Shown here: piece by piece, positions 1-64,000 of the stretch
Layout: every line of letters starts with the position of its first letter
Numbering within the stretch: position 1 is the stretch's first letter
NCBI GenBank assembly: GCA_964016885.1
Contig: OZ024741.1
Coordinates: 79,112,001-79,176,000 of the forward strand
Length of the DNA stretch: 64,000 nucleotides
Reading direction: 5' to 3'
From: Eledone cirrhosa
Lineage: Eukaryota
Translations under genes and position numbers: made by a program
Notes under the pieces: model-generated
What the model saw: only the letters and a program-made list of their open reading frames with translations
The model's database searches: none
What the model was told of the DNA's origin: nothing

Positions 1-1506
1 TGGCATTATCACGCTGTAGACGAACCCAAATAAACAAACAAACAAACAGGCAGAAAAAAACTCCAAAAATGAATAAGCATAAGTTTCATTGTAATGTAGT
101 GTTTGAATGTCTGACTTAGTTTTTCCCTTCCCTTCTCTGTCCGTCCGTTTGCTTTTCTCTTCATTTTTATTTCCTTTACGTTTTTCGTTGTTGCTGTGCT
201 GCTTTGATTTTGATTTTTGTTTTTTTGATTTTGACCGGGTCATCAATTCAGTCTATTTATATATTTTGATGCCTTCCTCTTTTAGTGAGAATTCTACAAT
301 GTAGCAGGGGCTAGCGGGAGAGAATAGCAGCGGTAGTGACAATGAGGCAGCGGCGGCGGCGGCGATGGCGGTGCTGTGCCAGCAGCAACTAGCAGGAGAT
401 AGTGGGAGAGAGTAGCGGCGGTAGCGATAATGAGGCAGCGGCGGTGGCGATGTGGTCGTATTACTGTAGCGATGGTGTTGAAGATGGAGTAGAAATTTGA
501 GTCGACTTGACCAGAGTTTTCATCGTAGTAGTGGTGGTGGCACTGGTGGTGAAATTATCTTTAGTGAAATTATCATTAGTCGCGTATATGTGTTGACATA
601 TTTTCTTAATATTGGAATTAAACATTTTGTTAAAACTAAAACTTTATTTTTTTATTTTTTTTTATTTTGACCGAGTCATCAATTCAGTCTATTTATATAT
701 TTTGATGTTTTCCTCTTTTAGTGGGAATTCTACAATGTAGCAGGGGGTAGCGGGAGAGAATAGCGGCGGTAGTGATATTGAGGCAGCGGCGGCGGTGGTG
801 GCGGCGGTGCTGTGCTAGCAGCAACTAGCAGGAGGTAGTGGGAGAGAATAGCGGCAGTAGCGATAATGAGGCAGCGATGGTGGTGATGTGGTCGTATTAC
901 TGTAGTGACCGTGTTGAAGTTGGAGTAGAAATTTGAGTCGACTTGACCAGAGTTTTCATCGTAGTAGTGGTGGTGGTATTGGTGGTGAAATTATCTTTAG
1001 TGAAATTATCGTTAGTCACGTATATGTGTTGACATATATTTCCTTAATATTGGAATTAAACATTTTGTTAAAACTAAAACTTGAGGCAATAGTAATAGTA
1101 ATTATTATTATTATGCTGAGATTGGTGGTGGTGGTGGTGAAATTGCCGGTATCTGGCTGTTGTGTTTAGTGTACACAGAGGGGTGATGGGGTAGGTGGTG
1201 TATCTAGTTTCTGATGTTGGTGAAATTGCTGTTATTTGGCTGTTCTATATAGTGTAGACAGAGGGGGTTTTCTTCCATTTATAACCATTTTCTTTTATTA
1301 ATATAAAATGTATAATACAAAATTGAATATTTGAGCGATATAACAATATATTATGGATCCGAATTTTTTGGGACTCAAGCCGGGGATGTTTTATGCAACA
1401 TTTGTACTAAGAATTGTTATTTCACAATTGATTTAAATATGTTAAAAAATCAAAACTTACGGGAGCGATTTCTCGACCTTCTATCCACCATGTGTGTCAT
1501 CTTCCC

Positions 1507-1509
<3 letters not shown>
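1..1509 (-). mobile_element. 5' leader of an R4/Dong-type family B element whose coding region lies left of the window
   Basis: Both ends and internal blocks are homologous to 16349-17607, which runs directly into the family B ORF (tggcattatcacgctgtagacgaac vs tggcaccatcacgctgaagacgaac; ctatccaccatgtgtgtcatcttcccttatt vs ctatccaccatatgcgtatcttcccttatt). It abuts (TAT)n. Confidence 0.6.
228..1082. repeat. Imperfect tandem duplication of about 430 bp (about 228-643 and 666-1082)
   Basis: ttttgaccgRgtcatcaattcagtctatttatat ... cattttgttaaaactaaaactt occurs twice with scattered substitutions. Confidence 0.9.

Positions 1510-1572
<63 letters not shown>
1507..1572. repeat. (TAT)n microsatellite / retrotransposon target
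   Basis: Pure TAT run between two retroelements. Confidence 0.97.
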
Positions 1573-1573
<1 letters not shown>

Positions 1574-4358
1574 AGTTGCATTTATCTTGCTTTATGTTCA
1601 TACGAGTTATCACCAAGTCACAACCAGTGACCTCAAGAGACAACAATGGTCCGCCATGTTCAAGAAAGAACATACATACTCACACATGCATCTTTAGTGT
1701 TTAGGCTTGTGATGTACTTATATTGATAGAATCTTCCTTAGTATATGGGCAGTTCCCATTAGTACTATCTTTTGTATTTCTCCTATACGCGGGTTTCCTG
1801 GGATTTGCGATAAGTAATCATTAGACCCCTTAGGTATCATTCCCAGAGCGCCTACAACCACTGGTATTGTTTTAGTTCTCAATTTCCACATTTTTCCAAT
1901 TTCTATCTCTAGGTCTTTATATTTGCTCAATTTTTCAAATGTTTTTATAGATACATTCTTGTCTATTGGAACAGACATATCAATTAGCAGGCATACCCTC
2001 TTTTTAAAGTCCTTCAATATTATATCAGGTCTATTTGCATCTATTTTTCGGTCTGTTTGGATGCTAAAGTTCCACAAGATTGAGATGTGATCTTTTTCAA
2101 GTATGGGAGGTGGTTGATGCTCCCACCAATTCTTTTGATGGGGCAGGTCAAAATGCTTACACATTATCCAATGTATGTATTGTGCAGCTCTGTCATGCCT
2201 GTTTAGGTATTCGGTTGGAGCTATAGGACTGCACATTGAAATTATATGGTCAATGGTCTCTGGTTGTTTTTTGCATACACGGCATAATGGGCTGCATCCA
2301 TTTTTTATTATGTTGGCTTGGTAATTTTTTGTTGGCAGACACTGATCTTGTGCTGATATAATCAGTCCTTCAGTCTCTGATTTCAGTCCAGAGGATGCTA
2401 ACCACTGATGGGTTAAAGTTTTGTCAACATCAGGATTGTTAGCTCGCTCTGGGTATTTTCCATACAGAGGCTTTTCTTGCCATTTCTTAGCCAGTTTCTG
2501 TAGCAGTTCTTTCTTTGCAGTTACTTTTACCTGCTTTGCTTTTTCTGTGTTTTCCATTTCAGCAGTAAATGGGACTTCTGAAATTTGTAGTCCATTACTG
2601 TATCTTTGTGCATCTTTTGTAATGGAATATGATCTTTTGATGCTTTCGTGTTTCAAAACGAGTTTGATCATCCAATCATGTGATTCCCTTAGATATGTAG
2701 ATAATCCAATTGTTGCAGTTTTCAACGCAATATCTAACTGGATTAACTGCATTCTGTGCATGGTTAAGAATTTTCTAATTTTTGTATCGAGCCTACAGAT
2801 CTCTGTGCTTGACCAGTTGATGACATTGTAACTGTAGGTTACTACTGGTATGGCAAGCGTGTTTATGGCATCGATCCTATTCCTTGCATTCAATTCCGTT
2901 CTTAAGATTGCTCTTACTCTGCGGTAACATTCCTTCCTTATCCTTTCCCTCATTGTCGAGTGCTTGATTCCGTCTCCTTCACAAACACCTAGATATTTGT
3001 AAGTTTTTCCTTGATCAAGTTCTCTTATCACGTTCCCCCGATCCAGATTAATGTCTGAACTCTTCAGCAGCTTTCCTCTGGTGAACGTTGTTTTGGCGCA
3101 TTTATCTAGTCCAAACTCCATTTTAATGTCATCACTGAACTGCTCCACAGTGGATAATAGCCCTTGCAACTGTTCATCATTTTTTGCAAATAGTTTCAGG
3201 TCATCCATGTAGAATAAGTGATTAATGGTTTTGTCATAGACTTTATATCCATGTTTTGTTTCATTGAGCATTTTACTTAATGGTATAAGTGCGATGCAGA
3301 ATAAAAGCGGTGATAAAGAGTCACCTGAAAAATTCCACAATTAATATTAACTTCTCCAGCTTCCAGTGATTTTGTTTCACTATTCAAAAGGAGTGTCGTT
3401 TTCCATGTCTTCATACTGAATGACAAAAACCTCCTGACAACGGGGGATATTTTGAAAATCTCTAAACATTTTTCAATCCAACTGTGTGGCAAACTATCGA
3501 ATGCTTTTTTATAATCTATCCAATCAATCGATAGATTTTTGTGTCTATTATGACAATCTTCCAGTATCATTTTGTCAACCAAAAGCTGATCCTTACAGCC
3601 ATATGAGCCTCGTTTACACCCTTTCTGCTCAATGGGAAATAGGTCATTTATTATCAGGTGGTCATATGTATATTCAGTTAGGACTGATGTTAAAATGTTA
3701 TACATTGTGGTCAAGCAAGTTATCGGTCTGTAATTTTTGGGATTGTTTGTCTCATCATTCTTCGGAAGCAGGAATGTAATGCCGTTAACTAGCCATGATG
3801 GTATCTTTTCTGGCTCCTTAACTATTTCATTGAAAAGTTGGGCTAACAGTTCATGAGACTCTGTGAAGGCATTTATCCAAAAATTTTGTATTTTGTCTTT
3901 TCCTGGGGATTTCCATTTGCTGGTTTTTCTTAGAGCCAAGCGAAATTGTTCAACTGTTATATTTTCCCATATTTGTTCCTCAAGGTGAGCTGTATCTTTC
4001 ATTTGTCTGTCTATCCATGGGGCATGTATGTTATGAACTTTTTCTTCGGCCCAGATCTTTTCCCAGAATTCTTGCACTTCCTCCTTGGGTGGTATTGATT
4101 TAGCAGTTATTGTTGACTTACCAATTTTTCTGTAGAAGTTTCTTTGGTTGTTTTTGAACATATTATTGTCCTTATAGAATCTAGATCGTTTTTCAAAGCG
4201 CCTTATACGAGCAGCTTTGGCCGACACTTTTTGCTTGATTATTTTTATCAGCATGTCTATGTCACTTGTTGATTTTATACTGTACTTTCTTTTCAATTTT
4301 CTAAGTTTAGTTTGTTTAACATGTTCACCTACTTTATAGTTTGTTAACATTTCTATGT
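1573..4358 (-). mobile_element. R4/Dong-type non-LTR retrotransposon, family A copy 1, 5'-truncated
   Basis: RT followed by CCHC and a restriction-like endonuclease. The 3' UTR matches 18416-18561 and 63400-63644. (TAT)n on both sides. Confidence 0.9.
1718..4350 (-). pseudogene. RT + restriction-like endonuclease, frameshifted near 3330
   Basis: [83 protein letters not shown]-type motif. Confidence 0.92.
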
Positions 4359-4388
4359 CTTATTATTATTATTATTATTATTATTATT
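4359..4388. repeat. (TAT)n between head-to-head R4-A and Tx1 elements
   Basis: Direct reading. Confidence 0.95.
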
Positions 4389-4602
4389 GAATGCCATGGT
4401 TGACGGAGGCTCGGCTCTGTAAGGTATAGTAATTTTTAACCGTTAAAACAATTGTAAATTGTTTAAAACTTGAACCAAATTGTTGATAAAGATACCCTCC
4501 TCCTCGTGAGAGGGGTCTTTCTGTCCGTTATTTGGCCCTTCGGGGTTAAATAACCAGTTATTGGGGTTTTGTACCCAATATTCATTTTAAACAAAAAACA
4601 AC

Positions 4603-6706
4603 ATGGCTACGAAAAAGAAATTTCATACGTCACTCCCACTCATTCCGTCTTCTTCTTCCTCAATCATCACTACAGCACAGAGAAGATTGTCTCTCTCCCT
4701 CCCTTCTTTAAATGTGTCTCTCTCCCTCCCTTCTCTTTCGCAAGTGACGAAAGAAAAGAAAAGTCTCGTGCAAAGGGTGCAAGGTTTCTCCACGACGACG
4801 ACGACAGCGACGAAACAGGTGTGCGGGAAATACGAAAACCCAGTTCATTCGTCTGACGTCAGGAATAATAGCAGTAGCAGCCGTAATAACAACAGCAACA
4901 GTGACAATGAAAACAACAGTAGCAGCCGCAACAGCATCACCAGCAGCATAAACAACAACAGCATTAGCAGCAGCAACACCAACAACAACCACAGCAACAG
5001 CGGCGGAGGCAGTAGTCGTAGTACCTGCAGCAACAACAAAAGTACCAGCAGCTCTGACGACAACAACAACAGCAGCAGCAGAGAAAAACCAATCTCATTT
5101 GCAGGTATTGCGAAAAACTTGGAAACAATCCTCATAACAAATGAGGAATTAGAGGAAGCGAAGAAGATGGTGACAAAGAATGGACACCGAGCAATCTGCA
5201 AGGCAGCGGAAACATTTTTCGAAACCCAAGAGCACTGTACGGTCACGTACCGTACAGTAAGTACAAAATCCCGTAGGGTGGAAAGAGCCACAGAGGCCCA
5301 AATACAAAAAGCCTTGGGGTCTGTGTGGCAGCGGAAAACGCACATCACCCGAGGCAAAAAATATGCCACCGTAGACGTACTTTTTGCCACACCCCAGGAG
5401 GCAAAGGCCCAATCAGTAGTGACCCTAAGGAGCGAGGAAATGGTGTTGGTGCCCTCCTACTGCGGGCAAAAAATTGTGAGGGTCAAACTGACCGACGTCC
5501 CCCCCGGAATGGCCCCTTCTTGGCTGGCCGCGTCTGTCCTCGTCGGAATCGAGGACAAAACAACTGTACTGCAAGTACAGAAAAAAGTAAGAGAAGATTG
5601 GGTAGGCACCTCCATTGAGATGCTAATCCAAACCAACCAGGAGTGCATCGAAGCTATCCCGGATGTGATAGACTTCGATAATGGCACTCAACTGCCCATA
5701 AGTGTTGAGGACAAACGCCCGAAATACTTTCGCTGTGGATCGAAGACTCACCTCAGGGCCTTCTGCAACGAGAAGACCCTGAGAAAGGAGAAAACCCCCC
5801 TCCTTCCGAATCCGGCTCCACGGCTACCAGCAACAGGACAAGCGGCAACCAGGAACGATAGGTCCGTGGCACCCATACCCACTCCACGGAAATCAAAAAC
5901 AGCAGCAGCAGTGGAAATATTAACAACAACAACAGCAATACCAAATGCAGCTGCAACAGAGACTCCAGTGCAAACATCACCAACAACAACAGGTGAAAGA
6001 GTGGAGCTGGTACCCCTCCCCGACCTCACAGAATCAGGCATGGAGTGTGAGGTGGGAGAGGGATGGCAAAAGGTCGTAAGAAGGCACAAACGCAGAAGCA
6101 GCGCATCGTCGCCTTTGAAAAGGGAGGAAAGAAATGAGAAAAGGGTAAAGTCTACTGCAAAGAGACCCACAGCAGCAACACCACCAACACTATCACCACC
6201 CACACTAGCACCACCATCACCACCGGCGACAACCCCACCGCCAACAACACCTTCAACACCACCACCACAAGCACCAACATCGCAAACACAACAACAAAAC
6301 ACACACACCCAGCAACAACGACAAGAAAATAGCAGAACCACACCCCACCCACAGAAAAACAAATGCACGGCAATAAATACACACAACAAGAAACTAATGA
6401 CTTACATAATTGAACACACAGACATTTCACAACAGGACTACATAATACCAGCACCAATCAAAACGCCAACTAACATAAGACTGCTAAAAATAGCACAGAA
6501 ACAATACACAAACATTAAAACGAAATTCCCCAACGCAGTTGGTGATTTCAGGGACCTAGGAGGAACCATCAATCGAAGAATTATATTCAGACATTCTCTT
6601 AGAAGAGCCGACGACCAGCCGAAGGGACGATTCAACGGTCCCTTCACCAGACGATCAAGTGAAAAGGGATGTAAAAACCATCCCTCCTCTACCAAAAGTA
6701 CGGTAA
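4603..6706 (+). CDS. Tx1 ORF1: low-complexity N-terminus, RRM-like region, CCHC knuckle (YFRCGSKTHLRAFC), Pro/Thr-rich tail. Native stop inferred at 6704-6706
   Basis: Homologous to 55924-57912. Alignment with copy 2 (SSEKDGKAVLPLREVR*) shows one extra G near 6667, which explains the 996-aa read-through ORF in the track. Confidence 0.8.
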
Positions 6707-6741
6707 GTGGTCTTTCCCATCTTTTCCACTCTATTTTAAAC

Positions 6742-9700
6742 ATGACCTCACTCAGAATAGGCAGCATAAATGCGCGTGGCTTGGGGTCGTCATGGAAGCA
6801 GGGTCACCTGCTCAACGACCTCAGGTCACTAAACATAGATGTAGTGGCCATCAACGAGACCAGAATCTCCGAAGCACCGGCCTTCGCACCGATCTTCGGC
6901 GGCTACGATGTGTACGCATCTCCCAGCCGTCCTGGATCGGGTGGAGGAGTTGCTGTGCTTTTTCGGAGAGGTTTGGATCTCGCCATACGGGCCATCTTCC
7001 TGGACCCAGAGGGTAAGCTGGTGGTGCTGGACGTGACCAGCGGAGACGGGCAAGCTTTCAGGCTAGTGGCCGTCTATGCCCCGACAGGAGCAGGGCGGCC
7101 TGATTTCTTCCGGCGTCTGGAGACCTTTCTTGGAACGTCCCGCTCTTTATTGTTAGTGGGCGACTGGAACGGGATCTTAGATGCACGCTGGGACTGTGTG
7201 GGATTAGCGGATAGGGGTGGAGGGCGCAAGAGCCTCACCAACCTGCTCAGGCGTTTTGAACTGTCTGACAGGTACCGATTGGATTTCCCGAATGTGCCAA
7301 TGTGGACTTGGACAAATCGCATAGGGTCATCCAGATCATATCTAGATAGAGTATTTTGTAGGGAAATAGATAGGTCTAGCATAGGCTGTCCACAATTCAA
7401 GATAGTCAGCTACACGGACCACAAATTCGTGATCTGTGTGCTTGACTTAGATAGGCTTCATAGACGAGGACCCGGCTACTGGAAGCTAAACGCGTCCTTA
7501 CCAGCGCGCAAGGCCTACAGAGACCGGATTAGCGAACTAGTTAAGCGGGCGTTGACGGGGCCATCGTCAACAACAAGTGGTGGTTTGCTCTGAAAAGAGC
7601 GATTAGAATAGAATCGATTAGGTTTAGTAAGGCTTTAGCAATAGAGAAAAATAGAGCAGAGGGAGAACTAGTTAGAAAATTAGACGAGGCGCTTAGCAAA
7701 GGCATTGCGACCGACGTGCTTGCGGCGAAATGGGCCCTTGACCAATTCTTCAATGCAAAGCACGAAGGCTGCGTTGTCAGAGCAAGGGTGCGTGCTCTCA
7801 GACACGAGGGGACGAAAGCCGTTCAATGGGCCCGAGTGGCTGAGGCGCTTCGTGGCAACAAAGCCACGATGCGATCTTTGGTGGACCACGACGGGCCCAT
7901 GCTACTCGATCCCGGGCAAATGTGTGAAGCTTTTCAGCGACACTTCGCTCAGCTGTTCGGGGGCAGCGGTGGGCCGGGTAGAGGGATGGACTTTAGTGTC
8001 TACCTCGACGGACTGCCGCGGCTCTCGGCCACTGAGGCGAAGTGTTGCGAAAAGCCGATAACAGCCGCTGAAGTAAGGGAGGCAATGACTGGCTGCACAA
8101 GGGGTAAATCGCCTGGTTTGGATGGTCTGCCCTATGAACTTTACGTACAGATGCCAGACTTGTTCGGAGGCCTCTTGGCGGACGTCTACTGCAACTGGCA
8201 ACAGAACGGGAGAATTCCCAGTTCTGTGAGCCGAGGAGCGGTGGCGCTGCTGAGAAAGGATCCGAACAAGGGGGATCACATAGACAATTTCCGGCCCATA
8301 ACTCTGCTAAACACAGAGTTCAAGATTTTGGCCAAGGTGCTAGCAAAGAGGTTGGCGCTTGTCGTTGGTGGTCTGGTGGGAGAGGCGCAGACATGCGCCA
8401 TTCCCGACAGATCCATCCACGACAACCTCCACCTCATGCGATACATCGTAGAGAGGGTAGCTAAGGAACCTGGCACGGGTGGGTCCTTGATCAATTTAGA
8501 TCAGTCGAAAGCATTCGATAGGGTCGACCATCGTTACCTAGCGGCAGTCCTGAGGGCGGCTGGCTTTGGGCCCGTCTTCAGAGGCTGGATCGCTGCCATG
8601 CACAGCGACATCTGCTCTGTGGTGAGAGTGAACGGTCACCTGTCGGAACCGTTCAACATCATGCGCTCGGTCCGCCAAGGATGTCCCCTCTCGTCCCTCT
8701 TGTACGTATTGACTCTCGAGCCATTACTGCACAAACTGGAGACTTTGAGGGGAGTCCCGCGCGAACTAGGATGCGGAAGATCCGTGTCAGCATATGCGGA
8801 CGATGTCACCGTAGTGGTGTCGAACGCCAAACACATCGAGGCGATCGGCACTACACTAAGAGAATACGAAACGGTGACAGGAGCAATGATCAACCAGGAA
8901 AAGTCAGTGGGCCTGCAGCTCGGCACCTGGAGAGGCAGGTCCATGCCGTCCAACAGCGTCGTCGGACGCTGGACGGACCGGTTAAATTGCTAGGGGTCTG
9001 GTTCGGTCCGGACCTCCAGACGGACAAAAACTGGGACGAGGTGACGAGCAGGGTGGCTTCTCTCACCCAGAAATGGGCGGAGAGGAAGCTATCCCTGAAA
9101 GGTCGAGCGGAGGTGGCTAACGCGTACATCGCGTCATCTGCTACCGCCTGACCGTCGTACCTTGTCCTAAGCCTCGCCTGACTGCGCTGGAGCGTTTGCT
9201 CTTTCGCTTTTTGTGGAAGGGACGTGCTCCGATGGTCAGGCGGTCCATCTGTTGTCAACACCCGCTACGTGGAGGGCTGGGCATGCCGTGGCTGATGATG
9301 CGCAGGCACGCGCTCAGGCTACGACATCTCCACCTCTTCCTCGACGGTGATCAGGTGTGGTCGCCGTTTGCTAGGCGCGTATTTCCCCAGCTCGTTTCCT
9401 TGACGGAGCTGCAGTCCTGGGTCAAGCGAAGACCGAGAGGGAGCGCCTGGAGACTGGAATGTCTTCAGGCGCTCACAGCCCTCGACCAATCGGGCAATGT
9501 GATCGGTGGAAACTCCACCTCGGCGTTCTATAGAGGATTAGTGGAGGGGAAGAGCGACGACGTACTTGGGGAAACTCTAGGCGTCGACGAAAATCAACTA
9601 GCCAATCTCTTCGGAAGAACTTTCGGGCCGGGGCCTATGGACAACTTCCAGAAATCTCTGGCCTGGCAGTGCTACCGAGGAGCCTTGCCAGTTCGGGATA

Positions 9701-10152
9701 AACTCTACAGGCATGGAGGTGCCGTCAGCCGGGCATGTCCGAGATGCACGCAGGGCGACGAAACCGTCCTGCACGCACTAGTCCAGTGTCCGAAAATTGC
9801 TGACTTGTGGGTTTATGTCGAACACCTGCTGTCGCGTTTAGGACGGATCCAGCTATCATCTGAGTCCATCGTGAGGATTGCCCCGCCCTCCTCCTTTAGC
9901 CGGGAAGGGCAGGCAGTTTTTATCTGTCTGGTGGCCATGGCGAAAGAGATAGTATGGTGGACACGTTTGAAAGGGCTGAAGACGAGCACTTACCTCTTCG
10001 GTGATGCTCTGATTGACTTTTTCAAATTTCATTTGAAAAGGAAAATCAGAGTAGAGAGGGAAGTGCTCTCTTCCCAGCATTTTGTTGAAAGATGGGTGAG
10101 AGAAGCAAGAATGGCCCGAGTGAATGGGCCTACTCTGAGTATATATCTGTAA
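6742..10152 (+). pseudogene. Tx1 ORF2: APE endonuclease + RT + C-terminal Cys/His motif, frameshifted near 7560, 8975 and 9135
   Basis: IGSINARG, VAINET, VGDWN, SYLDRVF, YTDH; KSPGLDG, DQSKAFDRV, RQGCPLS, AYADD; CPRC..ETVLHALVQC. Confidence 0.93.
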
Positions 10153-10411
10153 ATTAAAGGTGGAAAACTGGGAGAGGGCACTTGCCTTGGTGGTCAGGGT
10201 CATTGTGGCTTTTTACTGGGCTTTCTCCACAAATGTCCCTCCGAAGTCTCCCCCCTATTAGGGAATTTTTCATTGTTATTTTCATTGTTATTTTTGTTAC
10301 ATCCTCTGTTTTTGTTTTTTACACGCAGAAATGCCCATTTGTACCGTCCTGCATTGTCCTGCACTGTCCTTAATGTCTACTTTATGTAAACCCTTGTGGT
10401 TAATAAAGAAA

Positions 10412-10412
<1 letters not shown>

Positions 10413-10443
<31 letters not shown>

Positions 10444-10450
10444 GTTGTTA
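10413..10450. repeat. (ATT)n shared by the Tx1 3' end and the R4-B 3' end (tail-to-tail)
   Basis: Direct reading. Confidence 0.93.
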
Positions 10451-12740
10451 TTCCTTGAATCTCAGTCATTGATGTTGGTTAACTGGAAAGTCCGTTGGAT
10501 TGAATATCAAGCCACTACCTGCAGCCTGAGATATTCAGGACGTATCGGAGGGTTCTTGCTGTTCCAAGCAAGCATGCCTTTTGAAGCGTTCCAAAAAGCG
10601 TGAAGGGGCCGATTTTCTTTAACCATCCCTGGAAACTTTTGGAGATAGTCCCCAGTGCGCCTATGACAATCGGGATCACTTTGACTTCATGGCAGTTCCA
10701 AATCCTTTTCACCTCCCACTTTAGGTCCTGGTATCAGTTAATTTTCTCCCTCTCCTTCTCTTGCACTCTCGTGTCGAACGGGCAGGCCACATCCACAATC
10801 AGACACGATATTTTTTCTTTGTCCACAACCACCAGGTCAGGTCTATTGTGTTCCAGTTTTTTGTCCGTCTGTATCCTAAAATCCCACAGCACCTTCACCT
10901 GATTGTTCTCCATCACCGCCTCTGGCCTATGCTCATACCATTTCTCAGAATGTGGTAAATTGTTTACTTTGCACAGGTGCCAGTGGATCACCCTGCCCAT
11001 CACATCGTGTCTCCAGCCCTTATAGTGGGTCTGGGCTAGGTGTTTACACTCGGACACAATGTGAGCCACAGTCTCCTCTCTCTCTCCACAGATCCTGCAC
11101 AGTGGGCTAGCCTCCTCCTTGTAGATATGGTGCTTGAACCACTTCGTTTTGAGGGCCTGCTCCTGCGCAGCCATTAGCATTCCTTCTGTAGCCTTTTTGA
11201 GGTCTCCTCTTCTCAACCAGTTCCATGTCTGTGGATCTCTAAATTCAGTTTTCTCAAAGAAGGTACTATGAAGGGATTTTCCCTTAAGGCTGCTCTTCCT
11301 CCTTGATGTTATTTCCTCCTTGGACATCCCCTGGCCTACTGTCCCCTCCTTCAGTACAGTTCTGAGCATTGGCTCCTTACTATAGGTCACGTATTTGTAT
11401 AGGTTGTTTTTCTCCATCTGAACACAGTCCTCTATGCTGATAAGACCTCTTCCACCCTCAGATCTCCTTAGGTAGAGTCTATCGACATCACTCCTCTTGT
11501 GGAACATGTTGTAGATAGTCAATAGCTTCCTAGTCTTCCTATCCATTTCTTTTTGTTCAGCAACATTCCATCTCAGAATTCCCGCACTGTACCTAATAAT
11601 AGACACAGCTCGGGAATTTACTGCGCTTATGGCATTTCTGCTGTTCAGATGTGACTTCAATACGCTCCTTACTCTCCGAATGTATTCAGTTCTTAACAAT
11701 TCCTTCATTTTTTGTTCTTTATGCCATCAGCCTCCAGAACGCCCAAATACTTGTATCCTTCCTCAGAGTCAATTTCCTTTATCATCTCACCTGTTGGTAT
11801 CTGGATCCCGTTACTTCTGCTCAACCTACCCCTCTTCATCACAATGACTCCACATTTACCAATACCAAACTGCATACATATATCACTGCTGAAAATACGG
11901 ACAGTGTCAACAAGCACATCCAACTCCTTCTCACTTTTCCCGAAGAGCTTAAGATCGTCCATGAAGAGGAGGTGATCGATGGTAAGCTCTCCCCTTCCCA
12001 ACTTGTATCCTGCTCTCACTTTTCGCAGCATAATGGTCAAGGGGATCAGGGCAAGGACAAACAGAGGGGACAGGCTATCTCCCTGGAAGATACCTCTCTT
12101 GATCTTCACGCTTCCCAAGGATACTCCAGTTGATGTCAACTCTGTCTCCCAGGACCCCATACTCCTGCCTAGCAACTGTCTGATGTTATCTGCCACCCTA
12201 AAGATCTCCAGGCTTTTGGTGATCCAGGAATGAGGCACCATGTCAAATGCCTTTCTGTAGTCTATCCATCCCATGGCAAGATCAGTGTGTCTCCTCCTGC
12301 AATTCCCCATTACCATCTTATCAATAAGTAACTGGTCCTTTGTACCACGTGACTTCTTTCAGCATCCTTTCTGTTCGTCCGGTAACAAGTTGTTTGTGTG
12401 GAGGTGATGGTAGATTTCCTCAGACACACTGCTCGTCAACAGTTTCCACATTACGGACAGACATGTGATAGGTCTATAGTTGGTAACATCATTACCCTTG
12501 ATTCGGTCTTTCATTATCAGAACTGTGGTACCTTTTGTCAACCACTCTGGCACCTCACCCGACACCAAGCAGTCATTGAACATGGCCGTCAGCTTCGGGT
12601 GGAGGGATGTTAAATGTTTAATCCAATACCCCTGCACACCATCTGGGCCTGGTGATTTCCAGTTGGTTAGTTTTTTGGCCTGCCCCTTAAGAGTTTCAAC
12701 TGTGATACTCAAATCAGTTTGTTGTTGTGCCTGCTCACCG
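10451..12740 (-). mobile_element. R4/Dong-type family B copy 1, 5'-truncated, with stops
   Basis: [65 protein letters not shown]. Confidence 0.9.

Positions 12741-12788
<48 letters not shown>
12741..12788. repeat. (ATT)n
   Basis: Direct reading. Confidence 0.95.
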
Positions 12789-12789
<1 letters not shown>

Positions 12790-15700
12790 TTTGAGTCTCA
12801 GTCATTGATGTTATTCAACTGGAAAGTTTGTTGAAATGAATATCAAGCCGCTACCTGCAGCCTCAGATATTCAGGACGTATCGGAGGGTTCTTGCTGTTC
12901 CCAGTAAGCATGCCTTTTGAAATATTCTACAAAGCGGGGCTGGACTAATCTTCTTTAACCATCCTTGGAAACTCTTTGAGATAGTAGCTAGTGCGCCTAT
13001 GACAATCGGGACAACCTTGATTTCATGGCAGTTCCAAATCCTTTTAACTCCCACTTTAAGCCCTGGTATCGATTAATTTTCTCCCTCTCCTTTTCTTGCA
13101 CTCTCGTGTCAAATGAGCAGGCTACATCTACAATCAGGCACGATCTTTTTTCCTTGTCCAAAACAACCAGGTCAGGCCTATTGTGTTCTAATCTCTTGTC
13201 CGTCTGTATCCTAAAATCCCATAGCACCTTCACCTGATCGTTTTCTATCAACGACTCAGCCTTATGCTCATACCACTTCTCAGAATGTGGTAAATTGTTT
13301 ACTTTGCATAGATGACAGTGGATCACCCTGCCTATCACATCATGTCTCCAGCCTCTATAGTGAGTCTGGGCTATGTGTTTACACTCGGATACAATGTGAG
13401 CCACAGTCTCTTCTCTCTCTCCACAGATCCTGCACAGTGGGCTAGCCTCCTCCTTGTAAATATGGTGTTGCACCCACTTCGTACTGAGGGCCTGCTCTTG
13501 CGCAGCCATTAGCATTCCTTCTGTAGCTTTTTAAAAATCTCCTCTTTTAAACCAGTTCCATGTCTGTGGATCTCTAAATTCAGTTTTCCTAAAGATGGTA
13601 CTATGAAGGGATTTTTCATGAAGGTTGCTTTTCCTCCTTGTTATTTCCTCCTTGAACATCCCCTGATCTATTGTCTTCTCCTTCACTACAATTTTGAGCA
13701 TTGGCTCCCTACTGTCAGTCACGTATTTGTGCAGGTTTTGTTTTCTCCATCTGAACACTGTCCTCTATGCTGATAAGACCTCTTCCACCTTCAGATCTCT
13801 TTAAGTAGAGCCTATCGACATCACTCCTCTTGTGGAACATGTTGTAGATAGTCAATAGCTTCCTAGTCTTCCTATCCATTTCTTTTTATTCAGCAACATT
13901 CCATTTCAGAATTCCCGCACTGTACCAAATAATAGACACAGCTCGGGAATTCACTGCACTTATGACATTCCTACTATTTCGATGGGATTTTAATACACTC
14001 CTTACTCTCCTAATGTACTCAGATCTTATCAATTCCTTCATTTTTTTGTTCTTGATGTCATCTGCCTCCAGAACACCTAAATATTTGTATCCTTCTTCAG
14101 TGTCAATTTCCTTTATCATCTCACCTGTTGGTACCTGGATTCTGTTGCTTCTGCCGAATTTACCCCTCTTCATTACTAGGACTCCACACTTATTAACCCC
14201 AAATTCCATACATATATCATTGGTGAAAATACGGACAGTGTCAACAACTCCTTCTCACTCTTCCCAAAGAGTTTAAGATCGTCCATGAAGAGGAGGTGGT
14301 TGATGGTAAGCTCTCCTTTCCCCAACTTGTATCCTGCTCTCACTTTTCGCAATATAACGGTCAGAGGTATCAGGGCAAGGACAACCAGCAGAGGGGACAA
14401 ACTATCTCCCTGGAAGATACCTCTCTTGATCTTCACGCCTCCCATGGATTCTCCACCCGAAATTAACTCTGTTTCCCAGGACTTCATACTTTTGCTCAAC
14501 AACTGTTTGATGTTATCTGCCACCTTGACTATCTCTAGGCTTTTGGTTATCCAAGAATGAGGTACCAGGTCGAATGTGTTTTTGTAATCTATCCATCCCA
14601 TGGCAAGACCAGTGTGTCTCCTCTTGCAATTCCTCATTACCATCTTATAAATAAGTAACTGCTCTTTTGTACCACGGGACTTCTTTCGGCATCCTTTCTG
14701 TTCGTCCGGTAACAAGTTGTTTATGTGGAGGTGATGGTAGATTTCCTCAGACACAATGCTTGTTAACAGTTTCCACATTACGGACAGACATGTGATAGGC
14801 CTATAGGTGGTAACATCATTACCCCTTTCATTACCAGTACTGTGGTACCTTTTGTCAACGACTCTGGTACCTCACCCGACATCAAATAGTCGTTGAACAT
14901 GGTTGACAGTTTCGGGTGGAGGGATATTATATTTTTAATCCAATACCCCTGCACACCATCTGGGCCTGGTGATTTCCAGTTGGTTAGTTTTTTGGCCTGC
15001 CCTTTAAGAGTTTCAACTGTGATACTCAAATCAGGTTGTTGGTGTGCTTGTTCACTAAACTCCTTTTGAACTGTCTCAATCCACACTGCCTGACTATTAT
15101 GTTCAATATCCTGCTCCCATATTCCTCTCCAGAATGTCTTAGTTTGTTCCGCCTCAGGGATCAAGTCGTTGCCTCTTTCTTTCCCTTCAAGCTGTCCAAA
15201 CAGCATCTTCTGTTTGTTGTCAAACATGCGTTTTTGTCTATACTGACTGACTCTGTTCTCATACCGCCTAATCTTTGCACTTTTTGCTACATTGCGTTGC
15301 TTCTATGATAATATTTAATTTTTTCACCCTAGTTTTGTACTTTATTTCTAATCTATCTTTTGTGTCTATGTTTTGTAATGTCCCATTCAGTAAGGATTCA
15401 AGCTTTCCAATGTCTTTTCTCATTTCCTTGATTTGACGATTCAGTCGTTTCTTCCACCAAGGTTCTGATTTTTCTTGTTTGTTGTTTTGCTCTTGTTTTT
15501 ATGCCAAGTAATTTCCTCACCGTATTTGTTGTTGCTTTGAGGATATTGTTACATTGGTGAAGGTTCCTCGCCTCAAGGTATGGGTTGACTTTGTTTACCT
15601 TAGCTGTTGTTTCTTTTAACTTTTTCCTGTCTACAAATCTTAGGTTCATAGGTTTCACACTATCATTGTTCATTTCATCTACCACTAAGTTCTGGATATC

Positions 15701-17607
15701 AACCAAATCTTGTCCTAGCCCGTCAGCATTCATTTCCTCAATGGCCGTATCTTTGTTCCAGATGTTATTTATTTCAGCATTCAGATCATTGTCTGCTTCG
15801 GATGCTTCCTCGGGTCTCTCAACCTCTTCACCTTCATTTCCCACTGGCTCGTTTGCCTGACATACTCCACTCTCCATTTCCAACTTAATCTCTCTGCTCA
15901 GTTCCTCCAGTTCCAACTCGCTTATCCATCCATTAGTTCTTATTACCCGAGCCTGCCCGGCCAGTTTTTGTTCATCTAATTTAAATAGATCAATCTCGTT
16001 CCAGATGTTATACATCCGTTTCCTATAGCCTTTTTCCATGGGGTTACTCTTCAGGTAATATTTCATGACAGTTCTATTCAATTCCTTCGTCAAGTTGCTT
16101 CTTGTTCCTTTCCTTCTTCTTCTTCCTCCAGCACCAGCAGTATTTGGATGACAGCCAGTTCCCTGCTGCTGGGCCAGGGAGCACTTGCTGGGTGAGAGTC
16201 TTTCACAGTCTCCTTTTCACCGTTATTCGAACTGTTTAGGTTCGACATTAAACACTCATATCGAGGATTGGTGAATGTATGGTTGCATAACCACCCATAA
16301 TTTCATCACCCCCAGTGATTTCATCCCCCACCCCCGGTGATTTTAGCGTGGCACCATCACGCTGAAGACGAACATAATTAAATAAACAAATAAATAGATA
16401 AAAACCTTAAAAAATGAACATAAGTTTCATTGTAATGTTTGAATGTGTGACTTATATTTTTTGTTTTTTTTCCTTTTTGCTTTTCAAGGCCAGTAACATC
16501 GGTTACTAGTGTTGTTGTTGCTGCTGCTGCTGTTTTTGATTTTAGCTACAAGGGAAGTAGGGGTTGTTGCGTTCAAAACTTTTGAAATTTGTTTTTCATT
16601 TGCTGTTGCAGTTGTTTTTGTCTGTGTTCTGTTCTGTAATTTTTCGACTTGTTGCTTATTATTATTATTCAAATCCCGCCATGGTTAACTTTACCTTTCA
16701 TCCTTACTGGGTCGATAAAATAAAGTACCAGTAATACACTGAGTAATTGCTGGCCTTGTGCCAAAAGTAGAAACAATTATTATTATAGGGCGGTGGATTG
16801 GCAGTACCGGTAGAGCGGTAGAGGGTCGGACGCCATGCTTTGCAGCAAAGAGTTACGGCCCTTTATGGTCTGAGTTCAAATCCCGCCGAGGTTAACTTTG
16901 CCTTTCATCCTTACGGGGTCGAAAAAATAAAGTACCAGTAATACACTGATATAATTGCTGGCCTTGTGCCAAAAGTAGAAACAATTATTATTATTATTTG
17001 TCATCGTTTAAACTAAACATTTTTTTAAACTAAACATTTTGAGAGAGTTTAGAGATACAACAATAATTATTATGGTGTTGTTGTTAGCTGTTTGACCGGG
17101 ACACTAAATCAGTCTATTTATATCTTTTGGTGTCTTCCTCCTTTCTAGTCATGTGTAGTGGCATTACTACCTTCCCTCTCTTAACAGGAGGTAGTGAAGG
17201 AATAGTGGTGGTAGCGATGATGCAGTGGTGACGGTGGTGATGGGATAGTAGTACTGTAATGATGGTGTTGTTGCTACTGTTGGTTTGTATCTAGCTTAAA
17301 TTTTTGTGGTAGTGGTGGTGGTGTTGGTGGTGAAATTATTTGGCTGTTGTTTTCTTCCATGTGTGACCATTTGTAACCATTTTCTTTTTTGACTATAAAA
17401 TTTCTGATACAAAATTAAATATTAAATATTGGAGCCCTATGCCATAGTGTTATGCGTTGTCACTTCCTGAGAGTTAAGACTGGTGTCTTATGTCCCATTT
17501 GTAATAAGAACTATTCTATCACAATTGTTTTAAATATGTAAAAAATCAAAAACTTACGGAAGCGATTCCATAACACTCTATCCACCATATGCGTATCTTC
17601 CCTTATT
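12789..17607 (-). mobile_element. R4/Dong-type family B copy 2, apparently full length and decayed, with a long 5' leader
   Basis: N-terminal TKELNRTVMKYY..GYRKRMYNIW..EQKLAGQARVIRTNGW (15398-16093), then RT and RLE fragments down to 12863. Leader about 16250-17607. Confidence 0.8.
16668..16998 (+). mobile_element. Two tandem tRNA-derived SINE copies (one 5'-truncated) inserted in the R4-B leader
   Basis: A-box-like tggcagtaccggtag, B-box gagttcaaatccc, core gcctttcatccttacggggtcgataaaataaagtacc, tail ggccttgtgccaaaagtagaaacaattatt. Confidence 0.85.
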
Positions 17608-17616
17608 CACTATTAT

Positions 17617-17860
17617 TTGGCCTTGTGCCAAAAGTAGAAACAATTATTAATACCGCCGAGTACGGTGGATTGGCAGTATCGGTAGAGAGTCGGAGACCAT
17701 GCTTTGAAGCATAGAGTTACGTCCCTTTACGGTCTGAGTTCAAATTCCGCCGAGGTTAACTTTGCCTTTCCTCCTTACGGGGTCGATAAAATAAAGTACC
17801 AGTAATACACTGGGTATTTGCTGGCCTTGTGCCAAAAGTAGAAACAATTATTATTATTTT
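17617..17860 (+). mobile_element. SINE tail fragment plus a full SINE copy of the same family
   Basis: Same head, core and tail as 16788-16998. Confidence 0.85.
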
Positions 17861-17869
17861 TATTTCATT

Positions 17870-18392
17870 ATTGTTTCTGAGATATATGCCGAGTGTCTTC
17901 CTGACACCTAGAGCAAATAAATTCACAGTGTGCATTGGTAAGCCAGTTAATACAGCACATTGATTATAATAATAATAAAAAAAACAGTATGCATATATAC
18001 ACATGTGCATATGCATATGTAAATACAAGGAGGGATATCAATCTTACAGAGATAGTACTCTTCTCAATACGTGTGCAGTACCAGTCAAAACAATGTTTTG
18101 CATCTCGTGCAGAGAGGAATCATTCGCAAATATTGTTCTGTTCCTTTCTTGATCATTCCCAGTCCTCCCACAATCACTGGTATTGTAACGGCTTTGAAGT
18201 GCCTCATTTTCTCAATTTCAATAAGCAGATCTTTATATTTTCATAGCTTGTCAAATTCTTTTGCCGCGATATTGTGATCACATGGGATGCTCATATCTAT
18301 CAATAAACAGACTTTGTTATGTTCATCTTTTACAATGATGTCTGGTCTATTTGCTTTTACGGTTCTGTCAGTATGTACAGGAAAGTCCAAGA
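17870..18392 (-). mobile_element. 3' fragment of a third R4/Dong-type family (C), endonuclease domain only
   Basis: Minus strand reads DFPVHTDRTVKANRPDIIVKD..CLLIDMSIP..KYKDLLIEIEKM..TIPVIV, ending TGTAHVLRRVLSL*. The left boundary is approximate. Confidence 0.75.
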
Positions 18393-18415
18393 GTATTATC
18401 ATTATTATTATTATT

Positions 18416-20818
18416 ACAGTTGCATTTATCTAGCTTTATGTTCATACGAGTTATCACCAAGTCACAACCAGTGACCTCAAGAGACAGCAAGGTTCGCCAT
18501 GTTCAAGAAAGAACATACACACAAACACATGCATCTTTAGGTGTTTAGACTTGTGATGTACTTATATTGACAGAATCTTCCTGAGTATATGGGCAGTTCC
18601 CATTAGTACTATCTTTTGTATTTCTCCTATAAGCGGGTTTCCTGGGATTTGAGATAAGTAATCATTAGACCCCTTAGGTATCATTCCTAGAGTGCCTACA
18701 ACCACTGGTATTGTTTTAGTTCTCAATTTCCACATTTTTCCAATTTCTATCTCTAGGTCCTTATATTTGCTCAATTTTTCAAATGTTTTTATAGATACAT
18801 TCTTGTCTATTGGAACGGACATATCAATTAGCAGACATACCCTCTTTTTAAAGTCATTCAGTATTATATCAGGTCTATTTGCATCTATTTTTCGGTCTGT
18901 TTGGATGCTAAAGTTCCACAAGATTGAGATGTGATCTTTTTCAAGTATGGGAGGTGGTTGATGCTCCCACCAATTCTTTTGATGGGGCAGGTCAAAATGC
19001 TTACACATTATCAAATGTATGTATTGTGCAGCTCTGTCATGCCTGTTTAGGTATTTGGTTGGAGCTATAGGACTGCACATTGAAATTATATGATCAATGG
19101 TCTCTGGTTGTTTTTTACATACACGGCATAATGGGTTGCATTCATTTTTTATTATATTGGCTTGGTAATTTTTTGTTGGCAGACACTGATCTTGTGCTGA
19201 TATAATCAGTCCTTCAGTCTCCGATTTCAGTCCTGAGGAGGCTAACCACTGATGGGTTAAAGTTTTGTCAACATCAGGATTGTTAGCTCTTTCTGGGTAT
19301 TTTCCATACAGAGGCTTTTCTTGCCATTTCTTAGCCTGTTTCTGTAGCAATTCTTTCTTTGCAGTTACTTTTACCTGCTTTGCTTTCTCTGTGTATTCCA
19401 TTTCAGCAGTAAATGGGACTTCTGAAATTTGTAGTCCATTACTGTATCTTTGTGCATCTTTTGTAATGGAGTATGATCTTTTGATGCTTTCGTTTTTCAA
19501 AACGAGTTTGATCATTCCATCATGTGATTCTCTTAGATATGTAGATAATCCAATTGTTGCAGTTTTCAACGCAATATCTAACTGGATTAACCCACGTCAT
19601 CCTTCTTTCCTAGGGACATATATTCTATCTGTATCTGCCTTAGGGTGATGCATTCTGTGCATGGTTAAGAATTTTCTAATTTTTGTATCGAGCCTACAGA
19701 TCTCTGTGCTTGACCAGTTGATGACATTGTAACTGTAGGTTACTACTGATATGGCAAGCGTGTTTATGGCATCGATCCTATTCCTTGCATTCAATTCCGT
19801 TCTTAAGATTGCTCTTACTCTGCGGTAACATTCCTTCCTTATCCTTTCCCTCATTGTCGAGTGCTTGATTCTGTCTCCTTCACAAACACCTAGATATTTG
19901 TAAGTTTCCTCTTAATCAAGTTCTCTTATCACATTCCCCCGATCAAGATTAATGTCTGAACTTTTCAGCAGCTTTCCTCTGGTGAACGTTGCTTTGGCGC
20001 ATTTATCTAGTCCAAACTCCATTTTAATGTCATCACTGAATTGCTCCACAGTGGATAATAGCTCTTGCAATTGTTCATCATTTTTTGCAAATAATTTCAG
20101 GTCATCCATGTAGAACAAGTGATTAATGGTTTTGTCATAGACTTTATATCCATGTTTTGTTTCATTGAGCATTTTACTTAATGGTATAAGTGCGATGCAG
20201 AATAAAGGCGGTGACAAAGAGTCACCCTAAAAAATTCCACAATTAATATTAACTTCTCCAGCTTCCAGTGATTTTTTTTTCACTATTCAAAAGGAGTGTC
20301 GTTTTCCATGTCTTCATACTGAATGACAGGAACCTCCTGACAACGGGGGATATTTTGAAAATCTCTAAACTTTTTTCAATCCAACTGTGTGGCAAACTAT
20401 CGAATGCTTTTTTATAATTTATCCAAGCAATTGATAGATTTTTGTGTCTATTATGACAATCTTCCAGTATCATTTTGTTAACCAAAAGCTGATCCTTACA
20501 ACCATATGAACCTCGTTTACACCCTTTCTGCTCATTGGGAAATAGGTCATTTGTTATCAGGTGGTCATATGTATATTCAGTTAGGACTGATGTTAAAATG
20601 TTATACATTGTGGTCAAGCAAGTTATCGGTCTGTAATTTTTGGGATTGTTTGTCTCATCATTCTTCGGAAGCAGGAATGTAATGCCGTTAACTAGCCATG
20701 ATGGTATCTTTTCTGGCTCCTTAACTAGTTCATTGTAAAGTTGGGCTAACAGCCCACGAGACTCTGTGAAGGCATTTATCCAAAAATTTTATAATTTGTC
20801 TTTTCCTGGGGATTTCAA
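18416..20818 (-). mobile_element. R4/Dong-type family A copy 2, 5'-truncated and decayed
   Basis: Near-identical to 1573-3915; flanked by (TAT)n. Confidence 0.92.
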
Positions 20819-20851
20819 TTTATTATTATTATTATAATTATTATAATTATT

Positions 20852-20882
<31 letters not shown>

Positions 20883-21362
20883 GGAACCAGTAAGACCCCG
20901 ACAGCTGAGCTCAAGCCGTTTCGACGGCTAATTCTGGACTAAATGAAAATTTATCCTGGTATTTAAATAGCCGATCTTCTCAAGGGGTAATTCCATATAT
21001 GGTCAAAGTGATTGTCAAAAATCAGTAGTAATTCTGTGGTTGCAAATTAGTAGGGGAGATGGTGGCTAAACCTGCCAGTAGGAGAAAGAGGGGAGGGGGT
21101 GGAGTAGACCCAATCAAGCGTTGGTAGTGCCAGCTACAGCTGGGCATGAGGTCAAAGAAGATACAGGGGAGGGGGAGGGGGAGGAAGTCGGAACGGTAGG
21201 TAGAACAATGGGGGGGGGGGGGGGGTAGAAATAGGAAAGAAAAAATACTGAGAGTGAAGAAAAGCAAATAAGTGTAAAGAAAAAAGTAAGGTAAATTAAA
21301 TTCTACGACCTAGGTGTCAGGCTATTGTTAGGTCCACCTGGTTCCTTACCACATTTCCTTCG

Positions 21363-21363
<1 letters not shown>
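20883..21363. mobile_element. Penelope-like pseudo-LTR fragment with an inversion and a degenerate minus-strand hammerhead
   Basis: Between (TA)n runs; shares termini with 51817-52020. Minus strand reads ACCCC-TTGAGAAGA-TCGGCTA..TAGCCGTC-GAAA-CGGC..GCTG-TC-GGGGT. Confidence 0.55.
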
Positions 21364-21411
<48 letters not shown>

Positions 21412-21721
21412 ATAGTGATGATATTAACACAGCGTGGTTGAGAATAAAGGCGGATACGGACACATACACAATATGTGTCGCTTTGATCACATCATAGCCA
21501 GCTAAGCTGTTTATTTCAGAATTAATTAATTCTTCCTCAATGAGATACTGAGGTAAAAGAAGCATAAAGATTGTTATATAGACGAAGAGGAAGAAATAAA
21601 AAAATTATATGAAAAGGGACATAAATAGAGAGTAGTAGTGTCGGAAAATAGACGGAACTGGGAATAAAAGGAAAACGAGTTGCTTTTAAAAAATTAGGAC
21701 AAGAGAGGTGATTCTGAACCA

Positions 21722-21722
<1 letters not shown>

Positions 21723-21808
<86 letters not shown>
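21723..21808. repeat. (GT)n microsatellite
   Basis: Direct reading. Confidence 0.95.
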
Positions 21809-21814
<6 letters not shown>

Positions 21815-22397
21815 AATTGAACTAGTAATCAAATATACTTCGATGCGTGATGTGTAATTATGGGGAGTCAATAACACACCAACAGAGTATAGCTATCATA
21901 AAGGCATATATATTTATAAGAGACACCTATGAAAACATAGACCATATGTTTAAGTATAATAAACATACACATGTCTCGCTGAGAGTGTCTTAAACAGTGA
22001 TCATGACACAATTGTCTTAATAGCTGTCTAAAAACGCCAAATATTTATATATGCCAGGATTTATCAATCCACTATCAGTGATGTTTAGTCACTCGGTCAT
22101 TGAGGGAGCTGTGACATTTTGATCAAGTGCACCAGTGGAGCAGATCGATGATGGTGTCACGTCTATCATATCAATGAAGATCTCGAGCTAATTATCTGTG
22201 AAACATATGTAGTGGTCGTTAAACTTCGTTATATCAAAGTTCATCTATGCACTTTGCTTTAGCATTGGTTGGTGCACACATTGGTGCTGACATTGGTTGG
22301 ACTTCCAGAAATCAACAAAATTACTGAATAACCTATATATATACACACACACAGACACACAGACACACATACAGACACACACACAGACACAGACACA

Positions 22398-22508
<111 letters not shown>

Positions 22509-22547
22509 GTGAGGTTTTTTTTACAAAATGAAAAATAACCGAGGTGT

Positions 22548-22585
<38 letters not shown>

Positions 22586-22593
<8 letters not shown>

Positions 22594-23345
22594 TAAAATA
22601 ACAGATTAAAGTTTAAGCAAAGAATCGCTGCTTTCACCCTTAACGGGATCTTCTGAAACTAACAAAGTCAATCTGTAAACGCAGAACTGGATATTTCAAA
22701 AAACGTTGCAACCGGAGGAAGACAGGAAGACGATACTTTGGTTCGTGGTAACGTTCGCTGGCAAAGAACGGGAAAAAACGAATAATACGTCATTAATAGG
22801 AGCGGTGAAAAACAATTACGCGCAAAGACAAAACCACGTTTATGGTATAAAAGAGGTCGTAGACTAATGTTCTCTAGGTGGTGCATAGAGACGTTCTCTG
22901 GCAATGAACGAAAAAACGAAGATAATAAGTCATATGTGGAGCGTAGAGAACAATAGCATTGCCAGAGAACGTCTCTATGCACCACCTAGAGAACATTAGT
23001 CTACGACCTCTTTTATACCATAAACGTGGTTTTGTCTTTGCGCGTAATTGTTTTTCACCGCTCCTATTAATGACGTATTATTCGTTTTTTCCCGTTCTTT
23101 GCCAGCGAACGTTACCACGAACCAAAGTATCGTCTTCCTGTCTTCCTCCGGTTGCAACGTTTTTTGAAATATCCAGTTCTGCGTTTACAGATTGACTTTG
23201 TTAGTTTCAGAAGATCCCGTTAAGGGTGAAAGCAGCGATTCTTTGCTTAAACTTTAATCTGTTATTTTAATAAATATTTGCTCTACGGTTCTTATATATT
23301 TTATATATATTTTCTTTATCGAGCCCTCTTTGGATTTTAGTCTTC
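22586..23345. mobile_element. Fold-back Penelope-like module: inverted arms of about 320 bp (22586-22906, 22957-23277) with a 50-bp spacer
   Basis: The arms give identical translated ORFs on opposite strands; each arm has a hammerhead-like motif; (TA)n flanks. Confidence 0.75.
23203..23253 (+). ncRNA. Type I hammerhead ribozyme motif, U4A core variant; mirror copy on the minus strand at about 22610-22660
   Basis: AGTTT-CAGAAGA-TCCC gttaa GGGT-GAAA-GCA..TGC-TT-AAACT. Confidence 0.65.
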
Positions 23346-23359
23346 AATTTTATTATTAT

Positions 23360-23417
<58 letters not shown>

Positions 23418-24375
23418 GTGGGAAAGTAAGAAATCGGAGAATATATATATATATATATATATGTTTTTTATATATATTTTCCCCAGCTGCGTTTGTCTGT
23501 TTCTCTCTTACTGCTTCCCCCCTCTCTCTGTTTCTCTCACCTTCTTTCGCCCCCTCTGTCAGTTACACTTTCTCTCGACTGGCCTCTTCCTCGCACTTCC
23601 ACTCACTCACTCTCTGCTTCTCCCCTTCTCACTTCCTCCCGTTTGGCCTGAAGTGGGGTCCTTTCTTGCTCACACCTCACTCGCGTCGGACGGTCTGCTG
23701 TCTCTCGTTCATGAAATCAACACAGCTTATGCTGATCGGACTCCCATGTGCTTGTTTTTTCCTATCTTTGCGTTGCTATCCTTCTATGTTTGTTTACTTG
23801 TCTCGTTCGCTTTACGCGATTTACTTGTCCCAATAGCTTTATTTAGCTATTGCTCGCACCAACTGGAGGTATATGATTTTTAAAGCGATGAAATACCAAT
23901 GAAGGTTGGAAAATCACTGATGAAGGACTATTTTTATCATATGTAACCCATGTGCAACCATGCAGTATTCATTCTTCTCATGTTTTATATATATATATAT
24001 ATATATATTCACACACACACACATACACACACACACACATATATATATATGTTTATATATGCACGTGTGTGTTTTGACCACACGATTCTCCATTTTTGTA
24101 TTTAAGATTTAACTGTACCCAATAAGCCCGCCTTTCATTTCTCTTACTATGTTCTCCTTTTTCTTTGTCTTTGCCTCTACCTTCACCATGCAATTCCCTC
24201 GTTTCCTCTTCTTCCTCTACACCTCCTCTTTTACCTCTAGCCCTACCTCCCACCTATCAAACACCGCAGACCTTTTCTCATATGCGTGACAATATAACCA
24301 GCACACACACATTATATATGTATATATATATATATATATATAACACGAAAGTGATTGCTTTTGTGGAATTTTCCA

Positions 24376-24383
24376 TGACGTCA
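24376..24383. promoter_or_regulatory. CRE palindrome TGACGTCA
   Basis: Exact consensus in a unique-looking region near a CTCF-like motif. Confidence 0.3.
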
Positions 24384-24460
24384 GCACACCAAAGCTATTT
24401 CCGTTGCCATCAATAAATAGTAAGACTTGGTCTCTTTAGAAAAATGATTGAACATTTTAT

Positions 24461-24474
24461 CCACTAGATGGCGC
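24461..24474 (+). promoter_or_regulatory. CTCF-type motif CCACTAGATGGCGC
   Basis: Matches the bilaterian CTCF core consensus CCACYAGRKGGCGC. Confidence 0.45.
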
Positions 24475-25605
24475 AGAGAGCTGTATAATCTATTAAGTGC
24501 AAATCTCTGTGTATTGTGAGCATTTTTCACCGCCAGCAATGATTATGAGTTTGCCAATGTTAGAAGGGAATTAAGTGGTTTTTGGTAGCAGCAGCGATGG
24601 TGGTGTTGGTGGTGGAATGTTGTTGGTAGGTGGGGAGAGAAGAGAGGGAAGGGATGGATGGTTAAAGAACATAAATAGAAACTGAAGTATAGCAATAGGA
24701 CTGAAGAAGGTAAGACAAAACGGGTGGAGACGTGATGAACTAATGCATTCACAATCGTGACCTAGCTTCCTCAATCGTTCACTGAACCAACGTTCATATT
24801 TGTTATTGATTTCTTGCCCCCACACTCTCATTCCATCTCTCTCACTCATTCTCTTGTTCTTTCGTTGATTTCATTATTTCGTTGTTTCTTTTCTTTTCTT
24901 TCTGAGATTCCAGAAGAAACGAAGAAAGAACAGAAAAGAGGAAACAAGAGTAGTAAATGTTCTAAGATCTAGTTAGAATTTATGGAACTCATTTATTCAT
25001 TTGTACACAATACTTACAACTACGGGGGTAAAAGATTCCGATGGCGGCACTTGATTTGGTGTTGGTGTTAGTGTTGGTATTCATCTCCTGTGCCGATGGT
25101 GGTGTCGATGAACCATTTCTAATGAATTGTATATTAGGTCGTTCAGAAAATTATAAGCTTTTTACATCATCTCATTCCAGCCCCACTCTGGCAGCCATTT
25201 TACCATTGTCTTCTTTTTCTTTCTCCTCACTACCACGCCGCTCTCTCTGGAACTGTACTCGCCGTTCATATACCCTTTTCCTTCTCTCCACTAGCTTTCT
25301 TGCATTCACATTCTGATTATTCCAGAAGCTTTGCTTCTTTGTATCCAGTCTTCATTTTCCTTTGATTTCTTCTAGCTTCAATCGTATGTATTGTTTACAT
25401 TTTCCTTCCTATCTTTCTTTCTTTCTTTTTTTCTTTCGTTCTTTCTTTCTTTGAAACATCGATGAAATAAAGTAAATGAACGTTAATGTAAGGCTTGTAA
25501 TGTATCGTTTGTTGAATCGATTTGCCTGCCTTAAATCTCTGAAGCAAGGCAATAATGAGTAGCTTGCAGTTGTTATTAAGTGTGAGAAACAAAGCCTCTC
25601 TTAAT

Positions 25606-25638
25606 GAAGATGATAATGATGATGATGATGATGATATC

Positions 25639-25674
<36 letters not shown>
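25606..25674. repeat. (GAT)n microsatellite
   Basis: Direct reading. Confidence 0.9.
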
Positions 25675-25964
25675 ATTAAAAATAATAAAAATCAGCTAGA
25701 AATAGATCTAAAGTTAGTTTTAAACAATAGGAAAATTACTGATTTTCCAGCAGTTAATTAATTAAAGGAATCACAATGCATTGGCAGCAGTATAATTTCC
25801 GATAGCAATTTGGGCGTCGAAAATTTGCTTCATGTCCTACATAAACCAGCAGAAACCGTCTTTGCACAGCGTCTTCTGTTTATAAATCTCAATAATTCTT
25901 GCATTGTCATTAAAAGAAATGTTGTTAGTATTAATCGAATTTTTTTAAACATCGAATATCTGTC

Positions 25965-26028
<64 letters not shown>

Positions 26029-26029
26029 C

Positions 26030-26540
26030 AAATATATCCTTTGAATTTAAGAAATGACGGGGTTAAAATGTCAATGGAATTGTATATATGTAAAGATAGG
26101 ACTCGTAGACAAACATTTGAGAAAGATATTATTTCGTTTGTCAACACTTATGATCCAGGTATATTCAATTTATTAATGAAAACCTGCCAATCTTGTTCGA
26201 AAGCGCAAGAAACGAAAGATCTACTGAAAGAAATCTCAATCATCAACAACAAACGCCAACGAAACACCCTGAAAAACAATGGCAAAATTTTCATGAGAAA
26301 GAAATTCCAATTTTTCTGTGAGAAACGTGCAGAGATAGTGAGTATGGAATATGCAGGATTGACATCTGTAACTATTTGAAAACTGGTTTCGAGATAAAAT
26401 TAGAAAACGGGCAATACTTTAAAATAAATGTAGACATATTTTTCACGACACGCCTCAGTACATCAACTTAAAGAATCTCCGAATAGAAATGAAAAAGTGT
26501 TTAGACAATGAAGCCTGGCTAGCACTGTAAGAACATGTTG
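26030..26540 (+). mobile_element. Old Penelope-like (Neptune-type) fragment, RT thumb/linker region
   Basis: YPLNL.NDGVK..., IISFVNTYDP and IINNKRQ.NTLK resemble the PLE YP..I / IPFV.TYNP / SKRQPKNLK motifs; heavily decayed. Confidence 0.5.
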
Positions 26541-26699
26541 CAGATTTCTCAGACAAAATTTCATTTGCATATCTACTCGTTTTCTTCACATAGAAAACAA
26601 ATAGATATGCAAATGAAATTTTGTCTGTGAAATATATGTCATATCATTTCAAAGCATTCAGTCCTCATTTCATTTCACCATCAGTCGTCATGTATACAC

Positions 26700-26733
<34 letters not shown>

Positions 26734-26929
26734 TTATTAAAATAACAGATTAAAGTTTAAGCAAAGATTTGCCGTATCCCATTACAAGAACAGACATAAG
26801 ATTGACAAACTAAGATATAGACGTTAAAAAAATTCTTTTAACGTCTATACTAACAAACTAGTAAATTTTGGAGATTGTAACACTAAGATTAAACAGAGGC
26901 TAACACCACCACTCATGTAACCACAACGT

Positions 26930-27065
26930 TACGACCCTTTACGATCTGAGTTCAAATCCCGCCGAGGTTGACTTTGCCTTTCATCCTTACGGGGTCGATA
27001 AAATAAAGTACCAGTAATGCACTGGGTAATTGCTGGCCTTGTGCCTAAAGTAGAAACAATTATCT
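26930..27065 (+). mobile_element. 5'-truncated SINE of the same family
   Basis: gagttcaaatcccgccgaggttgactttgcctttcatcc...ggccttgtgcctaaagtagaaacaatt. Confidence 0.85.
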
Positions 27066-28239
27066 GTTAACTAACGAACCAGTGATGACATATATGATAT
27101 ATTTATGTATAATAATCGCTATGAATGTTTTAAACTATGATCATGTCACAACTACAACAGTGAACTCCAGACACTAATGTTTTATGATTTCTTTATCCGT
27201 TCTCAGTGACGTTTATCACTCGGTACTCAGATAAGAATAAGCTATAGTTTATATACATTTTGCATATAGAACATCTGCTGGAGATGCTTATTTGCATATA
27301 GTATAGGATTGACAGGGTAGGATTAATTAGCAGTAGCACTAACATAGCGTAATTCATAATAGAGGTATATATGAAGGCATATGTGATATGTTTATGTATA
27401 ATAAATATATGTTCGTCATGACATGGCAGTGGCATTATCGCACCCAAATATGTCACGGCTACCTCTGTAGTTATGTGAGAACGTCAGATGCTAGTGTTTC
27501 AGGTTTATCTTTCCATCATCAGTGTCGTACTCACTCTGTATTGATAGAAGAATATGCTAAACATATATATTACGAACTTTTACAGACTCTTTCTTATGAA
27601 TTTTATACAAATGTTAGATCTTACATCAGAATCCAGAACAACATGGTTGTAAACCTCTTAAGCCTCCAGCAAAACATGCCGCTAAATGTGTATTTCGATT
27701 AATACAATATTGGTGTATTTTGCTTCAATGCTATATTGTATTACATAATAAACCTATAGATCTTGAAGTAACACTCTAGACAGATATAAATATTTTATCT
27801 TTATACGCAATTATACGCAATATATTGATTATTACAACATGCGCTGTAAATATGGTATTTAGCAACTTGATTTCAATGTGTATTAGATAGTATCCTATTT
27901 GTTACCTAAAGTACAATAAAAGAGGCTTATATTTGTGTTTTCATTTTGATACGAGTTCTTATTTCTTGTTCAGCATCGCAAAAAAGCAGCCAGGGAAAGT
28001 TATATTTTAAGGACGTGATGTAAGGAGCTGCACATTCGACATAAAGATATATATAATTTTTTTTCCCTTTTCGAGCTCCAGATGTATCGAAATAATGAGA
28101 TTGCGGTCCTTAGATCTGAATATGCTTTTTCTTGGCCGTCTTTTCAGAGATGTCTTTTTCTTCATTATTTACCGAACATATCTTCACTCAACCTGCCGGT
28201 ACCTTTGTTAGGCATCTTCCACTGAAGAAACACGATATG

Positions 28240-28900
28240 TTGTTGCTGAACATGAATTCGTTTTTGAAAAACTTTTCTCAGAAATGTTTCAAACATTTTT
28301 CTCAAAATGCTTATGAATCTTTTTCACTAAAATTTAGAAAATTTAAAAGGTTTTCTCAATAATATTATTCTCAGAATTTGGTACACTCTACTATAATAAT
28401 ATTCAATGGTTTCAAAATTATTTCTGTAAACTTTTTCAATAATTTTCTTAGCATCTTTTGAAAATATTTTCTCGAAACGTTTCAATTTTTTTTATAAAAT
28501 GTTTTTATTATTTTTTAAATGATTCTCTAAATTTTTTCAAATTTTTAAGAATCTCTTTTAAAATCCTATTTGAAAATTTTGAAAATTTTCTCAAAACTAA
28601 AAATGTTTTCGAAATTTTTCCCCAAAGATGTTTTCAAAAAAATATTTTCAAATATTCTCTAAATTTTGTCAAAGAGTTTCCTAAAACTTTTCCTAAAAAA
28701 TGTTTTGAAAATTTTCCTCAATTTATCAAAAACATTTTAAAGAAAACTTGAAATTAAAAAAAAAAAAACTTCGAGAAAAAGAATTGAAGACATTTTGTGA
28801 AAATTTTTTCTCAAAATATTTTGAAACTTTTCCATAACAAAATGTTCAAATTTCCGTCAAAAAAATATTTTCAAATCTTTTCCCCAAATTTCGGTTAAAG
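28240..28900. repeat. Cryptic AT-rich low-complexity satellite (aaaattttctc / ttttgaaaa motifs)
   Basis: Recurrent A-tract/T-tract motifs with no clear unit. Confidence 0.6.
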
Positions 28901-29205
28901 CTTTGCAATAATGATAATTTTAATATCGATCTTCAACATTTATTACTTATTTATTCATTTGTTTGTGCATTTGTTTTTTTAATCTTTCAACTAAATCACT
29001 GCTATACTACAGCTTTTGGTTCAAAGTAGCAAGGTAGTGTCTGTAACTTGGTATGGAACAAATATCGCAGGGGAGATCGTTCGAAAAGTAACGTTATTTA
29101 CGGTTTTCTCGTCACTACATCACATCGAACTCCATACCTACACTACACACACACACACGCGTGCACACACACCCACACGCGTGCACACACACCCACCCAC
29201 ACAAA

Positions 29206-29261
<56 letters not shown>

Positions 29262-29989
29262 GGTGTGGGTGTGTGGGTGTGCACGTGTGTGTGTAGTGTA
29301 GGTAATGGATGTTTGTTTATAAGATTATATGCATGTGTGGACATATATATGTATCTATGCAGATACAAATTAGGGGATGGACAATCTGCGTCACATAAAC
29401 TTTTGGCGTTTCAAGTGTAGGTCACTCTGTCTCGAAGACCTTGAACATGGCTATGGGTTGTACTTTTTCTCCTTAGACTAAACAAATCTTTGTTGGTAAT
29501 CTTTGTTTTATTTTGTTGTTGTTCTTCTTCTTTTATCTGTCCAATATTTCGGGACATAAAAGTCCCTTCATCAGGGTTTAAGAAACCTTCAGTGGATAAC
29601 GTTCCAATTTGCTCTCTTTGGGATAAAATTTTGATTAATTATTTTTTTATCAAACAGGAGGATATTTTTTTTTCAAAAACTTTTGATATGTTTATATTTT
29701 TTATTTATCCGTGTTTTTATTCGTTAATAGTGAAAAAAAAAAAAAAAAAAAAAATTTCAGAATATATAAATATATTAAATATTCGTATAAAATGAGTAAT
29801 ACTTAATAGATAGATTTTGAATATAAAAGATAAAGGCAAGTTAAATATTTAATAAATGTTTTATTTTTGTTTTTTATTCTCTTTTTTTTGTAGTCTGTTT
29901 CGGGAAAATATTTGAATAGTAGTACATGTCATGTACTACTATTCAAACAGGGAGTTTGTGGAAATGTTGAAAGAAACCACGATTAATGG

Positions 29990-30300
29990 ATTGCTGTGGA
30001 TCAATATATCGATTTCTGTAAATAGTCCAACTGGAGGTCAGTTGCTGTGGATCAATATATCGATTTCTGTAAATAGTCAAACTGGAGGTCAGTTTACTGG
30101 GGTTCAATATATCGACTTCTGTAAATAGTCCAACTGGAGGTCAGTTGCTGTGGATCAATATATCGATTTCTGTAAATAGTCCAACTGGAGGCTAGTGGAT
30201 CAATATATCGATTTCTGTAAATAGTCAAACTGGAGACTAGTTGCTGTGGATCAATATATCGATTTCTGTAAATAGTCCAACTGGATGTCAGTTGCTGTGG
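29990..30300 (+). repeat. Minisatellite, about six units of about 51 bp
   Basis: ttgctgtggatcaatatatcgatttctgtaaatagtccaactggaggtcag repeated with variants. Confidence 0.92.
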
Positions 30301-30658
30301 GAAGATCTCCCGAGATTCTATGCTCACTGGGACATTAGTCAAGAACTGTATGAAGAAAAGGCTACTGTAGGAAGTGTGAGCGAATAAAGGATTTACAATT
30401 CATTTTGATTCCTCTGGAAAAACTTATAGCCCTCAAGAATCAGTAGAATTATGTAAGGAAAAGGAAACGATGAAGATTTATCAGATTATTTAGCGTGTGG
30501 GACAAAAGGTTTTGGGATTTTTGTTTCAGTTCTCTGCGCTCTGAATTAAAATTCCACAACGGAAAACTCTAACTTTTGTCCCTTCGGGATCGATGATCGG
30601 GCTATTACAGACAAATTGACTCGTGCTGCATTCCGACAAATACGACACCGATAGATTC

Positions 30659-30907
<249 letters not shown>

Positions 30908-31159
30908 AGTGGTGCTCTGAAATACCGATGTATACATGAATGTATGTGTAGTATATTTGGCAATATACCGTATGTTTAATTAAAAACATTTTGAAGACCT
31001 TGCGCTATCATTTAAAAGTACTGACTATGTCACTTACTTCTTTTTTTCGGCAAAGGAAGGGAGAGAAGCTGACAGATTCTGTTTCACGCTGTTGGTGTTC
31101 CTCTGCCGAAAATTATAGAGGCTGGATTCTTTTAGAATTCCAGTATTAATCAGGAACTG

Positions 31160-31249
<90 letters not shown>

Positions 31250-31256
<7 letters not shown>

Positions 31257-31866
31257 CGAATTTTGTATATCTAATGATATACGGTAGAATTACGAATAAA
31301 CATATGGAAAGCCTTTTAGTTTTTGTTATGAATATTGAAATGCTGACGGCTAACGCCGTCAAGTGGATTCCAGCAGCAGTAGCGAGGGACAACTGCCAAC
31401 GCGTTTCTGGCTCAGGCTGTCATTAAATCAGCCTCCCCCCCTCGTCCTGCTCTCTGCTGGAATTTGTAACAGGCGAAAATGTATACTTTTTTTGCCTATG
31501 TAGATGGGCTGATTAGCCTCATTTGCATATAGAGCTGTCAAGCCGGCTCAGTCTGAAAGCAGAATTAAAGTTTTCGCTCCGACATAGCTGTAGACATATA
31601 ATTATGTGAATCTTGTGTATGTAATGATATACGGTATGCTTACGAATAAACATTTGGAAAGCCTTTTAGCTATAAATATTGAAATGCTGACGGCTAGCGC
31701 CGTCTAGCGGATTCCAGCAGCAGTAGCGGGGGACAGCTGCCCATGCGTTTTTGGCTCAGGCCGTCATTAAGACAGAAGGCTTTCCAAATATTTATTCGTA
31801 ATATATATGATTAGATGTACAAAATTCACATACTTTTATGTATGCAGCTATGTCGGAGCGAAAACC
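31250..31866. mobile_element. MITE-like element: inverted repeats of about 95 bp (31570-31665 / 31776-31866) preceded by a diverged partial tandem copy
   Basis: gttttcgctccgacatagctg ... cagctatgtcggagcgaaaac; 31255-31430 repeats at about 31600-31775. Confidence 0.6.
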
Positions 31867-31902
31867 ATATCATATATATATATATATATATACATACACA
31901 CA

Positions 31903-31935
<33 letters not shown>

Positions 31936-32025
31936 CATACACACACATACACACATATACATATACATTATATATCATATATGTTCATATATACATATAT
32001 ATCACTGGATATTGATCTAAACCCT

Positions 32026-32058
<33 letters not shown>

Positions 32059-33083
32059 TATATATATATTTAAAAGAATAGATATCTATAGATATAAACG
32101 TGTCGACACACACACATACATATACGCACACATGCATTGCACACTGATGGGCACATACATATTTGTACACAAGTATTCCAATACGGCAAGGCCTAATGGA
32201 TTCCTCTTGCAGTACGTACAATCTGGACACTCACACACACCTTGGTCTTATGCCAGTACTATATATCATTTCACACCTTTTATTATTAAGGTCTTTGATG
32301 TTCTATTGAGAGAATCGTTTTTACTGAAAATATCGAATAATGTACACCATTTTTACCAGTATCACAAAAATACTGGTCCACCCGCACACACACATATATA
32401 TACACACATACACACGCGTACATTAACATACAAAGAGACATATACACACACACAAAGACACTTCTCCGTATAAGACAAGAGCTGAAAAATATCTTTTAAC
32501 ATGTTAAAATATCCTCCACACGCGTACAGACACATTCCTACTGACCATCCCTCTACCACGAATTACTCTGCCACACACACACACACTTGTCTTAATAGGC
32601 ATCTGAACTGTTGACCTGTCAGCAGGCTGCGGTTCACACACACATCCCTGCTGACCATTATCACAACAACGAACCTCTTTACTACTACTACTACACACAC
32701 ATATTTGTCTTAAAAGACTTATTTTTCAGTGACTTCTCAATCAGCCGAGACAAATCTACATTTGGCGCAAAATCACTTTTTAACTTTCACATGACCTCTA
32801 CCGAGCAATCAAAATTCTTTTGACCACAAGAATTTTTTCATACATCTGGAGCCACTTTTTTTTACATAAAACAGGTAGAATTTCCAAAACTAATCAGATT
32901 AGAGCAAACATAACGGGCGCTCTATCTCAAAATTATTTTTGAAAAGCATTAGAAATGCGCAACCGGTAAAAACTTTAAACCAAAACTGAATACTAACCAA
33001 TACTATTACTAATTTTTACTTATTCCTAATTAAACTATTTTTCACTGGGAACAATTTGTCAGCATTTTCTTTTCCTTTTACCA

Positions 33084-33115
<32 letters not shown>

Positions 33116-34394
33116 TATGCGAGTAAGAAATAGCTTTTATTCATTTACCAGGTGTATTTTACCTATATGCTATGATAATTGAATTAAGCAGAGCCAATGT
33201 ATAATTGTAATGTAGTTACTAACCAATTTTAAAAGCTTAAAACATTCAATTACTGACAATTGTTTCTTCCTATAATAATGCACATTTAACAGCAAATTAT
33301 TTTATTTAGCAATCTGTTGTTAGTCAGTACAAACTATAGGAATCATATATATGTAAGTATACATGTATACATATAAGTATATATATACAATACTTTTACT
33401 TGTTCCAGCATTTAGGCAGCATCCATACTCTGGTTAGGCCTTATATATAATGCTTATAATCGATTGTTTGACCTCTTATACGATGAAAATACCACTAGAC
33501 ACTTCTGCTTGAGTGATTATATGGCTGATTGAGTACCATCGGCGACAAAGTCACCCGACTATTTTAGACTATTGCCTGTATTGGCAATAAATAGTCTAAA
33601 AACGTTCTCTTGCGTCCTCATGGGAATTTCGAATAGCAAATTATAGTTTTTATTATATTTGTATTTTACAAATTTTTAAATGGAAAATGCTTGAAAGCGT
33701 TCTTAAAAAATATATTGGAAATATACGATACGAACAGGAAATACAATGGTGGAATCGGAGTAGTTTAAATAAAAATGACGAAACAAAACAATAGTTTTTC
33801 TCTATACATTTCATAATATTTAAGATCTGGGCTCAATGAGGAACCAACTGACTGTTGTGACCGGTCTGTGCATCTTACATTTCCACGAACGGTCAGTCAC
33901 ACAACAAAGATTATCTTGTATGAAGAAGACGCTTGCATATTTATTCGTTCTTAATTTGAGAAAGAAGTTCTAACCTGGAAATATTATGTGTTAAAGACCA
34001 TTATTTTGTTTCGTCATTCTTTCTTTACTCTAGTTCCATAAATATATTTCGTATTCTTAATTATATATCTCTCAATTCTTCGTATTAAATTTTAAGAACA
34101 TTATTCTTAAAGAAGTATATTTAGACAATCAATAACTTTTGAATTGCTTGAATAGGATAACTTTAGGAATTACATGTTTTATTTATAAGATGTAATTCAT
34201 TAAAAGTAGAATTAATAATAATGAGTGTTTTTCCTGGAAAAGGAATTTTGTTATTTATGTGTATTTAATGTTTTCCTATTAACAGATAATAGATAAATTA
34301 TAATATGGAAACAAAGGAAAGCATTTTAGGTAGAGTGTTTAAAACTTCTTTAATGTCAATGTTGTTGTATATCAGAAAACTGCCTAGGTCATTT

Positions 34395-34590
34395 TGCTTG
34401 TATTGATAGAAATGTTTGAATGTGGGACGAAATACTTTGTGGCATTTAATTACGTTCTGAGTTCAGATCCCCTCGATATTAACTTTGTCTTTCATCCTTC
34501 GAGAATCGACAAAATAAAGTACATGTCGATATGATTAACTTTTCGCTCGCCCAGAACTGCTGGCATTATGTCTGAATTAAAAACCATTAA
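34395..34590 (+). mobile_element. Old SINE copy
   Basis: tacgttctgagttcagatccc..ctttcatccttcgagaatcgacaaaataaagtac. Confidence 0.65.
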
Positions 34591-35924
34591 AGTCAGTGTT
34601 GTTATTATTCCTGTTGTTTTTATTGTTTCCTGTATATTTTCAAAAATCAATGAATGTTTTCTGTTTTATCACATAGGATCATTTCAAAGAAAGGTGGAGA
34701 ATATATTTTAACTTTTTGCGCACAGCTGGATAAAAACAAGACATTTTAAAACTTTTTTATTCATTCAAACTTGTTTGAACACAATGTCGACATGAAGTAA
34801 AACCAACATATCCATCACATTAAAACTTTGACAACTAAACAGAAAAGATCCTCTCCATAAAAAATCTGAACAACATGAATTTTCTGTTGATATTGATAAC
34901 GTTGAGAATAGTTTTAGTAACTCGCTTTGTACACAATGTTTTGCGGAGATCGCATCTTATACGAAAAATCGTATCGAGCATATGTTCCAGTCAGATGAAG
35001 AAGTGTGACATTGGTGTGTCTAAAAATATCGTGTTTTCTCGCCAAAGATTTCTCTAAGAGTAGGCAAAAAGAGAGGGCATATATCTTTGCCTTACGAATT
35101 GAGGGGGACTTTCTGTTTGATCTCAAGTATTCTGGTTGGGCATGGCATATACTAGTGTCGACCTAATCCTCAATATCAAGTTGTAAGCATATACAGAGCA
35201 ATCCACAATCCTCACAGGCTTGTATCACAGTATGTAGAGTGCTCTGCAAATTCATAACAGGTAATCGTAAATATATCACCGGTTATTTCATTACTTGGTA
35301 ATTTAATTGCAAGCCTACTCATAATCGATACATTTACCGTGTCAATACCTTTTATACGCCGAGTAAATGCATCGCAAAACATCATCTGAAATATTTTATT
35401 TCCTGTGTGAATAAAACACATTTCGTTAACAAGGAAAAATAAATTCGAAGACAAAAATATTCCATTCTACGAGATAAACATGTTTTTTAGAAATCTTGAT
35501 AAAGGAACAATCAAGAACCCCCCACCCCCCCCCAAAAAATAAAATATCGCCTGTACAGAAATCTCAAATCACATAGAAACAAATTTAAAGACAGTGCAGT
35601 GAGAATTCAACGTATTGTCAATGAAGATGAAAATCGCGAAAGACTGTATTATTTAAGGAACATTGTTCAATATCTTTTCTTTTTAGCATGTTTTTTTCTT
35701 TCTTCAATTAAATATTTTTTTAGGATTCTGTGCTTAAAAGTAAATTGGATTTGTTTCTTCATGCATACATTAAGGAATTCTTTTTACTGTTTAGCTAAAG
35801 AGTTAAGAGCAACAACCCCGATACTTTTCACCCTGCTTTATTGACCCCCTCCATAGTGCAATATGGGCGGGTGTTAAATGTGATGAGGAAGTGAAATGAT
35901 ACGTGGTCATGAGTTGTCAGCATG

Positions 35925-36260
35925 GGTTAACAATATAAGTGGATTAGTAGAATCATTAGAGCGTCGGAAAAAATGCTTTGCGACATTTAGTTACAGACGT
36001 TTACGTTCCGAGTTCAAATCCTGCCGAGGTCAACTTTGCTTTTCATCCTTTCCAAGGTTGATAGAATAAAGTACCAGTCACATACCGAGGTCGGCGTAAT
36101 CAACCTTTCGCTCCCTGCAAATTGTTGGTATTGTGTCTAAATTAAAAATCATTATCATTACTGACGTATGTGGAGGTGGAAAAATCGGTAGATCTTCGGA
36201 CAAACGACTTTGCTGTCTTTAGTTCCTAAGTTTAAGTTCCGCCGATGTCAACCCTCCTTT
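35925..36260 (+). mobile_element. Old SINE copy followed by a second partial SINE head
   Basis: tacgttccgagttcaaatcctgccgaggtcaactttgcttttcatcc..aataaagtaccag. Confidence 0.7.
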
Positions 36261-36384
36261 CCAAAGGATTGTCTCTGATTTCAATCTCCACCTTCTAGTT
36301 ATCTCTATCTGAAGATCTTTGTATTTGGCAAATTCCTTCATTTCGTTAAGTAATACGTTATCATCAGTTGGAAGTATCCTCCTC

Positions 36385-36494
36385 CCATGCTCCTCATCAT
36401 ACTCCTCCTCGTCTTCCTCCTCGCCATCATTATCATCAATATCATCACCATCATCATCGTCGTCATCATCATAATCATCGTTATCATCATCATT

Positions 36495-36530
<36 letters not shown>

Positions 36531-36554
36531 GTCATCGTTATCCTCATCATCACC

Positions 36555-36619
<65 letters not shown>

Positions 36620-36702
36620 CACCATCATATCATCGTCATCGTCATCCTCACCATCAACATCATCGTCGTCGTCGTCGTCGTTATTATCATCATCATCATC
36701 GT
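36385..36702. repeat. (CAT)n imperfect microsatellite
   Basis: Direct reading; it explains the poly-His/Met/Ile ORFs. Confidence 0.95.
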
Positions 36703-37388
36703 TATATATATATATATATCTTGGAAGTAATTAAAGATTGTCTAGACTAAAAATATTCCAAGGAAATTGTTATTTTGTAGAGAAAGATCGATATTAAAAT
36801 TATTGCTGTTGTTGGTATGGCCAATGTGTTTAATAATATTGTATTATTTTGTTTTTACTCGTTTATATTGCTGGCGAAGAGTTGTTGTTATTGTTACTAA
36901 TGTCATTGAAGTTTTTACTACTGTTGATTTTGCTGCTGCTGCTGCTGCTACCGCTGTTATGGCAGCTGTTTCACCCTCATCATTTTATATGAGTAGTTGC
37001 CCTTGATATTGCAGTTGTTGCTGCAGCGGTATCGGTTGTTTATATAAATGTATATATATATATATATGTTTCGCAACATGTTGCGAAACATATTTAGGTT
37101 TCGAAGTTCAAATTCATCTACGGAGCGGGTTTGGATTTTGAAATTTAGATTTGTCCAGGAATCACGGCTTTTGCCAATATAAGCTTGTCTTTATTGACTT
37201 ATATCGAGACAGACAAATTGTATTCACTTTAATTAGTTTATTTCATTGATAGCTAACTTTGTCTGTTGCAATGCAAACACGTTTTGTGTTTATCATATAT
37301 ATTAATGTATTTAACTGCTCGGAAATGCCTCTTTCTTGGAGCTGATTAATTGTAAACGACTGAGAGTTTAATCTCAAAATATAATATA

Positions 37389-37459
<71 letters not shown>

Positions 37460-37463
<4 letters not shown>

Positions 37464-39344
37464 TATATATATAATTCTTTCTTCTATTATAGACCTAAAA
37501 GTTCTGGTAGTTTAAATCGTATCCATTAGCTACTATATTTCCTTATCTTTTTTGTTTAGGTTCATTTTGATTACCATCATCATTATTATTATTATTAGTT
37601 TTTTACAGCTTTTCGATTTTAGTTTCCATAGTCTTTTGGCTACCATACCCTATCTATCTTCTTAAGCATTATTATAGTTTCACTACTAACACCTTATGAG
37701 TTTATATCTTATTAAATACTTTGTTTGGAGTCTCATTCAACTAATGAACCTCCTCCTCTACACACTTAATATCCGTCCCTTCTATTATACTATATATAAA
37801 TTTCACCTTTATGCTCCTTTTTATGATATTATATAATATATTGATTTTACTTTTATGCTCCTTCCTATCCTCCATAACTTCTCTTCTTTCTGTTCCCATT
37901 GGTCTACCATAGTTCTATTTAGAGTCCTTTTATTTGATAACGTTATTCGACTGAACGGAGCATATTTTACTCTATTCTTGATAATTTTATTGAGATATCT
38001 TAAACTTATACGATTTTGATGACTTAAACACTAGCCAATTTTGAAGTGACTAAATATGTATTTTAAATACTTTTAATATTAATTAATTTAAAAAGGTTTT
38101 CTAGTCAACTCTCCGGTTTACATATCTATCTTTTTTCTTTTACTTAACCGCTTGTGACACCTAAGTAAATATACTTGTTTTTGTTTTTCGATCTTCGGTT
38201 TATTTTATTTATCTTTTTACTACCACACGCTGTCTGTCTGATCATGTAATTTCATTAATATATGTCTGTGTATGTCAACCACGTAAATATATATATTAAG
38301 CATTTCCTTACACTCTGTTTGCTATTTGATATTAACGTTGTTATATCATATCATTTTTATGTAATCGTATTATTTGATTTTAATATATGTCTGTCATTTG
38401 AGGTACTGTTCTGTTATATTTTGTAATATTTTGTGATATTTTGGTAATATTTATGCCAATGTAAAATGACTTGACCTCCGTGTATTTGTTACAATGGTAT
38501 AGACATTTTTTCAACACAATTTTTTCAACACAATTTAGTTCTGTGATTTTTTTCTTACCCTGTGTAAAACTTTATACTATTTGTTAACCTTCAAATATAT
38601 GTATGATGTAATTTTGTATATCTTTTGATGCCAATATATTATAATATTGTTATTATAATGTTATTATAATGTTTTTATATTGTTTATGCACACTGACAGG
38701 GAATTATATATTATATTTTATTTTTATTTTTATCTTTATTCTTATTTTTATCTTTATTATATTATACTGTAAACAATATATATATATATTTAAATACTTA
38801 ATAAGTGTTAGTTTGTTTTTGTACTAATGTGTATATGTATAGATATATATATATACATATATTAAGCTTTTTATTATCACCATCTATTATATTATATTAT
38901 ATTCTATATCGTACTGTAATTCTCGCATTATATTACCATTTGTGTTTCAACTTTTTGCATTATACAATATTTGCATTGTGGGTTCAACATGTTAATCACT
39001 TCCTTGCTATTTGGTCTATATCTATGTTTATAACTGGTCACTCTTAATCTTAGCCAACTTTTTCCTTGATATTTCCTAAGCTTTAATAGATGTATACTCC
39101 ATATTATTCTGAGTTTTTGGCTTGTATTGGCCGATAGTGCTTCTTGTAGCTTTACTTGCCCTGATGAGTCCTTAATAGGACGAAACATTGTTGGCTAATA
39201 AAAACTTTTGATGTATTGAAGGCTTCTTTGGTTTATTTTTTATAATTCTTCGGCTCTGTTTAATTACATTGAGCTATATCTTATACTGTCATTTCTATAA
39301 TATGAAGAGGGTGTTTAAATCCAACACACTCTAGTATTTTAATT

Positions 39345-39347
<3 letters not shown>
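37460..39347 (+). mobile_element. Non-coding 1.9-kb Penelope-like 3' region ending in a hammerhead and poly(A) signal
   Basis: Bounded by (TA)n; T-rich, G-poor strand bias like 50464-51565; hammerhead at 39151. Confidence 0.5.
39151..39202 (+). ncRNA. Minimal type I hammerhead ribozyme (GUU triplet)
   Basis: GCC-CTGATGA-GTCC ttaata GGAC-GAAA-C att G-TT-GGC. Confidence 0.8.
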
Positions 39348-39405
<58 letters not shown>

Positions 39406-39497
39406 CCACGGAGCCACCCAACGGAACCAGCACGCGGGACGCACCAGACCCCGGACAGGCCCAACTAGCACAGCGGAACCCAACGACCCTGTGCTGA

Positions 39498-39995
39498 TTG
39501 CGGCGGCTACCCAGCCAACCCCGAGTGATGGTAACCATGCGGTACATGTGCAGGGCAGGGCTTAAGAAGTCATGCAATTGCAGAGACCCATCACTATGCC
39601 CCCTTAGTAACGAATGTATGACGAAAAACTTAGTCTACAGGTGCAAGGTCACAACCCCTAACTCGGAGCACCACTACATAGGATCCAAGGCGACGAGCTT
39701 CAAAGGTAGGTGGTATAACCATCGCCATTCCTTTAACAGAATAGAAAAGAGGAAATGTACGGCCCTTTCTGAATTGATCTGGAAGCTCAAACTTGAAAAG
39801 ACCCCGCACTCTCTGGTCTGGTCCGTGGTTAGAAAGGTTCCCCCAGACAGAGGTGGGTCTGGTATTTGCAACCTCTGTCTTAGTGAGACACTCGAGATAC
39901 TTCATGGCGGAACCAAGCTATTAAACAGAAGGGCCGACTTATTCGGCGCCAGTAGACACCTAAGGACGGGAACTTTCCTCAAGCTATATGGATAA
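39498..39995 (+). pseudogene. Naiad-type Penelope-like GIY-YIG endonuclease, 5'-truncated element at about 39404-40210
   Basis: CNCR..CPL..C..NLVY..YIGS..SFKGRWYNHRHSF..TALSELIWKLK..CNLCLSE..LLNRRADL..RH. Confidence 0.8.
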
Positions 39996-40789
39996 ACCCC
40001 CAGTTATGGCCTCTCACAACGCCCCTTCCCCTGTAGGTCCCCTACACCCCGTACCAATGACCAATGGGAAACAACACCCACCCATAGTTTGTAGTCCCTA
40101 CGGTGGATTGTCCACTGGATCCTCTACTGATTAGGAGTCAGCAAAATCACGTTTATTGAACCTGAGGACCCCCCCCGGGAGTAGCCCACACAGGAAGAAC
40201 AATTATCCTAAGGTACTAACCCTATACGCATGAATGCATGCCCGCAATGGTGCGTTGTGTGTATATACTGGGATTATGTGAATGTACACACTGATGCGAA
40301 CGCAACGAAATACTAATACCCCAGGTTGCATTTGAAAAATGTTCGAGTGTATGCTTAGGAGTATATTTGTATATGCTCTCTTGTATGAGTGCACATGTGT
40401 ATATAGACATACACACGCATCCAGAGGTATACATGTGTGGGTGGGTGCGTGTACCTATATATGTCTGTACTAAGGGATTCGCCTAAGCTTCAAAGCCCCC
40501 AAGCTATTGCTGTAAAGATATATATCACACTCTACTTTTGTCTAGTCTAAACAATAACTTTTCAAAACACCCACTTTACTTTTCTTTAAAAATAACACCC
40601 ACCTCGTTTTATGTCTGCCATATACTTGGATTTGGGGGCCTCTGTTGTATATATATATATATGCACTTGTGCGTACATACATATATATATACACACCTGT
40701 ATTGATTTGTGTGTGTAGATGTGTGTGTGTGTGTCTGTGGAGGTAGGTGTGAGTGTATGTACAAGTCAACCAACATAAGTAATTTAATA

Positions 40790-41263
40790 TGTAAACATTC
40801 TAGTATTAGACTCTAACCATAATTTTCAGTAGTACCACCCCACATAAATTCCTCAATTTAAGAATGACCTGTAGTATCGAATTTCATACTATAAACCTCA
40901 ATTGAATATATATCTCACCAGGAATGCTTTTTGTGAAAATCAATCATATGGAACTATTGTCATCTTGCCTGACGGTTTGAACTTTACAACACTACCTGCC
41001 TCTTTGAGGTCAAATACCAACCCTACTAGCATCTACAAACTGACCAATGAGAATTAAGACTATTCCTGCTGACAACATTAAATTATTCCTAACAAGCTCA
41101 TATGTCCCAAGGCTCTGATACCATAAACACCAAGAACACAGAGCTGGCATATCTAAGAACTGACTAACTGCCTGATGAGGTCATAGTCATTCAATGGCTA
41201 TCATCGAAATATATATAGCAGTAAATAAAGGATTATGAGTTCATGCAATTGACTTATGTTTCG

Positions 41264-41268
<5 letters not shown>
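40790..41268 (+). mobile_element. 3' end of a Penelope-like element; its last 165 bp are repeated at 41464-41628
   Basis: LPDGLN-like GIY-YIG terminus near 40965, hammerhead, AATAAA, (TA)n. Confidence 0.6.
41167..41222 (+). ncRNA. Type I hammerhead ribozyme (AUA triplet)
   Basis: ACTGC-CTGATGA-GGTcATAGTCATTcAATGGCTATcATC-GAAA-TATATA-TA-GCAGT. Confidence 0.8.
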
Positions 41269-41302
<34 letters not shown>

Positions 41303-41304
41303 CA

Positions 41305-41449
<145 letters not shown>

Positions 41450-41525
41450 AATATATATATATAGTCCCAAGCTCTGATACCATCAACACCATAAACACAG
41501 AGCTGGCATATCTAAGAACTGACTA

Positions 41526-41581
41526 ACTGCCTGATGAGGTCATAGCCATTCAATGGCTATCATCGAAATATATATAGCAGT
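41526..41581 (+). ncRNA. Second copy of the same hammerhead
   Basis: Identical except a U-G to C-G change in stem II. Confidence 0.8.
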
Positions 41582-41642
41582 ACATAAAGGATTATGAGTT
41601 CATGCAATTGACTTATGTTTCGTCACCATATATATATATATA

Positions 41643-44600
41643 TTAATTTCAAGAACGTCAGTATTCCGTGTGTAATAATTCTCGATTATCATTGGTTCAT
41701 AGGTTTCAAACGACTCCGCCCACCTCAATGACGCCAAACTGAAATTAATATGCATAATGCCAATGAGGGAGTGAGAGGGGAGAGTGTGAACGCTGTGTTC
41801 AATAACTATTAACATGTGTGCGTGTGTATGTACGTGCGCGTATATTTATGTGTGTGTGCGTGCGTGCAGCGTTCCACAGAAAGTAAAAACTATCAACATG
41901 TGTGAGTGTGTGCGTGTGTAAGTTTACGTGCGTGTGCGCGTTTCCATGCGTGTATGTGTGTGGAGTTCCACAATCGCCACGCAATTTATTTGTCTGTGTG
42001 CCTGTCTGTCAGTCTAACATACACAGAGTTGTGAAGGGAGTAAATAGGGACCTTTCTTTACATTGACGGACATCTTTTATATTTATTATTGTGTCATTTT
42101 TTGACAATTGCTCGAAATGAATACTGATAATAAAAGTAATTCGACTTTATCAAACAGTGAACTACAGCGGCGACGGCGTGCAGCCAGCAATGAAGAAAAA
42201 CGGGCCGAACAGCGCCATCGGAACGCCGAACTTCAGAGGCGAAGACGTACCGCCATGAATGAAGAGGAGCTGGCTGAACAACGCCAACGAAACACTGGAG
42301 CCAAGCAGCGACGCCGTGCTGCAATGGTTGAAGACGAACTCGCTGAGCATCATCAGCAGATGGCCAGAATTCAGCTGCAACGTGAAGAGGAGCTGGCTGA
42401 ACAGCGCCAGCGCAATAAGAAATTCAGAGAATGTGTCGCCAAAGTGCTCCTCATTCCAGTAAAGCGGCTAGAAGGCGAAGGAATGATATTAAAAATGGAT
42501 CATGGCAACCGTGTCATTTTCAGATTGGTGGACGAGCAGAGTGTCCACATTGCGGAGCATTGCTTTGGAGGCACGAAAAGACGTGGACCACAATGTGCTG
42601 TCATAAAGGAGCAGTTCAACTAGAACCCTTGCGAATGCCGGATGATGAGGATTCACCGGAGTTTAAAATACTAAGTATGTGGGGTGATCAAGGAGACCGA
42701 GGTAGATTACTGCGCAAATATTCGCGGCAAATTAACAATTCATTAGCTTTAGCATTGCAGAGAGTTAGTGAGATGTTTGAGAGTGGAGCATGGCAACCGA
42801 ATGTAGTCATTCAAGGCTGTTTGTATCATTGTATCGGTAATTTAGAAGTTACCCCAGGAGAAAGGCCTCGATTCGCTCAAATTTACGTTAACGATCCAGA
42901 TTATAGTGAATCGGAGGAGGATATCAGGATCGGTTGAATGAAGTTGCCGGGAAATATAACTGAACTTGAACGGCAAAGGCTAAGTGATTTGATCCGTGAT
43001 TTGCAATCATGGCGTAGACAGTGTAATCCTTATGTTATGGATTTCATGTTGGTGGCTGAACTTCAAAATGTTCAGCAGCAAACATTGGTGATTAAGGCTG
43101 ACGCAGTGCCAAGGAATCAATACGAACGGCGATATAATGCCCCTGAAGGATTTCGTGAAGTTGCTGTGTTGATTGACGATAAGCCTGGATCGAGAGATAT
43201 CGTCCTCAATCGCAGAGATGGTGGTCTCAAGACTATCAATGAGTCAAATAGGGCATACGATCCATTGCATTATGTTCTTTTATTCCCAAAAGGGGAAAAT
43301 GGATGGAACATGTCTGTTCATTTAGATGATCATGAGAATCAGCATCAACAGGGAGGTGGCAATAGACACAATAATTCGATTCGCGACTTTTACGCGTTCC
43401 ATTTGAACGAGAGGAATCAACAGAGAAATGCGCTATTTCAAGCCAGCAGATTGTTCCCGGAATACTGTTGTATGGCATTCGCAAAGATCGAAAATCAAAG
43501 GCTAACTTATATTGCTATACATCAGCAACATATCAGAGCGGAATTGTATAATAATATACAGGATACGATAACAGCCGATGATGCCAATTACAAGCAAATT
43601 GGTCGACGCATCATTTTGCCATCGTCGTTCACCGGCGGCCCGAGATATATGAACATTCGCTATCAGGATGCAATGGCTATTGTCAGAAAGTTTGGAAAGC
43701 CAGATTTGTTTATAACGGTTACATGCAATTCTGAATGGACTGATATTAAGGATGCACTTTTGCCAGGACAACAGCCAAAGGACCTTCCTGATATTGTGGC
43801 AAGAGTATTCAAAAGATATCTGAAAAAGATAATGGATGATGTGGAAAAAGAGGGAATCTTTGGAGGTATAGTTGCTTTTACATACGTAATTGAATTCCAA
43901 AAAAGAGGATTGCCACATGCACATTTGCTGATCATTTTACATAGAGATTGCAAATTGAGATGTGCTGAGGATGTCGACAGCATTGTGTGTGCTGAACTGC
44001 CGGAGAATGAGGCATACGCAACTTGGTGGCAAAGTCAATGGTGCACAACCAATGCGGAGTGGCAAATCGGAAAGCGCCTTGCATGAAAAATGGCCAATGC
44101 AGTAAGCACTTTCCGAAATCTTTTGTCACGAACACTTCCTGGAACGATGGGGATGCTCATCCCTCATACAGAAGACGGTCACCTGCAGATGGCGGTTTGG
44201 TAGAAAATGTAAACGGTCGACAGATTACAAATCAATGGGTTATGCCATACAATCCATATTTGATTATGGAATATCGTTGTCATATTAATGTGGAAATTTG
44301 TAGCTCAGTGAAAGCTTGCAAATATGTATTCAAATATGTTTACAAAGGTCATGATCGGGCAATGATCAATGTCAGGAACGAGGAAGCGAACCAAGGAGTT
44401 GAAGTTGGCAGGTTCCAGGATGTTCGCTCGATTGGATCTAGCGAAGCTTACTGGAGATTGTTCGATTTTCATCTCAATGAACGCAAACCCAGCGTTCAGA
44501 AACTGACGGTTCACTTAGAGAATAGGCAAATGCTCTGTTTTCAGGACACTAGAAGAGGTGTCGAAAGAATTGCTAACGCACCACCTCCTAAGACGGAATT

Positions 44601-46924
44601 GACTGAGTGGTTCAAGCATAATAGGGAACATGCTTTGAACCCGGATCAAAGGCAACTCTACTGCGATTTCCCTTCGCACTATACGTGGGATAAGAAGGGA
44701 ACGAAATGGAATGATAGTAAACTAAAGTTGAGATTCATGACTATTGGACGGGTTTGTAATGTCCATCCAGCATCTGGTGATGTGTTTTATCTCCGAATTC
44801 TGTTGCATAATGATTTTTCGAGAGATAAACAGAGCTTCGCTGATTTGAAAACATTCAATGGCGTGGAATATGAAACATACCAGGCTGTGTGTCAGCATCT
44901 GGGATTCCTTCAGGATGACGCTGAATGGAAGAACGCCATGGAAGCTGCAGGAACAACACAGATCCCAGCTCAAATAAGGCAGTTGTTTGTCACGATTCTA
45001 GGATTCTGCAATCCTGCCGATCCAAGAGACTTATTTGAACGCCATTGGGGAATTATGGCTGATGATTTTAGGCATCATCTTCAGGTCGATGATAAAAATT
45101 TGATGAAAGCTATTGTTTTGCTCAATATTAAGCAACTGCTTGAAGTTCATTTCAAATGTTTAACAGATTTCAATTTGCCAATTCCTGATGAAGAAATGTG
45201 GCAACGTGTCTTAGCATTGAACATGAGATTGCAGCTTAGACGGTTGCCACTCGATCGGAGGGAACTATTCCAGTTTGATCCACTGGAACAGCAACGTATT
45301 GTGGATGAACGTATGCCAATGTTGACCCAATCTCAGAGAGAATTGGTCGATGGCGTTCTCCACTTGATTTCCACTAATGAGCAACTTTGTGCTTTCATAG
45401 ATGCTCCAGGAGGCACCGGAAAGACATTCTGTTTCAACACTATGTTATCGACAGTCAGAGCTCAGAGGAAGATTGCTCTCCCTGTGGCCACCAGTGGGAT
45501 CGCTGCCACTTTGCTGAGTGGTGGAAGGACCTTCCACTCATGCTTCAAGGCTCCATTGGCTCCGGATGAGTGAACTCGCGAGCCTTATACGCAATACGTC
45601 TCTGATTATTTGGGACGAGGCTCCAATGGCACACAGATATTCGCTGGAGGCATTGGACAGAACTTTGAGAGTTATCTGCGGTAGTGACCTGCCATTCGGT
45701 GATAGACTATCGTTCTTGGTGGTGATTTCAGACAGGTGCTACCAATTGTTAGGAATGCTCAAAGAGCGCAAATTGTCGATGCATATCTGAAAAAGTCCCC
45801 GTTGTGGCGCCATTTCAGAGTTTTGCGATTACACGATAATATGCGACTTCGTATGTTCGGGCAAAACGAAGAGGCTGAGACATACGGCCGATGGTTGATG
45901 CAGTTGGGAAACGATGAATTGCCACACGTTGGTGATAATCAGACTGTAAGAATCCCAGACCATTTGGTCATGCCACTGGACCGCCAAGTATTGATTGACT
46001 GGGTGTTCCCTAATTTGAATGCTTTTTGGCAGAATATCTCCTGGATATCGAAACGCGTTATTCTAACTCATACGAATGCAACGGTTGATGAAATAAATTC
46101 ACAAGTAGCCGGAATGTTTCCTGGAGAGGAATGGTTGACCGTCAGTGCGGATGCAATGGAGCCTAATCAGTAGAACAATATGGATGTTCCGACTGAGTAT
46201 CTGAATTCACTTCAAATACCCGGATTTCCCCCACATATTTTGAGGTTGAAAAAGGGTATGCCGATTATATTGCTTAGAAATATCAATCATAAAATGGGTC
46301 TTTGCAATGGTACCAGATTGATTGTTGAGAGATTGATTAACGGAAGAGTTTTAGAAGCTTAACTCCCAGGCAGAGAGGAATCGGTTCTCATTCCGAGGAT
46401 CATGCTGAGACCAAGTGAATATCTGCTGCCATTCATTTAGCAAAGGAGACAGTTTCCCGTCAATTTGGCCTTCTCCATGACTGTCAACAAGGTACAGGGA
46501 CAGACTTTCAAGCGAGTCGGTGTCTACTTGAATGATCCAGCATTCAGCCATGGGCAACAGTATGTTTCTGCATCTCGAGTGTGCGATCCTGACGGTATAA
46601 AATTTGCAATTGATACCACTAACAGAGGAACAACCCTGAATATTGTCTATAATGAAGCTTTGAGCTGATGTATGCATATCTTTAATGCTATCAATAAACG
46701 ACGTAAATGATTCGGACATTGGTGTCCTCTTATCAGTATTGTGAGCTTTGACAGAGTTATCATTTATGTTCAATGTCATTTAATGTCGATAATGAGCAAT
46801 AAAAACCAACAAGTATTGGTAGAAATTGCCTTCAAATGTATCGCTTCTAATTGCAGTGGTAATAAAACCTCATCATATGCTGAGTCTGGCAAAAAGTGTG
46901 GTGCCTATGGCCGGCCAGGGCTAG
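41643..46924 (+). mobile_element. Decayed autonomous Helitron
   Basis: RepHel coding remnants; candidate 3' end with palindrome tggccggcca then CTAG at 46921-46924. Boundaries are uncertain. Confidence 0.8.
42117..46668 (+). pseudogene. Helitron RepHel (HUH endonuclease + Pif1 helicase) with stops, frameshifts and an internal deletion
   Basis: [112 protein letters not shown]. Confidence 0.95.
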
Positions 46925-47221
46925 AGTAATATTGAAAAACGATTCTATTTTTGAAGTAGAAGGATCCGCCAATTGGAGTTCAAACCAGGCCACTTCCCCG
47001 AGTTGAACTCTGGGCAATATTGACTGTCTATTACTCAGTGGCTAAGAGCCTGGAAATTACTGAATAAATTTTTGTGTCATATAATTTGTTGTTTTATTAT
47101 TATAGCTGACCACTTATAGATAAGCATGTTATCCATATCCATATTAATTTGGCATTTGTATAAAGCATTTCAAGTAAATAGGGACCTTTTTTACATTGAC
47201 GGACATCTTTTATATTAATTA

Positions 47222-47580
47222 TCTATATCTATATCTACATATAATATAAAAGATTGGAACTTCCATCATCCTTTTGAGAAACGTGGAACAACCACGTCTA
47301 TGCAATGATACACGTTTTACAGTCAGGCAGAAGATGAACCATCTCCTAGAGGTCACTATTCTAGGTGGGAGCACCTAGAATTGTTCATATACTACGCACA
47401 CCAGGTACAACGAAGAATCTGGTATATCTGGAAGATTTTTTTTACTGTTTTTGGTATCACACAGACACCACGGACTCGCCTCATACTGTAACCAGACAAA
47501 CATCCAATACAGTCATTTTCTATTTTACCTGTCTTCTCTCATCATCTGTTTACCCGGGCTAAGCTGGGTACGTCAGCTAG
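47222..47580 (+). mobile_element. Short non-autonomous Helitron
   Basis: Begins A|TCTATATCTATATCTAC..ATAAAAG and ends with hairpin acccggg-ctaag-ctgggt then CTAG|T. Confidence 0.65.
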
Positions 47581-47589
47581 TTTATATAT

Positions 47590-47636
<47 letters not shown>

Positions 47637-47699
47637 AAAAAGAGAAATAGGACGAAGGTAAACAGTTACAAAAGGATTTAATCCACGTATTTAATCCAA

Positions 47700-47742
<43 letters not shown>

Positions 47743-47751
<9 letters not shown>

Positions 47752-48740
47752 CGTAAAAGAAGAAAATTTAAAAAAATTAAAAAAAAATTAACTTACTTAC
47801 TAAAATTTTCACTCCAACTAATTAGTTTCTGCAATGGGATAAAGACAGTTACGTAATTTAACTGTCGAGAATTCATTGCGTCATCAGGGAGAGTCCCCAG
47901 TGTCCGCGCATTGCCTGGAGACTTAGCTGAGAATTGACTCCCTGATGACGCAATGAATTCTCGACAGTTAAATTACGAAACTGTCTTTATCCCATTGCAG
48001 AAACTAATTAGTTGGAGTGAAAATTTTAGTAAGTAAGTTAATTTAAAAAAAATTTTTTAAATTTTCTTATTTTACGTCTTTTATATTATTGTTCTGCATC
48101 CTCCTGCATTGAACCACCTAGGTACTATGACATAACCTGTGTATTTGCTAGCATTAGCGTACATCTGTACGCATATGTTAGTAGATATACTAAATTCTCT
48201 ATATTTATCTCCAAATTACTTATTTGTTGAGCAAACCTGCCAAAACCACTACTAATTTATTGGTGTGATAGTAGGCTTCTGTCATCTTACCATCCCACTC
48301 CTACCGACTAGCCTCAGTGTCACGTGATTGATTCTTTAGAATCAGCCACTTGACCAGAGACAGCGAGCTTTTCAGTGCATGGAATCCAGTCCCCGCTAGC
48401 TGTTCCATCTACTGAATTATTATTATTTTTATATGAGTCCCCAGTGTCCGCGCATTGCCTGGAGACTTAGCTGAGAATTGACTCCCCGATGACGCAATGA
48501 ATTCTCGACAGTTAAATTACGTAACTGTCTTTATCCCATTGCAGAAACTAATTAGTTGGAGTGAAAATTTTAGTAAGTTAATTTTTTTAAATTTTTTTAA
48601 ATTTTCTTATTTTACGTCTTTTATATTATTGTTCTGCATCCTCCTGCATTGAACCACCTAGGTACTATAACATAACCTGTGTATTTGCTAGCATTAGCGT
48701 ACACCTGTACGCATATGTTAGTAGATATACTAAATTCTCT
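47743..48740. mobile_element. Retrozyme-like / pseudo-LTR module: inverted arm (47743-47890) plus two direct repeats of about 310 bp (47891-48200, 48435-48740)
   Basis: Three hammerhead copies; (TA)n flanks; no ORF. Confidence 0.75.
47937..48018 (+). ncRNA. Type I hammerhead with extended stem II (GUU triplet); mirror at about 47811-47891, U4C copy at 48481-48562
   Basis: ACTCC-CTGATGA-cGCAATG..CATTGCa-GAAA-CTAATTAG-TT-GGAGT. Confidence 0.8.
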
Positions 48741-48760
48741 CTCTCTATATATATATATAG

Positions 48761-48965
48761 TTTTAATATAGATGAGATTCTACAGGACTAGAACTGTTTC
48801 ATTCTTTAGAAATCATCAGGAATCTGATTCCTGATGATTTCTAAAGAATGAAACAGTTCTAGTCCTGTAGAATCTCATCTATATTAAAAATGTTATACTC
48901 TGCAATGTATTGAGTACCTTACTTACTGTGGTTACCTCCGATTCATCCCGGAATAACGTACCTTT
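48761..48965. mobile_element. Perfect 129-bp palindrome (48761-48889) with two back-to-back hammerheads plus a short tail
   Basis: Centre gaatc-t-gattc at 48825; (TA)n flanks. Confidence 0.75.
48826..48874 (+). ncRNA. Type I hammerhead (GUA triplet); mirror at 48776-48824
   Basis: GATTC-CTGATGA-tTTC taaa GAAt-GAAA-CAG..CTG-TA-GAATC. Confidence 0.8.
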
Positions 48966-49137
48966 ATATATATATATATATATGATAGGGATAAACACTG
49001 ATACGAGTATACATGTGTTCGTATTGCAAATGACCAAGTTACACGGCTCGGATATATTCCTTTCTTTGAGCTAATTAATTGTAAAAGACTATTTGAGTTT
49101 ATAACTCTATATATAATATTCTCGGCTCCATGCGTTG

Positions 49138-49526
49138 AGTATTTACGTATCGAGAGAGAGAAAAAAAGGGGAGGATAGGTGATACATATAGTTATTTGCC
49201 AAGTAGCGTATGCCAAAGGTGCTCGATACTAGTGCCGGCAGTATTAAATGTTCGAAGTGTTAATATTTAGTGGGCTAGAGAGTTAGCAGAGCGTAAGCAC
49301 GTGGGAAAGTAAGAAATCGGAGAATAGACCGTTAAAACATGTTTCTCCGATTTCTTACTTTCCCACGTGCTTACGCTCTGCTAACTCTATAGCCCACTAA
49401 ATATTAACACTTCGAATATTTAATACTGCCGGCACTAGTATCGAGCACCTTTGGCATACGCTACTTAGCAAATAACTATATGTATCACCTATCCTCCCCT
49501 TTTTTCTCTCTCTCGATACGTAAATA

Positions 49527-49529
<3 letters not shown>
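49138..49529. repeat. Inverted repeat with arms of about 185 bp and a spacer of about 20 bp, inside a (TA)n-bounded element (48983-49529)
   Basis: agtatttacgtatcgagag..gtaagaaatcggaga / tctccgatttcttac..ctcgatacgtaaatact. Confidence 0.88.
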
Positions 49530-49595
<66 letters not shown>

Positions 49596-49626
49596 GTAGG
49601 AGGTGAGTTTTATTGTAGTACAATAA

Positions 49627-50463
49627 AGCAATAACAATATTCCTAAATTATTTTTTAGTGCCTTAAATAAATGCTTCCCCCCCTCACATATCTATAGTAA
49701 AATATTTAACAAACACACCATCAAATTTTCGTATTCTACATCCTCCAATATTTCCAACATCATCTCTAAACACAACAACAAAATATTAAATACTAAATCT
49801 CTTCCTTCCAATATTGAATTTCATAATAACAGTAATAGTACTCCCGACGTCATTGTAAACCCTAGGCTAACTTCTGTAAACCCAAATACAACGTCAAACA
49901 CAACTTCGCTAAATGTTCATAATCCAACTCTAAATCAAGAAACTATTATTCCTATTATTCCTATCGCAAACAACTTCTCCAATCCAATTCCTTCTATAGA
50001 TAACACTAGATCACTCATTAATAATCTCTCTAATTGCAACTGCCGCATTAAAAATAAATGTCCTCTCAACAACCATTGCCTCGATAAAAACTTAATTTAT
50101 GAATGTAAAATTATAACTAGCACCAATTCCTTCACCTATTTTGGCTCCACTTCCACCTCTTTTAAAGCTCGTCTCTATAATCATCATTCATCTTTCAAAT
50201 ACAAACTTAAAAGAACTAACACTGCTCTCTCAGAACTCATATGGTCCTTAAAAGACAAAAACATTAAATATAACATCTTTTGGAAAAAGATTTCTTCTGC
50301 ATCCTCATACTTGAACAGCTCTCTATCTAAAATCTGTAATCTCTGCCTAAATGAAAAATTTACCATTATCTCTAACCTAGAATCTATAATAAATAGACGC
50401 TCAGATTTGTTTTCTATCTGCCTGCATAAATTCCATAGAACTTTTCACAAAGTATACAGTTAA
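49627..50463 (+). pseudogene. Naiad-type Penelope-like RT thumb, linker and GIY-YIG (5'-truncated, stop-free, no Met, so absent from the ORF track); element about 49593-51565
   Basis: My translation: NIPKLFFSALNKCFPPSHIYSKIFNKHTIKFSYS..ISKHNNKIL..CNCRIKNKCPLNNHCLDKNLIYEC..YFGSTSTSFKARLYNHHSSF..TALSELIWSLK..CNLCLNEK..INRRSDLFSICLH. Confidence 0.85.
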
Positions 50464-51460
50464 TATTCAATTCTTTATCAATTTAGAATCTTTTCTCAAA
50501 GGCACATATACATACACCTCTTTAAAATATACCCATCTACCTTACTTTAAAGGGCATTATACACTCTATAATACTCGTTTACTCATTACCCTCATTCTAT
50601 CTTCTCATAAAATAATAACATTTGTTTTTGACATTTTGAATATTCATCCGCAATCATTATTATTTTTTCTCTCTATCATAAATCTTTTTAATCTCAATTT
50701 CATCCTTAATTTATTATTATTTTTTTCTCCCCATCAACGAACTCATTATTAATACATATCAATTCAATATACAAACTTTAACTTCACATTATTTTTCTCA
50801 AATCCTTCTACACACAAACCTTAACAATTTTTCTCTTCGCTAATTTTGAAATTGCCACAATACATACATTTCTTCTTTTGACGTTAGAATATTCACCCAC
50901 AATTATTATTATTATTATTTTTTTTTTTTTCTCTATCTTCATGCATAATTTCCCTTCGTTAATTTTCAAATTCCTTTAATTTATACATTATCTTCCAACG
51001 GTTCCCAACCTCTCTATATTAAAACAATATATCTTTTTCTCAGTTATAAAAACTATCTCTTTCTCTCTATCACCCATCTCTCCCTCTCCACCTTCACTCT
51101 CATCTCCTCCCCCCTTTTTTTCATCCTTTCCACCCCCCCCCCCTCCCTAAATAAAATATTTTTTCCTCGCACATATCCTCCCTTCGTTAATTTTCAAAAT
51201 TTTTAATTTATACAGTATCTTCCAACGGTTTTCAACCCCTCTATGTAAAAAATATATCTCCTCTCAGTTATAAAAACTATCTCTTTCTCTCTATCACCCA
51301 TCTCTCCCTCTCATCTCCTTCCCTTTTCATCCTCCCCCCCCTCTCTAAATAAAATATTTTTCCCAATATCACACATCAATCTAAAACCACTTTTCATATG
51401 TTGATTTAAAACTGCACTATCAACAAGTGTTTTTTTTAGCCTTCATATCATGTTCTCCTG

Positions 51461-51527
51461 TTTTATCTGATGAAAACACAAATATTATTGCTTGATGATG
51501 TTTGTTTTTGAAATGCGCATAATAAAA
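51461..51527 (+). ncRNA. Type I hammerhead (AUA triplet) at the Naiad 3' end
   Basis: TTTTAT-CTGATGA-long stem II-GAAA-TGCGCA-TA-ATAAAA. Confidence 0.8.
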
Positions 51528-51558
51528 TATATGGAACTCCTTTAACCATCTTTTGATC

Positions 51559-51654
<96 letters not shown>

Positions 51655-51679
51655 GTTCCACAACAGTTAGTTCACCATA

Positions 51680-51720
51680 CCGAGAATAATTGTTTCACCT
51701 TATGCGGATCTTCAGCTCGG
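51680..51720 (-). ncRNA. Minimal hammerhead motif with one stem III mismatch
   Basis: Minus strand: CCGAG-CTGAAGA-tCC gcataa GGt-GAAA-CAATTA-TT-CTCGG. Confidence 0.6.
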
Positions 51721-51816
51721 ACTGGTAATGGTCATACGGAACAGGAATGCTCTACCACTACGGATATTACCTTTCAGTGTTCTACCTTTATATACACACA
51801 CATATATATATATATA

Positions 51817-52019
51817 TAGGAACGAGTAGGACCCCGACGGCTGATCTCAAGCCGCCCCAACGGCTAAATCTGGACTAAAAAAAGTCCAGAGTTAGCCGTC
51901 GGGGCAGCTTGAGCTCAGCTGTCGGGGCCCTACTCGTTCCTATCACCCACTCTACTAACCTAAGTATTGAGTACTTTGGTGCGTTATGGTCCATCTGATT
52001 CCTTACCACATTTCCTTAG

Positions 52020-52020
<1 letters not shown>
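51817..52020. mobile_element. Hairpin pseudo-LTR remnant related to 20883-21363
   Basis: Imperfect palindrome 51817-51943; shared terminus ccttaccacatttcctt. Confidence 0.6.
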
Positions 52021-52058
<38 letters not shown>

Positions 52059-52149
52059 TTAGTTAAGCAAAACAAGACCACAAATTTCACAAGGAAGACA
52101 TTATTAGAAGATTGTCAACATAGTTTCAGTTTGATGTAAGGAATGTAGA

Positions 52150-52150
<1 letters not shown>

Positions 52151-52212
<62 letters not shown>

Positions 52213-52228
52213 TAATAATAATAATAAT
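52151..52228. repeat. (AAT)n
   Basis: Direct reading. Confidence 0.95.
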
Positions 52229-52471
52229 GTTTTCTTTATTAACCACAAGGGTTCACATAAAGTAGACATTAAGGACAGTACAGGACAATACAGGACGGTA
52301 CAAATGGGCATTTCTGCGTGTAAAAAAACAGAGGTTGAAATAAAATAACAAAGAAAAATTCCCCAATAGGGGGGAGACTTCCAAGGGACATTTGTGGAGA
52401 AAGCCCATTAAAAGACCACAGTGGCCCTGACCACCAGGGCAAGTGCCCTCTCCCAGTTTTCCACCTTTAAT

Positions 52472-55400
52472 TTACAGACACATACTCAGAGAAGGCCCAT
52501 TCATTCGGGCCATACTTGCTTCTCTCACCCATCTTTCAACAAAATGCTGGGAAGAGAGCACTTCCCTCTCTACCCTGATTTTCCTTTTCAAATGAAATTT
52601 GAAAAAGTTAATCAGGGCATCACCGAAGAGGTAAGTGCTCGTCTTCAGCCCTTTCAAACGTGTCCACCATACTATCTCTTTCGCCATGGCCACCAGACAG
52701 ATAAAAACTGCCTGCCCTTCCCGGCTAAAGGAAGGGGGAGGGGCAATCCTCACGATGGACTCAGCTGATAGCTGGATCCGTCCTACACGTGACAGCAGGT
52801 GTTCGACATAAACCCACAAGTCAGCAATGCTCGGACACTGGACGAGTGCGTGCAGGACGGTTTCGTCGCCCTGCGCGCATCTCGGACATGCCCGGCTGAC
52901 GGCACCTCCATGCCTGTAGAGTTTATCCCGAACTGGCAAAGCTCCTCGGTAGCACTGCCAGGCCAGGGATTTCTGGAAGTTGTCCATAGGCCCCGGCCCG
53001 AAAGTCCTTCCGAAGAGATTGGCTAGTTGATTTTCGTCGACGCCTAGAGTTTCTCCAAGTACGTCGTCGCTCTTCCCCTCCACTAATCCCCTATAGAACG
53101 CCAAGGTGGAGTTTCCACCGATCACATTGCCCGATTGGTCGAGGGCTGTGAGCGCCTGAAGACATTCCAGTCTCCAAGCGCTCCCTCTCGGTCTTCGCTT
53201 GACCCAGGACTGCAGCTCCGTCAAGGAGACGAGCTGGGGAAAAACGTGTCTTGCAAACGGCGACCACACCTGATCACCGTCGAGGAAGAGGTGGAGATGT
53301 CGTAGCCTGAGTGCGTGTCTGCGCATCAGCCACGGCATGCCCAGCCCTCCACGTAGCGGGTGTTGACAGCAGATGGACCGCCTGACCATCGGAGCGCGTC
53401 CTTTCCACAAGAAGCGAAAGAGCAAACGCTCCAGCGCAGTCAGGCGGGGCTTAGGACAAGGTACGACGGTCAGGCGTTAGTAGATGACGGATGCGATGTA
53501 CGCATTCGCCACCTCCGCTCGACCTTTCAGGGATAGCTTCCTCTCGGCCCATTTCTGGGTGAGAGAAGCCACCCTGCTGGTCACCTCGTCCCAGTTTTTG
53601 TCCGTCTGGAGGTCTGGACCGAACCAGACCCCTAGCAATTTAACCGGTCCGTCCGTCCAGCGCCCGACGACGCTGTTGGACGGCATGGACCTGCCTCTCC
53701 AGGTGCCGAGCTGCAGGCCCACTGACTTTTCCTGGTTGATCATTGCTCCTGTCACCGCTTCGTATTCTTTTAGTGTAGTGCCGATCGCCTCGATTTGTTT
53801 GGCGTTCGACACCACTACGGTGACATCGTCGGCATATGCTGACACGGATCTTCCGCATCCTAGTTCGCGCGGGACCCCCCTCAACGTCTCCTGTTTGTGC
53901 AGTAATGGCTCGAGAGGCAATACGTACAATAGGAACGAGAGGGGACATCCTTGGCGGACCGAGCGCATGATGTTGAACGGTTCCGAAAGGTGACCGTTCA
54001 CTCTCACTACAGTGCAGATGTCGCTGTGCATGGCAGCGATCCAGCCCCTGAAGACGGGCCCAAAGCCAGCCGCCTTCAGGACTGCCGTTAGGTAACGATG
54101 GTCGACCCTATCGAAGGCTTTCGACTGATCTAAATTGATCAAAGACCCACCCGTGCCAGGTTCCCTAGCTACCCTCTCTACGATGTATCGCATGAGGTGG
54201 AGGTTGTCGTGGATGGATCTGTCGGGAATGGCGCATGTCTGTGCCTCTCCCACCAGACCACCAACGACAAGCGCCAACCTCTTTGCTAGCACCTTGGCCA
54301 AAATCTTGAACTCTGTGTTTAGCAGAGTTATGGGCCTAAAATTTTCTATGTTATCCCCCTTGTTCGGATCCTTTCTCAGCAGCGCCACCGCTCCTCGGCT
54401 CACAGAGCTGGGAATTCTCCCGTTCTGTTGCCAGTTGCAGTAGACGTCCGCCAAGAGGCCTCCGAACAAGTTTGGCATTTGTACGTAAAGTTCATAGGGC
54501 AGACCATCCAAACCAGGCGATTTACCCCTTGTGCAACTAGTCATTGCATCCTGTACTTCAGCGGTTGTTATCGGCTTTTCGCAACACTCCGCCTCAGTGG
54601 CCGAAAGCCGCGGCAGTCCGTCGAGGTAGACACTAAAGTCCATCCCTCGATCCGGCCCGCCACTGCCCCCGAACAGTCGAGCGAAGTGTCGCTGAAAAGC
54701 TTCACACATTTGACCGGGATCGAGTAGCATGCGCCCGTCGTGGTCCACCAAAGACCGGATCGTGGCTTTGTTGCCACGACGCGCCTCCGCCACTCGGGCC
54801 CATTGAAGGGCTTTCGTTCCCTCGTGTCTGAGAGCACGCACCCTAGCTCTGACAACGCAGCCTTCGTGCTTTGCATTGAAGAATTGGTCAAGGGCCAATT
54901 TCGCCGCAAGTACGTCGGTCGCGATGCCTTTGCTAAGCGCCTCATCTAATTTTCTAACTAATTCTCCCTCTGCTCTATTTTTCTCTATTGCTAAAGTCTT
55001 ACTAAACCTAATGGACTCTATTCTAATTGCTCTTTTCAGAGCAAACCACCACTTGTTGTTGACGATGGCCCCCGTCAACGCCCGCTTAACTAGTTCGCTA
55101 ATCCGGTCTCTGTAGGCCTTGCGCGCTGGTAAGGACGTGTTTAACTTCCAGTAGCCGGGTCCTCGTCTATGAAGCCTATCTAAGTCAAGCACACAGATCA
55201 CGAATTTGTGGTCCGTGTAGCTGACTATCTTGAATTGTGGACAGCCTATGCTAGACCTATCTATTTCCTTACAAAATACTCTATCTAGATATGATCTGGA
55301 TGACCCTATGCGATTTGTCCAAGTCCATATTGGTACATTCGGGAAATCCATTCGGTACCTGTCAGACAGTTCAAAACGTCTGAGCAGGTTGGTGAGACTC

Positions 55401-55889
55401 TTGCACCCTCCTTCCCTATCCACTAATCCCACACAATCCCAGCGTGCATCTAAGATCCCGTTCCAGTCGCCCACTAACACTAAAGAGCGGGACGTTCCAA
55501 GAAAGGTCTCCGGACGCCGGAAGAAATCAGGCCGCCCTGCTCCTGTCGGGGCATAGACGGCCACTAACCTGAAAGCTTGCCCGTCTCCGCTGGTCACGTC
55601 CAGCACCACCAACTTACCTTCTGGGTCCAGGAAGATGGCCCGTATGGCAAGATCCTAACCTCTCCGAAAAAGCACAGCAACTCCTCCCCCCCGATCCCGG
55701 ACGGCTGGGAGATGCGTACACATCGTAGCCGCCGAAGATCGGTGCGAAAGCCTGTGCTTCGGAGATTCTGGTCTCGCTGATGGCCACTACATCTATGTTT
55801 AGTGACCTGAGGTCGTTGAGCAGGTGGCCCGGCTTCCATGACGACCCCAAGCCACGCGCATTTATGCTGCCTATTCTGAGTTAGGTCAT
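52472..55889 (-). pseudogene. Tx1 ORF2 (APE-RT) with a TAA at codon 3 and frameshifts
   Basis: Same motifs as 6742-10152. Confidence 0.92.
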
Positions 55890-55923
55890 GTTGAAAAGGA
55901 GTGGAAAAGATGGGAAAGACCAC

Positions 55924-57912
55924 TTACCTTACTTCTCGTAGGGGAAGGACGGCTTTTCCATCCTTTTCACTGCTTGTGGCCTCCTCAGGAAGGATGTCCT
56001 TATAAATCCTCCTGGAGAGTGCTTGTCGGAAGTCTCCGATGTCTTTGGGGAATTTTTGTTTTAGTGTCATGTACGTTTTCTGTGTGATGCGAGTGATTTG
56101 TATGTGTGGAGGTGGTGTGAATTTTGGGGTTGTTGTGTAGTCTTTTTCTGTGATGCTGGTGTTGTGTTGGATGTAGTGTAATAATTGCTTGTTGTTCAAA
56201 TTTAATGCTGTGTAGTGTGTATCGTTTTGGTTGTTTTGTTTTGTTTGCGTTTGTTGTGGGTTTGTTTCTGTTTCGCATTTTGGTGACTTTTGTGGTGTAG
56301 GTGATGGTGGTGTTGGAGTTAATGATGGTGATGGTGTTGGTGTTTGGGTTGATGGGGTTGGTGATGCTGGTGTGGATGGTGGCATATCTGTCCTAACTTT
56401 TTTGTTTCTTAGTTTATTTGTTTCCCTCTGTATTTTGTTTTTGGAGGGGGAAGGAAGACCATTTTTTCTTTTTTGGTTTCTTTTTTTTTTCCGGATATCG
56501 TTTCCCACTCCTCGTCGTCACAATCTGTCTCCAGTTGTGATAGGCCGGGGAGTGGAAAATCCTCCACAGCCGTTAGTTTTGGTTGTGGTGTGGTGGATGG
56601 TGTAGGCGCTGGTGCTAGTTCTGAAGCGTTGGGTGGTGGTGGTGTTGGTTTTGCTGGTGGTGGTAGTGGTGTTGGTTTTGCTACTGTTGCTGGGGTTGTT
56701 GCTGTTATAGTTGCTTCTGTTGTTGCTGCTACAGTTGTTGCTGCCATCTCTGCTACTGGTGGTGTTGATGGTTGTGTCACTGGGGTGGGTAGGAGAGGTG
56801 GCCTCAACCTTTTAGCCTGAGGGCAGAAAGCCCTTAGGTGGGTTCCTTCACCACAAACGACACACCTAGGTCTTCTGCCCTCGACAATTACCGTGAGGTG
56901 GCTGCCGTCAGTGAGGTCTATTACCTCTGGGATCTCCTCAATGCTTTTTTGGTCCGCTTGGATCAGGAGCTCCATCCCAGATCCGGACCAGTTTTCCTGC
57001 TTTTCTTTTGCTACTGCTATTATTTTCGTGTTGGCTTCGATGCCGGCGAGGACAGCCGCTATTAGCCAGGGAATTTCGATGGCCGGTGGAACGTGGGTCA
57101 CCCTGATCTTTACGAGTCTCTGGCCACAATAGCTTGGGACGAGTGTGAGGTCGTCACTTTTTAATGGGGCCATGGAGTGTTCTCTAGCCTCCTCTGGTGT
57201 TTCAAAGAACACATCCACGGTTCCATACTTTTGCCCACGTCTGATGTGGGTATTTCTTGCCCACACATGTCCCAAAGCTTTTTGGATTTGGGACTCGGAT
57301 GCCCGTTCCACTCGGCGCGATTTTACATTTATTGTTCTATACGACACGGTGCACAGGCGCCGATGCTCCATTTTATTAGGTGGGGGGGGGGGGGCTGACC
57401 CTGTACCCATCTTTCTTTACCATTTGTTTGGCATTTTCTAAATCTTCTTGAGTTACCGTGAACGCTTCGAATTGTTTTGCTACGATGGCGAAACTGAGGG
57501 TCGGTTTTATAATGTCATTGTTGTTGTTGTTGCTATCGTTAATATTAATTTTATTTTCAGTTGTGGTTGTGGTGACGTCAGTCGTCTTTGGTGGGGAAGA
57601 GTCCATTTTGCTTGATTTCATTTCGACGTCACGAGTTAATTTATTTTTTTCTTCTTTTGTTTCTGTTGTCGCGGTGGTGGTGGTGGTGGTGGTGGTTGTC
57701 GCGGTGGTGGTGGTGGTGGAGGGTTTAACACCTGCAGTCATTGGTAATGGCGGGAAATGAATGTCTGCCTGAGACAAATTTAAAATATTGCTACTGCTTA
57801 TATTTTTTTTTGTGTTGGCAAACGTAGTAACATTTACAATGGTGGTGTCGGTGTGAGGTGTTATTTTGTGAGGAAGGCTTTCAGCTGCTTCGTGCAGAGG
57901 GGAATTAGCCAT
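55924..57912 (-). pseudogene. Tx1 ORF1 variant with an intact CCHC knuckle (CVVCGEGTHLRAFC); two homopolymer frameshifts
   Basis: SFAIVAKQFE..EDLENAKQMVKKDG, CTVSYRTINVKSRRVERA and LVPSYCGQ align with copy 1 ORF1. Confidence 0.85.
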
Positions 57913-58121
57913 TTTTTTTTAAAGAAATATTTGGATAATAATAAAAGTTAAAATTTTGGGCGCAAGGCCCCAATCTTTTTGGGTGTCCTTTTCGGAAAAC
58001 AATGTATGTGTGCTTATAAACAGTTTACAATAAAATTTTCCATAAATGGCAATTTTTAAACAAACGGAAATAAAAAACCTTTGCGGAGCTCACGATAATA
58101 CGATTTCCTACGTAGGTCGCC

Positions 58122-58172
<51 letters not shown>
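58122..58172. repeat. (AAT)n
   Basis: Direct reading. Confidence 0.95.
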
Positions 58173-58173
<1 letters not shown>

Positions 58174-61100
58174 TTTTCTTTATTAACCACAAGGGTTCAC
58201 ATAAAGTAGACATTAAGGACAGTACAAGACAATACAGGACGGTACAAATGGGCATTTCTGCGTGTAAAAAAACAGAGGTTGAAATAAAATAACAAAGAAA
58301 AATTCCCCAATAGGGGGGAGACTTCCAAGGGACATTTGTGGAGAAAGCCCATTAAAAGACCACAGTGGCCCTGACCACCAGGGCAAGTGCCCTCTCCCAG
58401 TTTTCCACCTTTAATTTACAGATATATACTCAGAGTAGGCCCATTCACTCGGGCCATTCTTGCTTCTCTCACCCATCTTTCAACAAAATGCTGGGAAGAG
58501 AGCACTTCCCTCTCTACCCTGATTTTCCTTTTCAAATGAAATTTGAAAAAGTTAATCAGGGCATCACCGAAGAGGTAAGTGCTCGTCTTCAGCCCTTTCA
58601 AACGTGTCCACCATACTATCTCTTTCGCCATGGCCACCAGACAGATAAAAACTGCCTGCCCTTCCCGGCTAAAGGAAGGGGGAGGGGCAATCCTCACGAT
58701 GGACTCAGCTGATAGCTGGATCCGTCCTACACGTGACAGCAGGTGTTCGACATAAACCCACAAGTCAGCAATGCTCGGACACTGGACGAGTGCGTGCAGG
58801 ACGGTTTCGTCGCCCTGCGCGCATCTCGGACATGCCCGGCTGACGGCACCTCCATGCCTGTAGAGTTTATCCCGAACTAGCAAAGCTCCTCGGTAGCACT
58901 GCCAGGCCAGGGATTTCTGGAAGTTGTCCATAGGCCCCGGCCCGAAAGTCCTTCCGAAGAGATTGGCTAGTTGATTTTCGTCGACGCCTAGATTTTCTCC
59001 AAGTACGTCGTCGCTCTTCCCCTCCACTAATCCCCTATAGAACGCCAAGGTGGAGTTTCCACCGATCACATTGCCCGATTGGTCGAGGGCTGTGAGCGCC
59101 TGAAGACATTCCAGTCTCCAAGCGCTCCCTCTCGGTCTTCGCTTGACCCAGGACTGCAGCTCCGTCAAGGAGACGAGCTGGGGAAAAACGTGTCTTGCAA
59201 ACGGCGACCACACCTGATCACCGTCGAGGAAGAGGTGGAGATGTCGTAGCCTGAGCGCGTGTCTGCGCATCATCAGCCACGACATGCCCAGCCCTCCACG
59301 TAGCGGGTGTTGACAGCAGATGGACCGCCTCACCATCGGAGCGCGTCCCTTCCACAAGAAGCGAAAGAGCAAACGCTCCAGCGCAGTCAGCCGGGGCTTA
59401 GGACAAGGTACGACGGTCAGGCGGTAGTAGATGACGGATGCGATGTACGCATTCGCCACCTCCGCTCGACCTTTCAGGTATAGCTTCCTCTCCGCCCATT
59501 TCTGGGTGAGAGAAGCCACCCTGCTGGTCACCTCGTCCCAGTTTTTGTCCGTCTGGAGGTCTGGACCGAACAAGACCCCTAGCAATTTAACCGGTCCGTC
59601 CGTCCAGCGCCCGACGACGCTGTTGGACGGCATGGACCTGCCTCTCCAGGTGCCGAGCTGCAGGCCCACTGACTTTTCCTGGTTGATCATTGCTCCTGTC
59701 ACCGCTTCGTATTCTCTTAGTGTAGTGCCGATCGCCTCGATCTGTTTGGCGTTCGACACCACTACGGTGACATCGTCGGCATATGCTGACACGGATCTTC
59801 CGCATCCTAGTTCGCGCGGGACCCCCCTCAACGTCTCCAGTTTGTGCAGTAATGGCTCGAGAGTCAATACGTACAATAGGGACGAGAGGGGACATCCTTG
59901 GCGGACCGAGCGCATGATGTTGAACGGTTCCGAAAGGTGACCGTTCACTCTCATTACAGAGCAGATGTCGCTGTACATGGCAGCGATCCAGCCTCTGAAG
60001 ACAGGCCCAAAGCCAGCCGCCCTCAGGACTGCCGCTAGGTAACGATGGTCGACCCTATCGAAGGCTTTCGACTGATCTAAATTGATCAAAGACCCACCCG
60101 TGCCAGGTTCCCTAGCTACCCTCTCTACGATGTATCGCATGAGGTGGAGGTTGTCGTGGATGGATCTGTCGGGAATGGCGCATGTCTGTGCCTCTCCCAC
60201 CAGACCACCAACGACAAGCGCCAACCTCTATGCTAGCACCTTGGCCAAAATCTTGAACTCTGTGTTTAGCAGAGTTATGGGCCTAAAATTATCTATGTTA
60301 TCCCCCTTGTTCGGATCTTTTATCAGCAGCGCCACCGCTCCTCGGCTCACAGAGCTGGGAATTCTCCCGTTCTGTTGCCAGTTGCAGTAGACGTCCGCCA
60401 AGAGGCCTCCGAACAAGTTTGGCATTTGTACGTAAAGTTCATAGGGCAGACCATCCAAACCAGGCGATTTGCCCCTTGTGCAACTAGTCATTGCATCCCG
60501 TACTTCAGCGGTTGTTATCGGCTTTTCGCAACACTCCGCCTCAGTGGCCGAAAGCCGCGGCAGTCCGTCGAGGTAGACACTAAAGTCCATCCCTCGATCC
60601 GGCCCGCCACTGCCCCCGAACAGTTGAGCGAAGTGTCGCTGAAAAGCTTCACACATTTGCCCGGGATCGAGTAGCATGCGCCCGTCGTGGTCCACCAAAG
60701 ACCGGATCGTGGCTTTGTTGCCACGACGCGCCTCCGCCACTCGGGCCCATTGAACGGCTTTCGTCCCCTCATGTCTGAGAGCACGCACCCTAGCTCTGAC
60801 AACGCAGCCTTCGTGCTTTGCATTGAAGAATTGGTCAAGGGCCAATTTCGCCGCAAGTACGTCGGTCGCGATGCCTTTGCTAAGCGCCTCATCTAATTTT
60901 CTAACTAATTCTCCCTCTGCTCTATTTTTCTCTGTTGCTAAAGTCTTACTAAACCTAATGGACTCTATTCTAATTGCTCTTTTCAGAGCAAACCACCACT
61001 TGTTGTTGACGATGGCCCCCGTCAACGCCCGCTTAACTAGTTCGCTAATCCGGTCTCTGTAGGCCTTGCGCGCTGGTAAGGACGCGTTTAGCTTCCAGTA

Positions 61101-61835
61101 GCCGAGTCCTCGTCTATGAAGCCTATCTAAGTCAAGCACACAGATCACGAATTTGTGGTCCGTGTAGCTGACTATCTTGAATTGTGGACAGCCTATGCTA
61201 GACCTATCTATTTCCCTACAAAATACTCTATCTAGATATGATCTGGATGACCCTATGCGATTTGTCCAAGTCCACATTGGTACATTCGGGAAATCCATTC
61301 GGTACCTGTCAGACAGTTCAAAACGTCTGAGCAGGTTGGTGAGACTCTTGCACCCTCCTTCCCTATCCACTAATCCCACACAATCCCAGCGTGCATCTAA
61401 GATCCCGTTCCAGTCGCCCACTAACACTAAAGAGCGGGACGTTCCAAGAAAGGTCTCCAGACGCCGGAAGAAATCAGGCCGCCCTGCTCCTGTCGGGGCA
61501 TAGACGGCCACTAACCTGAAAGCTTGCCCGTCTCCGCTGGTCACGTCCAGCACCACCAACTTACCTTCTGGGTCCAGGAAGATGGCCCGTATGGCAAGAT
61601 CCAAACCTCTCCGAAAAAGCACAGCAACTGCTCCCCCCGATCCAGGACGGCTGGGAGATGCGTACACATCGGAGCCGCCGAAGATCGGTGCGAAGGCCCG
61701 TGCTTCGGAGATTCTGGTCTCGCTGATGGCCACTACATCTATGTTTAGTGACCTGAGGTCGTTGAGCAGGTGACCCTGCTTCCATGACGACCCCAAGCCA
61801 CGCGCATTTATGCTGCCTATTCTGAGTGAGGTCAT
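58173..61835 (-). mobile_element. Tx1 copy 3: complete ORF2 (one TAG near 60228) and 3' UTR, truncated exactly at the ORF2 ATG
   Basis: ORFs 60228-61835 and 58416-60224 are in the same frame. Confidence 0.92.
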
Positions 61836-63644
61836 TAATCACTTGTTCTACATGGATGACCTGAAACTATTTGCAAAAAATGATGAACAATTGCAAGAGC
61901 TATTATCCACTGTGGGGCAGTTCAGTGATGACATTAAAATGGAGTTTGGACTAGATAAATGCGCCAAAGCAACGTTCACCAGAAGAATGCTGCTGAAGAG
62001 TTCAGACATTAATCTTGATCGGGGGAATGTGATAAGAGAACTTGATCAAGAGGAAACTTACAAATATCTAGGTGTTTGTGAAGGAGACGGAATCAAGCAC
62101 TCGACAATGAGGGAAAGGATAAGGAAGAAATGTTACCGCAGAGTAAGAGCAATCTTAAGAACGGAATTGAATGCAAGGAATAGGATCGATGCCATAAATA
62201 CGCTTGCCATACCAGTAGTAACCTACAGTTACAATGTCATCAACTGGTCAAGCACAGAGATCCGTAGGCTCGATACAAAAACTAGAAAATTCTTAACCAT
62301 GCACAGAATGCATCACCCTAAGGCAGATACAGATAGAATATATCTCCCTAGGTAAGAAGGAGGACGTGGGTTAATCCAGTTAGACATTGTGTTGAAAACT
62401 GCAACAATTGGGTTATCTACATATCTAAGGGAATAACATGATTGGATGATCAAACTCGTTTTGAAACACGAAAGCATCAAAAGATCATATTCCATTACAA
62501 AAGATGCACAAAGATACAGTAATGGACTACAAATTTCAGAAGTCCCATTTACTGCTGAAATGGAAAACACAGAAAAAGCAAAGCAGGTAAAAGTAACTGC
62601 AAAGAAAGAACTGCTACAGAAACTGGCTAAGAAATGGCAAGAAAAGCCTCTGTATGGAAAATACCCAGAACGACCTAACAATCCTGATGTCGACAAAACT
62701 TTAACCCATCAGTGGTTGGCATCCTCTGGACTGAAATCGGAGACTGAAGGACTGATTATATCAGCACAAGATCAGTGTCTGCCAACAAAAAATTACCAAG
62801 CCAACATAATAAAAAATGGATGCAGCCCATTATGCCGTGTATGTAAAAAACAACCAGAGACCATTGACCATATAATTTCAATGTGCAGTCCTATAGCTCC
62901 AACCGAATACCTAAACAAGCATGACAGAGCTGCACAATACATACATTGGATAATGTGTAAGCATTTTGACCTGCCTTATCAAAAGAATTGGTGGGAGCAT
63001 CAACCACCTCCCATACTTGAAAAAGATCACATCTCAATCTTGTGGAACTTTAGCATCCAAACAGACCGAAAAATAGATGCAAATAGACCTGATAGAATAT
63101 TGAAGGACTTTAAAAAGAGGGTATGCCTGCTAATTGATATGTCCGTTCCAATAGACAAGAATGTATCTATAAAAACATTTGAAAAATTAAGCAAGTATAA
63201 GGACCTAGAGATAGAAATTGGAAAAATGTGGAAATTGAGAACTAAAACAATACCAGTGGTTGTAGGCGCTCTAGGAATGATACCTAAGGGGTCTAATGAT
63301 TACTTATCGCAAATCCCAGGAAACCCGCGTATAGGAGAAATACAAAAGATAGTACTAATGGGAACTGCCCATATACTAAGGAAGATTCTGTCAATATAAG
63401 TACATCACAAGTCTAAACACCTAAAGATGCATGTGTGAGTATGTATGTTCTTTCTTGAACATGGCGGACCTTGTTGTCTCTTGAGGTCACTGGTTGTGAC
63501 TTGGTGATAACTCGTATGAACATAAAGCAAGATAAATGCAGCTGTAATAATAATAATAATAATAATAATGTCCGTTTACAATTGTTTTGCTACTCCATAT
63601 AATGTTTTTGGATCAAATGATAATAGATCACTATTGATCTGGTT
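61833..63644 (+). mobile_element. R4/Dong-type family A copy 3, 5'-truncated within the RT
   Basis: INHLFYMDDLKLF to ILRKILSI, the family A 3' UTR, then (TAA)n at 63645-63669. Confidence 0.92.
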
Positions 63645-64000
63645 CAGTTGAAAATAATTTACTTATGTACAATTAGAGCAGCTCATCGGAACTTCAAAAG
63701 GAATATAAATTAAAATAAGGAAAGAATGTTACATGAATGTAATGTTCCATATATTGGTATTTCACTATGGTGTCCTGGGTATATATATTGTCTGCCATAG
63801 TCGAGCAGTATTCTTCTGTCGAGGCTGCATTGTGTGAGATCTGCCTATGAGTAACAAGATGGCCGCCAATGGACATATTTACTTTACTAATTAGAGGGTG
63901 GTTTCAGGGAAAGTAACTCCTCGAGAAATTAGAAATTGTGGGTAGTTTATAGTTAAGAAGTGCTAATTTTTTAATTTTTTAATTGAGAGACAATGTAAGG

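Follow-up and report, generated by a model that had tools for sequence, protein, structure and literature searches.

On the minus strand of the window analysed here (a single stretch of 64,000 nt), we found two copies of a long leader that begins directly after TAA repeats and carries splice-like signals at both of its ends. We propose that this leader is a facultatively spliced, promoter-bearing 5' UTR intron of a TAA-targeting retrotransposon of Dong/R4 type. Judged from sequence features, this reading has a probability of about 0.5.

The window consists of AT-rich animal DNA in which retroelements are nested at TAA repeats. Along the minus strand, the order begins with a piece of a family A element of the restriction-like endonuclease (RLE) type (20821-18394), TAA, a short older 3' end, SINEs and the leader of copy 2 (17602-16249). 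It continues with the family B ORF (16248-12863), (TAA)16, a truncated family B copy and a plus-strand Tx1-like element (4389-10452), and it finishes with TAA, a truncated family A copy, (TAA)22 and the leader of copy 1 (1506-14). Family A is represented by three 5'-truncated RLE copies that are 96-98% identical (1573-4359, 18394-20821 and 61833-63569); its 3' UTR contains AACATGGCGG, presumably a YY1-like word, directly upstream of the TAA array of leader 1. Elsewhere in the window we detected the remains of a Helitron-like Rep and PIF1 helicase (42105-46173, plus strand) and an ORF (49627-50463, plus strand) with no Pfam match at E 0.01, whose C-terminal part we take to be similar to a Penelope-type GIY-YIG endonuclease. 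The SINEs are, we assume, octopus-like. Dong-R4, L1-Tx1 and SINEs are described as active in Octopus vulgaris in the accessible part of PMC13282606, and passages of PMC10294476 describe R4-Dong, within the molluscs, as almost restricted to cephalopods.

The body of copy 2 is a family B ORF on the minus strand (12863..16248) with reverse transcriptase (RT), CCHC and restriction-like endonuclease regions and several frameshifts and stops. It is followed by a short 3' UTR with a (TAA)16 tail (12741..12862, minus strand), behind which lies another family B copy (12738-10452; 88% identity) that is truncated at its 5' end. With tblastn, the ORF was recovered as seven segments in changing frames with two stops; one frame break lies near 16206, at which a 10-base indel distinguishes the contigs of run X4 from those of X5. 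Copy 2, an element of Dong/R4 type, is frameshifted and dead. The pieces of family B tile residues 53-1158 of the intact protein P0001 at 50-70% identity, with Pfam RVT_1 within 14179-14871 and no Pfam family in the N-terminal pieces. The translation of 12997-13530 contains CRICGEREETVAHIVSEC, RHD and PDLVVLD...IVDVAC, along with a weak zf-RVT match, and we take its PD..D motif to be that of a restriction-like endonuclease. As in R4/Dong elements, there is a single ORF with an RT domain and without an APE endonuclease, and a C-terminal CCHC together with the PD..D endonuclease motif; TAA is found at both ends, as for Dong. Among solved structures, R2 proteins are nearest to P0001 (E 1e-29). 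A quick RT tree of unnamed relatives, with no named R4, Dong or Rex6 member, places family B with relatives bearing the UTR module described below (a 30-row group, SH-aLRT 92). By layout and TAA target, family B fits a Dong/R4-type element. No GIY-YIG family was found in family B with Pfam, and its layout is RT plus RLE, unlike that of Penelope-like elements, with which it is compared by mode of action only.

Both leaders open with GGGAAGAT directly after TAA, at 17602 in copy 2 and at 1506 in copy 1. Upstream of copy 2 there is a SINE fragment and after it a short, degenerate TAA run; the run of copy 1 is (TAA)22 at 1507-1572. The putative exon 1, which contains ATGGTGGATAGA, measures 45 nt in copy 2 (17558..17602, minus strand), and the corresponding 5' block of copy 1 measures 46 nt (1461..1506, minus strand). 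The donor GTAAGTTTT follows on the minus strand at 17557 and 1460, 45 and 46 nt from the 5' start. The intron-like part extends over 1196 nt in copy 2 (16362..17557, minus strand), with a GTAAGT donor, a CAG acceptor and 19 ATGs, and over 1447 nt in copy 1 (14..1460, minus strand), with a 436-nt tandem duplication and 15 ATGs. Both end in CAG after a T-rich, AG-free tract, the acceptor G being at 16362 and 14. Within copy 2, a conserved 5' block (17367..17602, minus strand), about 75% identical to copy 1, is the likely promoter region, and a conserved 3' block (16362..16460, minus strand) terminates in GTTCGTCTWCAG. The putative exon 2 of copy 2 has 113 nt (16249..16361, minus strand), corresponds to an ancestral UTR module (model positions 74-143) that distant relatives lacking the intron also have, contains a local duplication, and leads to the family B start codon 113 nt past the acceptor. 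A preliminary description of this DNA had given the same donor and acceptor positions, all exact, and had both leaders starting at TAA and ending in a T-rich tract plus acceptor, which our analysis confirms. Its statement that the acceptors lie just upstream of the ORF needs refining for copy 2, whose ATG is 113 nt away, and reaches beyond the window for copy 1, of which only the first 13 nt of exon 2 (1..13, minus strand) are inside, the remainder and the ORF lying to the left of the window. These data support the leader as the element's own 5' end, and they support a shape like that of a U2 intron.

The U2 features were found in both leaders: GT...AG ends with a GTRAGT donor, and a polypyrimidine tract with an AG-free zone before the YAG. 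GTAAGT is the sole GTRAGT in each leader, with 25 GTAAGT in the 64 kb on both strands. Ranked by pyrimidine richness and AG-free length, 53 and 27 of the 3450 YAG sites of the 64-kb window equal the two acceptors (top 1.5% and 0.8%); the pyrimidine fractions before them are 0.70 and 0.75, and the AG-free stretches 44 nt (copy 2) and 47 nt. Although the letters of the T tract differ between the leaders, both have preserved it free of AG. The chance of meeting such a donor is about 1% in any 50 nt, and that of an acceptor of this kind about 5% in any 120 nt, figures that count once, as the two copies share an ancestor, and that concern features picked after the fact. Allowing up to three mismatches, the acceptor 18-mer occurs twice in the window against 0.07 expected. 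The branch point consensus is YTRAY; a scan near the acceptors gave a single TTAAT, some 20 nt before the acceptor of copy 2, and none in copy 1. The leader of copy 1 also has four internal YAG sites equal in strength to the terminal one. From the ATG of ATGGTGGATAGA to the donor the distance is 31 nt in each copy, and the upstream ORF that this ATG opens closes at codon 11 in both after in-silico splicing, versus codons 25 and 13 unspliced. Of at least 3830 joints in the sequencing runs compared, none of which is recorded as RNA and two of which (X1 and X6) were counted incompletely, the 15 listed all fall within SINEs, and none of these is at the leader splice sites.

Between the two leaders, 142/183 aligned columns agree in the first ~190 bases of the intron-like part and 79/92 in the last ~95, and a middle piece of 170 nt is 72% alike. 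In bins of 20 columns, the donor bin has 18/20 identities, as has the next one, and a bin 220 columns in has 19/20. The splice sites are not conservation peaks; conservation spans ~230 nt at the 5' side and ~110 nt at the 3' side. The ~50-nt conserved block with splice sites of the preliminary description is real, then, as to the block and too narrow as to the conservation, and its view that the sequence between has diverged was overstated. Block-wide conservation favours a different reading, namely that the leader is a long 5' UTR seldom or never spliced, in which GTAAG is a factor site or a U1-binding site aiding transcription, the 3' 12-mer pairs with exon 2 and the AG is inherited from a TAG. 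We regard this as possible, if on balance unlikely. It also draws on the six ATGs that would stay in exon 2 after splicing had removed 19 (copy 2) and 15 (copy 1) upstream ATGs, and on human L1, where according to portions of PMC5860796 a RUNX3 site contains the conserved donor and most UTRs escape splicing. Against it, chance would hardly place an AG-free T tract of 44-47 nt with a CAG at one end of an added AT-rich stretch and a perfect donor at the other.

Pairing of the acceptor bears on the same alternative. In the fold of the genomic RNA, the acceptor AG is predicted to be paired with a probability of 0.9-1.0 (-19.4 kcal/mol, z -1.7 to -2.2), which speaks for the unspliced UTR; however, an equal gain was obtained for 15% of 333 pyrimidine-rich YAG decoys and for 5% of 2060 random 13-mers. 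The hairpin is not special, because decoys gain as much on the G-rich exon 2. A fold that buries the acceptor could favour intron retention, though decoys match it in 5-15% of cases.

As to insertions, the 430-bp duplication noted earlier was found in copy 1 as 436 nt (214-644 / 650-1082, 92% identity), and the two SINEs reported for one leader are one full and one partial copy in leader 2 (16668..16998, plus strand), antisense to it and at short TAA runs. Further SINE copies lie at 17618-17861, 26928-27063 and 35939-36089, and those in leader 2 are 93-94% identical to other copies. The earlier argument that an intron had tolerated these insertions is weak: copy 2 is dead, its SINEs may post-date its death, and they consequently say little about an intron. 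Within the leader we found no stop-free frame of at least 100 amino acids and no tRNA. We also considered a layout in which the intron would end in a copy of exon 1, and rejected it, as the longest shared word is 5 nt in each copy.

We then compared the leaders with the 5' UTRs of 96 related loci (80 of 208 confirmed plus 16 from a second set), a DNA set that leaves out the closest protein relatives P0001, P0195-P0197 and P0002. A TAA- or TGA-type repeat array is present upstream in 20 of the 23 relatives' element starts examined. In these 20 array-anchored relatives, which include several near-duplicates (~15 families by eye) and three start codons set by hand, the UTR has 100-469 nt and a GC content of 0.47-0.61, versus 1354 and at least 1506 nt and 0.37-0.39 for the leaders of the window; GTRAGT occurs in 1/20 of these UTRs and a strong acceptor in 0/20. 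A blastn search with the leader against the 96 loci gave no match. By contrast with the leader, the part after the acceptor has relatives: a profile of eight relatives' UTRs had two matches in the window (E 0.0007 and 0.002), and the match begins with model position 74 at 16362, the acceptor G, and extends to 16252. A UTR module is common to ten loci (L003, L005-L009, L012, L017, L020 and L025). Since UTR homology starts at the acceptor and the relatives lack the leader, the 113 nt are ancestral and the upstream kilobase added. The leader is a derived addition before the relatives' short UTR.

Exon 1 had no match to the relatives' UTR profile at E up to 10. Its decoy-join rank was 10/1227 in copy 2 and 121/1479 in copy 1, at the best length tried, and the spliced join scored above the genomic join in 6/6 comparisons, with window-wide fractions of only 0.02-0.29; these scores were not accepted as proof of homology between exon 1 and the relatives. 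The 5' edge of the module at position 73-74 is also found in L015 and L028, with no intron evident there, and TAG is present at the module edge in 8/8 profile rows, so the acceptor AG may be inherited from an ancestral TAG. Given that exon 1 lacks a profile match and that the edge is shared with L015 and L028, the leader including exon 1 is better seen as a replacement 5' end.

Our survey of the relatives provided several observations in their own right. The UTR module before the ATG (the ten loci and 16361-16249) contains a GTGAT/GTCAC hairpin with two-sided change in 3/8 rows and often a three-codon upstream ORF, and is a possible translation-start element. In L015 (3360-3830), the UTR of a second element has a repeated AGGAGAAGGAAAACTC module ahead of the shared UTR module, which we assume to resemble RTE 5' UTRs. 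Ten other loci (L011, L013, L014, L018, L019, L027, L029, L035, L037 and L064) have a conserved motif in the first ~70 nt after the TAA array, consisting of GCGCCAG, a hairpin and TAATATCGG..TTGGTG.CCGACGCT..CTGGACC, with crossing complementary segments; it may be an uncatalogued self-cleaving RNA, and had no Rfam match in those of the ten that are among the 13 loci scanned. L081-L096 are R4-like animal retrotransposons in prokaryote genome records, likely host contamination of assemblies, and the protein P0004 is built from the N-terminal 84 residues of such an element, present seven times in tandem.

The window also holds two full-length Tx1/L1-like APE elements that start right after TAA arrays (4389-4465, plus strand, and 58030-58121, minus strand). 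The 5' end of the first, an element unrelated to family B, shares the first ~80 nt of the leader, with GTAAG at 4419. Across the window, a pattern of the shared 5' block, built post hoc, matches exactly three places, the two leaders and 4389. The score of the leaders against this 5' end was reached by 0/3000 and 5/3000 resamples, versus 702/3000 and 30/3000 for the 5' end of the second Tx1-like element; the 4389 element is the third-best place in the window for the block of copy 1 (47 vs 39 for the next) and ties for third for that of copy 2. The two Tx1-like elements have different ORF1 and 5' ends and RT regions that are 95% identical, which suggests 5'-end swapping among them. Promoter replacement is frequent in non-LTR elements according to sections of PMC2881922. 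The sharing of the first ~80 nt, donor included, points to a swapped promoter cassette, and the conservation of the donor block may consequently reflect promoter function. Such a cassette supports a promoter role and would explain the block-wide conservation, and it fits both the intron reading and the rarely spliced UTR. The latter gains from two details: the best acceptor before the ATG (4603) of the 4389 element is a moderate CAG at 4557 (pyrimidine 0.60), a strong CAG at 4675 being inside ORF1, and the second Tx1-like 5' end has GCAAAG in place of the donor GTAAG.

The block shared with the 4389 element also bears on whether the leader belongs to the retrotransposon at all. It might be host DNA (the first exon and intron of a gene, or a flank) that was fused once to a 5'-truncated element and spread by duplication at the DNA level, never having been reverse-transcribed, as would suit two visible copies in one nest, 16 kb apart, with the ORF of copy 1 outside the window. 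We consider this very unlikely: an unrelated element opens with the same block, the two copies begin at one and the same base after TAA with different upstream neighbours, and diverged pieces of the leader occur in two organisms. One contig of run X1 (organism A) covers 17314-17587 with 23 other letters, and one of X5 (organism B) covers 17307-17574 with 30 other letters; they cross the donor with 30 and 17 nt on the exon side, short of the 31 letters per side that defined a donor crossing. Diverged relatives of the 5' block are present in contigs of both organisms. In X1, the summed contig depth over 17406-17567 was 13,256 and 28,487, versus 3-15 for single listed contigs, and 19,554 and 18,195 in the bins flanking the acceptor, a weak hint of many leader-bearing copies, as depth is not copy number. 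The leader may not be on every copy, since record 12 of X4 and record 30 of X6 align up to the ATG and continue with 170 and 627 nt upstream that do not align to the window; these may be other subfamilies, spliced forms or breaks at the local duplication. X4 had no cover at 17406-17486 while the ORF was covered, and this was not counted as evidence.

Other searches for the leader and its element were negative in the sets covered. The 5' block pattern had no match in metagenome contigs or in viral contigs, and the shared donor pattern occurred in 0/105 loci. The acceptor 17-mer had nine matches in viral contigs, none encoding a relative, protein scans of viral contigs confirmed no relatives, and a protein search at short length gave no match. 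Leader motifs were not found in the supplement of PMC13282606 (one file, 5,371 characters), nor in part of the supplementary files of PMC9115989.

A further alternative is that the 5' block is a small structured RNA, a self-cleaving ribozyme or a spliced-leader-like RNA, that defines the 5' end as do the HDV-like ribozymes of Dong/R4. The available part of PMC3774820 places the 5' junction of Dong at TAA repeats, where in B. mori its HDV-like ribozyme self-cleaves, and the block here likewise starts with G at the TAA junction and has partly complementary ends. However, no Rfam family came near threshold in 1-21000, the predicted fold of the block is no more stable than those of shuffled sequences (z 0.02 to 0.48), and no HDV, twister or hammerhead pattern was found by a script that also found none in 20 relatives and so had no positive control, which leaves this explanation very unlikely. 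Rfam gave nothing near threshold in 13 relatives, and no match to spliced-leader RNA in 1-21000 at E up to 5.

Under the intron reading, the 5' cassette would comprise an RNA polymerase II promoter and a short first exon, gained by a promoter swap, and polymerase II would start at the TAA junction from this internal promoter. Most of the RNA would be spliced and translated, free of the 15-19 upstream ATGs; the unspliced RNA would be the template of the sole copies that keep the promoter, and spliced copies, as in human L1, would be unable to spread further. Elements copied through RNA normally lose introns. Here the putative intron would be kept because it holds the element's own promoter: if spliced copies are dead ends, it persists by selection, and no special mechanism of reverse transcription is needed. 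Action in cis is the usual assumption for RLE proteins; it would favour spliced RNA as template and counts against the intron reading. A more ambitious version holds that in this animal lineage a portable cassette of exon 1 and intron promoter moved between unrelated TAA-targeting RLE and APE elements and replaced an ancestral ribozyme-type 5' end, that a real and efficiently spliced intron is kept through target-primed reverse transcription, and that spliced RNA would serve for protein and unspliced RNA as template, the RLE protein acting on the latter in trans. Taken as a whole, this version is doubtful.

Intron retention is treated, in the portions of PMC2377424 and PMC8557442 at hand, as a mark separating Penelope-like from non-LTR elements. 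If true, an RLE element with a dedicated intron of a kilobase would blur that dividing line, and it would show a ribozyme-led clade changing over to a polymerase II promoter of its own; cis-preference could then be tested directly, by setting the ratio of genomic copies without and with the intron against that in RNA. If splicing is rare, the case reduces to an invertebrate parallel of L1 5' UTR splicing plus promoter swapping, of modest interest.

In the literature reached, mostly open-access and with Repbase and Dfam outside its scope, we found no published intron in an R4/Dong element; none is described in the consulted sections of PMC4640811, PMC9115989, PMC8967140, PMC5718144, PMC2911113, PMC8501958 and PMC8226300. 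Family B is like Dong (Bombyx mori) and R4 (Ascaris) in its single ORF with RT, C-terminal CCHC and restriction-like endonuclease, and like Dong in its TAA 5' junction and TAA tail. Dong and R4 start, according to the available text of PMC3774820, with an HDV-like ribozyme; family B has an AT-rich leader of 1.35-1.5 kb with splice-like ends, in which no ribozyme was detected by scans that were negative in the sampled relatives as well. Penelope of D. virilis has a 75-bp intron 46 bp from its start, inside the promoter (PMC2377424, in part), and both spliced and unspliced RNA exist, spliced RNA being the majority (parts of PMC2377424 and PMC8557442). Penelope and Chlamys-3_cRei have, as proposed for the leader, a 5' UTR intron that is kept in genomic copies and overlaps an internal promoter, with a donor ~46 nt in (same sources); Penelope-like elements differ in their GIY-YIG endonuclease and pseudo-LTRs and belong to a different class. 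As reported there, their introns of 75 and 398 nt are spliced by the evidence of RT-PCR or long reads, whereas the putative 1.2-1.45 kb intron here is predicted from its sequence. A 5' UTR intron in a non-LTR element also has a precedent that the preliminary description missed, human L1, whose 5' UTR splicing yields SpIREs, copies that lose promoter activity and are dead ends (PMC5860796, in the part available). L1 resembles the element described here in being of non-LTR type and in having, close to the 5' end, a conserved donor, along with acceptors in its UTR; in L1, according to the same part, splicing is rare and seen as a cost, and the donor is kept for a RUNX3 site, whereas here one strong acceptor ends the added stretch, which looks more like a dedicated intron.
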